Origin: Dudresnaya verticillata
Taxonomy: Eukaryota
Direction of reading: 5' to 3'
Length of the DNA stretch: 64,000 bases
Assembly: GCA_977862235.1 (NCBI GenBank)
Contig: OZ374560.1
Location: 2,232,001-2,296,000 of the forward strand
How positions within the stretch are numbered: position 1 is the first letter of the stretch; each line of letters opens with the position of its first letter. The notes below the pieces were generated by a model. The model searched no databases and was not told the origin of the DNA. It saw only the letters and a list, made by a program, of their open reading frames with translations. Shown piece after piece: positions 1 through 64,000 of this stretch. Position numbers and translations under genes: made by a program.

Positions 1-2456
1 GCGTTACCGCGTGGATGCGAAATTTGTGATTGGAGAAGCTGTTTTGATTTTACTGAAAAGGAAATGATTACTTCAATGGGAGGAGTAGTAATAATCACCG
101 AAACTATGACTAACCCAAAGAGGCTTGTATGCCTGTAGAAAGCAGAAGATAGAGACTAGAGACATCTTCGCATTGTTAAGTGAAGTTTGATTTATTGGTG
201 TTTCGTGTTTTATTTAGAGTGGTCCTGCGCGGGCGGCTATGGCCCATTTGCAGACACACTTTCGGGCTAAGTGGTAACAAAAAACCAAGGAAATAATTTG
301 GAGGAAAAGAGCTTGGGAGAGTGGCAGGGAGAACGAAGGAAGGAACTTATCGGGTCAGCTCCGGTGGCAGAACATCTGCAACCCTTATGGAACAGGATGC
401 CTTCCGGTCTCCGGGAAGTGCGGCCTAGCAGGAGCCACCCAAACGAGTGTGAAACTGAACTAACCTGCGTGCGAGAACATTCTGATTTCGAGAAATAGCC
501 TGCGTCCGAGGACATTTTGATTTGTAGAACGCTCGGCTAGCTCACTGGGCTTTTCAAATGCGTAAAGCGATTGATACGCGACCTGAAATTTGCGTGACGA
601 ACGATACATGCACACATGCTGCAGGGTACCTACCACTCCCAAAACCTAATCGATTCAAACTATCGAAAGTGGCGGAATGTTTACTGCCGAATGTTTCGAT
701 GCCAGATGCAAACATGTCTGTCTGCAATGTCCCAGAATTCATAAGAACTCTCTCTATGGACATGGCGGTTGTAAAACAACGGGTTCGTTCTTTGGCCATG
801 AATCTCCCAAAATTCTCCGAGCAGCGTTTCTCTTCGGCGGACAGAGAGAGGCCTGAGTTTCTGAAACAGTCTTCCAAGTGTTACGACATAGACTTTGTTT
901 GGAATCTGACACGTTAATGCTGAGCACCAAAAAAATCTCAAAGCAAAAGACATACCTTGTTTCGTTAGCATGTACGAATCGTGTGAGACGCCTCCTTACA
1001 ACGCTGTACCGAAAGACATGTCCATCTCACCCAATCCCGTTTTGCGAGGAAGATAACCAATAGTGCACTTCCGTAGGGTTTTCTCTCCATGCAAAGTGCA
1101 TTATCCTCAACGGAGAGTCTGTTGCCTTCTAAGTATTTTAGATCTTTTCTCTGACAAACTGTAACGAAACTGACCATGCCTAATCCATCACCATTGTTGA
1201 GAGCTTAATTCGTAGTATTTTGTTATTTTGAACAAAAAAGAACGTACTTCTTTGACAACTATGTGTTTTGCCTTTTCAACTTGGACTACAAAGGACAAGT
1301 CCACTATGGAAGTACTTTTCGAGACCAGCAATAGTATGCGCTGCTGGCTTTTATCGACCTGTTCATCGCTTGTAGGGGTGGAAGCAGTGTCTATTATCTG
1401 ACAGAAAACAGCTCGAAGGTTACCGACCTCACGCAACATGCAACATGATGCGCTCCGTACTCACTCTGACTGCGCTTATTGCCGCGCTTTTTGCTTCCAT
1501 TTGTAGGATGCAGAGGAGAAATCTTAGGTACATCTCGGACTTCTAAGGGCCACATCCATATCCTTCGGACAAGGCATTTACGACGTCCATGAAATCATTA
1601 TGACAGTTAACGTTTGCTCCTCGCAGGGTATGTTCTGATACTATGAGGAGCCGAAAATGAGCGTGACGCTATTCTTCTTGTCCACACACCTCAACTCTTT
1701 GAACAAGTTACCGGTGCACTCGGGAACATCAGCAGAGCTATGGAATGACCGTAATGGGTCTAATGTCACGCCGTGCACATGCAAACAATGCGAATGAAAC
1801 CTCTCTGTAACCGTCGCAATCCAAGCGGTTTGTCATCTAGACTTCAGAACACTTTGTCGCTGACGGCAACATCAAGATACTGTCTTCAGCGCTTGAGTGT
1901 GTATACGGGCTTGGGATTATGGACCGTTTTCTGCCCATGCAGGACTGTTTGCTTAACTATACACTTGTACTGCCTGCAGCCAAAGATTTTGGATTGACAC
2001 GCCAAACACCCGTCTAGCATCAATGCGTTGTTAGATATTACTGCTTGTTTATAGTGATAGTAATGCTTTCTGTGTGATATTTTCAAACCTCTCTGAACCG
2101 AGATTGCATTCTGTTAGGAATTTGGTCATACCAAGCCATTGCTGTTTTCAGTGGGCGCTACAGCTTCTTTACTTTTCTGTTAGGACAACTCCCTTTGTTT
2201 ACACAAAGCCATATCTCTGACAATATCATCTGCAATACCACTGAGCTGCAATGCTGCAGGACGCAATGTTCTGGAACTGTATACCTCCTGAAGCGAGAAG
2301 AAAACTGTATTCTTCCGGAAGCGTGAAGCGAACTTGAGCGCGTTTATTTTGTGCTCGGTTTGATACCCTGCGTACGAGTAGCAACATCCTGCCATTGGCA
2401 AACGAATAATGTGGTTTGAAGGTTGAACCAAGGACTTTTTGGATCCAACGAATGGG

Positions 2457-2464
2457 TATATAAA
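2457..2464 (+). promoter_or_regulatory. TATA box (TATATAAA)
   Basis: TATATAAA exactly 100 bp upstream of the ATG at 2557; the paralog has the same motif at the same distance (9557 vs 9657). Confidence 0.65.
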
Positions 2465-2556
2465 CCACTTGACGGCCGCCCGCCTCAGTTGATTCATTCC
2501 CTTATCACCTTTTCATCTAAGAACCCCACCAAGGTTGAAGCCTAGCTCCGGAAATC

Positions 2557-3816
2557 ATGTTCAACTATCGAATTTTACCAATCCTGGTTTTAGCCTCCTT
2601 GCTGATAACACCGCTTGTGGCTTCATCCGTTCACACATATAGGAGGAGGCCCCGTAAGCCACGCGTTCCAACCAAGAATGAATGTGACCTTTGCAGGAAG
2701 CATCGCGAATGTATCGTTGGAAAGTGCTGGGGAAGGCCAAGGAAGTGCGTTCTGGGCACATATGAGTCCGCCGTAAAATGTGGATTCAAGGAGGAGTGCG
2801 AACACTGCACCTCTAAACTAATGTGCGCAACGAAAGCATGCAAGAAGGGAAAATGCATCTTCAAGAGGAACAAGGCCTCTAAGAAGAAGTGCTTCGGAGG
2901 AGGTGGTAAGAAATTACCCGAATGTGCGCTCTGCACGGAGGATGAAGATTGTTTGCAAGGAAAATGTTGGGGTAAGCCGCACAGATGTACAGATGGGACC
3001 TTTGCGTCCCTTAGCAAATGCTTCAAGGGTGAGTGCGATGATTGTGAGAGTGACTTTGAATGTGCTACCAAGAAGTGCTGGAACAAGAAGTGTGTAGTCG
3101 ACAACAGTCCAGCGTCTATCGACAAGTGCTTTCTGAAGGAGGAATGTGAGCCTTGCATGGAAGCTGACGAATGTTTGCAAGGCAAATGTTGGGGCAAGCC
3201 ACACAAATGCACAGATGGGACGTTTGAATCTCTAAGTAAATGCTTCAAGGGTGAATGTGAAGATTGTGAGAGTGACTTCGAATGTGCTACCAAGAAGTGC
3301 TGGAACAAGAAGTGCGTATTCGAAAACAGCCAGCCGTCTATTGACAAGTGCTTTCTGAAGGAGGAATGCGAGCCTTGCATGGAAGCTGACGAATGTTTGC
3401 AAGGCAAATGTTGGGGCAAGCCTCACAAATGCACAGATGGGACGTTTGAATCTCTAAGCAAATGCTTCAAGGGTGAGTGTGAAGACTGCGAGAGTGACTT
3501 CGAATGTGCTACCAAGAAGTGCTGGAACAAGAAGTGCGTATTCGAAAACAGCCAACCGTCTATTGATAAGTGCTTTCTGAAGGGGGAATGTGAGCCTTGC
3601 ATGGAAGCTGACGAATGTCTGCAAGGCAAATGTTGGGGCAAGCCACACAAATGCACAGATGGGACGTTTGAATCTCTCAGCAAATGCTTCAAGGGTGAAT
3701 GTGAAGATTGCGAGAGTGACTTCGAATGTGCTACCAAGAAGTGCTGGAACAAGAAGTGCGTATTCGAAAATAGCCAGCCGTCTATTGACAAATGCTTCCC
3801 ACCTGCTCCATATTAG
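2557..3816 (+). CDS. Secreted cysteine-rich repeat protein (ten 6-Cys modules), paralog 1
   Basis: 419-aa ATG ORF with hydrophobic signal peptide (ILPILVLASLLITPLVAS), a basic RRRPRK stretch, then ten C-x2-C-x5-C-x4-C-xn-C-xn-C modules alternating CWGKPxKCTDG and CWNKKCV types. Confidence 0.92.
   Translation: MFNYRILPILVLASLLITPLVASSVHTYRRRPRKPRVPTKNECDLCRKHRECIVGKCWGRPRKCVLGTYESAVKCGFKEECEHCTSKLMCATKACKKGKCIFKRNKASKKKCFGGGGKKLPECALCTEDEDCLQGKCWGKPHRCTDGTFASLSKCFKGECDDCESDFECATKKCWNKKCVVDNSPASIDKCFLKEECEPCMEADECLQGKCWGKPHKCTDGTFESLSKCFKGECEDCESDFECATKKCWNKKCVFENSQPSIDKCFLKEECEPCMEADECLQGKCWGKPHKCTDGTFESLSKCFKGECEDCESDFECATKKCWNKKCVFENSQPSIDKCFLKGECEPCMEADECLQGKCWGKPHKCTDGTFESLSKCFKGECEDCESDFECATKKCWNKKCVFENSQPSIDKCFPPAPY
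2920..3800 (+). repeat. Four tandem 222-bp (74-aa) coding repeats
   Basis: Units start at 2920, 3142, 3364 and 3586; the last three are nearly identical. Confidence 0.95.
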
Positions 3817-5298
3817 ATTTGAGAAGGTGTTGAGATTTGTAGAAGCAGGGACAAATTTTTAGCAGTCTCCTGAAACCCTTATGGACGTGTATTAGATTTC
3901 ACTTGCATTCCACACAGCTTAATTCTGTCTTTTAAAGTTGTATGTAGCCGTTTGGTAAAAAAAGTCTGAGCGGTATGCGCACAGATGAAGAGACTTGCTC
4001 TTTATTCGACGTCTTGAACCAAGCGGGTACTCATGGTCTCTCTGTCAGATATTTCTGTCTTTAATCTTATTCCTAACAGCGCTCGTATGCCATGTCTTAT
4101 TGGACGTTTACTATACGTTGCCTTGAGAGACCCCATTTGAAAACGTATTTTGTCGAGTTAAAACGTTCAGTTGAGTTCAGTGCTAGAAGCGTGAAGGGGC
4201 TCAGCGTCGCTTCCAGTCTTCCGCATATTAATAATATGCTCAATGCTCATAAGGAAAACAAGGGCAACAAAGATAAAAATCTTTAACTGCATAACGTGCT
4301 TATTAGTTAGCTAGGACATATTGCATTTCTCTTAAGATATTGACCTTGGAACTTGACTCAATTATGGTCAGGGTGTGTAATGTAAAAATATGGTCATATT
4401 GAGGTGCACGCAATACCGGGGCGAGGGCATTTAATACATGCTTGGACGTGTTGCGGTAATGCCCATGCGGTACTTAAAAGTTAGCCATATTAAGAGGGAT
4501 AGAAGTTTCTTCACTTCTTTTGTCCGATACAAACTACAGTCCTTTTGGGTAACCGTAATTAGGCGCAAATTTACCATCATCATCGCAGATTTATTTATAC
4601 GATTAATTTGGGTAAGCTTGCTGACCATGACAGTCCTCCTATCATACCTCCACAGTTTTAAGTCCCCTTACGTTTTCATTTCGCCTACCCGTATTGACAG
4701 CTCCCGGCCACCACTTTTCCTGAAGTTAACACTCTTATCTCATGCGGCCGCCCCCACCTGCAATGTCGTAAAGTGAGGTTTTCCCATTCCTCCTACGGGT
4801 CTTAACGGTTGCTTTATTGCTAAAGTCTATCTATCTTGATGATGGATTTATAATTACTGTTCCAAAACGCACCGCTAATGCAGTTCCCCAATAGCAATGT
4901 GAGGATTGACTTGCATGTTGCTATTTGTTTGTCTACAATCGTGTAGTGCCGCTGCACAGGCGACTTGGGCCAATAGCGGGCGCACTTGCGGGGATGCCAA
5001 TTTTCTCTACGGACTGTTTCCATGTCGCTGTTTTGCTCACGTGAGCATGCGCGAGAAAGGATCATCGCTGTATAAAAACATCTCTGATGGGGATTGCTAA
5101 GTGGGGGCGGGATTTGCAAGAGGGCGAATGTCCGAACGTGGTGTTGTGGACGTGCTCTTACTGTCGTTTGTAATGTGGACGCTTTACTGTATGTGAATCG
5201 TGTCGTGTGAAGACCGTGTCTCTCTTGTTGTGGATGGGCGAACAGGCGAAACTATATCTAGGAGGTTCGCTGCACCACGATACTAACGTGAAGGAGAA

Positions 5299-5316
5299 TG
5301 TGTGTGTGTGTGTGTG
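5299..5316. repeat. (TG)9 microsatellite
   Basis: Direct reading. Confidence 0.9.
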
Positions 5317-6989
5317 CTGCAACTGTGTGCATGTGCTGTAACTATTAGAGCTGGAACACTTTACTTGTGAGGCTGTAGCTCTCGTGGCACTCTTCTATAA
5401 GAGTGCAGCTATACCGCTCAGTACTCGTTGTGGAGCGCACTCTGTTTGTGGAAATCTGGGCGGCTGTGCCCTCGCTGGAGATATGCAGTCAAAACAGGGT
5501 ATGCATTTACAGAGGAGGTTCTGTGAGTGCCGCCCTCACGCGCTGCATACCAGCGCCGCTGCTACCTAGGGAATCCCCCTCCGTCCCCACCAGGGAAGAG
5601 GGTCTATTGAAGGAGAGGGTTTACTGTGTCGCATGCGTTGGCTAGTTCCCGCGCTGCAGCGCGGTTGGCCGCCGTACGCGCACTATCGTCATCGGTAACA
5701 CACGCGGCTACACCCACTGTGGCTCGGACGTGGTGTCCAACCACATCGAGTAGCCTCACGTGGGTGCTGTTGTTAGCGTTCCGCTACCATACGACGAGTT
5801 GGAGCTACAGTAAAGGTTATGCATTTACGACTAACTTTTCTTCTTTTGCACAACCGCGGTACCTGTATTTCTTTACTGTTACAGGAGTGAATATTAGCCC
5901 AGACAATATTCCTTCTTCGCATTGTCCAAGGATCTCATCATGGGGCAAGGTGATTGATGCCTTCTGCATCGCGGTGAATTACAGGGACAAGAAAGATAAT
6001 GCGGTATTGATTTCAGAAAAGCATGCACCCGCCTCCCGCAGCGAGCTTCGCGCAAAATTGATGCTGGCTCATGCTCGCTCGGCGGCCATGTGATTTCTCA
6101 GTAGATGCTGTATCATTTTCGACGTTACAGGAGAGCGTAACAATATGTAAAAGACTTATGCATAGAATGAATAGGAACAGGGTCCCGACTAGTGGGTAAC
6201 AAGAGGCCTACAAACCGCTTGCAGGGGGCACAAGCAGAATCCTTTTGCCTTTAAAGCGCAGACACTGCTCTCCGAAATGCACTCCTGCGCAGAGTACTAC
6301 TGATGTTGGAACAAGAGGAACGGCGGGAAGCAAGCATCATGCAGCTGGTGGCTTGTTGTAATTGTGAAGAACTTTTGAATGAGTCCTACGCTGGAACGCA
6401 GCGTTACAGCCGTATCGATTTGCTACATCTGGCGGGCCGCAGTAGGATATTCAGTTTGTTCGAATAAAGTGGAGCGGGCTGTAGAAAAACACTTACATGC
6501 GCGGGAAGGAGGAACCTTAAGCTTTTGAATGCCCCTGTGAATCTTACGGCTGTACTGGGAAATTTTGCTAATGCGCGCTCAACTATAAAAGAAGGTCGGA
6601 GAGCACAAGAGGGTGACGCTACCAATTATAGTATACAATTCGCGGGGACAGCCGGACACAAAGAAAGAAGGCAGAGTCGTCTGCAATTCGCGTTCTGATG
6701 TGCCCACTGCACCCACAACAAGGATGACTGATAAGAGTCTGAGGGCAGCAATCCGAATGGGTGTGGCAAAGAGGATGCTTTTGTTGCATATCTACTGGCA
6801 CTTCTACAGGTTGCTTGCTTAAATTTTCATAAGCAAGCTGCCCAACTGCCAATAAAGCTGCTGCCCTTACCCCGACGGCAGGCAGATCTCAGATAGATAG
6901 CAGTCAAGGTACGAGACGTCGTCGGTGCTTGTCTCATCAAGACAGAATAAGTCCTTCTGCATCTGTAGATATCATGAAACAGAGCAGAT

Positions 6990-8130
6990 GTCTCTTATGC
7001 TTTGCTCTCCCGCTGGTTGGCTTAGTCAAAGTGATGCCCCGCTGCCACAATGAGGTGTATACAGGCAAAAGCATGGAAGCAACGTCTCGTTGCTGTAAAA
7101 GTTGGAAGTGGATGTTGTGCAGTACTCGGCGCAACGCTAGCAAACAGGACTCAGACCCCACCGCACCTTGGGGGCTTTGTCCATCGTTGCAGCGTTACTG
7201 CAGGGACACATACGACGTCCCATACTCTCCTGTGGTAAAAGTGGTGCATAAAGAGGCGCGCAGTCAGAATCATGAAGTCCGCGAAAGCAATTATCCTTCC
7301 AGTGCCGCCGGAGGAAGCGAAAGACAGCACAAAGTGAGTCGCCAGGTCCACGCATGATGCACCAAGACCGCATCTTCTTCTCCTGAATGTAGCCGGGCCC
7401 GCCCTCCTAGGCAGACGTCTGAATTGCCAACGTCAAAGTAGGATACCAGCACTGTCACACCAGCAAGAACTGCTGCCGCAGTTGGCACGTCCTGTTGTAC
7501 ACAGCCACCAGTCTACAGGTCAAGGTGTCGGTCATCTGTCGCATCCTTTCGGACCGGCAGGGACGGTGTCCGTACACGTCGCGTCGTCACGTCGCAGATT
7601 GGCGCGACCAAATGCTTTGAATGAGATTATTATTTTGCGGCATGCGTCGTGCGTGACTCCTGACGAAATGTCTCCACGGGTTTTCCTGTCACATCGAGTG
7701 TGTTCCGTGTAGGACGGACAACAATACTACACTGCCTGACATCGCCACCACCCAGGAAAAGATGCAGACTGTGCTGACTATGTCAATGTCACTCACCCTT
7801 ATCAATGGAGCGCCAAAACCTGCGTGGCTTACTTCAACGCCTGCGGACGCATAGATTGGCACGCTCTCTCGCAAGGATTTGCAGCAAGCCGGGAGGCAAT
7901 TGCTCGTCACGGTGCGCTCTGTTCGATAGGAGCCTGACAAAACCAGCGCTTGATGACATCGACAGTAGCAATAGATCATTCGTGCTCAACACCATGGTCT
8001 CGGTTTGCGATGGCCAGCTTCACCAGCCCCCTCCTCCCCTTCAGTCTTTGCCTACGCAGGTTAACTACAACGATCGTATTGGCAATCACAAATTTTCTCT
8101 TCCCTCTCGGAAAAACTGCAACCCTGATGC
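6990..8130 (+). mobile_element. Highly decayed CRE/RLE-type non-LTR retrotransposon remnant (tentative)
   Basis: Broken frames give, in the expected order, ...HNEV..(M)EA, KQDSDPTAPWGLC (cf. QQGDPL), AWLTSTP and ARHGAL (cf. RHD). Many stops and frameshifts; boundaries approximate. Confidence 0.35.
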
Positions 8131-9556
8131 GGGCAGTCACATGTTTCCCTGAGAAGAATACGAAAAAGAAAAGTGCTTGAGTAATGCCTCCTGAATCGTC
8201 ACGACAACCGCACAGCTGGCAAACTTACTTATACGTGCCGAAAGAGTAAATTTTATTCACCAATATTCAGAGTTAACTAATATTCTAGAGAAATAGAAAA
8301 CCTCTAGTTCCCTCGCATGAGTTCGGCATATAATTTGACCCTCTTGAGTCAGTAGTCTTGACTAGCAAAACTTCCTGTCAGATTCGAAGAAAGCGATTTG
8401 GAAGCCAAATATACAGGTCTGGGCTTCACTCTCCTTCAAACGTGCGAATAAGTAGTGCAGACTGCCTTAACAGTAAAAAGATTTCAACTCTTCCTTGACA
8501 TATGTGGGTGGGTCTATGTCTGACATAAAACAAAATCTACGACCATTCGGGCTTTGTTTGGTTCCTCCTGATTCATAGGCACGATGTTTATCGTGTATAC
8601 CATATATCTGAATCGCTCTAAATTATGTTCTTGGCTTTCTCCACAGTTCAAACGTGTAATTTTCATTGATGTCAACTTCGCCAAAGATACGTTGGTTACT
8701 TCCCCGAAAAGAGTCAAATGGAACAGTTTATCGTTCAAATCCAGTTATAAGTTCTTCTTTCTTGTCTTCAATTTCTAGCGATAATACAGCAACAACGTTG
8801 GCAAAAACATGTACCCGAATCATGTTCTGTCGAAAAGAAAATAGGCCAACAATTCCCCAAGAAGAATCATTGCTAATCTAAAGGCGGGATTGAAAATGAA
8901 GACAAAATGTTCTAGCGATTACATCCTACACTGCAGAAATGCACGAGAACTTTGCTCCTGAAAACGCACAGCACTACACAAGAGGCAATATCATGCTTCA
9001 GATGCGTTTCTTGATGAGCAGAAATAGGCGACCGAAAGCCCATGCGACCACTGTCTACAGAGGTACACCTGCACCGTATGCGGTCGATTACATTCTGGTT
9101 AGTAGGTCAGGTATCATGTTGCTTGGCCTCGTCAGTCTGCATTGTAAGTTTGGAGATGCTGAACAAGGCATCTGCCTTGACTTGGCGGTGTAGAAGGTTT
9201 GTATCCATTAGTCCACGACGGACAAAGATAAATATCAATTCGTCATTACATTTTTGAATGTTGAGTCATCCAGTATCTCTAGGCTTCCCAAGAAAGAAGT
9301 AGGGTTTACGGTGCATACGTCCCCCGAATGAAACGTTTCATATCCTAGACACGCTAGAAACCTTATGTATACCATTAATTCCAACGGGCAGTACGCTTCC
9401 AATCTAGCACGGGGCCCAGTTGTAGCGCATTGCAGACTCGACGTTATGGGACTGGGAAGAAAACAGAGCAGTTTTCCAAACATTGGCCGCTCAAGAAATG
9501 CAACGATGTACTCTCACCATAGCTATAACGTTGCCAAATTCTGAAGTTCAGACCTC

Positions 9557-9564
9557 TATATAAA
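9557..9564 (+). promoter_or_regulatory. TATA box (TATATAAA)
   Basis: Exactly 100 bp upstream of ATG 9657, mirroring paralog 1. Confidence 0.65.
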
Positions 9565-9656
9565 CTAAGCTCCGCGTCTCCACTATTTATCGGAAGATCA
9601 TCAAACAATCGACATCCTATAATTCGCATAGCCAGAGACTCAAAGTACCAAAGGTC

Positions 9657-10883
9657 ATGAATTATTCAACTCGCCCGACTCGTTGGCTCTTCATTGCGGC
9701 AGCTTTTGCCTTGCCCTTACTGGTCACCGCAACCACCTCTCGCAGTGTACACCACCTCAAGGAGGAGTGTGATCACTGCAGTGGGCACCAAGAATGCCAG
9801 CAGGGCAAATGCTGGGGTCGTCCCAAGAAGTGTACTGATGGGAGTCTGGCCTCTCTGCTCCGTTGTGGATTCAAAGACGAATGTGAACACTGCACGAAGA
9901 AGTTCGAATGTGCTACAAAACTCTGTGAAGGGGGCAAGTGTGTAGTCAAGGGCGGATATTCCAAGTGTGGTGGAGACAAAGCTGACTGTGAGGAATGCAA
10001 GGAGGACTCTGAGTGTGCCAGCGGGAAGTGCTGGGGAAAGCCTAAGAAATGCACAGATGGAACTTTCGAGTCTTTGAAGATGTGCTTTAAGGGAGAATGC
10101 GAAATGTGCTCTTCTTCATTCGAGTGCGCTACGAAGAAGTGCTGGAACAAGAAGTGTGTGTTCAACACTGATGAGTCACGGGAGAAATGTTTCCCTAGCA
10201 AGAAAATGGAGTGTGAGCCGTGCATGGATGCAGATGAGTGCGAACAGGGAAAGTGCTGGGGCAAGCCTAGGAAGTGTACAGATGGGAGCCTGGCCTCTCT
10301 GCTCCGTTGTGGATTCAAAGATGAATGTGAACATTGCACGAAGAAGTTCGAATGTGCCACGAAGCGCTGTGAAGGGGGCAAGTGTGTAGTCAAGGGCGGA
10401 TATTCCAAGTGTGGTGGAGACAAAGCTGACTGTGAGGAATGCAAGGAGGACTCTGAGTGTGCCAGCGGGAAGTGCTGGGGAAAGCCTAAGAAATGCACAG
10501 ATGGAACTTTCGAGTCTTTGAAGATGTGCTTTAAGGGAGAATGCGAAATGTGCTCGTCTTCATTCGAGTGCGCTACGAAGAAGTGCTGGAACAAGAAGTG
10601 TGTGTTCAACACTGATGAGTCACGGGAGAAGTGTTTCCCTAGCAAGAAAATGGAGTGTGAGCCGTGCATGGATGCAGATGAGTGCGAACAGGGAAAGTGC
10701 TGGGGCAAGCCTAGGAAGTGTACGGATGGGTCTCTGGCCAGCCGAAAGAGGTGTTTCCTCGGAGAGTGCGAGCCCTGTACGCATTCGCTTGAATGTGCTT
10801 CTAAGAAATGTTGGAAGAAGAAGTGCGTCTTCAAGGGCAAGGCTTCAAAGGCCAAGTGCTTCCCGCATTTGTTCCACCATTAG
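9657..10883 (+). CDS. Secreted cysteine-rich repeat protein (ten 6-Cys modules), paralog 2
   Basis: 408-aa ATG ORF with signal peptide (WLFIAAAFALPLLVTA) and the same alternating module types as 2557-3816. Confidence 0.92.
   Translation: MNYSTRPTRWLFIAAAFALPLLVTATTSRSVHHLKEECDHCSGHQECQQGKCWGRPKKCTDGSLASLLRCGFKDECEHCTKKFECATKLCEGGKCVVKGGYSKCGGDKADCEECKEDSECASGKCWGKPKKCTDGTFESLKMCFKGECEMCSSSFECATKKCWNKKCVFNTDESREKCFPSKKMECEPCMDADECEQGKCWGKPRKCTDGSLASLLRCGFKDECEHCTKKFECATKRCEGGKCVVKGGYSKCGGDKADCEECKEDSECASGKCWGKPKKCTDGTFESLKMCFKGECEMCSSSFECATKKCWNKKCVFNTDESREKCFPSKKMECEPCMDADECEQGKCWGKPRKCTDGSLASRKRCFLGECEPCTHSLECASKKCWKKKCVFKGKASKAKCFPHLFHH
9810..10745 (+). repeat. Tandem 444-bp (148-aa) coding repeat, about 2.1 copies
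   Basis: TGCTGGGG (CWG) anchors at 9810, 10254 and 10698, with near-identical intervening sequence. Confidence 0.93.
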
Positions 10884-11123
10884 GTTTAGCAGCTACGCAC
10901 ACTGGTAGGTATCAGACTTAGTTTCTTAGCCAAGTGAGTTGGAAGAATAATTCTCAAGCGGCTTCTGGCTAAATAAAATTGATGAGAGATTAAGAGAGAT
11001 CGTTTGCTGAGGAGGACTAAAATATGCACCTAGTAACTACCTTTACTCAATTCGAGGTTGTCACGGGTAGCAACTTACCTGTTTTTCCGTCTTCCATTGT
11101 ACATGTGCTAGAATAGGGAACCA

Positions 11124-11257
11124 AAGAGAGAGAGAGAGAGAGAGAGACCTTTACAGAGTAACAAGAGAGAAGCCCCTTAAGGGGGCTTAGGAATCAGAGC
11201 TACCGTGTAGAGGCGGAGGAGCTAGCTTGCGGAGATCCCTAAGTTTGCGGAACTTGC
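11124..11257 (-). mobile_element. 5'-truncated non-LTR retrotransposon 3' end (family 2-like) with (TC)n tail and 11-bp TSD
   Basis: ATAGGGAACCA at 11113-11123 and 11258-11268; GA run at 11124-11147; GCCCCTTAAGGGGGC hairpin; absent from the homologous flank near 14260-14285. Confidence 0.85.
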
Positions 11258-12740
11258 ATAGGGAACCATCATCGTTATCTTTCTTCTTTCATTGAATTCG
11301 AAGGGTACTTCGCCGATATCTGAGAAACTATCAGACAGTAGCTCGCCCCGGGGGGCGGTTTCATGCTGTAGAACATAACTAAACTAACACGCAGAACAAG
11401 ACCATAATAGCAGCGGAGAAAGGGTGAGTAGCGAGGAACAGCAAAACGTTTGCTGCGATCCAGTGCCAAACAAGGGTGAAAGCAAACCGAAAACGTTCCC
11501 GAGAGCAGACCGACAAAAGTTTGAAGAGGCCACGGAACGCGCGGCAAATGGGTTTTCAAATAGTTCAGTTCAACCTGCTCGTCGGCTACGCGCCCTTTCT
11601 TCGCCCGGGGCTGCTTCCCGAGTGGAGCCCAGCGGTCCGTGTAACCTTGCAACGACCAAGTGGCGGGGATTGCATCCATACGACATTGAGGTCTCTTCTT
11701 CAGTTTCACAAGTCCATGTGAGAGGGAACATAAGAAGGCGTAGAGGGACCTTCCGTTGCTGCCCTTCAACACCCTATCCTGTCCACCAGTACAGTACGCG
11801 GAATGTATCGCGCTCCGACGCTATGCTTGCTGTACATAAGATGCACGGCACGATCGTAGGTTACCACGTATTGCTTCTTGTGAGCTTCTCTGTTGCTCTC
11901 ATTATTGTAACATCTCACCTTGCGTCATACCAGCTCTGCTTGACCCTGTGCCTGTTTCCAAACTTGCTGAATCAATTCATTCCGGCAACACAATGAAACT
12001 GCTTTTTTGATAACAACCAGTTACAAAAGGACTAACAGAAGAGGAGCACAAAATACGGCCCCACGACAAGCAAGTGAGATATATCAGTTCTTTGAAGCAT
12101 TACCCGTACGATAACCTGTAACGACCTGGGTCTCGACGAGTCGCCAACAGTGTGTACTATGTCGTCTGTAAGGAACATTTGTGCTGTAACGGCCTTTGGA
12201 GTGCGGCGGAGCACTGCTCATCAGCGAAGGGCAAATCATAAAAGTCAACTGTGGAGATTGCATGGGTTGGTGGAAGAAAGCCGAGTCGTCTGCACTTTGC
12301 GTACTGATGCAAACTTTAGCCATATGAACGGTGACTGTTGAGAGTCTGAGACAGTATCGAGCCGCAGCTCTAGCATTGACTCCTTAGCGTTCGCGTGCTC
12401 TGCGACCCCAGTCTTACCTCCTTGATAGGCCTTGGGCAAGTGTGTTTTCGGCGACCCGCATTTTGTGCTGCACACCCCGGGCTTGTTTCATGGGCATCAC
12501 GACATCCAGCGGCTAGCCTTTATACTGCAGCTCTTGCGGAGACATTCAACTTTGGTGTAGCACGCTGTGAACCCCGTAGAATCAGTAACTGCATGCGCGT
12601 ATTGCCCCCAGAAAAGCCGGGCGACTGGGCAGTGAGCCCAAGTTTGGAGTGTGAACAAACACGACTTAAAACTTTGACGACGGTTGCGAGCAGCGGGAAG
12701 GGGAGCTCACAACTCTGCCGTGGGCTCTTAGAATGGTAGC

Positions 12741-12800
12741 ATCCCTTTATTCGGAAGATTCACAAGAAGCCCCTAAAGGGGGCTGCAGTGGTGGCAAAAG
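12741..12800 (-). mobile_element. Retroelement 3' end (family 3)
   Basis: CCCTTTATT..GAAGATT..AGAAGCCCCTAAAGGGGGCT..AGTGGT is similar to 61552-61603 and carries the shared hairpin. Confidence 0.55.
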
Positions 12801-12816
12801 AAGTGCACTTACCAGC

Positions 12817-12924
12817 CGTGTCAACCGCCACAAGCTTGCTCCTCCGCCTCTTTATGGTAGCTCTGAATCCTAAGCCCCCTTAAGGGGCTTCTCTCTTGTT
12901 CTTTAATAAAGGTCTCCTCTCTCT
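12817..12924 (+). mobile_element. 5'-truncated non-LTR retrotransposon 3' end (family 2) with 9-bp TSD
   Basis: CTTACCAGC at 12808-12816 and 12925-12933; nearly identical to 29149-29250 and to the reverse complement of 35220-35330; TC tail. Confidence 0.88.
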
Positions 12925-13700
12925 CTTACCAGCTGCAGTGGAAGGTGGGGTATTACAGCTGCAAGACCCCAAAAGCCCACATGGACGTTCTGCAAGAGGG
13001 CGACGTGGCATGGCAAGTCCGATTGGAAAGGTGCGAGAGCCGCTGTGATGTCAGCGGGACAGAGCCGCAGCTGACGTGTTGAGGTGGCGCGGTCTGGCAG
13101 CACCGGCGCCGCGGAAGTGGAGCGTGCTAAACCCCTAAAGGACCCCCGGGTGCGGCGCGTGCTCTCGGCGACGGCGGCGGCGAACGGGTCGGCGCGCGGC
13201 GTCGCGCTTGCGGAGCGGGCGATTCCCCCGCCGCAGCGCCGGCTGCGGCACGAGGCGAGCGCGGCGCCGCGCCGGAGACGGGCGCCGGCGGGTGGTTGTC
13301 GACGGCACGTGCGAGGTGCTTTGGCGCGGCTTTGCGCGCGCGGCATGCCGCTGGATGTGCTACACGGGGCCTGGTGCTGCGGAGTGGGCGGCGAGGCTGG
13401 CGCGGGTGGTGGTGGATGGAGTGGAGGACGGGTCGTTTTGCGTGGGCAGGTGGAGGCACCGCGGGCGGTCCGTGTCGGTGATGTGGGCCGCGCTGCGCTG
13501 CGAGGATGGGAGGGGAAGGAGTGAAAGATCACTCCGCGAGTACACGGGCCGTGCAGGCACTCGCTGTGCAAAAGGGAGTTGACGCGGCGGCCGTACGTGT
13601 AATACCGCAGCCTGTCAGAGTCATCTCTCAAACCTGAGAAAATAGAGGGATGGTGTGGCTGCAGAGTCATCGGAAGGGCGCCGGTTTCGGAGCGACGCAC

Positions 13701-13893
13701 AAAGTGCTGGGGCAAGCCTAGGAAGTGTACGGATGGGTCTCTGGCCAGCCGAAAGAGGTGTTTCCTCGGAGAGTGCGAGCCCTGTACGCATTCGCTTGAA
13801 TGTACTTCTAAGAAATGTTGGAAGAAGAAGTGCGTTTTTGAGGGCAAGGCTTCAAAGGCCAAGTGCTTTCCGCACTTTTTCCATTATTATTAG
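13701..13893 (+). pseudogene. 3' fragment of a third cysteine-rich repeat gene
   Basis: Near-identical to 10694-10883 with no 5' part; downstream flank homology continues in patches to about 14325 (vs about 11298). Confidence 0.85.
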
Positions 13894-15061
13894 GTTTGCA
13901 GCTACGCACACTGGAAAGTATAAGAATTAGAATGTTAGTCCAGTGAGTTTGAAGAATAGTCCTCAGGAAGCTTCAATTTATAGTGCATTAAAGAGGAATA
14001 TTTGAGCTGACCTTGGGATCCATAGGCCACTAATGGAAAATGGAGTCTGTTACTGTTTGCAACACGCCTCAGATCGGCACCTAACCCATAAAAGTCTGAG
14101 TTCTCAAGCAAATATCAGTTCTACCCCGGATTCCCCTGGCACTTAGTACACGTCTTCGTGTTTTATACAAGGACTTGTTCATTTTGAACTACTACCATTA
14201 AGATGGGACTGTCACTTAGCAGTTTACCTCTTTTTGTCGACCATTGTAAATGTGCTAGGTGAGCAAACCAGTAGCTTTATCTTCTTTCTTGTTTGATTGA
14301 ATTATCGACAATGAATTACTGCATATTATCATTGTGTTAACAGTCACCGTAAGAATTACAATCTAATAGCTTGGACACCCCTACGGCTGACTAAGTTGCA
14401 ATTATCTCTATGATAAAGTTAATTCCCACTCTCCTGTCTTCGTCACCACACAGCGTTTTACTTTTCACGATGCAAACTAGTCGCTGTTAATTTGCTGTAA
14501 GGATACTCGGATCCCGGATTAAATAGTCTCGGAAGTTGTAGCATAAATGTTTCATTAACGACATGGGAAGTTTTCCGGCGTCAAGTTGCGCTGCAGAGCT
14601 GAAAAGAAGGAAAATTTTAAGACTGTTAGGCATGCCACAGTAGTTCTCTACCTTTATTCTTTATTCTTAAAGGTTTTTAAGAGAACAAAATAAAAATCGT
14701 GTTGATGACAATCCCTTACGAACAGATTGACAGGGACGGGAGCACAAACCAGGGTCTCATGCAAGACAAATAGGATATATAGAGCTCTCTGAAGCAGTAC
14801 AGGTACGATTAACAGTAGCTTCCTACATCTTACTCAGCCATCAACAGCGTAAACCGGTAGGGTTTCCAGTTGCTCGTCTTGTTTCCATAATGTCGTGATG
14901 ATGATGATAATGATGATGTGATGGTATAATTTTACTCAACCTATAATGATGATGATGTGGACGATGCCATGTATAGGACATATTTTGGCGCTGTAATGGC
15001 CATTGTCGCCCTGTGCACCGCTTGTCATAAAGCCCCTTAAAAGGCGTTTCGCTCTTGTTCT

Positions 15062-16091
15062 TCGCCGCCCTGATGCCCTCCGAAATCAACTTGCGGCTTT
15101 CTTTCGTAATACTGCCCGGCACCATGGCGTTACTGCTCAGCTTGAACGTAACTGTTCTTACCTAGAGGAGACTGGGGAGGGATCCCCGAGTTGTGGCGTC
15201 TTCTGCACTTACTGCGTACGAAAGGCGTCGCGATGCCCGTCAATTACAATGTGCTAATGACTGTTTGAAAGAAGAGAGACGTGACCATCTTCATGTAGAT
15301 CTCTACGTTCATGACCCTGCGTTTGCCCCCTCCCGCAAGCGTTTGATGTCTCTGTAGTGGTGAGCCCGCACCATCCAACTACGATTTCCAGTACGCCTCG
15401 CTCTCAACATTAGGCTATTTACCGTCGCGAGCAAGCGAAAGCCAGTCATTATCGTCGCTTATGTTCTACAAACCGGATAGACCTCCACCCTATGGTGATG
15501 GGCATCCATGTTGCCATTTGTTCTCGTTTCGATCGAGGCAATCAGCGTGTGGTGAATTTCCTAGCTACAATGAAGGGTACTTCGCCGAGAGCTGAGAATC
15601 TCTCTCTTGTAACCCACCTCACCTCTCTTGTAATTTAATCTGCCACGGTGGATGTCATCCTTAATAAAGAGGAGGGAAACACTGTGTGAGGAAGGAAGAT
15701 AAGAAACGAGAAGATAGAATAGTAGGATAAGAAAGTGTAATTGAATATGTTATGATAGTTCTTCTAGTTCTGATGCCTTAGACCAAGAGTGAATGAACAA
15801 TTGAGGGTTCTTATAGACTTGCTACTTCTCAGCTTGAGATAGTATTCCAGTAGTTCACAAAGTCTAGAAGACTATAGACTTCACTACAGGATTAGTGGAA
15901 GTCGGATATTTTAGCAATACTGCATTGATCTGATATTGCATGCATGTAATGCAATAACTCTAAACAAATATCCATCGAGGATTCAAGTTAGATATAACCG
16001 CCGTTCACTCTTCGACCATCGCCTTTCACATGAATTTTAGTTAGGCCCCCTTTAGGGGCTGTAGTCCTTCCTATGCATAAAGGTCTCCATC
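15062..16091 (+). mobile_element. Decayed 5'-truncated copy of family-1 RLE retrotransposon, interrupted by an AT-rich insert (about 15655-15995)
   Basis: Aligns by eye to 45602-46288, ending GCATAAAGGTCTCCATC. Confidence 0.88.
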
Positions 16092-17206
16092 ATTTCATTT
16101 CTCTTCAACGGAAGAAGCCTTTATGTCTCTCCGCTCTCTCCCAGGAGGCCAGAACATTGCACAAATGCACCAACGTATTTAAGCAGAACTCGTCATAAAC
16201 GAAGGTTTGGCAAGTAGCCAGCCTCGTTCAGAAGATGGGACGGTCCGCATGTACCATGGAGATTTCCATGCACAACCACGGCTACTTTTGAGGCGATTCC
16301 CAACCACGGAAAAGGTGACTGCCGTAGATAAAGAACTAAATCGCATAATACGTTTCTAAATAACAGTGGAGAAATAAATGTAGAAACGCCCTGTTCTCAC
16401 AGGGACGGAAGGGCCGGAAACAAAAACGCCGAGAAGCCTAGCGACGGGTGCAGGGGTCCATGTGTTTCTTGGGAAGGCGTTCTGAGAACGGAAGCTTGTG
16501 TTTTCGAGGTTGAGGCTTTTGTGCTCGTCACAGGATTGTCGACAAGCTCGACTGTACCTCACAAAGGCGGGGTAAACGAGGGCACTCTGGTCTTGAAGGT
16601 TTCGTCCCAACGAATCGGACTAGATGCTTTCAAGAGGGAAGGGTGCAGAGCCGTTTCCCGACGAGAAATTGGGAGTCAGAAAACGGCGCTTTCAGGACCA
16701 GTGGTCCAATCCACGTCGCACCTTCTAGAATCGCTCGAGAACAAAACCTCTTCTTCGTGCCACAAAATACATTTTTTCTGAAACTAATGCTGATAAAACG
16801 TCGAGAAGTAAAACTTCAACGACTACGTTGTTTCCAGAGCAGCCGGAACGGCATTTGTTTGAACATGGACATGGACGACTAGGACGAAGGAATGAATCGA
16901 CTAAAATGCATTTATTGCAAACCCTTATACAAACGAATGGTTTAAAAGTACCTGTACCAACGTTTTGCGTTAGAGCGATTGCTGCCATATTCAATGAAGA
17001 AAACAAACTATAGGTAGTCAAGACCAGGCCCATCTGAAATAGGGATATTCTTACGAATAAAACTCAGCTCGGCATCAGCCAACAATAACAGCAATAACAG
17101 TGCCGGCCTCTTCTGTCTGTGACGGTGCTGGAATATTTCAGGCATCTGCTGTTTAAAGAAGAAATAACCTCGTAAGCTTACCCGATGGGATCATCTCGCA
17201 AATGAA

Positions 17207-18661
17207 TCAAGATACAACCGAACTGCACGTCCGGCTAAGAGCACAGATCTTTCCGAAGGTACGACTGTACAATTCCTCGACCAGCGTGAAGTCTTGAATG
17301 ACCTCCTTGTTCTGTTCCACCTCCAAAGTCAAATCCTTGATAAGCACATTCAGATTACCCTGCAACGCATGACAAGTGCTGCAGTCACCAATATGGTATT
17401 GCAAAGGTTCCTGTTCTTCAGGCTCAAAAGGCGGGCTCTTGATCGTGGCGTCAATCTCAACTCCGACCTTGGCGCCGACGTTGCTGCCAATATTCCTCCC
17501 ACCAAGCGAAATTTCAACACCTAGTGCAGGACGAACGCCAGCAAAGCCGTTTACGTTAGCCTCCGGGTTAAAGCGGAGCCACCCCTTAGCGGTTGTTGCA
17601 CTCTGTGGAGCAACTCGTGTGCTTGAAACGCTTGGCGGAAATCCTGTCTCGGCACGGACCTTGCGACGAATCTCTTGTTGATATTGTGCCAGGCCGAGGA
17701 GAGATACCGACGCGCTTAGCTCCGCAGTCCAGTCCACGCGGAAATAAGCTCCAGCTGAGGCCTTGCCCACGAAAGGGATGCTAGGTGATTCGTAGCCCCA
17801 CCCAGGAACAGGAGCCTGGTAAAGTCTTCCACTTCTCGAAGTCGAAATAGATCCGGTGGCGGTGACGATGGCTGTAGCTTGCGCAACAAGGCTTTGTTCC
17901 CAAGTGAAAACAGGAATGATACTGCGCTCGAGCTTAAAGTTTGAGATGGTGGGCGTCAATCCACCAATTATGCGAATCGTGAACCCCGTTTCGATGGTCG
18001 TTTCGGCGTCAATATCTTCTTCCATTCTGACCGATGGCTTCCGAAGCATAAGCTGCCTCGCAGAATTGGCCTCGGTTTCATTGAAAATGTTGGAATCTCC
18101 TGGATGAGCATCGGGGCCTGTATCGTCTTGTTCTTGGGATACCAGAAGTTCAACCTCTGGAACAACGTCCTTTCCATTGATCCTCTCCACAAACAAAATC
18201 ACACGATCATCCGCAGAGCTCTTGGATTTCTTGATTTGGAAAAACAGAACATCATCTTCCTCTGGAATACCTTTCACGGACTTGGCTGGCCCGCACTTCT
18301 CCTCCCAGTCGGAGACATCAATAACGAATACAGCACCAACTTCATAATCGGTCGGGTCTAATTGAGCTCCTTTGAGATGGATTTTTTTCTCCGTGCATGA
18401 CTTCATGCGGATGTTGAACTTCTTCATGTCGTACCAAGTGACGATATCCATCAACTGCTTAGCGGACCATTTCAAACGCTTCATGGAGCCTCCATTGGTC
18501 CCAGATACTGACTTAACAACGCAGTCTCCTTGCAGCGTGACTTTTGCGTGGTGTGCATTGGGGCCACGTCGAAGACAATGGATAGCTTGCGTGCGTGAGA
18601 ATATACCAAATAGAAACAGGGGGATGAGGATAGCAGGACGAGAAAAATCACGAGTCGACAT
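17207..18661 (-). CDS. Secreted protein of unknown function (about 484 aa)
   Basis: Long ORF with ATG at 18661, signal peptide (AILIPLFLFGIFSRTQA), acidic linker, beta-strand-rich C-terminal half with CxxC; TATAAAA on the minus strand near 18827-18833. Confidence 0.8.
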   Translation of the reverse strand: MSTRDFSRPAILIPLFLFGIFSRTQAIHCLRRGPNAHHAKVTLQGDCVVKSVSGTNGGSMKRLKWSAKQLMDIVTWYDMKKFNIRMKSCTEKKIHLKGAQLDPTDYEVGAVFVIDVSDWEEKCGPAKSVKGIPEEDDVLFFQIKKSKSSADDRVILFVERINGKDVVPEVELLVSQEQDDTGPDAHPGDSNIFNETEANSARQLMLRKPSVRMEEDIDAETTIETGFTIRIIGGLTPTISNFKLERSIIPVFTWEQSLVAQATAIVTATGSISTSRSGRLYQAPVPGWGYESPSIPFVGKASAGAYFRVDWTAELSASVSLLGLAQYQQEIRRKVRAETGFPPSVSSTRVAPQSATTAKGWLRFNPEANVNGFAGVRPALGVEISLGGRNIGSNVGAKVGVEIDATIKSPPFEPEEQEPLQYHIGDCSTCHALQGNLNVLIKDLTLEVEQNKEVIQDFTLVEELYSRTFGKICALSRTCSSVVS

Positions 18662-21364
18662 CACGGCTCTGTTTCAAATGTGAGTAATTTCAAGGAAGGC
18701 AGTGGGAAACGAACTCGGGCCCACGTTGAAGAATGAGACTTGTTTTGGTAGACTTGTCTTCTTTTGGTAGACTTGTCTTGTTTTGTTCGTGGTGCCTGCA
18801 GAGGGATGGTGGCTATCGAGGATGCCTTTTATAGGCATCAGACGGTATGAGCAATTTGGTCAATAAGCCTCACTGTTTAAGGATAGAATAAATGTATTGC
18901 CGGGGAAAGCGGGTCCTCTATCAAGGGTCCACTACACCGATCCAAGGGTCAGATTTCCCTGCCTTGGTTCTCTTCCCTAGTAGTTTTCTTCACTTCTGTC
19001 TGATTTGACGGTTTGTATGGAACTATCATATCCGCTACTATTTCCAATCCTTGACAGCAGTGAATGCGGGGAAACTTTTGCAGGTATTCCTTGCTACAAC
19101 AAAAACAAAACGATTCTTTGATGGTGTGCCTACACAACATTGCTTTGCCTTTTTCCTGCAATAGATATATCGTATCCCAATTCTCGGAGAAAACCAAACA
19201 GAGGGTCCCAACTTGGGACTCTCAAATGGTTACAAGTTTTCCTTAAAGCTAGTTGCTGGATCCTCTTGGTACGCTTTACTGACTACTACTTGACGATACC
19301 CGAATGAATGTGTCATCGAAAATTTGCCTTCTGAATCATACGGTTAATGTATAAATAGAGGTTACCGCCTCGTAGGGTCGCACAATGCCAGAAGCACCAA
19401 GAGCTTCCGTAGTAGCCCATCTTTTTCTTCATAAGTCAGAAATTGTCCTTCTTGAAATCATACATGACCTTTAGTTGCAGCAAGAACAGATGCAATTATC
19501 AGCAGCAGCAATTAAAGGGTCAACAAGTTTACAGACTGCTATTAAGTTTTGAAAAGGCGAGAAAACATGAGACTACTCAACTCGACACCAGAAAGATTTG
19601 CAGAATATGCTACGTTACAATACAACAAAGACTCCATGTTTCAATGCTTTGCCTAGCTCTCATAAATCAAAACAAGGCAGGTCTGCAAGAAAAGTGTTTG
19701 ACTGGTTTGAAACAGCTGAGAGCGGGAGCTAGGGAACAAGTGACATATTTTTTTCTGTGTTCATTACTCTGGCACATCCGTCACCAAAATGGCCTACATG
19801 TTACAACACGATAGGCAGCGGACTCTGAGGCACGCACTAACAACTAAGTTGAGTAAACGTTATCATCAATCTCCTCCTCCGTGCTAAGGATAGCGTTTCA
19901 GAAACAGGTGCAACAATCAATACTCGAAGAAATTCTCTATGGTCGGCTGACCAAGCAAGGCCCTGTTTACAACAATGTGCTCGTAAACATTTATTGTACT
20001 GAGGTATACTACGAGCAATGTGATTCAAAGATGGTGAGCATTCTTACGGAACCTTACGTAAAACTTGTAATAAATAATGGATAGCGCGATATCGTATTCT
20101 ACATGTGTGTACGCGTGGCCTAGCATCAGATCTAGGTCGACTTGTTGGATATACATATCGCCTCAAGTGTCACAGCAAGGGTTGGAAAGGGTATGGCAAA
20201 GCAGATTCAGATCGTTGTTGCAAAGGATCTGTCAACAAGTCTCTCCTTGGATTCACCAGTAGCCTGACCAAAAAAGAAGTCGTTTGACCCTCAACACAAT
20301 CTGAGCGTTATGAGACAAAACTTTGGAGGAGGGGAAAGTTCTGGCGGCATGCGAGGGGGAAATGTTCCGGAAAGAGCATTAAGAACAATCTAAACAAGAA
20401 GGCAAGCAGGAAGCTTTCGACCTCACGCCGAACTTTTGGAAGCGTCTAGAAGCGTTGGACCGCACGTCGAGCCTCTCTTTCCATGCATGTTGGCATCAGC
20501 ACTTTGGAAGTGGCCCTTCCCCATCCATTCTGATTAGCCGTCCTCGAAACTTGCCAGTCAAGTATTGCTTCATCTACCAAAACGGCTTGACATGCTCTCC
20601 GTTCTTGTTTATTCATGCTTACAGAGTAGGTTCCTCTTGTCCAAGCGACTCTGGCGACTCGGGGCTCCAGGTGCCGAGTGATGGGGTCCTGGAAACTGGG
20701 TTGTACCGAATGGTGAAGTTGTATGTATGACGAATATGAGGCTGTGAACGTCCTTCGCAGACCAATTTTGACACGTACACCAATTACCGGATTTCCTGAT
20801 GAGAATCGAGTGTCGCGAGGCAAAACTGAGCATTTTAATCTGAACATGTCCGGAGACCGGACACATAGAGTGGACGATAAAAGACGATAATTTGTGCTCC
20901 AACATTACTCACGTTGAAGTTGCTACGCAACAGAATGTCAAATTCTGTGGCTCTGGAGTATCTTTCGAGAGATAGGAAACGGCTGCAGTTGAGAATAAGG
21001 GGATGCGTGCTTGCAGTAGTAGGAACGTGTGTCATCCGCGACATGATACTGATGCTGCAGTATCAGAACACCAGGTAGATGAAGGTACTCGTGGCCAACT
21101 TTCATATCCTATCACGTGCATGCTGAAACTTTACGAACTATGGGGGCAAGTGTGCCTACTGCTAAGAAAACGCAAGGCAAAAAGATGCAGTTTTCCCTCA
21201 TATGTCTACCTTGGCATCTCTACCGATTTTCTATCCAGTAAATATACACGAGTATTAGTATTGATAGAATGGCCCATCTCTACCGCGGCGAATCTATTCT
21301 AATAGAATACCAAATGGACCAAGAGCGTGAGGAATTCTATTGATACATTTACATGATACAATTA

Positions 21365-22743
21365 TAGCCGCCCTTTCAGTGCTCTCCCATATGCATCTTC
21401 TTCTACCCGAGTGCAACCCGAAATATGGCTCACCATGATAAACCTCAGACTGAGTGTCGCGATCCTCTGCGGTGATTGCCCATGCCCTGCTTGTTTGTCT
21501 CCATGGTACATCCGCTCAGGTTCCAATCCTTGGCATCCTTGGACACCATGCGACAATCTATCGATCTGGAAATGGCAGCATTCGCCGCCATACCCCCTCC
21601 GAAATCAACTTGCGGCTTTCTTTCGTGATACTGCTCAGAGCCATGGCGTTACTGCTCAGCTTGAAAGTAACTTTTCTTAACTAGAGGAGACTGGGGATTC
21701 CCGAATTGTGGCGTCTTCTGAATTCACTCCGTCAGAAAGGCGTCGCGATGCCCGCCAATTAAGCCGTGCTGAAGACTGTTTGAAAGAAGACCTACGTGAC
21801 CATCTTCGTATGTATCTCTATATTGATGACCCTGCGTTTGCCCCCTCCCGCAAGCATTTGATGTCTCTGTGGTGAGCCCGCACCATCCAACTACAATTTC
21901 CAGTACGCCTCGCTCTCAACATCAAGCTATTCACAACCGCGAGCAAGCGAAAGCCAATCATTACCGTCGCTTATGTTCTACGAACCGAATAGACCCGTCC
22001 TATGGGATGGACATCTATGGTGCCATTGGTTCTGGATGCGATCGAGGCGCTCAGCGCGTGGCGAATTTCTTAGCTACTATCAAGGGTATTTCGTCGATAG
22101 CTGTAGACTATAGCTGAGAAACTCTCTCTTCAAACCCTCGTCACGCGGCAAGAAATGCGAGACATGCTGCTACAGGAATGGCGTTAGGCGTTCACGGGTC
22201 GTGTCCCTGCCCCTGTGTAAATTCTCAACCGCTACGGACCAGCAATGGAACTCGCAGACCACCGAGACAGGAAACTGGCAATTCGCTGGCACCTGGGAAC
22301 GCTTCCCATGCTACCGAGCTCCCCGATCGCCCGTCAGAATGTTCGGTCTCTCGCCCAATCCATCCAGGCGCCTTCAACCGCAGATCCATGCGATGCTGAC
22401 CCACTAGCTGTCACCGATACCATCGCATCTACCCGGGAGGGCTGCAGACACGACTTCCCACTACCCAGACACAAACCCACGGCCCTCGCGTATCAGCTAC
22501 CCGCAAGTAAGATAACTCGCTCCCTCCGTTTGACCGTGTGCTTGCCTATAATCCATCGTCGCTTGCACAAGACCGCGTTAAACAAAAATTAAAATCAAAC
22601 ATCACCCAACCTCTCTTGTACTTCCGTCTGTCGCGGTGGCTGTTAAACGTCGTTCACTCTTCGACCGTCGCCTTTCACAAGAGTTTTAGATAGCCCCGCT
22701 TACGAGGCTGTAGTCTTTCATATGCATAAAGGTCTCCATCTCT
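21365..22743 (+). mobile_element. Decayed 5'-truncated copy of family-1 RLE retrotransposon containing a nested insertion
   Basis: 21365-22130 aligns to 45391-46145 and 22602-22743 aligns to 46146-46290. Confidence 0.9.
22137..22605 (+). mobile_element. Nested 3' end of an unrelated repeat/retroelement (family 4)
   Basis: The peptide VRSLAQSIQAPSTADPCDADPLAVTDTIASTREGCRHDFPL and the tail GTGTGCTTGCC..CCATCGTCGC..GCACAAGACC..TAAACAA..ATTAAAATCAA.CATCAC match 52290-52620. Confidence 0.7.
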
Positions 22744-23284
22744 GAATAAAGTGCATCTCTCTCTCAGATTCGTAGAGGTCTGCATGCTCATCAGATGACG
22801 TGAAGTCTTGTTTTGTGATTGCGGGGATGATATGAAGCCCCTACGGGGCTTAATGGGTCTTTCATTTTAGGCATAAAGTCTCACACACCGCTCTTCAGCG
22901 AGCTCGCTACAAAGAGGGATAAGTTCGGGGCTATGCTGGAGAAGAGGGACAAACCCATCACAACTCGTCGGCGTCCGCGGTGCCGAAGCAACTCACGAGG
23001 GGATCCCGCATCACCGCTAGCCTCCCTGGCTTGGCTTGTCGGTTCTGTCCCTAGCGGTGGTGTGATCTGCTGCTGCCGGTGGCAAACCCTACCTACTGTA
23101 CCTGATTGGTGACCCCCCGAGCGGTGTTCACAGCTGTAAAAGGCCGAGATGGAAGGGTCTCACCTTTGTCGAGGAGCATGAAAATCTGCGAGCGCCCCTA
23201 CGCGAGCGAGCACCCGCGAAGCATCACATAAGCAGACATCTCTGTACAAGTATGTAGACATTGTACGATAAATTATCGTCGCTA

Positions 23285-23389
23285 ATGCTCCACCGCCTCT
23301 TTGTAAAGAGCTTTACGGTAGCTCTGATTCCTAAGCCCCCTTCAGGGGGTTCTCTCTTGTTCTTCAATAAAGGTCTCTCTCTCTCTCTC
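23285..23389 (+). mobile_element. Retroelement 3' end (family 2) with (TC)n tail
   Basis: GCTCCACCGCCTCTTT..GGTAGCTCTGATTCCTAAGCCCCCTTCAGGGGGTTCTCTCTTGTTCTTCAATAAAGGTCTCTCTC; no clear TSD. Confidence 0.8.
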
Positions 23390-24655
23390 GACAATTTGTG
23401 TTAAGCTTCAGGCAACCTGAATTTGATGCAATACAGAAGCAGTGTTTCCAAACACGTTTGGTCGAATTGAGAGTAGGTAGACGAAGATGGATGATGTAGG
23501 AACTATATAGCTTTGCGCTCCGAAGGTGTTGGCAGACGATACGACACTTACGTGCTCACAGTGAATAAGATGCTAGTGATAGTATGTTTTATTTGTGTTG
23601 TTTATTGTGATCCTCCTTGGGCGATTTTGGCCAATGTACTGCTAGTGAACTCAAGGATACAACGGAATGCCCGGTTACCGGAACAAGAGTTAAGTACGAG
23701 GGGGTGGTGGGATAAATAGTAGAGACGGAATAAAGTTGCTGGATGCTATGAAAATCAGATGAGCAAGACTGGAAACTCTTGGTGCTAGCTATGAGGTGAC
23801 AACCAAACTGATGCAGATACCGAACACAAAACAAAGACACCAGGGCGAAAATGTTCTAGCGGACTCGATTGGGAACGTCCCATGATGCCACGAGGTGGCG
23901 AGTTTGCAATCCTGATAGTGATTCTCTCGTCCCTCTCGTTCTTCACCGCTTTTTCGTTAGTATCCATTATCGTCTTCTTTCTCCCCCGCCGTTGTTACGT
24001 CCACACTGTTGCCCAATGATATTGGTGTTTATTTCTAAGCGTTACACAGAGACGTTAGCTATGTTAATGATTATTATGTTCTGTAGCTTGAAGCCGCTTG
24101 TATTTGTAGCTTGTAGCTGTTCCGTTACACTAGTTTGAGCACTCGCCCTCCAGCACTTCTGCTGTGGCATACAAGGGAAGGCTGAGACGTGGAGAGAGGA
24201 GAAAAATGAGTGATCGACAACGACATCGAGAGCTTTCGCAACAACGCTGTGAATCAGTGCTCCTTCGTGAGTTAATACCAGAATAGTAGATAAATGTCCT
24301 TCTTTGTCTTCTTCTGGTGGTTTAGGCGCTTTGGGCACTGGTGGTTTAGGCGTTTTGGGTATGCGGGAATGTTTCATTTTGGGTATGATGTTTACCCATA
24401 TCCGGAGTGACCTTAATATAAATCACCATCACTCAAAACTAGGTACGATCCGCACCTAATAAATGTTGCTATCACTTCCTATCATTGCACTGACCGAGGC
24501 GAGATCAGCACAGCCATAACCTGTGCGGCACCAACATAACCAAAGAAACAATAGAGAACTGCACTTTGGCAGCTTGATTACTATTTTGCAGCAACAAACT
24601 TGAGATCCGAAATAGACGCTTGCATTACCTCGGTCACCTTGTAGCTGACAAATTC

Positions 24656-25927
24656 CTATATCACCACTCGTCGCGAAGGCATATCACCATACCCAGTAAC
24701 CTTAATAACAGATAGTGCTCGGATTTGAGGGTTCCCGGTGTTGCAGTCGTCATCGTTACAAACACTGCAACAATCCTCAGTTGTGAACGTTACATCTTGC
24801 AGCATATGGGCACTTCTGCAGAGCTTAGGGCAGCAAACGTCGGTTTCACCATTTGAGAAGAGAAAGTACTGGTCTAGACATCCCGTCGACCGAGCTGTAA
24901 CATGTGCAACTCGACGCTTGCGCACTAGTGCAATTGCCGCTGGCACCCCAATATCTTGCTTGATGAGTTGCAATGTGCCATAGTCAAACAGACGATCCAC
25001 AATATTAATGCGTTCCACTCGAGTGCCTTTCAAAGAGAACAAAGTTGTTCTTCCCCAAGATCGGAAGTAAGCAAGGACCGAAACATGCCTCTGAAGCCGC
25101 TTTGTCACAACTTCAGGAGGAATCTCAGGAATTTTGGACACATCCATGCCTGCAGTTAGCTTCGCGAATTTAGCCGTATACAAGGGAAAGAAGACACGCC
25201 TCATAAGCAGTTCAGGACCCTGACGGCGCTTGCAGCGGATACCATTGAACGAAAAGGCAACATGATGCTCTAGTATTGACAAAGAGCTACTCCTCTGTAC
25301 TCCCAATAGATGCAGCCTAATGACCATAGCCACCACCTCGAACAGCACCCGAAGAGCATTGTCTTCTCCCTGTCCCATCGCGAAATGAGCTTCGAACCTT
25401 GAACAAACGCCCTTGTTCGAGGGGTCGTAAAACAGGTTAATTCCTGCTGGGAGACGAGCTAAGCTCCTGATGGAAATTTCACGTGGCGGCTTCTGTAGTT
25501 CTTGGGCGGCCATTTTCCAGATGTCATTGACGCGGTTTGCAATGCGCTTGGGGAGATGAGTAAGTTGGCTGTCCGGGAAATCTTCTTTTGGTAGGTAGAA
25601 CAGCGTAGCATCCAACTCTCTCATGTACTGTATTTCTCTGTCAACAGCGCCCAAATCGTACATATTCTCAAAAGCTTGCAGTGACTCGGCTTCAAGACAA
25701 ATAGAGGCCGTTACCTGAGCAGATGGATAGCGCTTGGCTAGAAAAGGCATGAAATGATGCAGGTATTCTCCATAGAAGGCCTTTGTCAGTTTGCCGGGTA
25801 CACCACGACGGCCCAGCAGGAAGAAACGAGTATACTGGGCATGGAAGATACTCAATGCGGGCGTGCAGGATGTCTGTGCAGACGAAGTCACAGACAGAGC
25901 GCAAAGAATCAAGAGTACCGAAAGCAT
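24656..25927 (-). CDS. Secreted protein of unknown function with Cys-rich C-terminus (about 423 aa)
   Basis: Long ORF; ATG at 25927 is followed by a signal peptide (MLSVLLILCALSVTSSA); C-terminal C..CCPKLC..CCSVCNDDDC cluster. Confidence 0.8.
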   Translation of the reverse strand: MLSVLLILCALSVTSSAQTSCTPALSIFHAQYTRFFLLGRRGVPGKLTKAFYGEYLHHFMPFLAKRYPSAQVTASICLEAESLQAFENMYDLGAVDREIQYMRELDATLFYLPKEDFPDSQLTHLPKRIANRVNDIWKMAAQELQKPPREISIRSLARLPAGINLFYDPSNKGVCSRFEAHFAMGQGEDNALRVLFEVVAMVIRLHLLGVQRSSSLSILEHHVAFSFNGIRCKRRQGPELLMRRVFFPLYTAKFAKLTAGMDVSKIPEIPPEVVTKRLQRHVSVLAYFRSWGRTTLFSLKGTRVERINIVDRLFDYGTLQLIKQDIGVPAAIALVRKRRVAHVTARSTGCLDQYFLFSNGETDVCCPKLCRSAHMLQDVTFTTEDCCSVCNDDDCNTGNPQIRALSVIKVTGYGDMPSRRVVI

Positions 25928-28900
25928 CGTTAGGGGAAGTTGATAAAGTTGTCGAGAAAGAATGTTGTGTGTTCGTTTGGTCAAACATGTCGGATGCCTT
26001 TAGACTGGAAAAATGTTTGGAAGGGGCTGCTATTATAGTCTTCGCCTTGGGTAGTCCTAGCGTTTCCCCAGCTGCGAAGAAGACTTTGATCGAGAACAGC
26101 AGATTCAAACGCAATGCGAATTCCTTCCCACAAGGCAATTCTCGCAAAAAACTTAGCCTTGCAGCCTCTCCGAATAAAAGGACTGAAAATGCGTTGTATC
26201 ATCCATGCTGTACAGGGTGGCGGAACAGAATGACTAGGGTCTATCTCTTCTTCAAAAATCCCGAATCCCATTCCACAGTCAAGGTGGTGTTTATCCCTGG
26301 GCTGAAGCATGTCTAAGCATGCACAAGCTCAATGAGACTGTATCTCGACAGAATATTCCTTCTAATAATGATAGAATAATAATAATCAGCAATTTGGGAG
26401 CTCGGCTAAAGGATGCAGTTTATGCTACGCCTCCAGAACTTCAAACCAATGTAGCTTTGAATATGAATGCTTCATGTCTTCAAATTGCGGTCCTTGATAC
26501 ACATGAGATATGAGGAGAACAGGAATGCTGAACAGGACTTTTACAGGAAGCTCAACAAAACTCACTCCGGGAGTTTGCCTGCTATTCTGCCCAATTGCTT
26601 TCGATCTGAATGCAGCCACAGATTGTATAACACACTGTTTGTTACCTCAACACTTGCAATGCACACACATGACAACGCAAGTTCGTCTTTATGCATTTTG
26701 TCGACCTTCGTGCCTGGTCATTCGTCAATGGCCTTGGCTTTCCCAGAAGCAAAATATTGCAGCCTGGTAAATCTCGGTTGGTGGCATGAGGCAGTGCCTA
26801 TTGAGCAGCCCTGTTGTCGCCGACGGATATTTTCGATTACGGAGAACTCTGCCAGCGGATCGATGAAACAAAGGTCCGAATTCAACACTGCTACTTCGGC
26901 ATCGCCGGTGGTTTGGCCATGCTGGCAAATTCAAACTGCTTTTTGCTCATGACTCCCAAGATCCCCCTCATCCTGGAATTTTTGTTGAGTAGCTTAGACT
27001 TGCAAGATAGAGTTCTATGCCAGTAATTTAGGAAAGAGTTCGCAGAGATTCTTGAGTTTCTTCTTTTGGTCACGTCCAAGAGAACAACAGTCCCAGGATT
27101 TTCTACGCCGTCGAGACTTGCTTGCAGTCGACACGGGAATTTACATACGAGGAGTGCTGAAAGCCTTGCAAATGTTGCTGCGAACTAGAAGGTCTCGCCA
27201 CAGCTAACAATGACATGCCCAGCTTCGCCTGGTCTGCGAAGAAACTGGATGTGCGTGAGAGGTTTTGAAGATCTCTACCCCTTTATCTCCCTCCGCGCCC
27301 GCCTCGCGCACAAATACCCGTTGCGTTGTCCACTTGCCAATAAAGACCGCGACGACATCGGCGGCGGCGGAGAAATGAGACAGCAGCTAGATCTAAACCT
27401 GTAGACCTAAGCAGCTCTACATTGCAGAACTATGACCCGGTGCTACAATACCAAAAGGATCCTCACTCGCCATTCATCCATTTCTCTGCTAAACTCCACA
27501 CCTCATGTTTTATATGCTGGTTGATTAGGTGCCTCCCCGACTATCACAGCAACCTGTATCCCGCACAAGTAAATCTATTCTTTTATAAAATGAGTTTCGA
27601 CTACCATGAATCGTCACATAATGGTTCCTTAACTTCATTTCAATGTTTCCTGGCATTTGTTGTTCTTTTTATGTTTCAGAGCATGGGACGCATAATCACA
27701 TTGTTTACTGCTGGTGAAGCCAGCGCCACAGTGATGATTCAACTCTAATGGATTGTTTAAGGAGGTCCCACGCCGCAGTACTGTCACGCTGTTGGATTCA
27801 AATTTTCAAAAACAAGTTCGTAGTCTGCAAAACGCTTGGAACAACGCCCCTTCCGCCTTCGCCACTTCCAGTTCTTAGCCGCGCAAGCGAAGCACTTTTA
27901 TATTCGTGCACAGATCCAGAATAGACCTCCACCTCGCGCCCACATTCTGCGACCTGAAACAACGTCCCGCTCAGACGTCGACGCGTTGCTCAGTTTCCAC
28001 GAGGCCTTCGCTTTACAGAGAAGGAATGCCTACTCCCCGCCTTTCTCTTCCTGGCAAGCAGCCAAACAATAGTGCCGTGCGTGATGTCATATCCGAGAGA
28101 ATGCGCACAGCAGTAGGTCAACACCTTATGCAACGTATTTCAGGTAGGCAAAGAAAAATGCAAAACTCACCGACTCCTTGTCAACATTCTGCAAAAAACT
28201 AACCTTGTCAAATGCTACCTCTTCCCTCTAGTTGTAACTGGACAAAACTTTTCAGAAGCCATTCTGAAGCACAATGCGGCCCTTATCGAGTGGTGCGCAT
28301 ATTTACGCGCCACGACAAGAGAAGAATATGGAAAGCTTGTTGTCTTCTTCCTGAACCAGCTCGCAGGAAACCAGGTCATGCTACACAGGACGGGTTGTTT
28401 AAGACCTGTTTTCCTGAAGAAACCTCAAAGATTGCGACAGCCCTATACCGAAGAAACAACACCAGGGGGTATATTGCATGCTGACCTTATTGCCAGTTTC
28501 ATTTCCGAGAATGTTAAACTGAGGAAGGAGCTTGTTTTGATAACGGAAGCATCAAGCTCAGTTGGCATGACAGGTGTGCCACAAAGGGTTGCAGAAAACA
28601 ACTCGTCCAGGCACGGTCAACAGAGAGGTGGCCCAGCTTCTGCTTCTGTCAGTGCTTTTGAGGTTGACCTGCAAACACGTCGACAAGAGGCCTTTTCGCC
28701 GTCAGGGCAGTAAATGACGATCGCACCTTGCTGTCAAAATGCGTTGTATCCTGGATCTTCCACCATACAGATTCTGGCGAATGCTGCCAAGTTCCAGAAA
28801 GGGCATCGGTAGAAGTCGTTTCAAGTATAGAGGTGGTGAGAGAGAAAATAATCGTGTTAACAGCTGATTTCAGCAGAGGGAAAGACGAGCCTCTTGGGTG

Positions 28901-29148
28901 GCCCGTGCTTGAGCGCGAGGGTCAACAAAAGTATGAAGCAGCGTGACGTTCTGGCGTAATTGTATTTAGTCTCTCAACGTAGCATCTATAGCCGGGCAGA
29001 GCCTGGACGTGAGCCGGCCAGCTGATCGATGCGTACGGCGAGTCGTCGGAAGAGAATCATGGTTCGTATCAATATCAGCCCCGAGGGCCCCAACCTGTTT
29101 TCGGGTGCTGGGTGTGTGTTTTCATTGTACTCTGCGGGGACGCCAAGA

Positions 29149-29250
29149 CAATCGCCACAAGCTTGCTCCTCCGCCTCTTTATGGTAGCTCTGAATCCTAA
29201 GCCCCCTTAAGGGGCTTCTCTCTTGTTCTTTAATAAAGGTCTCTCTCTCT
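29149..29250 (+). mobile_element. 5'-truncated retroelement 3' end (family 2), probable 6-bp TSD
   Basis: CCAAGA at 29143-29148 and 29251-29256; near-identical to 12817-12924. Confidence 0.85.
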
Positions 29251-29398
29251 CCAAGATTAAGAGGCGCTTCGAAAGTGAAATTAATCTCTAATCTGCAGGA
29301 TAATACTTCTTAGAAGAGTCGCATCTAAGATGGCTATGTCAGCCTTTAGCCAGAATAGGCATCTCCTTTATAATCCATCATGCTCAGGTGTTAACTCT

Positions 29399-30553
29399 TT
29401 AGCAATTCAGCCGCACACCGCCACCAATCAGCTCAGTTGACGCTGGAATCCAGTCAAAGAAAGGCGCATCTTGCTTGACATACCCTAGCCCCGGAAACTG
29501 CTCATGGTAAGAAAGGACGAGATCCCTCCGTTTGGCGAGCACTTTCAAATACTTCAACCTACTTCGAATAGCCAGAAGTGGTGATTCATCCACCGCAACG
29601 ATCCATTCGGGGTTTTGCACAGTGTCCGGCTTCGGTATAGATAAAAGGGGAGTTGGTTAGCTGACAATCACAGATCAATTCGATATCCCAGAAGCAGAAT
29701 CAGACTATATGTACCTTTGATCCCCAGGAATCGCCGGATACGACGAACCTGCCGCCAATGCCGTTTTCGATCTCCACAGAGTTATGCCCGAAACTGTGAC
29801 CGCGTACCGGAACCATTTTCACACCTGGTAACGGGGACGCATTATCGGCCACTAGCTTGAGACGACCGTTGTGGAGGTAGGGCTGCACGCTACGCATGTA
29901 GATCTGCGCGGCGGGCGTGTCGTCTGTTTCATTCACATGGCGAAAAACAACTCAGACAAGCGTCAAGGTTAGCACCAGTTGAGCAGATTACTCTCTCGCA
30001 ACAAACAAGAAACAACTGGCAACATACCATTTTCCTCTGCACTCTCAGCAATACGCACCCAGAATCGATGCTCTGCCTCCCCAACGTAGATGATAGCGTT
30101 TTCGAAAGCGGACTCTCCGGACGGCGTGACGAGCCCAGCGACATGGTCCGGGTGGCCATGCGTGAGCAAGACGGCGTCGACGGATGCGGGGCGGATGCCT
30201 GCGGCGCGGAAGTTGGGGAAGAGCATGCCGGTGGAGCTGTTGAGCAGGTTGGAGGCGCCGGCGTCGATGAGGACGCGGCCGGCGGCCGGGGTTTGCACCA
30301 GAGCGACATTCTGGGCGTAGACGAGCGGGGTTGCGGAGCGGAACGAAGCTTGGAACGACGCCTTCACGGAGGCGAACGGTACGTTGAACAGGTTGGACTC
30401 GAAGACTAGCGGGCCGTCGGATAGCACTGTTATGTTGAGGAGGCCCCATGTGTGGAAACGCACGCCGGGGTTGGATTGGCACGCCACGGTGGTGCGGAGC
30501 GGTGCGAGGCAGAGGAGGACGAGGAGGAGCGGGGTGAGGGGTGGAGAGTGCAT
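29399..30553 (-). CDS. Secreted metallo-beta-lactamase-fold hydrolase (MPH / AHL-lactonase-like), 3 exons: 30553-30028, 29923-29715, 29629-29399
   Basis: Motifs IDAG, THGHPDH, GHSFGH, SGD and YHEQFPGLG across three ORF pieces. Both introns are GT..GCTAAC..AG and splice in frame (966 nt, 321 aa); signal peptide LLLVLLCLAPL. Confidence 0.85.
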
Positions 30554-32786
30554 GGCTTTGTGTAACTGGGAGGTTGGAGAGTGCGCAGGGGGCGGGAGAC
30601 GGTGTATGGTTGCAGGCCGGTTTGGGGACTTGGTTGGGGTGACGGGGTGGGTCTGTGCGCGCACGGTGGTCGGGGCTTGCGTCGTTTATACCCGGCGACA
30701 AGGGCGAGGAAGCAAGAAGTCGAATGCAACGCCAGCATCTGGCAAGGCGCGGAAGGAGGCCGACCTTGGCGTGGTACGTGTGCGGCGCATCTGTGTTGGA
30801 GACGGCCAGTGCGTTCGCGCGAGATGGACGATGGGAAGGACGCGGGGGGCTGCGGTGGTTGGGGATGGAGGCGGGCGATGGTCGGCGGATGAAGGAGAGA
30901 GGTCGCGGTGGATCGGAGTGAGGGATTTCGCGGCTCCATGATGCGCGATCTGGTTGGCGGCGATGGAGCGCGAGTGGGTAAATAGTGTTACTTTATTTTT
31001 TGAATAATAGTAATTGGTTCATTGTCTATTTGCTTGTTGAAGCATCACCTTTTAGCTTCCGTATCGTAAGCATTGCTCGCAATTGGGAGACGGGAGCTTT
31101 GTTCTTTCTCTCTTGGAAAGGCTTTGAGAAACATGACGATGTCTCCAATAATATTGTTGTAATATTATTGAAGGCATCGTTAATGTATTATTGTATTGTT
31201 GTTGTCGTTACTCGGCAGTGCTACGAAGTAACAATACCTTACGGGCGGAGCGGCATCAAATGCAATTTTTGGCCATCGAGTGTTGCCGGGACCTGTGCTT
31301 CTCTTTCCCTGCTGCTACGAGAAATTTATGACGTAAACGAGAGTTATTTTCTCGACAATACTGATGCTTGTGACGTTCCAGAATAATTATCCCGGGCGCT
31401 CGTAATTTTCTTAAGAGGATTTCATTGTAAACAGCGGGACATCAAAGTAGTTACGGTGCATTTCCAAGCAAGTGGCAAAAGAAAAGCGAATTCTACAAAG
31501 ACCAAAGCTCTCTTTACTTGTCAGGACAAAAAGCCTGTGCTATCGCCCCGTGCTGTCAACGGATACCAGTGGAGTGATTCAAGATTATTTTTTGCTATTG
31601 AGATTATTCCTCTACACACTATCCACACATTGTTGTTCAACACAGTCATTACATTCACCTTTCTTCAGAGAGTTCTGTTTACAAAAAAAGAAGGACTTAT
31701 ATCATCGCGCAGCAGCTTTTGTGGTCCCAAGCTATGAGAATAGCTGCAGAACTAGAGATTGGAGCTAACTCGATTATGCCAGCAACGGATCTGCTGGGAA
31801 TGACTCTAAGGTGATGACAATTTTCATGTGCTCGCACCCCGCGTACTAATTCCCCTCAACCCGTTTGTAACCTTAGCTCTTCAGTCCATCGCCGTGGGCC
31901 TTAGTCGCTGGTACATTTCAAGCCCTACTACTAATCCTAGTTCCCTTAAGCCGGTTTGGAGGCCGTCGTTGTTTTACTCAGTAAAGATCCTTCTCTCTCT
32001 TATCAAAAATGTGTGTGGCAGTCATTTTATGCAAAGGAAGGCATAAAACCCCGGGAGCCAGCGTAAGATTTAATGGGGCTTTCACTACGATCAACCACAA
32101 AGCTACGAAGATTGGTAGCAACCGCAGTGTATTGCAAAAAGGGGGTAGGGCTGAAGGCCAGAAAACCTCAAAGGTAGCTTTTCGAGCAGAATGCAGACAT
32201 GCGACTTTGCCGAGAACTGGAGCGCCCCCAAGTCCTTCACCCCGGGTCAGCCATTGCCGTTGAATAGCCTACGAAGATTCCGTTGGACGAATATAGTACG
32301 AGACTGTCCGCGACCAGAACGAGGGGTTCTCAAGTTTGCCCCGGAGGGGAATCATGGTCCATGGGCCGGCCATCCTTTTGGTGTCATCTCAGCAAAAGTA
32401 TGGATTTTTCAACGTTCTCCATGTTTACCGGGCTCGCAAATGCCACATTCCGGCATGAGATGGGCCAAGACGTCCGTTCAACGTCCAACGGCATGTAAAT
32501 TGCCAACATTATGCTCCCTCTACTCTCATTTGGACCATGTTCCTTGTGTGCTATGGCCCTATTTCCTCTAAAGGATACCCACCTTTCCATATCACTGCAT
32601 ACTAGCAAGTCACACCGGCTACATTCACAGCGAATAGATCCGTTCAACATAACTCTACAAACCTCAGAGCTCGTTGCCGGAGACAATCTTCGGTCATCCT
32701 CCGGATACTTCAACCCTCAGCCTTCCCGCTCAGCCAACGGTTGTGCTAATCAAAAATACCCCCGACTTCCCCGTAGTACGAGCAAG

Positions 32787-33539
32787 ATGCCCGTCTACAA
32801 GCCATCGAAGATGGTTCAGGCCACCAAAAACTCCATCGGCCTCGCCCGACCGATCCACAAGAAATTCACGTGCACTCACAGCGGATGTGGCAGGGTGTTT
32901 GCACGAAGGAACTATCTGTGGGACCACGTCCGCACGCACAGTGATGTGAAGCATTACAATTGTCAGTACTGTGATGCCTCGTTCAAGTGGAGATCCAGCC
33001 GTCTCGCTCACCATAAGGCGCACATGAGGGCGCAAGAGAAGATCCAATTGCAGTCTATCGGTCTTCATGACACCTCCGTAGATCTGGAGATGACGACTTG
33101 CACAGATGTGAACTCAATAATCAGCGATTTCCTGTTCAATGCAACTCCGACTGGACAAACGGGGAGGCCTCGAACCAGCCCTGATGATGAGGGTATCTTT
33201 TCGAATATCTTCAATGAGACAACGCGTTTCACCTCCCCGGATAGCTTCAACGTACCAGAGGAACCGAATGAATGGCAGAAATCATCGGATGAACTCCTAG
33301 AGCTTTCTCTGCCTCTTAATGTGCCTGCTCTTTTGCTGCCAGTGCCTCACGCAGACACTTCCAGTGAGAATTCTACCCCCTGGGAAGACGTAGGACTAAC
33401 TGAAGAGCATGAAAACGGACTTGAAGCACAGCTTCCCATTCTTCCTTCCCACACTATAGACCCTCCATGTTACTCTTTCTCTTCATCTGGACTCGAGGAT
33501 TCGTTAGTCGACTTTGATTCATACCTGGATCCCGAATAA
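32787..33539 (+). CDS. C2H2 zinc-finger protein (two fingers, acidic C-terminus); start uncertain (in-frame ATG also at 32553)
   Basis: FTCTHSGCGRVFARRNYLWDHVRTH-SDVKHY-NCQYCDASFKWRSSRLAHHKAH followed by a D/E/S/P-rich tail. Confidence 0.85.
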   Translation: MPVYKPSKMVQATKNSIGLARPIHKKFTCTHSGCGRVFARRNYLWDHVRTHSDVKHYNCQYCDASFKWRSSRLAHHKAHMRAQEKIQLQSIGLHDTSVDLEMTTCTDVNSIISDFLFNATPTGQTGRPRTSPDDEGIFSNIFNETTRFTSPDSFNVPEEPNEWQKSSDELLELSLPLNVPALLLPVPHADTSSENSTPWEDVGLTEEHENGLEAQLPILPSHTIDPPCYSFSSSGLEDSLVDFDSYLDPE

Positions 33540-35219
33540 AAGGTACTTGAGTCGCCAATCTGGAACGTGCCTCATCCATGTACAGAAACGGAACTGCCCG
33601 CCCACTAGTATCTCAGCCTCCCATCTCCTTCACTTATGCCTCCCAAATCAGTGAGGATCCGATCGTTAGTATTAGTGCGGATGATGTATCTATTCCGACA
33701 GCGAAGATCAACGCAGGTATCTGAAACTTGGTCACCTGTATGATATTGGGCCCTTTTCTGTTGCGAACAACCTTCCCGGTGAACTTGAGAGAAGCGTTCT
33801 TCCTCTACCCCACGAAGACTGGCTACATCAAATTGTCGCGACTCCAGTAAGAAATAAATGGTAGACGAAGGGCGTTACCGTCATGCACGCAGAATTCTTC
33901 CAAGTCCAATTGACTTTCGAAGATCTTGACTCCGGCCAAGGGATTTACAGGTTCTCTTCCGTTTTGGAACAAATGTCGGCGTCTTCTCGGAGCCCCAGCC
34001 CTTCCTCATAGTCTCTTCCCCTTATAGGACCCCATTCTACGCCTTGGTAAAAGCGATGTCCCCCCCCCCGAATACATTAGAACGTGGCGAGGTTGAGAAG
34101 TCCTTGGAAACAATCAAAACAATCACTGAGACTTCGGAGATTAGAGTCTGGTTCGAAGTTCGATCTCACTTGTGCGTCATTCGCAGTATCTAAAGGGAGC
34201 GCAATATAATGCGACCAACGTAACGGATGTTATATGCCAGCACCAGAAGTGGAAAGAAATGACCCATTCGACATGCTTGGAAGGACATCTAGGCTAGGGA
34301 AAGAAAAAGAAGCTATCTGCGAGAACAGCACGATAACCGAATATGTCCGGGTCACGGATATCGTTGCGTTATTCGATGAAATCGAAAAAGAACCGGAAAG
34401 CCCAAGTTTCTTGAATCTTACTGACAAACTAACTATGTAAAAGCTGGGTGAACAATAACAGCGGGTTACTGTTGATAGCAAAGTTTACAACAGTGTAACG
34501 AAGCAATAGGTAAAGCAAGAACCTGATAAACATGAGCGGGTAACTGTGGCTGTCCGCTTCTTGTCTCAGTAGTAACAATGGATGCTTATATAGTCATGCG
34601 AACGGTAGTTCCATTAGTTAGTAACAAGAAACTGAGCATAGGACTGTATCGATGACTCAGATAGATCGACGTGTAACAAAGAAGTCGATACGATAACATA
34701 TCAGCATCAAACTATGTCCTACATGTTACATACTAACTATCCAAGAAAGAGGGGGCTCATATCCCCCACAATTATGTACCCTGTTCTTTTCCGCTGCCCA
34801 CCGATGATGACATTGATATGAAGATTGAAGAAGTCGACCCCATAGGGCAGTACCTGTTGGAAAGGATTAGCACTCACTCTTTTCTTTTCTGGGAGCTTGG
34901 AAACAGTCTGGGAACGAGAAGTCTTTTCCTCCCATTTGTGTCGAAGAAGATTGCTTCCCACCTGAAGATCGAAGGTTTCCCATTGAAATTGAAATATTCC
35001 GTCTGAAGCATATCGACTTCCAGAACGGATGGGAGCTTTCATGGGAGAGGCTGTGACAAAGGGCTAGTGTGTCTCTGCCGTGGAATCGAATAATGGCGAC
35101 CCAAGAGAACATTTCCACAACAAATAGCTGATTGCTAACGATCCACTGCACACATGCATTAGAATTCTTCACCAACGAACTCTCTTTGCAAACTCGATAT
35201 CCCCCCTCTCAATTACCTG

Positions 35220-35599
35220 AGAGAGAGGAGACCTTTATTAAAGAACAAGAGAGAAGCCCCTTAAGGGGGCTTAGGATTCAGAGCTACCATAAAGAGGCGG
35301 AGGAGCAAGCTTGCGGCGGTTGACACTCACCGCGACGCATTGGAGAACTAAAGAGAGTAAACGAGTAGTGAGGCGAAGTTTCTCCGTAGACGGAGAGGTT
35401 CTGCGCTTGCTGGCAATGAAATTAGCAATACGTTCGGCGCCAACTTCAAAGCCAGATCCAACACGGCCATAGACATCTACAACCATAGGATGGAGAACCA
35501 TATCCAAACTAGCGCATACGCGGCGGTAATGAGAGCGTTTGACACGTTCGCGAGCTGCAATGGCTTGGCCAGCAACGACACCAGTGGAACCATGAATAG
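35220..35599 (-). mobile_element. 5'-truncated RLE retrotransposon (family 2) retaining the endonuclease C-terminus, 9-bp TSD
   Basis: AATTACCTG at 35211-35219 and 35600-35608; encodes RERVKRSHYRRVC..LHPMVVDVYG..GFEVGAERIANF, homologous to the C-terminus of 43499-46120. Confidence 0.9.
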
Positions 35600-36649
35600 A
35601 ATTACCTGCCACGTCATTAAGTTAAAATGTTACGCAGTGGTGAAGAGGCAGACTGAAATCAAAGCTGATTTTTACTTACGTCGTTGGCAGCGATTGGACT
35701 GGACGGTCTGGACGGATTAAAGAGGTTCTTCTGTCCGCTCAATTTTGGTGCGGATGTGTTGATCATAGAGGCACTCTGGATCAAGCGGGTGCTTTCGTCG
35801 AGTTAACTTTCCTCCTCCCTTCTCCCTTGTCGCTCTTTCCTGTCCCTTGCGTACAGCTTCTAGTCTATAATAGAGCTAAAATTGCAGTTACAAAACGTTT
35901 TGATACATGACGTCCTCCTTGTGTATGCAGCAAACTACGACTGCTTACATCATGGAGGTGATAGAACCATGTATCACTCTCCTCTGCCAAGTACAGTCAT
36001 CCACTCTTTCTTGGGGATGACGGACTTTCGCTGTTAATGTGCCGTGGAAAATATTATGTTCGCGTGCTATTATGTCACAGTAGTTATATCTAGTCAGTAG
36101 GAGGTGGGTCTGCAATGGGTCATGTAAGTTGCCCGTACTACCGTGCACGTTACAGACCCACTAGAAATCAAAAACTTTAATATAACGACCATCGGAGACC
36201 TTGGAGTAGCCCAGTACCGCAGATAACAAAAAACACAACGGTTGCCCTTTTGAAAGGGCTTTCACTAAGCTTGAACTCCTTATACAAATATCAAACATTT
36301 TTAGCACGACGGCCAACTAGCCCGTTTCGGTTGACTGCGACTGGCACGCATTCTAGAGTGGGATAGGTCAAGATATAGAACCAGCTTGTCAGCGGTCGTC
36401 GAACTTCTCTTCACCTCAGCCGTAAAATTGGTGGTGTGCGGCGAACCGCTGTCGAAGCTACTAAAGAAGGAGCCATTGATTTCCAAGATTACTGAGAATA
36501 GGGTGACAGTTTTCTCAACATTAGTGAGATATACCTTATGAATGGATAGAGCAGTTTAACGATATCGAAAAGAGAAGGGGAAATGCTTTGTTCGTGATTC
36601 TCAAAGCTTTAGAGAAGCATCTACTCGTCAATGTCTTCGTTGAGATCAG

Positions 36650-37426
36650 TCATTGCGGAAACAGGCCTAAGCTTCGCTCCACCATGCTTTCATCTCTGCC
36701 ACCTCTGGGCGTGTCCGGCTCAAAGTCTGACATCTTTGCAACGGCCTTTTCGATGTCATTTTCAACCTTGGCGAGTCCTTCTGCAATTCGAGAGATGTCT
36801 TGGAAATTGAGCTTCTCCTTTTTCAGCATGCGAGAGAGCACAGCACTTTCGATAAGCCTCAGCTTAACTACATTCAAGTATTCAGAATCTTCCGGGCCAA
36901 TGTATAGCGCCTGCGAGAGGAGAAAGTCTATCTCGCTCGCAGTTAGCTCAGACATATCCAACACAGCCAAATCTGTAACATACGCCACTCCTGACTTGTT
37001 CTTCTCCACTCCCCACTTTTGAGCCGAGACAGAGTAAGAGTACACAAGTAATCTACTCGAACAAATGCGTTGTTCATGAAGAGAACGACAAAGTCTTTCT
37101 TTTCCTGTGACTGCCCATTACTAACCCCTAAGAGCTTTCTGAGGCCATCTGTGAGAAGGCCCTGTGCTCCCCGAAAAATCTGCCAATGCCTCCATGATAT
37201 CAGCATTAATATCTTTACCGGCAGACGTACGAATTTGAGAGACACGCATGATTGTGCGACCACCTGCGACTTCATATTTCTTCACGGCTTCAGCGTTACC
37301 ACGAGCGCTTTTCATTTCCGCCATCATAGCATCTCTCTTGTTGCGGAGAACCATTAACATTTGGTCAATTTCTGCTTTCTGCTCAGTAGCTGCAGTAGAG
37401 GCCGCATTGCTAGCAACATTTCCCAT
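36650..37426 (-). CDS. Probable spliced gene of unknown function with N-myristoylation-like start (MGNVAS)
   Basis: Two adjacent protein-like ORFs (37121-37426 and 36650-37045) and a GTTAGT donor at 37125; the acceptor could not be resolved with confidence. Confidence 0.45.
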
Positions 37427-40199
37427 CTTGCAAGAGAGTTTCCCGATTCTCTTAGACTTAAGGTCCTTAGCAGGGCGGTTCTCAGCGGGCTGGGCTTTGG
37501 AAAGTTGTACAGTTGTTGGCGAAGTGTTGTTGTTGGGGAGTTGGTCGCTTTATAATGGAAGTCAGAATCGCCCGCACATGGGATGATAATGGTTCTGCTT
37601 TCCCTAAACAGTAGCGGTAGACTTTGTGGGCAGAACAAAACAATGAACAACAAGGCTAAGCCCTTAAATAATAAGTTAAGAAGTATAGGATGGTACAGTA
37701 ATGTACAGTACATGTACAGTACTGTTGTAGCTAGAATTTGCGAGCATTTTAGTTTTACCTTACACAGTACAGTGTACAGTACTGTATAAGCAAAAGGTAT
37801 GCTGTGCAGTAGAGGGGGAAGAGGTCACGCGCTGAACGACCGCGTGCAAAGTTGGAAACTATCACGCAACAAGACATTGCTGAACATCGTGGCTAGAGAC
37901 ACTGGCGTGGTTTTGCAGCTGCGTTGGTGCCGACCTGCGTTGAAGCGGAGATAACTCTAGTTGTTGCTGACCGAGCAATGCTGCGGCGCACACAGGCCAC
38001 ATTAAACAAGAAATAAAATACAACAACACTACATTTGGAGTGAGGTCTGCCGGTCATGCCACAATTGCACATGTCATGCTTTGTAGTTTGATTCTCTCCT
38101 CTGCTCGCTTGCAAGCGGCAGCCTGAGTCGCCACATGACCGGCCCGCGGAGTGTAAATGGGAGCACAGTTGTGAAGTATTGCGGAAACTGGGTGCCTGTT
38201 CTGTAGCGTCTTGTCGTTAGGTAGACCAATTGAGCAGGAACTTGAACAGGAAGGACGAAACGGCAAGTGGGGTGATGATGGCAAGGAGTTTGGTCAGTGT
38301 CAGTTTCCTGACGTCTTTACTCGCCGACGCACTAGGAATCTGTCTACAGTATGCTCGGCAGAGAGCATGCAACCAACAGAGTGCATTTTAATGAGATAAT
38401 TGATCATGCTCGAAAGAGGAAGGGACATATTCGCAATCGCAGACTATTATTTTAGACTATCGCTAGCTCATGCGCTCCTTAATGCATACTCCTCCTAATT
38501 CCCGCAGTCTCTCCCGCTGACTTTCCCAGATCTTTCCCCCTATCTGCACTGTATCTGCACTCCGCTCCTGCTTCGCTGCGGCATTATTGCCACGCACTGC
38601 GCTTTTCCGAACTGAACTGAAGGCTGTTCACCACCGTCGAGGGAATTGAAGTAGGTTTACCCGATCTGTTGGTCATTGTCTTCGTACCCATTCACTCACC
38701 TTCAGTATCAGCATTACGCAAATCGTTTCAGCTTTCATGGGCCATACATTCATCTGAACCGGCCCTTAGCCCACATCGTCTAGACTCTCCCATTTTAACG
38801 CAGGTTAACTGGGTATGATCTCTGCCCACTGCCCTCACCCCCATGTCCCCATGTCTCTTTCTGCTTTAGATATGTAGGATTTCCTCAGAGAAGCTTTTTT
38901 GATGTGATTCTCGTCTTCAAAATGCCTTGAACCAGATGGTGACGGGGACCTTTACGCAATCTCTGGAGACTAGTAGCCATGATTACGACAGGAAGGTCTT
39001 GAAAATGCAAAGGATCGACGGACTCGCACCTCTTTAAGATGAAGGTTCCACGATTGTAGAGCTGAGGTCTTCAATATATGAATGGTACCTTTCAACTTTT
39101 GCCACTCTGTCCCTTCTTTATATTGATTCTGACCGCTCGAAAGCTACGCAAACCACGGAGGTTCTTCGAGGAAATTCACAAATCGCTGTCCTGAGCCAAG
39201 ACTGAATAGAATAAAAATGTATTAAGGTAAGGTAGATGGACAGAATCACTACAAACAGTGCAACCCTAGAAGTGAATTATCTCAATATCGTAAATACTGA
39301 AAGCTTCCTTCGTTGGTGCGCTGAGGGGCGTAGGATTAGGTGAAATGGGTTTACTCCTTTGCAACAGACGATTGATTATGTTTGTTCTGTGTCCTCTCGT
39401 TTCTACTTTTTAAACCCTCATTAGTAATGAGTCATTACACACCTATACATGCTCTGATCCATTGGTGATTGCTGGAGATGTAAAGAAAGATCAACCATCC
39501 CCTTCACGAACCGTATTGATATGCGTCGGATTTCTACTTTAACATCTCACAGATCATTTGCAGATTCCCCACAACCATTAATAACACTTGATACAAAGCT
39601 TGGGAAAGGGTCTTTGGTAAAACTTATTTTGAGTCAATATACTCTATTCAGTTGGTACATTTTGTTCAAAGAGAGCTAGAGACCTTAATGATTTGGGCTT
39701 CTCAATGTGTTTTAGAAATACTGGAGGCTGCAAGATAAAAATCATCTCTCTCTGCAGTGCGCAATGATGCGCTCGCTAATGGGCCTTAGTCGCCCGCGTG
39801 AGACCACCTTAAACAACCAGTAAAAGTTTACCATCACAATGAAAAAGGAATTACACACGTAACGTATCAGCAGATATAATCCCCAGCTTAATACCTATTG
39901 CGACCTTGGACGACGATGGAAGTACCTGTCGAACCTACAAGAATGAGAGATCAAATTTTGTACATCTCAGGTGGGATGACCCCTGCTTTGCTTCAAATCC
40001 AACGAGGGAGAGAGATTAACTCTTCTTAGGAAAATATCCTTGAGATGAACTAGTGGTTTATCCCCTTCGCCTCCTACGTGCCCTGGATGTTAGGCCCTTT
40101 CCAGGGGGTCAGGTCAATCCATAGATTTGAATAAAGGTTTCTTTATTGCATTTGTCCTTGTGCAACAAGGGGATGGTTTGTATTGGGACTGGCAACGGG

Positions 40200-40760
40200 T
40201 TTGAATAATGCTTGCCAAAGGCACCAACCCTAGCTTGCAGTACGTCGTGGGCCTTTCCAAATACATAGCCAACTGTACATCGCCTGATCTTCCCCATAAC
40301 ATGTACATGCAACAGGCATTTCAGAACGTCGAAAGTTCAAGGGTTTCAGCTGAGGATCTCAAATTGGCGACAAGTGGGTATGCTGGCTATATGTAGTACT
40401 GAAGTTGAATACATCTTTTGTACATTGACGATAACAACTCTTCAGAATATAAAGATTCAGAAAACGCCAATGAGGTTCAGAAACAAATTAGTAACATGTG
40501 CATTAACAGGAACCTACCGGTATTGCGATTCATAGCAATATAGAAAATACTCGCCAAGTGGGGATTATTTGTTCGCTTCTGGAGTATTGTGACACTCGCT
40601 ATGTTTGCACACAAGCTACAATGACGATGATTGATGCCTCCCTCGCAGCTCGTTTGCAATGTCGTAAAAACATCGTTATTGAGAGGCAGACATTTAACTT
40701 CAGATATGAGATGCACTGAGAATATCGAAAGACTCGGCATATACGGAAGGTACTAAAGAG
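40200..40760 (+). mobile_element. Possible very old Ty1/copia pol remnant
   Basis: QYVVGLSKYIANCTSPDL resembles the copia RT YxxxVGSLxYxAxCTRPDI motif; downstream frames are broken. Confidence 0.28.
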
Positions 40761-42136
40761 AGCCGGAAAACGGGTGCCAGATGATGTCGCACAAGGCTGG
40801 CTTTTTCAAAGGAGCAGGTAATACGACATGGGAAAGAGGCGTTGATCTGACCCGTTCCCTCCGATCCCAACTAAACGCGAATGCCGACTCTTGTAGCTGC
40901 TGCTGAATGAGTTGGTGGATATGTAAAATTTGGGAAGACGTTATATATAGAAGGCAGTTGCAAACGTCAACGACAAGCAGCTGCGCAACGTTCAGGTCGT
41001 AGTATACTTTGTATGCGTGAGTTCGAATCTCACCGCTGTCATCGGAGAGGGCAGCGTGGCCGAGCGGTCTATCTGGCAGATGTCCGCAATAAGGCGCTGA
41101 ACTGGGGCTGCTTTGCTTTCTCCTTTTTGCCTCTGGCTACAATTTGGATAACACGTTTAGGCCATCAACTACACGATGTCTTCATTTCAACTTGCAACTT
41201 TCAACCATATCAAGCAATTGCATCTGCAGTTGCTGCGCATTCATCTACCAGTGAGGCCAAGCGAGTCTGGAGAGTATGCTTCTCGAAGTGCATAAATGGA
41301 GCAAGCACAATATAATGCCGACTGGCAGTATTGGATACTTTGCGGGTGTGCTAGTTGCTGTGTTTTGCCTCGCTCTTTCCACATGCTATCAAACACTATG
41401 GAGCTCATTTGTGTACAACACGTCTGGTCGCTTATTCGGTTTTCAGTACGTGGGCAGCTTCCCAAATCCTTCCATAGGCAGTCAATGACTTGGCTGAGTA
41501 TGACCAATGCGCACCGATTCTCACTACTCGCCCAGTCATCAATGAACAATCCATACCGACAGCGAAGCCATTGTGCATAGTTGTCCGACAGACCAAGTCT
41601 CTTGATCCAAACTGCAACAGCAGCGGTGTTGTGGATCAACGCCTTTGTGCATCACAATGTCTAAACCGTTCCCACTTGAGGCGTGGCGCCGAAGGGTGTA
41701 CCACAAAGTGCGGTCGCGTGCGCTCTGACGAGGGACGCGCAACGGCCCACACAAAACGACGCACGTGTCCAGACGCGCGCTGCACGCCCAACCAGCGCGC
41801 AGAACGCGGAACGCATCGTCTGCCACTTCTTAGAGCGCCGCGCTCCCCGTCGCTGAGTTTCTTCCTCTTCTTCTCCCTCTGCTTATTGAGCCCTTGTTTC
41901 TGCATTCTGGCCTCAATCTTTCCGTGCTTTGTTTCTACCTCTTCCCCGCCCTGCCGCGCGTTAGTGCACCGCTTTTCGCTGCCGTCGCTGGCGTATTCTT
42001 CCCGCGCGCTTCGGGGGGAGAACTTGCTGTTCGAGTTCGTGCTACTCCTTTGTGTTCCGTCTTCACGCTTGGCGCTGCTTCCACTCCGGTTCGCCTCCAT
42101 CTCGCAGTGCTGTGTTACCCTCTATCTTTTCCCAAT

Positions 42137-43225
42137 ATGTCGCCGTCCAATCACGCCAAACGCTCTACCCAGGACGTACACCAAGACGCGTTTGTTGCTT
42201 TGACCCACGCTACCGTCGATTTCATGGCTACCTCTGCTGCACTATTGGACAAGGTCGTTGACCTTCAAAATCCTACCGCTGTGGACACCTTCCTCTCCAC
42301 TCTGGCCGACCTGCCTCGTGTGAAGGCGCTCTTACCCACGTTCGAGCGCAACCCCCACTTTCAGTCCCTGCTTCGCATCTTTTCGCACTTCTCTGCTGAC
42401 TCTGCTGTTTCTGCGAAACCGTCATCCGCTCCTTCGACCCCGCCGAGACCTTCGTATTTAGCGGCAACGACAACTGGTCCCGCCCCTAAACCGGTTCATC
42501 AGCTTCCAGTATTGGGTCGCAAGGGCCTCGTGGAGCATTCCAATGCTGGTAAAACACCGCTGTCTCGCAAATTCGCAGGTTCTGTTCGCGGCACAAACCG
42601 CGTCTTGTTCGGTGGGGATCAGAAGCGCCGTACTGCCACTGGCGCTCCCCCGCTTGCTTCCCCTGCTGAATTCCGCAAAGCGCTCAAGCAAGGTGGTTTC
42701 CCTGGCTCATGTGCTATCGTCCGCTCTGAAGACCCCACCGTGTTCTATGTCTGTGCTTCACTACGTGATCTCACCTACACGGAAGCTGCGTACAATTCGT
42801 TTACTGCTCTGGCCAAAGAATCGGACAACTTCGATGCCCCCCATCTGACCTTTTCCCCACCAATCGCTCTCAAGAATGTATTGACGTCGAGTGAAGATAT
42901 CAATACAATTGCGCGACCGCTACGAAATGAGATCAATCGTCTCGACGCTACAAGCTGTACCTGGCCTCCTCGAAAATACTTTTCTCTGGCACTGCGCTCA
43001 GAGTATGAAGCACTAGAAGAACGAATGACTTCACTCGGGCGCACGCTACCGAGTCTCACCGAACCCCCGACCGGTGCTGCTTCTTCTCGACCATCGCGTG
43101 TGTATCCCCGTTATTCTCGACCCGATTCTGATGGATGGACCACTGTTCTTGATTCCCATCCGCCCGCTCCTCCGTCGGCTTTGTCCCCAGATGTAACCGA
43201 CACTGCGATGCCTACGGCTGAGTAA
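42137..43225 (+). CDS. Retrotransposon ORF1, function unknown (362 aa from ATG 42137)
   Basis: Open frame inside the element; its stop overlaps the ORF2 start (TAATG); Pro/Ser-rich linkers. Confidence 0.75.
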   Translation: MSPSNHAKRSTQDVHQDAFVALTHATVDFMATSAALLDKVVDLQNPTAVDTFLSTLADLPRVKALLPTFERNPHFQSLLRIFSHFSADSAVSAKPSSAPSTPPRPSYLAATTTGPAPKPVHQLPVLGRKGLVEHSNAGKTPLSRKFAGSVRGTNRVLFGGDQKRRTATGAPPLASPAEFRKALKQGGFPGSCAIVRSEDPTVFYVCASLRDLTYTEAAYNSFTALAKESDNFDAPHLTFSPPIALKNVLTSSEDINTIARPLRNEINRLDATSCTWPPRKYFSLALRSEYEALEERMTSLGRTLPSLTEPPTGAASSRPSRVYPRYSRPDSDGWTTVLDSHPPAPPSALSPDVTDTAMPTAE

Positions 43226-46200
43226 TGGAAGAAACAACAACCCTCTTTCAAAAATGCCCTCGTCCGGACATCGTCTTTGCACTTCGTATCCCCACCGTCA
43301 AATATATTCCAAATTGTCTTCGTGCGGACTGGCACGCTTTATGCTTCCATCTTTTTAACCGATTCGCAGTCGCATCTACATGTACTGAAAAAGAAGAACG
43401 CTTCGCTAGTGTTTGTGCTGTGGCAAAGCTCGTGCTACGGTTTAATGGACGCGGAGAACCCAGAAATGGCAATAAGTCTGCACTGATTCGCCGTTTGCGT
43501 GACCGAATTCAACTGGCAATTCGCGGGCAATGGAATGACCTTTGGGAGCAAGCCTCCAGTGCCTTTCCCTCGCTTCCCAATACTTCTTGCCAACCTACAG
43601 TTGATCCTTTCCGCCAATGCCGTCGGTTTATGGCCGAGGGGGCCATCAGTAAGGCTGCGCGCGCTTTGTGCTCTACTACTTCTACTGTTATTGCTAATCC
43701 CAATACCAAGACGGTCATGGAATCGCTTCACCCGCGTCCGGAAATTCCAGTTAAACCCCGCTTGCCACAATCACTCCCAGCTGCATATACATTCAACATT
43801 CAACGAGGCGGATGTAAGAAGGGCTCTTAGAAGTCTTCCAGTACACAGCTCACCTGGCCCGGATGGTCTCCGTCCGCTTCATCTTAAGGCGTTAACGCAT
43901 GCCCCGGGTGGTTCGGAGCCATCCCACTCTGCAATCGTGGCTCTGACCGCCTTTGTCAACAAATGTGCTACGGGCTCTTTACCTCCTCGCTACAGTGCTT
44001 GGTTTGGGGGTGCCTTGCTTCTGGGTCTTCCGAAGCACCCATCGTGTGTTTCTATGCTTCGTCCTATTGCCATTGGTGGCATCCTTCGTCGTTTCCTTGC
44101 CCGCCTGTTGATGAAGAAGATTGCCCAGGACAATGCTATTCGTGATTACCTTCTTCCCCATCAATTTGCAGTGGGAATCCCTCATGGAGCCGAATCTATT
44201 ATTCACGCCATACGTTCTTTCGTGGAGTCTAATACTGAGCAAGACTATGTCCTTCTTAAGCTTGATGCCACCAATGCTTTTAATTGTGTTGAGCGTTCTA
44301 TTATTCTCAGTGAAGTTATCGAAAGAGCTCCTGGCATTGCAAAGTTTGTGCATTTCCTTTTCTCGACTGAACCCGTTCTTCTATTTGGTCAGTTTCAGTT
44401 GTTCAGTCGGACAGGTACACAGCAGGGTGATCCGTTGAGCATGCTACTTTTATCTCTTTCGATTCATCCCCTGCTCATCAACATGCTCTCTACGTTCGCC
44501 TCCATCAAACTTCTTGCTGCATATGCTGATGACATTCATGTTGCTGTTCCGCGTTCTATTGCTTTCGATGTTATCCAGTTTCTAAAGACCCGAGGCCCCA
44601 AAATTGGTTTCAATCTACACATAGCAGTGGGGAAAACAGAAGCTTGGTGGCCTTCTTTATCGTCCCGTCGTGTTTCTCGTTCCAACTCCCTAGGTTGTCC
44701 TATCAACAACCATTCTTTTATCACAGTTCTGGGCGCCCCTATTGGCAGTACTGAGGGCTGTTTACAACATCTAAGAACTAAGCATGAGCCCATCCAATAT
44801 TTCTGGGCCCAACTGAAGCAGCTTAATGATCCTCAACTCGTTTTTCATTTATTACGGTACTGTGCTGGAACTTCCAAGCTTTCATACCTACTGCGATGCA
44901 CTCCCCCGCAACTAACCCAAGCCATTTCATTAACACATGACTGTGGCATGCGTGGAGTGTTTGAACACACACACTTTCCACTGTCGGATGAATCCTGGGA
45001 TATGGTTTCGCTTCCCATGCGACACGGTGGACTAGGTCTTACAAATGCCCGTCACATTGCCCACTGCAGCTATATCACCTCCGTCCTGTCCTCTCCCGCC
45101 TGGATTCGATGCCTGGTACCTTTTGATTCTCCTACTTTGCACCATTTCCTCGCCCCGTCTCTTCATAACATTCGCGAACAGCAACTACTCCGTGAAGATC
45201 GTGAAAAATGCAGTGTTTCTTCTATCTTGTTGGCCGCATCTTCCATAGGCCATGGTGTCGTTCCCGCATTGTCCCAAGATCTTCTTCCCTATATTCAACG
45301 AAAATTACGACACGACTTCATGTCCCAGATGACTACTCAGCATAGCTCTCGTGCCCGAGTACGGATTCAATCTACCTCTACTGTCAACTCTAGCCGCCCT
45401 TTCAGTGCCCTCCCATATGCATCTTCTTCTACCCGCGTGCAACCCGACATATGGCTCACCATGCTCAAACTCAGACTGGGTGTGGCGATCTTCCGTGGTG
45501 ATCGCCCTTGTCCTGCTTGTCTCCATGGCACATCCGCTGAAGTTCCACTCCTTGATATCTATGGACACCATGCCACAATCTGTCGATCGGGAACTGGCAG
45601 CATTCGCCGCCATGATACCCTCCGAAATCAACTTGGGGCTTTCTTTCGTAATACTGCTCGGAACCATGGCGTTACTGTTCAGCTTGAACGCAACTTTTCC
45701 TACCTAGAGGAGACTGGGGATTCCCGAGTTATGGCGTCTTCTGCACGCACTGCTTCAGAAAGGCGTCGCGATGCCCGTCAATTACAACGTACTGAAGACC
45801 GTTTCGAAGAAGACCGACGTGACCATCTTCGTATGGATCTCTATGTTGATGACCCTGCGTTTGCACCCCTCCCGCAAGCATTTGACGTCTCCGTGGTGAC
45901 ACCACACCATCCAACTACACTGTCCAAAACGCCTCGCTCTCAACATCAAGCTATTCACCGCCGCGAGCAAGCTAAAGCCCGTCATTATCGTCGCTTATGT
46001 TCTACCAACCGGATAGATCTCCATCCTATGGTGATGGACATCTATGGTGCCATTGGTTCTGGGTTCGATCGAGGCGCTCAGCGCGTGGCGAATTTCCTAG
46101 CTGCTATGAAGGGTACTTAGCCGATATCTGAGAAACTATCTCTTCTCACCAACCTCACCTCTCTTGTACCTCAATCTGTCGCGGTGGCTGTTAACCGCCG

Positions 46201-46237
46201 TTTACTCTTCGACCGTCGCCTTTCAGATGAGTTTTAG
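43225..46237 (+). pseudogene. Retrotransposon ORF2 (RT + zinc knuckle + RLE) with one frameshift and one nonsense codon
   Basis: PGPDG, LRPIAIG, LDATNAFN, GTQQGDPLS, YADD, LPMRHGGLG, CPAC..HATIC, RHD, RMDL..D..E..K. A 7-bp duplication at 43791-43804 shifts the frame; TAG at 46118-46120 stands where other copies have TCG. Confidence 0.92.
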
Positions 46238-46351
46238 ATAAGCCCCCTTACGGGGCTGTAGTCTTTCCTATGCATAAAGGTCTCCATCTCTCCTCTTCTC
46301 TGCAATGGCGCAACACACTTTCTCCGCACTCGACATCGCCTTTGCTTTCCT

Positions 46352-49300
46352 TTACGTCTCCACCTCCAACACCAACACACGTCCGTCTCGGAGCCCGACG
46401 ACCAGTCGACCCTCCACAGCATTGTAGTCCCACGTCCCAGGCTCGGTCAAAGCTGCCGGAAGGGTCGCGAGAATCGGCCCGTCCTGCCCGAGGCGCACTG
46501 ACTGGCCCGAGACCCGTACGACAGCCTCCGCTGCAGACCCGCTCCGATGGCTTCCACTCCCGTGCAGCACTTCACTCTCACGAACTCTTCCAACAGCCGC
46601 CTCAATCTCCCGCAGACCATTTCCACTCACCTCATAGTAACGCTCATTCCCATTCCCATCACGAGCCTTCACAGTACTCGCCCCAACACATCCAACACTC
46701 GCAACAGGTGAATAAAATGTTTTCGGTTCGCCCACGGGCTTGCCGCTCCCCAACTCCCACACCCGCAACGTATCGTCCGAGCGGGACACGACGTGCCGCC
46801 CGTCTGGTGTCACCGCCACGAACCACACCGCATCCGTGTGACCGCGCAACGGCTCCCCCACGGGCTTGCCGCTCCCCAACTCCCACACCCGCAACGTCTC
46901 GTCCGACGACCCGGACACGACGTGCCGCCCGTCTGGCGTCACCGCCACGCACTCCACCGCATACGTGTGACCGCGCAACGGCTCCCCCACGGACTTGCCG
47001 CTCCCCAACTCCCACACCCGCAACGTCTTGTCCCGCGACCCGGACACGACGTGCCGCCCGTCTGGCGTCACCGCCACGCACTCCACCGAATCCTTGTGAC
47101 CGCGCAACGGCTCCCCCACGGGCTTGCCGCTCCCCAACTCCCACACCCGCAACGTCTCGTCCCACGACCCGGACACGACGTGCCGCCCGTCTGGCGTCAC
47201 CGTTACGCACCGCACCGAACCCGTGTGACCGCGCAACGGCTTCCCCACGGGCTTGCCGCTCCCCAACTCCCACACCCGCAACGTCTTGTCCCACGACCCG
47301 GACACGACGTGCCGCCCGTCTGGCGTCACCGCCACGCACGTCACATAACCCGTGTGACCGCGCAACGGCTCCCCCACGGGCTTGCCGCTCCCCAACTCCC
47401 ACACCCGCAACGTCTCGTCCGACGACCCGGACACGACGTGCCGCCCGTCTGGCGTCACCGCCACGCACTCCACCGCACACGTGTGACCGCGCAACGGCTC
47501 CCCCACGGGCTTGCCGCTCCCCAACTCCCACACCCGCAACGTCTCGTCCCACGACCCGGACACGACGTGCCGCCCGTCTGGCATCACCGTTACGCACCGC
47601 ACCGAACCCGTGTGACCGCGCAACGGCTCCCCCACGGGCTTGCCGCTCCCCAACTCCCACACCCGCAACGTCTCGTCCCACGACCCGGACACGACGTGCC
47701 GCCCGTCTGGCGTCACCGCCACGCACCGCACCCCATCCGTGTGACCGCGCAACGGCTCCCCCACGGGCTTGCCGCTCCCCAGCTCCCACACCCGCAACGT
47801 CTCGTCCCACGACCCGGACACGACGTGCCGCCCGTCTGGCGTCACCGCCACGCACAGCACCGTATTCGTGTGACCGCGCAGCGGTTCCCCCACGGGCTTG
47901 CCGCTCCCCAACTCCCACACCCGCAACGTCTTGTCCCGCGACCCGGACACGACGTGCCGCCCGTCTGGCGTCACCGCCACGCACTGCACTTCACCCGTGT
48001 GACCGCGCAGCGGCTCCCCCACGGGCTTGCCGCTCCCCAACGCCCACACCCGCAACGTCTTGTCGCCCGACCCGGACACGACGTGCCGCCCGTCTGGCGT
48101 CACCGCCACGCACTCCACCGACCTCGTGTGACCGTGCAGCGGCTCCCCCACGGGCTTGCCGCTCCCCAACTCCCACACCCGCAACGTCTTGTCCCGCGAC
48201 CCGGACACGACGTGCCGCCCGTCTGGGGTCACCGCCACGCAGTGCACCGACCTCGTGTGACCGCGCAGCGGCTCCCCCACGGGCTTGCCGCTCCCCAACT
48301 CCCACACCCGCAACGTCTCGTCCTCCGACCCGGACACGACGTGCCGCCCATCTGGGGTCACCGCCACGCACCACACCGCATTCTCGTGGCCGACGTACTC
48401 ACGGATGACAACGCTGCTTTCCAAGTCGATGAGCACTACTTTGTTCCTAATTCCTGCCACAACTTTTCCCTCATCCCCTGTCACAGCCAAGCTCCATACA
48501 CTGTCCGCACACGGGATTTCCATCTCTTGTCGACCACCAGGAATGTTCCAGCACCGAGTTAATGATCGAACTCGAGGTGTGGGGGACACCTTGCTGGCCG
48601 TCTCAAGGTACCGCCGCACGAGCCATGACTCATCGCATGAGTCCACCAAGCGCGACTGCATCTGGAACATCAGCTCCCTCGGGTTTCGAACAATGAACGC
48701 CCAGCTCTCCTGCGCTGCAGACCGCAGCAACTCCATACCCGCATCGAAATCTTCTTCACCAACCAACCCATTTGCCAAGCACGCCCACCGCAACTCTTTC
48801 ACATTCTCCTTCCACCCAGGGATGTCCAAAGGACTGCTATCTATGGTCATCCATCGTGGGTCAAGAAGAAGGCTGGCTAATTCCGTGTCACTCGGAGCTG
48901 GTATACCCTGCGAAATAATCGCCACCACATCAGCCATAGTACAACGCTCCTTCCACTTCGACCGTAAACAACGCAACGCAGCCGTCCTCATCGCCTCATC
49001 CCCAATGGAGTCCGCCCATTCTCGTGCGACTGCTCCAAGCCGACCCTCTCTTGCTAGACTCGGGGCGTTAATGAAATCCAGTTCCGAAAAGGGCGTCTCC
49101 CCACCCCCCAGGAAACACAAAAGTAGTCCAAAGCTCCACACATCCCACGACGGACGCGTCGGCGCCTTTCTTTGGTCCTTGAGCACCTCTGGTGGCATGA
49201 AAACAACCGTCCCTGACGCAGCTCCTCTACTACTCCTCAGCGTATACGTTTCCATCTGCTTTGTCACCTGCACTTCTCGCGACACGCCAAAGTCGCACAG

Positions 49301-50551
49301 CTTGGCAGGCCTCACAACCTCACCGTCCCTAACACGCAACAACACGTTTTCAGGCTTCACGTCCCTGTGAACAACGCTCTTCTCGTGCAGATGTGCGAGC
49401 GCAGCAGCCACATCCAGCGCGATACCCTTTCTCACAGCCATGTCCTCCACCGCTGCCGAGTATTCTTGAATCGCTTCGTGGAGGCTGCAGGTCATGCGTT
49501 CTAGAACAATCATCGGGTTGTGGCCGTCTTCTGTCTCATCGCTCTTCGCCCAGATGGCCCCATGTGCCTCCAAGATACAGCGATGCCGGTACTGAATCAG
49601 GCCGTGCACCTCACGCAAAAACTTTGGCTTGAACTTCTCCAGTTCCGGCTTCTTTACCCTTAGCTCTTTGACTGCCACTTCCAGGAATGTTTCACCTTGG
49701 CGGAGCTTCGCTTTGTACACCCTGCTGAAACCGCCTTCACCCAACTCGACCCATCCTCCCCTTCTGCCTTTCTCAAACACCAAGTCGTCAAACTTCAACT
49801 CCCACCGAGTCTGGAAGTCGTCTATCTTCTGCTGTAGCTTCCGTTTCACATCTTCCGGGACATCGCTTTTCGCTATCAACTTCATCGCCATGGGCAGCGA
49901 TGATATGAATTGGATCTCGTCCTCCTCCTCCTTATCAAGCTGTTCAGATTGTATACTCATTGTCGGGCCTGGAGAGTGGGGCGAGGTCTGACTGGGGCTA
50001 CTCGAGCTGCTCGGATCTGTTCCTTGAAGTCGCGCAGAAGTGGCATCGATTGAGACCACCTCATCTTGTGCCGTCACGTCTCCCGCAGAGGAAGAGCTCG
50101 GAACGTCTTTGATGACATGCTTGTGCAACAGTTCATATATTTCACTGAGGCGGGAGTCATGGATCTGAAAGTGTTTCACCATGAGCCGACAAGCATCCAA
50201 GTGTCTTTCTAGCCCTGTCACAAGGGATTGTACCTTTATGATCGCCTCACGAGCTTCGATGCTGCCTAGCAACGAGCGTAAAGGCTTTCGTTTGTCTACC
50301 TGCTGCGAAAGTGACTTCAAATGGGGCTGAATCATTTCCAACTCTGCTCTAATGTGGCTGCTGACATCGTCGTGGATGGCGGAGAGGTAGTCGTTGTTGC
50401 GAAAGTCTTGATAAGCCAAGCGAATACGTTGAATGCCATTGGCTATCGTCACGAAGGATGTTGCGTTTTGTTTGCGAGCTTCAAGACTATTACGAATGTG
50501 CTGAACAACCTTGATACTGGTCTCGACGAGAGAAATCACAGAGTCCACCAT
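46352..50551 (-). CDS. Helical-bundle / protein kinase / APAF-1-like helical / WD40-repeat protein, copy A (1399 aa from ATG 50551; 13 conserved WD40 repeats)
   Basis: Kinase motifs GEGGFS, VAVK, HRDVKPEN, DFG, GTVVFMPPE and DVWSFG; GH..WE repeats of 43 aa; ATG chosen because it is conserved in copy B. Confidence 0.93.
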   Translation of the reverse strand: MVDSVISLVETSIKVVQHIRNSLEARKQNATSFVTIANGIQRIRLAYQDFRNNDYLSAIHDDVSSHIRAELEMIQPHLKSLSQQVDKRKPLRSLLGSIEAREAIIKVQSLVTGLERHLDACRLMVKHFQIHDSRLSEIYELLHKHVIKDVPSSSSAGDVTAQDEVVSIDATSARLQGTDPSSSSSPSQTSPHSPGPTMSIQSEQLDKEEEDEIQFISSLPMAMKLIAKSDVPEDVKRKLQQKIDDFQTRWELKFDDLVFEKGRRGGWVELGEGGFSRVYKAKLRQGETFLEVAVKELRVKKPELEKFKPKFLREVHGLIQYRHRCILEAHGAIWAKSDETEDGHNPMIVLERMTCSLHEAIQEYSAAVEDMAVRKGIALDVAAALAHLHEKSVVHRDVKPENVLLRVRDGEVVRPAKLCDFGVSREVQVTKQMETYTLRSSRGAASGTVVFMPPEVLKDQRKAPTRPSWDVWSFGLLLCFLGGGETPFSELDFINAPSLAREGRLGAVAREWADSIGDEAMRTAALRCLRSKWKERCTMADVVAIISQGIPAPSDTELASLLLDPRWMTIDSSPLDIPGWKENVKELRWACLANGLVGEEDFDAGMELLRSAAQESWAFIVRNPRELMFQMQSRLVDSCDESWLVRRYLETASKVSPTPRVRSLTRCWNIPGGRQEMEIPCADSVWSLAVTGDEGKVVAGIRNKVVLIDLESSVVIREYVGHENAVWCVAVTPDGRHVVSGSEDETLRVWELGSGKPVGEPLRGHTRSVHCVAVTPDGRHVVSGSRDKTLRVWELGSGKPVGEPLHGHTRSVECVAVTPDGRHVVSGSGDKTLRVWALGSGKPVGEPLRGHTGEVQCVAVTPDGRHVVSGSRDKTLRVWELGSGKPVGEPLRGHTNTVLCVAVTPDGRHVVSGSWDETLRVWELGSGKPVGEPLRGHTDGVRCVAVTPDGRHVVSGSWDETLRVWELGSGKPVGEPLRGHTGSVRCVTVMPDGRHVVSGSWDETLRVWELGSGKPVGEPLRGHTCAVECVAVTPDGRHVVSGSSDETLRVWELGSGKPVGEPLRGHTGYVTCVAVTPDGRHVVSGSWDKTLRVWELGSGKPVGKPLRGHTGSVRCVTVTPDGRHVVSGSWDETLRVWELGSGKPVGEPLRGHKDSVECVAVTPDGRHVVSGSRDKTLRVWELGSGKSVGEPLRGHTYAVECVAVTPDGRHVVSGSSDETLRVWELGSGKPVGEPLRGHTDAVWFVAVTPDGRHVVSRSDDTLRVWELGSGKPVGEPKTFYSPVASVGCVGASTVKARDGNGNERYYEVSGNGLREIEAAVGRVRESEVLHGSGSHRSGSAAEAVVRVSGQSVRLGQDGPILATLPAALTEPGTWDYNAVEGRLVVGLRDGRVLVLEVET
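46730..48400 (-). repeat. 13 tandem 129-bp WD40 repeats with high internal conservation
   Basis: Consensus GEPLRGHTxxVxCVAVTPDGRHVVSGSxDxTLRVWELGSGKPV. Confidence 0.97.
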
Positions 50552-52179
50552 CGTGTGAAGGCAAAAAATGCCAACAGAAAGAAGCAACTGGATTTGGCCT
50601 TGTGATGAATCGGCAGTTGGCGAGCTTGACGATAGTGGAAACGACTCAAAAGCCGGATTTTGGGCGGCGGTTGACGGGGAACAGACCGTTGCTGTTTCGT
50701 ACTTGGAAAGTTCTTGTGAAGCAGAAAACGCTTGTGGGCTCGCGCCGTTCACGCCAGTATCCACCAAGGGTAGTGCACCTGGGTCGGGTGCGTACGAGTC
50801 TGTGAGTTCTCCGCGGTTTTTCTGAATATCGGTTGTGATGTCGACACCGCCGTTGGTGGTCACACAGCTCAGATGTATTCTCAGCCACAGACTCGCCTGC
50901 GGGACGCAACAAAGCGGGTCACTGGAAGCTGTATGACTTCATCTGCTTGCACACTTCTCCAGCCGAGTCGCAAGGACAGCCAAGAAATGCGGTCGAAACG
51001 GTTGTCGGGATTGGTCGGAACTGCTCCGAATCAGCACAAGCGGGCAAACTTGTTGTAAGTGCGGAAGCAGCCCTTGAGCGACAACAAGCACAGCAGAATC
51101 AGTCAGCCATTGGCGTTCCGCGCTTGACGGTGGGACATTGCCAGGGACGGTTCTGCACTGTTGGCATCACCAAACAATTGCTCGCGCAAGCACTTCATGC
51201 GGTACCCAACCGGACCAACTACTGCGTTGAATGCACACACATCTCCCCGTCCACCATCGCGCAATACACTACGCGCCGGCAAATCTCGTTCTCGCGAGGC
51301 AGGCACAACTTGTGCCCGACGCTGCGGCACACACTTCTTGCGCATGCTTGTGGTTCCCACAGCGAGCGTCCCGGAGGCGCGGCTTTCGCGCGCAGCTTGT
51401 CCGCCGCTAGCGGGCGCTGTCGACGGGCGGCGCCGCTGAGCTCCACGAGCAGCAGCGTGGCAGATGTTGGTGCGGACGACGGACGGCGTTCGGCGTGGGT
51501 GGGTGGCGGTTGGTGTTGACGCAGCCTTGAGAGCGCCATGGTGCTCGCGCCACGCTCCGTACGGCAGCTGCGGAGAAACGAAAGACACAGACCTGCGCAC
51601 TTTCGTTTCGGCGACCGGCGGCAGAGCGTAATTTGGAAAATCGGTAACTGTTTTGACGCGTTTGTAATTGACGTGTGCAAGACGTTCTGTCCGTGTTGTA
51701 CAACGGGGCGGACGCCGGCCATCCAACGTATGCCTCTTGGCAGCAATGCAACGCATTCATTTACAAGTGAGTTTGGACGGGTCAGGAGAGTATGCTTCCC
51801 GCAGCGAATAAATGCAACAGGCAACATCATACGGACTAGAGACGAAGCATCTTGAAGCTGCTGCGAGAAAGATTGGAGTCCAGGTGTACTGCAGGGTTAT
51901 CCGAGATGGGTTGACACATACAATCGAGCGCAGAAGCGTCCCTGTGCATGTTGGGCTTGCCATGGAGGGATCAAGCTGAGTTAAGATCAGCGAGGTGGTC
52001 GTCTCTCGCATCTCCCAGTAGGTCAGAATAGACCTGAACACTTACTTGCTGATAACCGAGGCACAGCAGTGAGTCTGATGATCGGGCTTTTGTCTAAGGC
52101 ATCATCTCGCAATAAAGAGCACTCGATAGAATTTTCCATTAAATTCTTCGTTAAGAGCCATTACACACTCAACGACTCC

Positions 52180-52620
52180 CTATTTGTCATTCATTGAAGC
52201 TAAATGCACATATAGCACGGACAAGAATTACAATGAGTCCCAGAATCTTGCGAACCTTACCATAATAAAGCAATTCAATTCAACACAGAAGGTCCAGCCC
52301 CTCGCCCAATCTCTCCAAGCCCTGTCGCTCCCAGAACCACTCGCCGCTGATATCTGCGCCATCTCTGACACAATCCCATCTATCCGGGACGCCTGCAGCC
52401 ACGCGTTTCCCCTGTCTACTTCCCACCCTCAACCCAGTCGGTCCCCACGTAACTGATCCCTTTCCGAAGGATAGCTCCACCCCCTTTACCGGTCATAGGA
52501 TACTTTTAATGGATGTCATCAAGAATAACCTTAACAACTGTAGCTTGCCGGTGTGCTTGCCCATGGGCCATCGTCGCCCGCACAAGACCACCCTAAACAA
52601 CCATTAAAATCAAGCATCAC
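52180..52620 (+). mobile_element. 3' end of family-4 repeat inserted in duplication unit B (insert spans about 51830-52620)
   Basis: VQPLAQSLQALSLPEPLAADICAISDTIPSIRDACSHAFPL and the tail are homologous to 22137-22605; absent from unit A. Confidence 0.65.
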
Positions 52621-53604
52621 AATATAATGCCGACTGGTAGTATTGCATACTTTGTGGGTGTGCTAGTTGCTGTGTCCTCGCTCTTTCCACATGCTATCAA
52701 ACACAATGGAGCTCATTTGTGTACAACACGTCTGGTCGCATATTCGGTTTCTAGTACGTGGGCAGCTTCCCAAATCCTTCCATAGGCAGTGAATGACTTG
52801 GTCGAGTATGACCAATGCGCACCGATTCTCACTACTCGCCCAGTCATCAATGAACAATCCATACCGACAGCGAAGCCATTGTGCATAGTTGTCCGGCAGA
52901 CCAAGTCTCTTGATCCAAACTGCAGCAGCAGCGGTGTTGTGGATCAACGCCTTTGTGCGTCACAATGTCTAAACCGTTCCCACTGGAGGCGTGGCGCCGA
53001 AGGGTGTAACACAAAGTGCGGTCGCGTGCGCTCTGACGCGGGACGCGCAACGGCCCACACAAAACGACGCACGTGTCCAGACGCGCGCTGCACGCCCAAC
53101 CAGCGCGCAGAACGCGGAACGCATCGTCTGCCACTTCTTAGAGCGCCGCGCTCCCCGTCGCTGAGTTTCTTCCTCTTCTCTGCAATGGCGCAACACACTT
53201 TCTCCGCACTCGACATTGCCTTTGCTTTCCTTTACGTCTCCACCTCCAACACCAACACACGTCCGCTTAGCAGCCCGACGACCAGTCGACCTTCCGCAGC
53301 ATTGTAGTCCCACGTCCCAACCACGGGCAAAGCTGCCGGAAGGGTCGCGAGAATCGGCCCGTCCTGCCCGAGGCGCACTGACCGCCCCGAGACCCGTACG
53401 ACAGCCTCCGCTGCAGACCCGCTCCGATGGCTTCCACTCCCGCGCAGCACTTCACTCTCACGAACTCTTCCAACAGCCGCCTCTATCTCCCGCAGACCAT
53501 TTCCACTCACCTCAAAGTAACGCTCGTTCCCTTTCCCATCACGAGCCTTCACAGTACTCGCCCCAAAACTTCCAACACTCAGAACAGGTGACGAGAACGC
53601 TTCC

Positions 53605-54640
53605 GGTTCGCCCACGGGCTTGCCGTTCCCCAACTCCCACACCCGCAACGTCTCGTCCCCCGACCCGGACACGACGTGCCGCCCGTCTGGCGTCACCGCC
53701 ACGCACCACACCCCATTCGTGTGACCGCGCAACGGCTCCCCCACGGGCTTGCCGCTCCCCAACTCCCACACCCGCAACGTCTCGTCCCCCGACCCGGACA
53801 CGACGTGCCGCCCGTCTGGCGTCACCGCCACGCACCGCACCCAACTCGTGTGACCGCGCAACGGCTCCCCCACGGGCTTGCCGCTCCCCAACTCCCACAC
53901 CCGCAACGTCTTGTCCATCGACCCGGACACGACGTGCCGCCCGTCTGGCGTCACCGCCACGCACCGCACCCAACTCGTGTGACCGCGCAACGGCTCCCCC
54001 ACGGGCTTGCCGCTCCGCAACTCCCACACCCGCAACGTCTCGTCCCACGACCCGGACACGACGTGCCGCCCGTCTGGCGTCACCGCCACGCACTGCACCC
54101 AATGCGTGTGACCGCGCAACGGCTCCCCCACGGGCTTGCCGCTCCCCAACTCCCACACCCGCAACGTGCTATCCGTCGACCCGGACACGACGTGCCGCCC
54201 GTCTGGCGTCACCGCCACGCATCACACCCCATTCGTGTGACCGCGCAACGGCTCCCCCACGGGCTTGCCGCTCCCCAACTCCCACACCCGCAACGTCTCG
54301 TCCCGCGACCCGGACACGACGTGCCGCCCGTCTGGCGTCATCGCCACGCACTGTACCCAACTCGTGTGACCGCGCAACGGCTCCCCCACGGGCTTGCCGC
54401 TCCCCAACTCCCACACCCGCAACGTGCTATCCGTCGACCCGGACACGACGTGCCGCCCATCTGGCGTCACCGCCACGCACAGCACCCAATCCGTGTGACC
54501 GCGCAACGGCTCCCCCACGGGCTTGCCGCTCCCCAACTCCCACACCCGCAACGTCTCGTCTTCCGACCCGGACACGACGTGCCGCCCGTCTGGCGTCACC
54601 GCCACGCACCACACCCTATTCTCGTGGCCGATGTACTCGC
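53605..54640 (-). repeat. 8 tandem 129-bp WD40 repeats
   Basis: Same consensus as 46730-48400 with different variable codons. Confidence 0.97.
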
Positions 54641-55112
54641 GGATGACAACACTGCTTTCCAAGTCCATGAGCACTACTTTGTTCCCAATTCCTGCCACAA
54701 CTTTTCCCTCATCCCCTGTCACAGCCAAGCTCTCTACACTGTCCGCACATGGGATTTCCATCTCTTGTCGACCACCAGGAATGTTCCAGCACCGAGTTAA
54801 TGATCGAACTCGAGGTGTGGGGGACACCTTGCTGGCCGTCTCAAGGTACCGCCGCACGAGCCATGACTCATCGCATGAGTCCACCAACCGCGACTGCATC
54901 TGGAACATCAGCTCCCTCGGGTTTCGAAAAATGAACGGCCAGCTCTCTCGCGCTGCTGACCGCAGCAACTTCATGCCCGTATCGAAATCTTCTTCACCAA
55001 CCAACCCATTTGCCAAGCACGCCCACCGCAACTCGTTCACATTCTCCTTCCACCCAGAGATGTCCAAAGGACTGGTATCTATGGTCATCCATCGTGGGTC
55101 AAGAAGAACGTT

Positions 55113-55346
55113 GGCAAATTCCACATCTTTCGGAGCATCAACCCCGACCCCTGGTACATTCCGCGAGACTATCCCCAACAGATCCGCCATGGCAAATTCT
55201 GCGTCACTCGGAGTATCAACCCTGAGCTCTGGTACATCCCGCGAGATCGTCCCCACCACATCTGCCATGGCTGATTCAGCGTCACTAGGAGCATCATTCC
55301 CGACCCCTGGTATACCCTGCGAAATAATCGCCACCACATCAGCCAT
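55113..55346 (-). repeat. Three diverged 78-bp (26-aa) coding repeats MADxxxxxSxxxPxxxxDxPxDxExA
   Basis: ATG codons at 55346, 55268 and 55190; copy A has only one shortened unit. Confidence 0.88.
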
Positions 55347-58300
55347 AGTGCAACGCTCCTTCCACTTCGACCGTAAACAACGCAACGCAGCCGTCCTCAT
55401 CGCCTCATCCCCAATGGAGTCCGCCCACCGTCGTGCGACTGCTCCAAGCTGATCCTCTCTTGCTAGACTCGGGGCGTTAATGAAATCCAGTTCCGAAAAG
55501 GACGTCGCCCCACCCCCCAGGAAACATAAAAGTAGTCCAAAGCTCCACACATCCCACGACGGACGCGTCGGCGCCTTTCTTTGGTCCTTGAGCACCTCTG
55601 GTGGCATGTAAACAACCGTCCCTGACGCAGCTCCTCTACTACTCCTCAGCGTATACGTCTCCATCTGCTTTGTCACCTGCACTTCTCGCGACACGCCAAA
55701 GTCGCACAGCTTGGCAGGCCTCACAACCTCGCTGTTCCTAACACACAGCAACACGTTTTCAGGTTTCACGTCCCTGTGAACAACACTCTTCTCGTGCAGA
55801 TGAGCGAGCGCGGCAGCCACATCCAGCGCGATACCCTTTCTCACTGCCATGTCCTCCACAGCTGCCCAGTGCTTTTGAATCGCTTTGTGGAGGCTGCATG
55901 TCATACGTTCTAGAACAATCATCGGGTTGTGAACGTCTTCAGTCGCACCGATCCTCGCCCAGATGGCACCATGTGCCTTCAAGATACAACGATGCCGGTA
56001 CTGAATAAGGGCGTGCATCTCACGCAAAAACTTTGGCTTGAACTTCTCCAGTTCCGACTCCTCTACTTTCAGTTCTTTGACTGCCACTTCCAGGAATGTT
56101 TCACCTTGGCGGAGCTTCGCTTTGTACACCCTGCTGAAACCGCCTTCACCCAACTCGACCCATCCTCCCCTTCTGCCTTTCTCAAACACCAAGTCGTCAA
56201 ACTTCAACTCCCACCGAGTCTGGAAGTCGTCTATCTTCTGCTGTAGCTTCCGTTTCACATCTTCCGGGACACCGCTTTTCGCTATCAACTTCATCGCCAT
56301 GGGCAGGGATGATATGAATTGGATCTCGTCCTCCTCCTCCTTATCAAGCTGTTCAGATTGTATACTCCTTGTCGGGCCTGGAGAGTGGGGCGAGGTCTGA
56401 CTGGGGCTACTCGAGCTGCTCGGATCTGTTCCTTGAAGTCGCGCAGAAGTGGCATCGATTGAGACCACCTCATCTTGTGCCGTCACGTCTCCCGCAGAGG
56501 AAGAGCCCGGAACGTCTTTGATGACATGCTTGTGCAACAGGTCATATATTTCACTGAGGCGGGAGTCATGGATCTGAAAGTGTTTCACCATGAGCCGACA
56601 AGCATCCAAGTGTCTTTCTAGCCCTGTCACAAGGGATTGTACCTTTGTGATCGCCTCACGAGCTCCGATACTGCCTAGCAACGAGCGGAAAGGCTTTCGA
56701 TTGTGTACCTGCTGCGAAAGTGCCTCCAAATGGGGCTGAACCATTTCCAACTCTGCTCTAATGTGGCTGCTGACATCGTCGTGGATGGCGGAGAGGTGGT
56801 GGTTGTTGCGAAAGTCTTGATAAGCCACGCGAATACGTTGAATGCCATTGGCTATCGTCACGAAGGATGTTGCGTTTTGTTTGCGAGCTTCAAGACTATT
56901 ACGAATGTGCTGAACAACCTTGATACTGGTCTCGAGGAGAGAAAGCACAGAGTCCACCATCGTGTGAAGGCAAAAAACGTCAACCGAAAGAAGCAACGGG
57001 ATTTGGTCTTGTGATGAATCGGCAGTTGGCGAGCTTGACGGTAGTGGGAAGCGGCTTAAAAGCCGGAGTTTTGAGTGGCGGTTGACGGCGAACAGGTTGC
57101 TGCGGTTGCTGTTTCGTACTCTGGAAGTTTTCTCAAAGAGAAAGCGCTTGGTTGGTTGCTTGCCGAAAGCGTTTATGGGCTCGCGTCGTTGACGCCAGTA
57201 TGCACCAAGTGAAACAAAACTCGTTTACTCATCGCCGACGCCGAGCTAAAAGGGCCGAATGAAATCAACGCAAAAATAACCAAAAAGCTAGAAAGTGGCG
57301 GACAGAAAAGCCGCTCTGCGCGTACTCCCGACGTGTTCTTGATGAGAGCTCACCAGGTCCGCACGCCACCACAGTACAGTATAAGCGAAGTACTTGTGGA
57401 GGGCCTCTTACGTCAGCACGTCAGTACAGTAGCTGCGCCGGTCGAGTACGGCACTGTACCGCGAAAGCGCCACGTCCTTGTTTCGCCAAGGCGTATGCTG
57501 CGCGGGGCGGGTGCAACTTCGACCCCGGCGTCGGCGGTGACACAGGTCAGATAAATTCCCAGTCACAGACTGAGCCCGCAACAATGCCGGTCACTGAGGC
57601 GGGTGCAAGACTCATCTCCGAGGGGAACAATCAGAGGAAGAAGCAGAGAAAGGAATGGGTCGCTGCTCAACCACGAAGAAAACCGGCCGGTTGTGATGGT
57701 GACAATAACGTTGGTTGTGAGAGGAAAATAGGATTCCTGTCCAGGGGCAATCATAGCGCTCCCCCTCTATCTACTCGCCTTCCACGCCACCCCTGCTGTT
57801 CTGTTTCAATACTTGTCTGAGACGAGGTCGCTGCGCCAGTGGATAAGCAACTGCGTTCCTTGCCGCACATTACAATGTATCTGGCCCTTCCCAACCTCAC
57901 AGTAGTGTGCCCCGAGCCTTCTAGGACAGAGACCGTCAACAAAAGCATGACAAGCACCGCCTACTACAGTACTTCGCCGTTCTTCCCATGGGCACGGAGA
58001 AGAAGTGCGTCATCATGACGCTCATCACGCGACGATGCTAGCCACGCCAAACACCAATACAGAGAGAACATATCTCTCGGCTGCCCTTTTACCCACCACA
58101 AACCCTGCCCAGCTCCAAATCTTCACCCTTGTCGCAACGCCCGCGAGATCCGCGAGGATGCGAGAGCGCGGTATCTACCACACACTCAGCGCAGCCTCAT
58201 ACACTTTCTACATCTGCTCGAATGAGTGAGTGAAGTAACAGTACGCCGCTCCAGAGCCGCACCTTCCATAACAAATGGTATCATATGGGTGCAGTAAGAA

Positions 58301-59739
58301 GACAAGCACACACGCGCGCCGACCTGTCCAACCTGCGGCGCCATGCTGCAGTATGCACGCAGAAGCCGATCGCGAGGTGTACGTGGCGCGGGCTCCAGCA
58401 TTGCACGCGCTTGTTCTTGCCAGGCTGCGGGAGCACCTACACGGGGCGAATGGCTGTTACGGACCTGGACAGCGTGAACAACTGCGGTTTTGCAGCAGGG
58501 TCAGGTGCCCCCTCTCGGAGGTTGAAGGGCAGGCAAGGGAATTTTGCATCGGTGAGGGAGGAGAAGCATGTTCGCATTGGTTGACGAGCACGTGATATTT
58601 TCGTGCAACAATATTGTACAAGTTCAGTGACAGCTCTCGAGATTTCTTCTCTTGCGCAAGCGATTGTCTGTTTGGCTCCGGACGCATGTGGCATTGACTC
58701 CGTGTTTGGTCGCGCATGCATCGCTCTCTGCCGGCACAAAGTGACAAAGTATCAAGTCCTTCCACAGCTCCTGCTCTGCTGAAAAACCTCTTACGGTCAA
58801 GGTCAACGCTTGAAAACAACTCGCTGTCTCCCGGCTCGTCTAGTTTCGATTGTACTCCAACACGTCGCCTGTACTGTGAACCTTCGCCGCCTTCTCAGCA
58901 CTCCCGTCCTTCCTCGGATGTCCCTTCCCCTAATGGCATCCTCTAGAGGGCACGGATAGCCATCGGAGACGCCAAGACGGAAGCTTGTCTTACTGAGAAA
59001 ATATTTCTGCAGTTGCTTCCATGCCGGCAGATTATTCAGAGAGAGAGATGCACTTGACTCCGCGAGATGCTACTACTGTAGTCCCATAACAAAGGGGGCT
59101 CCGCAAAGATCAGACAATCATCAGGGCCTCTACAGACGATGATATCATCCTCTATCAATGCGACCATCATTAGTCATCCGGCTTACACACACTATTCAGA
59201 AACGTTTCTTCCTATCACTATCGAGTACGCGCAATCCGGGCTGCAAGCGAGCTCATACAGTTCAGTACAGTTCATGTTGCATGAGAGTTGCATCAGCCCT
59301 TCAAAACATTGCATTCTTTGATCGTTTGGCATGGTCGGGTGTGAACATCATCATCATCATCGTGTGAACATTGGAAATGAACATATGGGGCGCTCTGTGC
59401 CTCAGAGTCTGCGATCGCGATAGCAGCTGTGTGCTCCAGAACGGACAAGGTTGCATCCTCGTCTTTCTCAGAGCACTTCCCGCACGGTATCTGAGCGCAG
59501 ATTCTGAAACCTTCTTTACCGCTCTTACATCATGTCCGTACGCAAGGTCGCAACCTTGGTCGCAACCTTGCATTTCAGAGCCCACCTCTGTTTCCCTTCA
59601 TGAGCACGATGTAGTGACTACTGCATAAATACCTACGCTAGGTTTCCTTCCGATGCGAAAAGCCCTCCTCATCAACCTTTCCTCTTCAACAACCGTCTTT
59701 CATCACTCGTCTTTACGCTTCTATCCCGCTCCCACAAAA

Positions 59740-59967
59740 ATGGCTCTTTTCAAGATGTTCGCGATGCTGTTCGTGGTTCTCCTCGTCTCCGGCGCTGTTA
59801 ATGGTGCTGCAGTGAAGGAGGCGAAGCGCCCGGAGGTCAACCTGCAGACCATGATCAAGTTCATGAAGGAGCTGTTCCCGTGTCAGACGGATAGCGACTG
59901 CAACAAGCAGATGTCCGGATATTCGTTCTGTGACCGCGATCATGCCTTCTGCATTCCCCTGTATTAA
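59740..59967 (+). CDS. Small secreted 4-Cys peptide precursor, copy 1 (75 aa)
   Basis: Signal peptide, pro-like segment with KR, and C-x5-C-x9-C-x6-C; near-identical second copy with diverged flanks; AAAAATGG context. Confidence 0.85.
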   Translation: MALFKMFAMLFVVLLVSGAVNGAAVKEAKRPEVNLQTMIKFMKELFPCQTDSDCNKQMSGYSFCDRDHAFCIPLY

Positions 59968-60444
59968 GAGGAGTGGAACAATCTGCATGGTTGGACTAGC
60001 ATGACACGCAGCTTCGGTTTTCAGAAGGTCCATCCTCGTATGTTAATCTCAAGGTAGGGATGCCATGCCAGCAGCTTATACATGTTGGCAAATGCTCCCC
60101 TTATCTGTTAGTAGTGCAGTCCTTTTTTCCAAGCGTGCCTCTTTGTCGGAGATTAACCAATCGCAAAGAGCAAACCAAATCTTATGTCGCAGAGGGTCTT
60201 CACAACTATGGAAACAGATGAGCTACATGAGCAACTCTGTTCATGTCTATTGTTTATTGTTGTTTCAGGTGCTAGCTATGGGTGCATACTGTGCCATCTA
60301 ACTCGTCTCACTTCTTTAGTTCTAAAATGCGTTCGAAGAGGCTGTTATCCGGCGTAAGCCGGTAGACCGTCGCCTAGAGCCCAGTCCTTGCTAAGCCCCA
60401 TAAGGAGCTTGTAGACTTCTGATGAAAAAAGGGAATACACGTAT

Positions 60445-60626
60445 GAAGGTTACTTCGCCGATATCCGAAAAACTATCTCTTCTCACCCACCTCACCTCTC
60501 TTGTACTTCAATCTTTCGCGGTGGTTATTAACCGCCGTTTATTCTTCGACCGTCGCCTTTCAGATGAGTTTTAGGTAAGCCCCCTTACGGGGCTGTAGTC
60601 TTTCCTATGCGTAAAGGTCTCCATCT
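60445..60626 (+). mobile_element. 5'-truncated family-1 retrotransposon 3' end, 7-bp TSD
   Basis: Matches 46108-46289; CACGTAT at 60438-60444 and 60627-60633. Confidence 0.88.
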
Positions 60627-61551
60627 CACGTATACAACAACAAACTCCTGTTCCTGTGAGGTAAATTTATACAACATAAAGTCTTTCAGGTTCGCTAAAG
60701 CTAGCTAGATCAACAAACATCATCCGCAAGTATCAAGCCATAAAGATGATGAAGAGATACTATTGATAAACACCATCCTCGAGGCTTGAGGCTGCAATTA
60801 GCGCGTAGCTACTCGAATTAATTCTCGGAATCCTGCTGAATGTGACCCTCGAATGCTTTCCGGGAGCAACAGAATATCAGACAGCCAGTATTACCAAGAA
60901 GAAGTATGTTCATGCGAAGAGCCAACTTCTGTTCTGTGGTAAACGCAGAGTCCTCAAATCCATCCTCACAAAAAGCTTTTTTGAGGTTCGCTCAGCGTTA
61001 TAGTTACTGTGCAGCAGAGACGCTACTTCTGACTCGTCTATCTGTAGCAATTATATCGTTAAACACGAGCGTTGGTTATGAGCGTTTAACCAGAGAACAG
61101 AGTTTTTGTACTTTACCAATTTGGTACCAGCGCGTTACAATGTGTGCAGTATCGTGCTGCGGGCTTCGATAACCTGTTCGGAGCACTGCTTACAACCATA
61201 CAAAGAATCACGATGGCTGCAATACTTTACCATTGCAATACAGGTGAGAGATATTTCTGAGAGCATCACTCGGTGGCCACATAAAAAGAAGACATAGCAT
61301 ACCGTCTGCACGAAGATGCAACATAAGGTGTTCCCGAGCCGCTCTCGCAAATGGATATGCCGAAAAGCGAACAGGGCCCAAGCAGCAGAGCGACGTGCTG
61401 CAGCAAGCGCGACACGGAGAAATCTCTCGAACACTCGTGACTTTGCTGCAACAAAAGTAGTACAGTACTGTACTAACTCGTTCCAATCTGCTGACAATCT
61501 ACGACTGCGGGAATGATGCAGCGACTCAGTGCCCGGAGATCAAGAGGGTAT

Positions 61552-61603
61552 CCCTTTATTTAGAAGATTTACGAGAAGCCCCTTAAGGAGGCTTAAGTGG
61601 TAG
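61552..61603 (-). mobile_element. Retroelement 3' end (family 3)
   Basis: Similar to 12741-12800; hairpin AAGCCCCTTAAGGAGGCTT. Confidence 0.5.
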
Positions 61604-62582
61604 CATTTCCAACTCAATAGTTGAGAAGCGTACACCATCAAAACTGAAAGGGTACTACTGCTCACGCAAAAGACGCTTTATTCTGCTGTTTATTCAATTG
61701 GATCTTTACAATGTTTGCAGAAAGCGGTGTTTTATTCACTTCATTCATTGTAGGCGCAGATGTGTTCTGTAGCACCGCACCATAGGGCCCAGCTTACGCT
61801 TTCAAAGCTCAATACTGTGTCCCGAAGGATCTCCACCGATACGACCTAAGCCAGGTAGCCGTTGCCTTAAGTTTCATTCACGATAGCCCTCACGTTCGAC
61901 GATATACCGGTGTTTAACCCCAGCTACATCCAGAAGCAAACAGGCCATTCCCTTCCCAGCCCTGGTCACTGACCGTATTCGCCCATTTTAGATGCGATGA
62001 AGCTGGCTTCTCGAGCTTGCGAAGAACGCATTTTCCGAAAAGATGGAATGGGATGTACGTTTACTGCCAGCAGGTGCAGTGGGGCCAGAAACTGCTTCCA
62101 CAGTATATGAATTTGTTCGCGTTTACGAGAAATAAAGTTTAGTAGGAAAGGATGACAGCTTCATGCAGCAGAATAGCCAAGTTAGGCTCCGAATATCAGA
62201 ACGATTGCTAGTTTTCTCCCAGGGGAACAATATACATATTGTGTCTACGCCTGTGGTTGCTTCCACTCCACAAGATTATATCTATTGTTTCAATGCAATG
62301 GAACCTTGTTTTCCGACGAATCAGTACACGGGTTCTGAGATGTTCCGAGGTCCATACACTCAACGGGATAATACGGGCTTTTAGCATCAAGAAGATTCAC
62401 TGCACTCACTGAGCTTGACCGTGATCGATGAGAGGGTCAATGGCAATGCCCGCAGAGTTGTGAGTATAAAACCCAGGCTGCGCCCATCCCTGGGTTTATC
62501 TTTCTTACTCCAAGGAACAACACACCCTCTTCAACAAATCTCTTCACCAGTTGTCTTTACGCTCCTATCCCGCTCCCAAAAA

Positions 62583-62810
62583 ATGGCTCTTTCCAAGATG
62601 TTCGCGATGCTGTTCGTGGTTCTCCTCGTCTCCGGCGCTGTTAATGGTGCCGCAGTGAAGGAGGCGAAGCGCCCGGAGGTCAACCTGCAGACCATGATCA
62701 AGTTCATGAAGGAGCTGTTTCCGTGTCAGACGGATAGCGACTGCAACAAGCAGATGTCCGGATATTCGTTCTGTGACCAGGGTCATGCCTTCTGCATTCC
62801 CCTGTATTAA
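62583..62810 (+). CDS. Small secreted 4-Cys peptide precursor, copy 2 (75 aa)
   Basis: Three amino-acid differences from 59740-59967; TATAAAA near 62466. Confidence 0.85.
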   Translation: MALSKMFAMLFVVLLVSGAVNGAAVKEAKRPEVNLQTMIKFMKELFPCQTDSDCNKQMSGYSFCDQGHAFCIPLY

Positions 62811-63887
62811 GGAGGATGAGCTGTATGGCTAGAGTTATGAATCCTGCTCAGCAGCTATGGGTTTCAAAACCTTCTACCCATACTGTAACAGTCAAGATAG
62901 GATACACATGCCAGCAGCTTATATAGGTCGGCGAAGGTTTTCCATGTTTTTGTCTGGTTCGAACGCATATGTTGTAGTGCAGGTATGTCTTCCAGTAGTA
63001 TGCCATTGTTTGAGATAAATCAAACGCAATGTCCAAATCAAATCACATACCTTTGAGAGTATGCATGACTGTGAAAAGCATATGAGCTACGCCAGCTGCT
63101 CTGGTGCTAGCTGTGAGAACACACCATGTAAGATCACCATTAGCAACCAACATAGCATGTCAACACCATCAGCCTATCAAGCTATCTGCTCTCGCGAACG
63201 TCGCAAGTACTGACACACGCACCCCTGTCCCCTTCGGTAGTAAATATTGCAATATTTCCGCCATTATGCCCCAATAATATCTGCAATATATGCCTATGCC
63301 GTGCAATAAGTTTGTGCAATGTGATGCTGTTTTATGCGCCCTTCGGAACGATATATGTGATTGTGACAGCTTCGCGTCCAAAAACCGTTCATTCATTTTG
63401 AGGAAGATAAGCACACAGCTTTAGTTTATTCTAAGGAGCAAGCCTGGGAAAGGGTCTAATTACCTGGATACATAACAGGAGGAGGGGGATGGGTTGCAGC
63501 AATTCACGCTAACTGCAACAGATTGAAGAACGAGCGTAGCAAGGGACGTAAAAAGAGAGCAAGCTTCTTAGCGAGGTCTAGAAAACGCTATATTCTCGGG
63601 ATCCAACTCTACAGATGCCCCTCACGCACAGAACCGCACATATGCGAGTCGCATACTGCACTTAGCAATAGGGCTTCCAATATTACTACTCAACCCAATA
63701 GGTATTGCAATATACAATGTCACTACAACAAGAATTGCACTTTGCATCCAGAAACTCAATGTGCTATTGCTATTGTGCATTGCAATTAATTGCCCGACAG
63801 CCCTGCTTGTGTCTCTTGTTCTCCAATCTGAGCTCTCAGAACCAATCGAACAAAACAGTCCTACGGTCTATTGAGTGACAGCTCTTG

Positions 63888-63935
63888 CGCTCCCTTATGG
63901 GGCTTCTTTCTATTCTAAGTAAAGTTTGTCTCTCT
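63888..63935 (+). mobile_element. Degenerate retroelement 3' end
   Basis: GCTCCCTTATGGGGCTTCT..TAAAG..TCTCTCT follows the hairpin plus TC-tail pattern. Confidence 0.4.
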
Positions 63936-64000
63936 ACCTATCTATCTATACAGCAACCAACTCATTCCCAGGATGGCTCCATGTGACACCCGAATCGATT

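What the first reader, a model, noticed from the sequence alone, without database searches (positions are those of the whole stretch)
46352..56960. Candidate NTPase-less immune receptor: MLKL-like helical bundle + active kinase + APAF-1-type helical domain + hypervariable WD40 array
Seen: a duplicated single-exon gene with about 125 amphipathic N-terminal residues, a kinase with all catalytic motifs, a roughly 115-aa helical segment and a homogenised WD40 array; no Walker A/NB-ARC/NACHT motif is visible. Established: fungal NWD/HET-E-type and APAF-1-type STAND receptors use helical domain + WD40 sensors, and MLKL pairs a four-helix-bundle executioner with a (pseudo)kinase. Inference: this protein fuses an NLR-type sensor directly to an MLKL-like unit, so ligand binding could activate the kinase and release a membrane-acting bundle. 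I know of no description of this four-part architecture but cannot exclude one.
Basis: partly seen in the sequence, partly recalled or inferred. Interest (0 to 1): 0.9.

Follow-up and report, generated by a model that had tools for sequence, protein, structure and literature searches.

The report
Hypervariable sensor fused to MLKL-like kinase
A tandemly duplicated gene, probably from a red seaweed, joins a predicted four-helix bundle and a kinase with all catalytic motifs to a fast-varying WD40 repeat array of the kind fungal immune receptors use, so it is likely an immune sensor that switches through a kinase instead of the usual ATPase; the second copy carries a premature stop.

Summary
Observation confirmed, with one correction. 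Copy A (46352-50551, minus) is an intact 1399-aa frame. Copy B (53232-56960) has an in-frame TGA in its fourth WD40 repeat.

The protein is a two-module chimera. Residues 1-547 (predicted four-helix bundle, intact kinase) match four unnamed kinase-Sel1 proteins. Residues 555-1399 (truncated APAF1_C-related helical segment, WD40 array, C-terminal cap) match ATPase-less relatives of NB-ARC-WD40 receptors. No hit held both halves. Named relatives are red algal.

The repeats are 93% alike, yet vary at five codons (pN 0.54, pS 0.15 at the four most variable), spaced like the diversifying sites of fungal HET-E (chance 0.0008). The kinase shows purifying selection between copies (pN/pS 0.34).

The bundle is compatible with MLKL/NLR coiled-coil folds but not specific to them. 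The APAF1_C link is indirect, and the fold search was inconclusive.

Best reading: an ATPase-less immune receptor whose kinase is the likely switch and output, as in wheat Pm13. A pore-forming bundle is the main rival. Each part has precedent; I did not find the four-part combination in the databases or ten literature searches. Nothing functional is shown.

The parts
46352..50551 (-). Copy A: intact 1399-aa gene, bundle + kinase + truncated APAF1_C-related helical segment + WD40 array
50186..50551 (-). Predicted N-terminal four-helix bundle, residues 1-122; helix 1 amphipathic (moment 0.50)
   Evidence: weak SesA hit E 0.029, below cut-off
49808..49939 (-). Residues 205-248, likely helical and brace-like, just before the kinase; aligned in the kinase-Sel1 relatives
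   Evidence: alignment only; helicity and role inferred, not modelled
48911..49804 (-). Ser/Thr-type protein kinase, residues 250-547, all catalytic motifs present
   Evidence: pN/pS 0.34 between copies, Fisher p 1.5e-4
48527..48889 (-). Helical segment, residues 555-675: distal part of the pre-WD40 helical domain (APAF1_C/HD2-related) of NB-ARC-WD40 proteins
   Evidence: fold search inconclusive
46724..48381 (-). 13 homogenised 129-bp WD40 repeats, variable at repeat positions 6, 7, 9, 25, 27
46355..46561 (-). C-terminal cap shared with the ATPase-less helical+WD40 relatives
   Evidence: the 8 best hits all lack a Walker A motif
53232..56960 (-). Copy B: tandem duplicate, 8 repeats, broken by an in-frame stop
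54222..54224 (-). Premature TGA at variable position 9 of repeat 4 of copy B
   Evidence: not checked against reads
55112..55346 (-). Three 78-bp units at the kinase/sensor junction of copy B (one shortened unit in A)
53604..54621 (-). 8 homogenised WD40 repeats of copy B
41872..46290 (+). Retrotransposon with reverse transcriptase, inserted 53-61 bp past the stop codon of copy A; 9-bp target duplication at 41863-41871 and 46291-46299; empty site at 53171-53179 behind copy B
   Evidence: (RVT_1 E 6.6e-9)

Best explanation
Copy A encodes a predicted four-helix bundle and a kinase with all catalytic motifs fused to a helical segment and 13 hypervariable WD40 repeats, and it is likely a cytosolic non-self receptor of a probable red alga in which the kinase, not an ATPase, would be the switch. 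It most likely arose when the Sel1 repeats of a bundle-kinase-Sel1 protein were replaced by an already ATPase-less helical+WD40 module descended from NB-ARC-WD40 receptors (inferred). Proposed steps, all inferred: the bundle holds the kinase off; a foreign or modified-self protein binds the variable face of the propellers; the helical arm passes this on, kinases pair through the brace-like helices and autophosphorylate; kinase activity starts defence or local cell death. Repeat exchange plus selection at five codons would keep renewing specificity. Copy B is probably a null or truncated allele.
For: Shown. Homology to the kinase-Sel1 proteins P0002-P0005 (E 6e-75 to 4e-43) covers bundle and kinase and stops at residue 547. 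The kinase groups with 7 Sel1-bearing kinases at SH-aLRT 100 in a quick tree of 40 rows. Homology to the sensor family starts at about residue 555. The 5 best of 44 hits lack a Walker A motif; 15 of the 33 hits that start in the helical part have one; 0 of 44 have a kinase domain. NB-ARC is confirmed by Pfam in 4 of the 5 Walker A proteins scanned; the fifth list was cut at 25 families. APAF1_C is hit by 6 of 29 aligned members (best E 2.8e-7), and the 6 top PDB sequence hits of the profile are all APAF-1 (E 0.019-0.29). In 18 core repeats, 60 of 71 non-majority residues fall on 5 of 43 positions; pN 0.54 against pS 0.15 at the four most variable codons, and pN 0.015 against pS 0.044 outside the six set-aside codons. 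Their spacing (6, 7, 9, 25, 27) equals HET-E positions 11, 12, 14, 30, 32 (PMC12222747); 0.0008 of 200,000 random draws fit. Kinase pN/pS is 0.34 between copies, p 1.5e-4. Precedent for kinase output: in Pm13, brace+kinase killed, a kinase-dead form did not, and neither the bundle nor the full-length protein did (PMC11297308).
Against: No functional data of any kind. The bundle's fold match is not specific. The query's own helical segment has 0 Pfam hits, and the APAF-1 alignment covers mainly the part that this protein lacks or only begins with. The variable codons were chosen from the data, so pN there is inflated. The repeat pattern may have been inherited from or exchanged with other genes, which cannot be checked without the genome. 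Such arrays are often misassembled from short reads (PMC12222747 abstract). The direction of the swap is unrooted: the window pair is sister to the Sel1 kinases rather than nested in them, and the helical-segment tree is weakly resolved. The ATPase-less Ulva APAF1_C/WD40 knock-out had no phenotype (PMC8891106). One of the two copies is broken.
Confidence: 0.47

Rival explanations
1. All-in-one MLKL-like executioner: ligand binding activates the kinase, autophosphorylation frees the bundle, and the bundle oligomerises and permeabilises the membrane.
For: The predicted bundle aligns with MLKL (Z 9.1, rmsd 2.7, 97 residues), NRG1.1 CC-R (Z 9.4-10.7) and Rx-CC (Z 9.2-12.1). It has a weak SesA hit, a profile placed among MLKL-likes in bioRxiv 2022.03.16.484565. 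Its profile matches the N-termini of 6 Walker A-WD40 relatives at 84.8% probability, E 6.6e-6, where a bundle would sit in the effector position. Helix 1 starts at the N-terminus and is amphipathic.
Against: Unrelated bundles (dynactin, IncA, Cbl, THATCH) score as high or higher. The 6 N-termini were picked by eye for looking alike. In Pm13 the bundle did not kill. Between copies the bundle shows 13 replacement and 1 silent change, with no sign of purifying selection (p 0.2 against neutral).
Confidence: 0.25
2. Sensor or decoy only: the WD40 array or the kinase is bait, and a separate NLR or effector protein gives the output; or the ligand is a self allele or a symbiont signal rather than a pathogen molecule.
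For: HET-D/E recognise a host protein, HET-C (PMC12222747). Sensor-plus-NLR models are proposed for kinase fusion proteins (PMC11297308). Ulva APAF1_C/WD40 expression follows its symbionts (PMC8891106). NB-ARC-WD40 proteins exist in red algae.
Against: No NB-ARC gene lies in the 64-kb window. The catalytic motifs are fully kept and under purifying selection.
Confidence: 0.17
3. A recent, functionless chimera or an assembly artefact of a repeat-rich region.
For: One copy has a stop. A retrotransposon sits just past the other's stop codon. No second genome with the whole architecture was found.
Against: Both copies carry the same kinase-to-sensor join yet differ by about 5-7% in DNA. The 4.2-kb frame of A is intact. 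The kinase is under purifying selection (p 1.5e-4), and repeat variation is confined to the HET-E-equivalent sites.
Confidence: 0.11

Closest known systems
Wheat/Aegilops Pm13 (MLKL-K; MLKL_NTD + brace + Ser/Thr kinase)
   Same: Four-helix bundle, linker helices and a catalytically intact kinase in one chain; a resistance protein (PMC10951266 abstract; PMC11297308 passages).
   Different: Pm13 has no repeat sensor. No sequence link of the bundle to MLKL_NTD was shown here, and the kinase belongs to a family whose named members are red algal.
Glomeromycotina MLKL homologues with Sel1 repeats
   Same: Bundle-kinase unit followed by a repeat domain (PMC8778642 passage); the nearest database relatives of this kinase have the same layout.
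   Different: Here the repeat domain is an NLR-derived helical+WD40 module with homogenised, hypervariable repeats. The fungal proteins are untested, and no relation to them was tested here.
Fungal HNWD receptors (HET-D, HET-E, HET-R)
   Same: WD40 repeats with high internal conservation and variable sites at the same spacing.
   Different: They have a HET effector and a NACHT ATPase; this protein has neither, and has a kinase.
Green-algal APAF1_C/WD40 proteins (Ulva UM033_0004) and red-algal NB-ARC/WH/APAF1_C/WD40 proteins
   Same: A helical domain plus WD40 array that has lost its NB-ARC is already described (PMC8891106).
   Different: Those have no N-terminal bundle or kinase. The segment here lacks the front of APAF1_C and has no direct Pfam hit.
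Animal MLKL and plant AtMLKL
   Same: Order bundle - brace - kinase fold; bundle fold compatible.
   Different: MLKL is a pseudokinase switched by RIPK3 and has no sensor (PMC12881547 passages); this kinase keeps all motifs.

Membership tests
MLKL / MLKL_NTD-HeLo-RPW8 superfamily | N-terminal four-helix bundle of MLKL topology | tested here: inconclusive
   Four helices predicted. MLKL Z 9.1, rmsd 2.7, 97 aligned, tied with or below unrelated bundles; no Foldseek hit at E<=0.001.
MLKL / MLKL_NTD-HeLo-RPW8 superfamily | Sequence profile match to a family member | tested here: inconclusive
   SesA E 0.029, 15 bits against a cut-off of 26.3, only in the 2 window copies of 6 members; no MLKL chain among 9 PDB sequence hits. 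The CDD MLKL_NTD model is not held.
MLKL (animal, AtMLKL) | Catalytically dead pseudokinase | tested here: not met
   VAVK, HRD and DFG all intact.
MLKL (animal, AtMLKL) | Bundle oligomerises and permeabilises membranes | not testable with these tools
   Needs a cell-death or liposome assay.
STAND/NLR (NB-ARC or NACHT) | Central P-loop NTPase | tested here: not met
   No Walker A motif; no room between kinase end (547) and helical segment (555); no NB-ARC-like stretch in the window.
STAND/NLR (APAF-1 type) | APAF1_C / HD2 helical domain before the WD40 array | tested here: inconclusive
   Homologous (E 1.8e-8 and weaker) to the pre-WD40 segment of NB-ARC proteins; 6 of 29 members hit APAF1_C, the query does not. 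Fold search best Z 4.1, APAF-1 not listed.
HNWD-type HIC WD40 sensors | Repeats 80-100% identical | tested here: met
   DNA identity 0.93 within copies, 0.92 between, range 0.88-0.99 over 18 repeats; definition from PMC13449251.
HNWD-type HIC WD40 sensors | A few hypervariable codons at the known positions | tested here: met
   Five variable sites match the spacing of positions 11, 12, 14, 30, 32; positions 10 and 39 are nearly or wholly invariant here.
HNWD-type HIC WD40 sensors | Repeat-number polymorphism in wild populations | not testable with these tools
   Only two paralogues (13 and 8 repeats); no alleles held.
Kinase fusion proteins of the Pm13 type | Bundle + brace + kinase with intact catalytic motifs | tested here: met
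   The brace is inferred from alignment only.
Kinase fusion proteins of the Pm13 type | Kinase-dependent resistance or cell death | not testable with these tools
   Needs an assay.

The most novel reading that the evidence does not exclude
Red seaweeds have a class of one-chain immune receptors in which an MLKL-like bundle-kinase unit takes interchangeable sensors (Sel1 repeats, or an NLR-derived helical+WD40 module diversifying at the HET-E sites). An active kinase replaces both the NLR ATPase switch and the RIPK3 step, and directly licenses cell death.
Probability: 0.3. Interest if true: 0.88.

Novelty: new variant of a known kind. Interest (0 to 1): 0.68.

Why it matters
Few immune receptors of red algae have been characterised: the papers seen list candidates by domain only. 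This gene carries its own signs of a receptor (homogenised repeats varying at the HET-E sites) and a testable output (an intact kinase plus a bundle). If true, an NLR-type WD40 sensor can work without a STAND ATPase, wired straight to a kinase, and the same five propeller positions diversify in a lineage far from fungi. It gives a single, small construct set for asking whether seaweeds have necroptosis-like or kinase-fusion immunity, which bears on disease in farmed seaweeds.

Tried and rejected
No whole genome is held, so family size and repeat exchange with other genes could not be tested. The ESM Atlas gave no answer.

The word-based search of residues 548-700 found 0 hits among 574 candidates. 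The N-terminal profile against longer proteins returned only 3 of its own members among 7996 candidates.

Fold searches of the helical-segment model did not list APAF-1 (Foldseek none at E<=0.001; VIA best Z 4.1); absence there excludes nothing. Foldseek of the bundle gave no hit at E<=0.001. A Cry6Aa sequence hit of the bundle profile (E 3e-4, 39 residues of one helix) was set aside as a likely amphipathic-helix match. The kinase had no solved relative at E<=1e-20.

Complex prediction of four copies of residues 1-248 gave no answer (score 0.00, alignment not used). No RNA holder was listed. One DNA run with a 0.07 share gave only short low-depth pieces and did not cover the stop in copy B.

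P0163's HGDIK motif is not a kinase (no kinase hit). An intron removing copy B's stop was rejected because the 129-bp register is unbroken.

The Chondrus and Porphyra genome papers could not be read. They and their supplements may list such kinases, as may the unread supplementary tables 9-10 of PMC11297308. Four of five answered look-ups of earlier findings were empty; one search gave one.
Full report
1. Observation. Copy A is one open frame of 1399 aa at 46352-50551 on the minus strand. Pfam finds a kinase at 269-543 (E 3.2e-37) and 13 WD40 repeats. The kinase keeps GEGGFS271, VAVK292, LRE312, HRDVKPEN395, DFG420 and MPPE452; neither copy has a GxxxxGK[ST] motif. Copy B spans 53232-56960 and is 93-95% alike in DNA. 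It has 8 repeats and an in-frame TGA at 54222-54224, at variable position 9 of repeat 4, where the sister repeat B8 has TGG. B also has three 78-bp units at the kinase/sensor junction against one shortened unit in A. A 4.4-kb element with a reverse transcriptase (RVT_1, E 6.6e-9) lies just past A's stop codon, with a 9-bp target duplication; the empty site is seen behind B.

2. The front half. A search with residues 1-700 gave 571 hits; of the 120 listed, four stand far above the rest (P0002-P0005, E 6e-75 to 4e-43; next 3e-28), and all four carry Sel1 repeats after the kinase. Their likeness covers the bundle, a stretch before the kinase and the kinase, and stops at residue 547. In a quick tree of the two copies and 38 of the 120 listed kinases, the copies group with 7 Sel1-bearing kinases at SH-aLRT 100, as sister to them rather than inside them; one of the 7 is from Gracilariopsis chorda. 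The careful tree did not finish. The model of residues 1-150 has four long helices (pLDDT 77.6, 6 sequences). VIA-align gives MLKL Z 9.1 (rmsd 2.7, 97 aligned), NRG1.1 CC-R 9.4, MLA13 9.2 and Rx-CC 9.2, but dynactin 11.8 and other unrelated bundles rank higher; the second look has IncA 12.7, Rx-CC 12.1, MLKL 9.0. The tool warns that Z under about 13 for helical bundles may mean only a common arrangement. A SesA hit is weak (E 0.029). A profile comparison with six hand-picked N-termini of Walker A-WD40 relatives gave 84.8% probability, while one of them alone gave 1.2%. So the bundle is compatible with the MLKL/HeLo/CC superfamily but is not shown to belong to it.

3. The back half. A full HMMER search with the 164 residues after the kinase gave 44 hits. 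Of these, 33 start in the helical part; 15 of the 33 have a Walker A motif, the five best hits have none, and 0 of 44 have a kinase. NB-ARC was confirmed in four of five Walker A proteins scanned. Named members are G. chorda 'HET-E-1' and a Hildenbrandia rubra protein; most others are unnamed. This, with the kinase tree, is the basis for calling the host a probable red alga. I aligned 27 of the 33 (leaving out P0130, P0133, P0142, P0152, P0153, P0155) with both copies. Six of the 29 rows hit APAF1_C (best 2.8e-7); the query does not. The profile's six best PDB sequence hits are APAF-1, weakly (E 0.019-0.29), over APAF-1 residues 482-545. In the alignment the NB-ARC proteins carry a helix upstream of the shared 'EL..LL.D.RW' motif that the window protein and its best hits lack, so the segment is a front-truncated form. 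Its model is confident (pLDDT 88.4), but fold searches were inconclusive. The last 69 residues match only the ATPase-less group (8 best hits). The whole back half thus looks like a captured stand-alone helical+WD40 protein. Some ATPase-less hits may be incomplete gene calls.

4. The repeats. Over 18 core repeats (first repeats and A13 left out), DNA identity is 0.93 within A, 0.93 within B and 0.92 between copies; without the variable codons it is 0.98. Five of 43 positions hold 60 of 71 non-majority residues. At positions 6, 7, 9, 25 pN is 0.54 and pS 0.15; outside these and positions 26-27, pN is 0.015 and pS 0.044. The sites were chosen from the data, but there is an outside check. HET-E sites under diversifying selection are 10, 11, 12, 14, 30, 32, 39 (PMC12222747, passage). 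The five sites here fit 11, 12, 14, 30, 32 at one offset, which 0.0008 of random draws do. Positions 10 and 39 hardly vary here. Between copies the kinase has 26 replacement and 23 silent differences (pN/pS 0.34, p 1.5e-4); the bundle has 13 and 1 (p 0.2 against neutral, 0.011 against the kinase); the helical segment is near 1.

5. How it most likely works. Shown: the anatomy, the two sets of relatives, the repeat pattern and selection on the kinase. Inferred: everything after. The variable propeller face likely binds a foreign or altered protein, as the HET-E sites are predicted to. [quoted passage not shown] For the output I favour the kinase. In Pm13, the tested case of a bundle with an active kinase, brace plus kinase caused kinase-dependent death, while the bundle, bundle plus brace and full-length protein did not, and the authors propose that the bundle inhibits (PMC11297308, passages).

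6. What is known. Bundle plus active kinase: Pm13 (PMC10951266, abstract). MLKL homologues with Sel1 repeats: Glomeromycotina (PMC8778642, passage). HeLo-like domains on kinases: mentioned for fungi (PMC12881547, passages). MLKL_NTD fused separately to kinase, WD40 or NLR: grasses. APAF1_C/WD40 without NB-ARC: Ulva, knock-out without phenotype (PMC8891106; abstract, first part of results, discussion). Homogenised repeats occur in 5.59% of repeat proteins without an ATPase against 22.04% with one (PMC13449251, passages). Red-algal candidates are listed as NB-ARC+WD40, TIR+kinase, WD40 and Sel1 proteins (PMC6928737, PMC12115072, passages). It works like a fusion of Pm13 and an HNWD sensor but is a member of neither MLKL proper (active kinase) nor the NLRs (no NTPase). 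Ten searches showed no description of the four-part protein in their listings or in the passages read; the Chondrus and Porphyra genome papers were not available. An earlier scan note (e1-7550406) reports a bundle plus active kinase fused to glycosyltransferases in a probably algal genome; unchecked, it hints that this front module takes varied partners.

7. Verdict. A real, well-formed chimera with strong sequence signs of a non-self receptor. It is a new variant of known kinds, seen so far in one genome with one intact copy, with no functional evidence. Interest 0.68.

Noticed in passing
window 41872-46290 (+): A 4.4-kb retrotransposon (362-aa first ORF, RVT_1 ORF) with a 9-bp target duplication sits in the likely 3' untranslated region of copy A; partial relatives lie at 15061-15655, 21359-22103 and 60442-60627.
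   Followed up: partly
window 2557-3816 and 9657-10883 (+): Two related ORFs of about 410 aa built of 222-bp (74-aa) repeats whose consensus is rich in cysteine codons, 65% alike in DNA, with no convincing Pfam family.
   Followed up: no
proteins P0122-P0126, P0131, P0132, P0134, P0154, P0163: An unnamed group of ATPase-less proteins that begin at or near the same truncated APAF1_C-related motif and go on with divergent WD40 repeats; most share the C-terminal cap. I saw no description of it in red algae.
   Followed up: partly
proteins P0129, P0144, P0146, P0147, P0149-P0152, P0155, P0156: Walker A (NB-ARC-type)-WD40 proteins with helical N-termini resembling the window's bundle; one is named from Gracilariopsis chorda. 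P0136 has a TIR-like start instead (by eye). Possibly a red-algal bundle-NLR class.
   Followed up: partly
proteins P0002-P0005: Bundle-kinase-Sel1 proteins with the same layout as the Glomeromycotina MLKL-Sel1 proteins; P0002 has DLG in place of DFG.
   Followed up: partly
window 50186-50551 and 56595-56960: The bundle differs between copies by 13 replacement and 1 silent change, unlike the kinase (p 0.011); diversifying selection or decay of copy B.
   Followed up: partly
window 29969-30553 (-) and 32511-33539 (+): A metallo-beta-lactamase-fold ORF fragment (E 2.8e-10) and a C2H2 zinc-finger ORF.
   Followed up: no
window 59681-60092 and 62526-62935: A 410-bp direct repeat, 85% alike.
   Followed up: no

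Follow-up and report, generated by a model that had tools for sequence, protein, structure and literature searches.

The question raised by this locus is whether the near-identical WD40 repeats of two neighboring genes in Dudresnaya verticillata carry a selected binding surface, and what kind of protein displays it. We analyzed a window of 64,000 nucleotides (contig OZ374560.1, positions 2,232,001 to 2,296,000), in which Tandem Repeats Finder detected two arrays of 129-bp period on the minus strand, each with 93% nucleotide matches: 12.9 copies at 46724-48381 in gene A and 7.9 copies at 53604-54621 in gene B. The WD40 unit is 43 residues long, and repeat A13 is one codon shorter. We numbered the codons of the 129-bp unit from the glycine of GH (codon 1), so the variable codons are 4, 5, 7, 23, and 25. 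The five-residue signatures that an earlier note on this DNA had listed for the repeats agree with the translation in 21 of 21 cases, including the TGA in B4.

Genes A and B are tandem paralogs with 92% amino-acid identity outside the array, and both appear to lack introns (Table 1). The protein around the arrays, on which the earlier note is silent, is the more unusual component. Both copies have the same layout: an N-terminal helical domain, a serine-rich linker, and two helices lead into the kinase, which is followed by another helical domain and a degenerate blade; the array comes next, and a tail closes the protein. Pfam gave no match for the gene A tail. We placed the start methionine of gene A at the first codon of the annotated frame because relatives start at the equivalent place and because indels between A and B upstream of this point break the frame. 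The 78-bp units give gene B 57 extra codons relative to gene A. A retroelement sits about 50 bp beyond the gene A stop, is flanked by a 9-bp target-site duplication, and is absent at the equivalent gene B site; it is an ordinary non-LTR element that inserted after the gene duplication. Intron-poor genes and a retroelement of this style would suit a red alga. An Rfam search returned 0 matches, and exact look-up of 10 proteins from the window matched 0 of 10.

Table 1. Features annotated at the locus, with positions in the window.
Feature	Positions	Strand	Evidence
Non-LTR retroelement	41872..46290	+	RVT_1 E 6.8e-9; junction comparison
Gene A, single ORF of 1399 aa, from helical bundle to tail	46352..50551	-	
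C-terminal tail of gene A (123 aa), likely degenerate propeller-closing blades (putative, beta-strand pattern)	46355..46723	-	
Gene A array, 13 near-identical WD40 repeats	46718..48391	-	Tandem repeats, translation, selection tests
Degenerate WD40 blade before repeat 1, gene A	48392..48514	-	A/B comparison
Gene A helical domain between kinase and propeller	48512..48895	-	ESM Atlas
Gene A protein kinase domain	48923..49747	-	Pfam Pkinase E 3.7e-37
Two helices before the kinase, residues 199-251, putative MLKL-brace-like placement	49799..49957	-	Model, family alignment
Gene A N-terminal four-helix bundle, residues 1-147, predicted MLKL/HeLo/CC-like	50111..50551	-	AlphaFold2, VIA-align, ESM Atlas
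Gene B, tandem paralog, TGA-interrupted at codon 913	53232..56960	-	
Gene B array, 8 near-identical WD40 repeats	53604..54629	-	Tandem repeats, translation
Premature TGA, hypervariable codon 7 of repeat B4 (gene B codon 913), as assembled	54222..54224	-	Translation
Three 78-bp tandem units after the gene B kinase	55112..55346	-	Tandem repeats

The repeats had been described as homogenized except at five codons, and the counts bear this out. Codons 4, 5, 7, 23, and 25 make up only 11.6% of the 129-bp unit and account for 1374 of the 2122 pairwise differences (65%), with 7-8, 8, 7, 7, and 4 distinct residues, respectively. Across the 21 units, 90 of the 129 columns are invariant, and the mean pairwise difference is 10 per 129 bp. 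No two units are identical (minimum distance, 1 base), and none is frameshifted. The accompanying claim of near invariance at synonymous sites needs one qualification: apart from the five codons, 29 of the 38 third positions do not vary, and pS between repeats is 0.043-0.059, similar to the synonymous divergence of genes A and B away from the arrays (0.066 in total and 0.01-0.11 for single regions).

Diversifying selection acts at these codons, as the earlier note had proposed, and we hold this with near certainty. We used a tree-free minimum count of changes, which is not inflated by recombination. We counted 30 nonsynonymous changes for the 12.1 sites of the five codons and 17 synonymous ones for the 33.7 sites of the whole unit (ratio 4.9, p = 9e-8), and the other 38 codons have a tree-free dN/dS of 0.31. 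The ratio is 4.7 (p = 1.5e-6) for four positions fixed beforehand from Podospora and ranges over 3.8-8.6 (p at most 1.6e-4) for gene A or gene B alone, with or without the edge repeats. Taken singly and corrected for 43 tests, codons 4 and 5 are significant (0.036 and 0.024), codons 7 and 23 (both 0.13) are not, and neither is codon 25.

The codon-level comparison of models M7 and M8, suggested earlier as a check, gave the same answer. We ran it with a custom codon model (not PAML) on FastTree topologies with scaled branch lengths, and M8 was better on the whole-unit, left-part, and right-part trees (2dL of 56.8, 53.1, and 78.8). Codons 4, 5, and 7 were called by M8 on all three trees, codon 23 on two, and codon 25, the weakest of the five sites, on one. 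Tree-based selection tests can be inflated by recombination. Among the neutral simulations (six settings of 400 runs each), 0 of 2400 reached the observed top-five diversity; the settings allowed for picking the five most diverse of 43 neutral codons and for a doubled mutation rate.

The high dN/dS ratio depends on the unit-wide synonymous rate, because the five codons themselves show elevated synonymous change (5 on 2.9 sites) and a local ratio of about 1.4. Silent sites beside the hot codons are quiet: codon 6 is GTG in 20 of the 21 repeats, and codon 22 is invariant. Since the silent sites of codons 3, 6, 22, 24, and 26 are almost fixed, we read the raised synonymous change as hitchhiking on old retained codon variants. 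Repeats of A and B are not differentiated outside the five codons (p = 0.64) and are mildly differentiated within them (p = 0.03).

The variable sites can be compared with those of the Podospora HET-D and HET-E repeats. There, in the available part of the source (PMC1805685), the selected codons are 7, 9, 25, and 27, which sit in pairs on either side of conserved residues, in the d-a loop and the b-c turn on the top face of the propeller. Codons 5, 7, 23, and 25 of the present unit are their equivalents, with identical 2/16/2 spacing, and flank the conserved V and D. The proposed correspondence to the Podospora positions stands for these four but not for codon 4, which lies outside the four strong Podospora sites. 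Mapping onto the predicted propeller by way of its secondary-structure string, also suggested earlier, puts codons 4 and 5 before strand a, codon 7 at its start, and codons 23 and 25 in the b-c turn; this predicts a top-face location for all five codons. Confidence in the AlphaFold2 model is concentrated in the propeller (pLDDT mostly 77-91 per block), and the model matches WD40 propellers with E values down to 4e-35. Within the degenerate blade that precedes the array, two of the four differences between A and B fall at the equivalents of codon 7 and codon 23 (W686E and R702G). The arrays would work like the HET-D/E sensor domain, and the WD40 array quite probably has a recognition function.

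A further proposal was that left and right variable blocks reassort, with new binding specificities as the supposed outcome. B4 supports reassortment, joining a left block one base from that of B8 to a right block, T-D-S, as in B2. Across the array, however, the four-gamete test gave no excess between blocks, with incompatibility at 22 of 66 site pairs within the left block and 33 of 84 between left and right. Because incompatibility is as frequent within the left block as between the blocks, recurrent mutation or short-patch conversion is in general indistinguishable from block shuffling. One base separates A7 from A10 and A8 from A12. The edge repeats pair between the genes (A1 with B1, A13 with B8), and the inner repeats have no orthologous alignment. 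The few clear cases (B4, A7/A10, and A8/A12) support recombination within the arrays and show that some repeats are recent within-gene copies or recombinants; turnover of repeats within each gene since the duplication is supported as well. Exchange of repeats between the genes lacks support because repeat pS equals paralog pS.

Reads of run X1 (share 0.07) were thin at this locus: three pieces of 139-184 bases, at a depth of 2.6-3.8, were among the 8 records listed of 9 at the locus. These pieces are too thin for evidence; alleles of A and B are mixed in one that covers the kinase, and another, from the repeats, pairs a left with a right block in a way that the window does not contain. Run X1 has no cover on 17000-36999.

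Near-identical WD40 repeats are common to genes A and B, the Podospora NWD/HNWD NLRs (HET-D, HET-E; PMC1805685, PMC12222747), and fungal HIC-repeat NLRs (PMC4986451), as these appear in the accessible portions of the sources. Fungal NLRs are a well-described case of high-identity repeats in which surface residues are selected, again in the portions available (PMC4986451, PMC12222747). With the HET-D/E-type NLRs, genes A and B also have in common the four selected positions, the degenerate blades beside the array, and, within the arrays, signs of repeat exchange. In contrast to them, genes A and B have no NACHT and no HET domain, with a kinase and a helix bundle in their place, and the unit here is 43 aa with a fifth variable codon. 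No NACHT or NB-ARC domain was among the Pfam matches listed for the proteins, and none was found in the inter-domain segment; no Walker A motif occurs in A or B, and only about 170 aa lie between the kinase and the WD40 repeats. The searches show both proteins to lack a recognizable nucleotide-binding (NOD) domain. Genes A and B are not members of the NWD/NLR class.

The kinase motifs are intact (VAVK, alphaC-E, HRD, DFG, and APE-equivalent residues). Judged on sequence only, the catalytic residues K295, E314, D397, N402, D420, and E455 are all present, and catalytic residues are kept in 15-16 of 16 aligned family rows. By these residues, the kinase does not appear to be an MLKL-type pseudokinase. 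Among kinases of solved structure, Roco4, BIK1, and CTR1 are some of the best matches. In the single-sequence model, the kinase and the helical domain are of low confidence (pLDDT <50). This post-kinase helical domain had no Pfam match and no PDB sequence match; ESM Atlas gave a weak lead to APAF1_C (score 0.78, a lead only), which would fit capture of a sensor module from a STAND-type WD40 protein.

AlphaFold2 models the N terminus as four helices (pLDDT about 72-93 per block, residues 1-140). VIA-align matched this bundle to Rx-CC (Z 11.7, rmsd 3.1, 107 residues aligned), NRG1 CC-R (9.4), MLA13 (9.2), NRC2, and MLKL (Z 8.8), with a second MLKL entry at Z 8.6, rmsd 2.6, 93 residues aligned, and 22% identity, the highest among the 50 matches listed. 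The immune-domain folds score at Z 8.6-12.2, under the tool's value of roughly 13 for helical bundles, and unrelated bundles score equal or higher (IncA and designed bundles, 13.9 and 12.6). Generic and Cbl-type bundles are also among the fold matches. The HeLo domain of HET-S is not among the 50 VIA-align matches listed for the N-terminal model, and Foldseek returned no match for this model at E<=0.001.

ESM Atlas positions the N-terminal domain near the MLKL_N, RPW8, and MCAfunc clusters with top scores of 0.93-0.94, and all ten of its best named matches share a family or clan with MLKL_N. Of 32 family members, 3 have a Pfam MLKL_N match (best E 0.0046), as does, at E 1.7e-4, one of nine trimmed N-terminal domains; PF17111, which is Helo_like_N in the available text of PMC9815663, matches 2 of 32. 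Gene A's own N terminus has no Pfam match under E 0.001 (SesA, 0.028), and when the N-terminal profile was compared with PDB sequences, MLKL was not significant (E 0.58, from residues that do not match). Throughout the family, the N-terminal helix has hydrophobic or amphipathic character. Differences between A and B in the bundle comprise 14 nonsynonymous and 1 synonymous, an excess that is not significant (Fisher p = 0.21). The two helices at residues 199-251 are conserved in the family, and the fold search gave no alignment of them to the MLKL brace. We consider homology of the bundle to MLKL/HeLo likely but unproven. A role of the bundle in membrane damage or cell death is a real possibility, though we lean slightly against it.

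About 30 relatives combine the bundle with a kinase at 21-33% identity, and the N-terminal domain was found in 26 of 154 proteins tested (E<1e-3). Among 29 relatives chosen by coverage, 24 carry Sel1, 1 Hsp70, 1 VHL, 1 an N-terminal cyclin, and 2 the kinase only; the 32-member family set includes 22 members with Sel1, 1 with Hsp70, and 1 with VHL. WD40 was present in 0 of 29 scanned bundle-kinase relatives, which is weak evidence for its absence because the profile held Sel1 columns and the relatives came from the best 150 of 11441 matches at E<=1e-30. The kinase tree puts the WD40 genes A and B among Sel1-bearing members, with open support (85/87). A homologue search over proteins of 2035-5000 aa gave 5 matches, none reaching the N terminus. 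A metagenome scan with gene A found nothing, and one with the profile found 80 generic kinase loci with best-segment identity of 26-41%.

In animal MLKL and plant MLKLs, as far as the available portions of the sources describe them (10.1101/681015; PMC12881547), a four-helix bundle comes first, then the brace helices, then the kinase fold. Genes A and B follow this order with a predicted bundle and two helices of putatively brace-like placement, and the bundles are weakly alike in sequence and fold. The differences from MLKL are that catalytic residues are kept here and that a hypervariable WD40 sensor is fused behind the kinase; the same portions describe plant MLKL-like proteins as pseudokinases (10.1101/681015; PMC12881547). 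MLKL-like proteins with Sel1 repeats are reported from Glomeromycotina in the accessible text of PMC8778642, and their MLKL-like kinase with a repeat tail is the layout of most relatives that we found. Compared by description only (PMC8778642, same text), those proteins carry Sel1, whereas genes A and B carry high-identity WD40.

High identity together with selected surface residues is also noted for repetitive WD40s in general, with kinase fusions in bacteria, according to the available part of PMC5587647. Bacterial kinase-WD40 proteins such as PkwA, described in that part (PMC5587647), have in common with genes A and B a kinase and repetitive WD40 with variable hotspot residues, but no bacterial-type kinase-WD40 match had the N-terminal bundle among the 294 proteins examined; the bundle was matched in 40 of the 294, all family members or Sel1-type look-alikes. 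Red algal genome papers, in the sections available, count proteins with WD40 or Sel1 among the potential receptors for pathogens (PMC12115072). We found no description of a bundle, an intact kinase, and a hypervariable WD40 together in the literature searched, mostly open-access main texts, and supplements with red algal domain tables may bear on novelty. The repeat dynamics are already known; the domain layout is a variation not described in that literature.

We favor, with somewhat better than even confidence, the reading that these tandem bundle-kinase-WD40 genes encode intracellular non-self sensors that would signal or kill without a NACHT/NB-ARC switch. Repeat turnover would supply new residue combinations, and selection would retain those that alter what is bound. 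A bound ligand may then bring kinases together or set the kinase free, and its (auto)phosphorylation could liberate the bundle, in the manner of RIPK3 acting on MLKL. It is likely that the WD40 module, along with the helical domain that precedes it, was grafted onto an older bundle-kinase chassis that usually bears Sel1.

The proteins could instead be sensor or substrate-recruiting kinases with no death function, in which the WD40 domain picks variable targets, foreign or self, the kinase phosphorylates those targets or a downstream partner, and the bundle is an oligomerization or adaptor module only. We rate this as unlikely, yet deserving serious weight. The family-wide retention of catalytic residues, unlike in MLKL pseudokinases, suits it, as do the generic and Cbl-type bundles among the fold matches and the separability of plant MLKL immunity from cell death, which the available portion of 10.1101/681015 describes; the hydrophobic or amphipathic N-terminal helix of the family and the sequence leads, which favor the MLKL_N/HeLo-like/SesA group, speak against it. 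That the system serves self/non-self discrimination in allorecognition or mating, with a polymorphic same-species protein as ligand in the way that HET-C is for HET-D/E, seems improbable to us as a distinct explanation. The variable positions are indeed the same as in the Podospora incompatibility genes, and sequence alone cannot separate such a system from pathogen sensing, but no partner locus was seen within the window, and this explanation overlaps the non-self sensor reading, which leaves the ligand open.

Two other explanations concern the variation itself. The arrays might be recent expansions without positive selection, their five codons unconstrained or locally hypermutated, including by a process like that of a diversity-generating retroelement (DGR) driven by the neighboring reverse transcriptase. 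The similarity of repeat pS to paralog pS, the raised synonymous change within the five codons, the concentration of codon 4 variation mostly at the two A positions of AAT, and the adjacency of a reverse transcriptase gene to gene A all fit such a process. Against it stand the failure of every neutral simulation to reach the observed diversity, the quiet silent sites interleaved with the hot codons, and the invariance of the sole silent adenine (CCA, codon 13) in all 21 repeats, and we give it very little credence. The arrays were rejected as DGR targets on the basis of that adenine and of the predominance of G>A and G>C changes outside the hot codons; a DGR role for the neighboring reverse transcriptase was likewise rejected, as it belongs to an ordinary non-LTR element with a target-site duplication, inserted after the duplication of the genes. 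Least probable of all is that the assembler collapsed, expanded, or shuffled the arrays. Short-read assemblies of such arrays are unreliable (PMC12222747, in the available text), but all 21 units are distinct and in frame, and their differences, unlike errors, cluster on the first two bases of codons that are equivalent in the structure. The reach of such an artifact would be limited to repeat number, repeat order, and the gene B stop.

Under the non-self sensor reading, the genes may belong to a larger scheme, which we put forward tentatively and think doubtful as a whole: a single-chain sensor-kinase-executioner family that would hold the logic of necroptosis (sensor, RIPK-like kinase, and MLKL-like bundle) in one NOD-free protein. 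Its sensors would be swappable, with Sel1, Hsp70, or VHL as integrated decoys in some members and recombining, selected WD40 repeats in others, and the family would constitute the variable immune repertoire of the lineage, suspected to be red algal. The occurrence of a "homogenize the scaffold, diversify the face" pattern on another chassis suggests a general route to recognition repertoires that does not depend on the NOD switch. Should the bundle prove to be a functional MLKL-type executioner, the two genes would offer a model, within one protein, of immune cell death under kinase control in a eukaryotic lineage other than animals, seed plants, and fungi, and would point to an immune receptor family missed by NLR-centered surveys.

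Divergence between gene A (kinase and WD40 array) and its tandem paralogue, gene B, is uneven along the segments outside their arrays (48392-50551 in gene A versus 54630-56960 in gene B). Much of the N-terminal part carries 2 to 3 differences per 150 bp, and codons 51-100 and 301-400 carry 10 to 15. The N-terminal differences comprise 14 nonsynonymous versus 1 synonymous, which is not significant. A non-LTR retroelement is inserted about 50 bp beyond the gene A stop, and the tandem duplication preceded this insertion.

Features in the window surrounding genes A and B
Feature	Position	Strand	Remark
Cysteine-rich proteins (two)	2557-3816; 9657-10883	+	very cysteine-rich, signal-peptide-like
Dispersed repeat	11133-11236; 12818-12926; 23311-23389; 29149-29251; 35219-35326	either	~100 bp
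Metallo-beta-lactamase-fold ORF	29969-30553	-	start signal-peptide-like
C2H2 zinc-finger gene	32511-33539	+
Non-LTR retroelement	41872-46290	+	9-bp target-site duplication
Its second ORF	43225-43830; 43487-46120	+	broken across two frames
Its truncated 3' copies	near 15061-15655; 21359-22103; 22603-22743; 60442-60627
Small cysteine peptides (two paralogues)	59740-59967; about 62584-62811	+	secreted-looking

Copies of the dispersed repeat are 88-99% alike, and it is possibly a small mobile element. The small cysteine peptides, 85% alike across 420 bp, lie a short way upstream of gene B; the first has a weak defensin-like Pfam match (E 0.021). The larger cysteine-rich proteins are built of tandem 74-aa (222-bp) units and have no convincing Pfam family.

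Three relatives sharing the N-terminal bundle and kinase (P0157, P0221, and P0227) bear Hsp70 or two VHL beta domains C-terminal of the kinase, or an N-terminal cyclin domain. They are reminiscent of the integrated decoy domains of immune receptors; gene-calling fusion may have joined these domains to the kinase.
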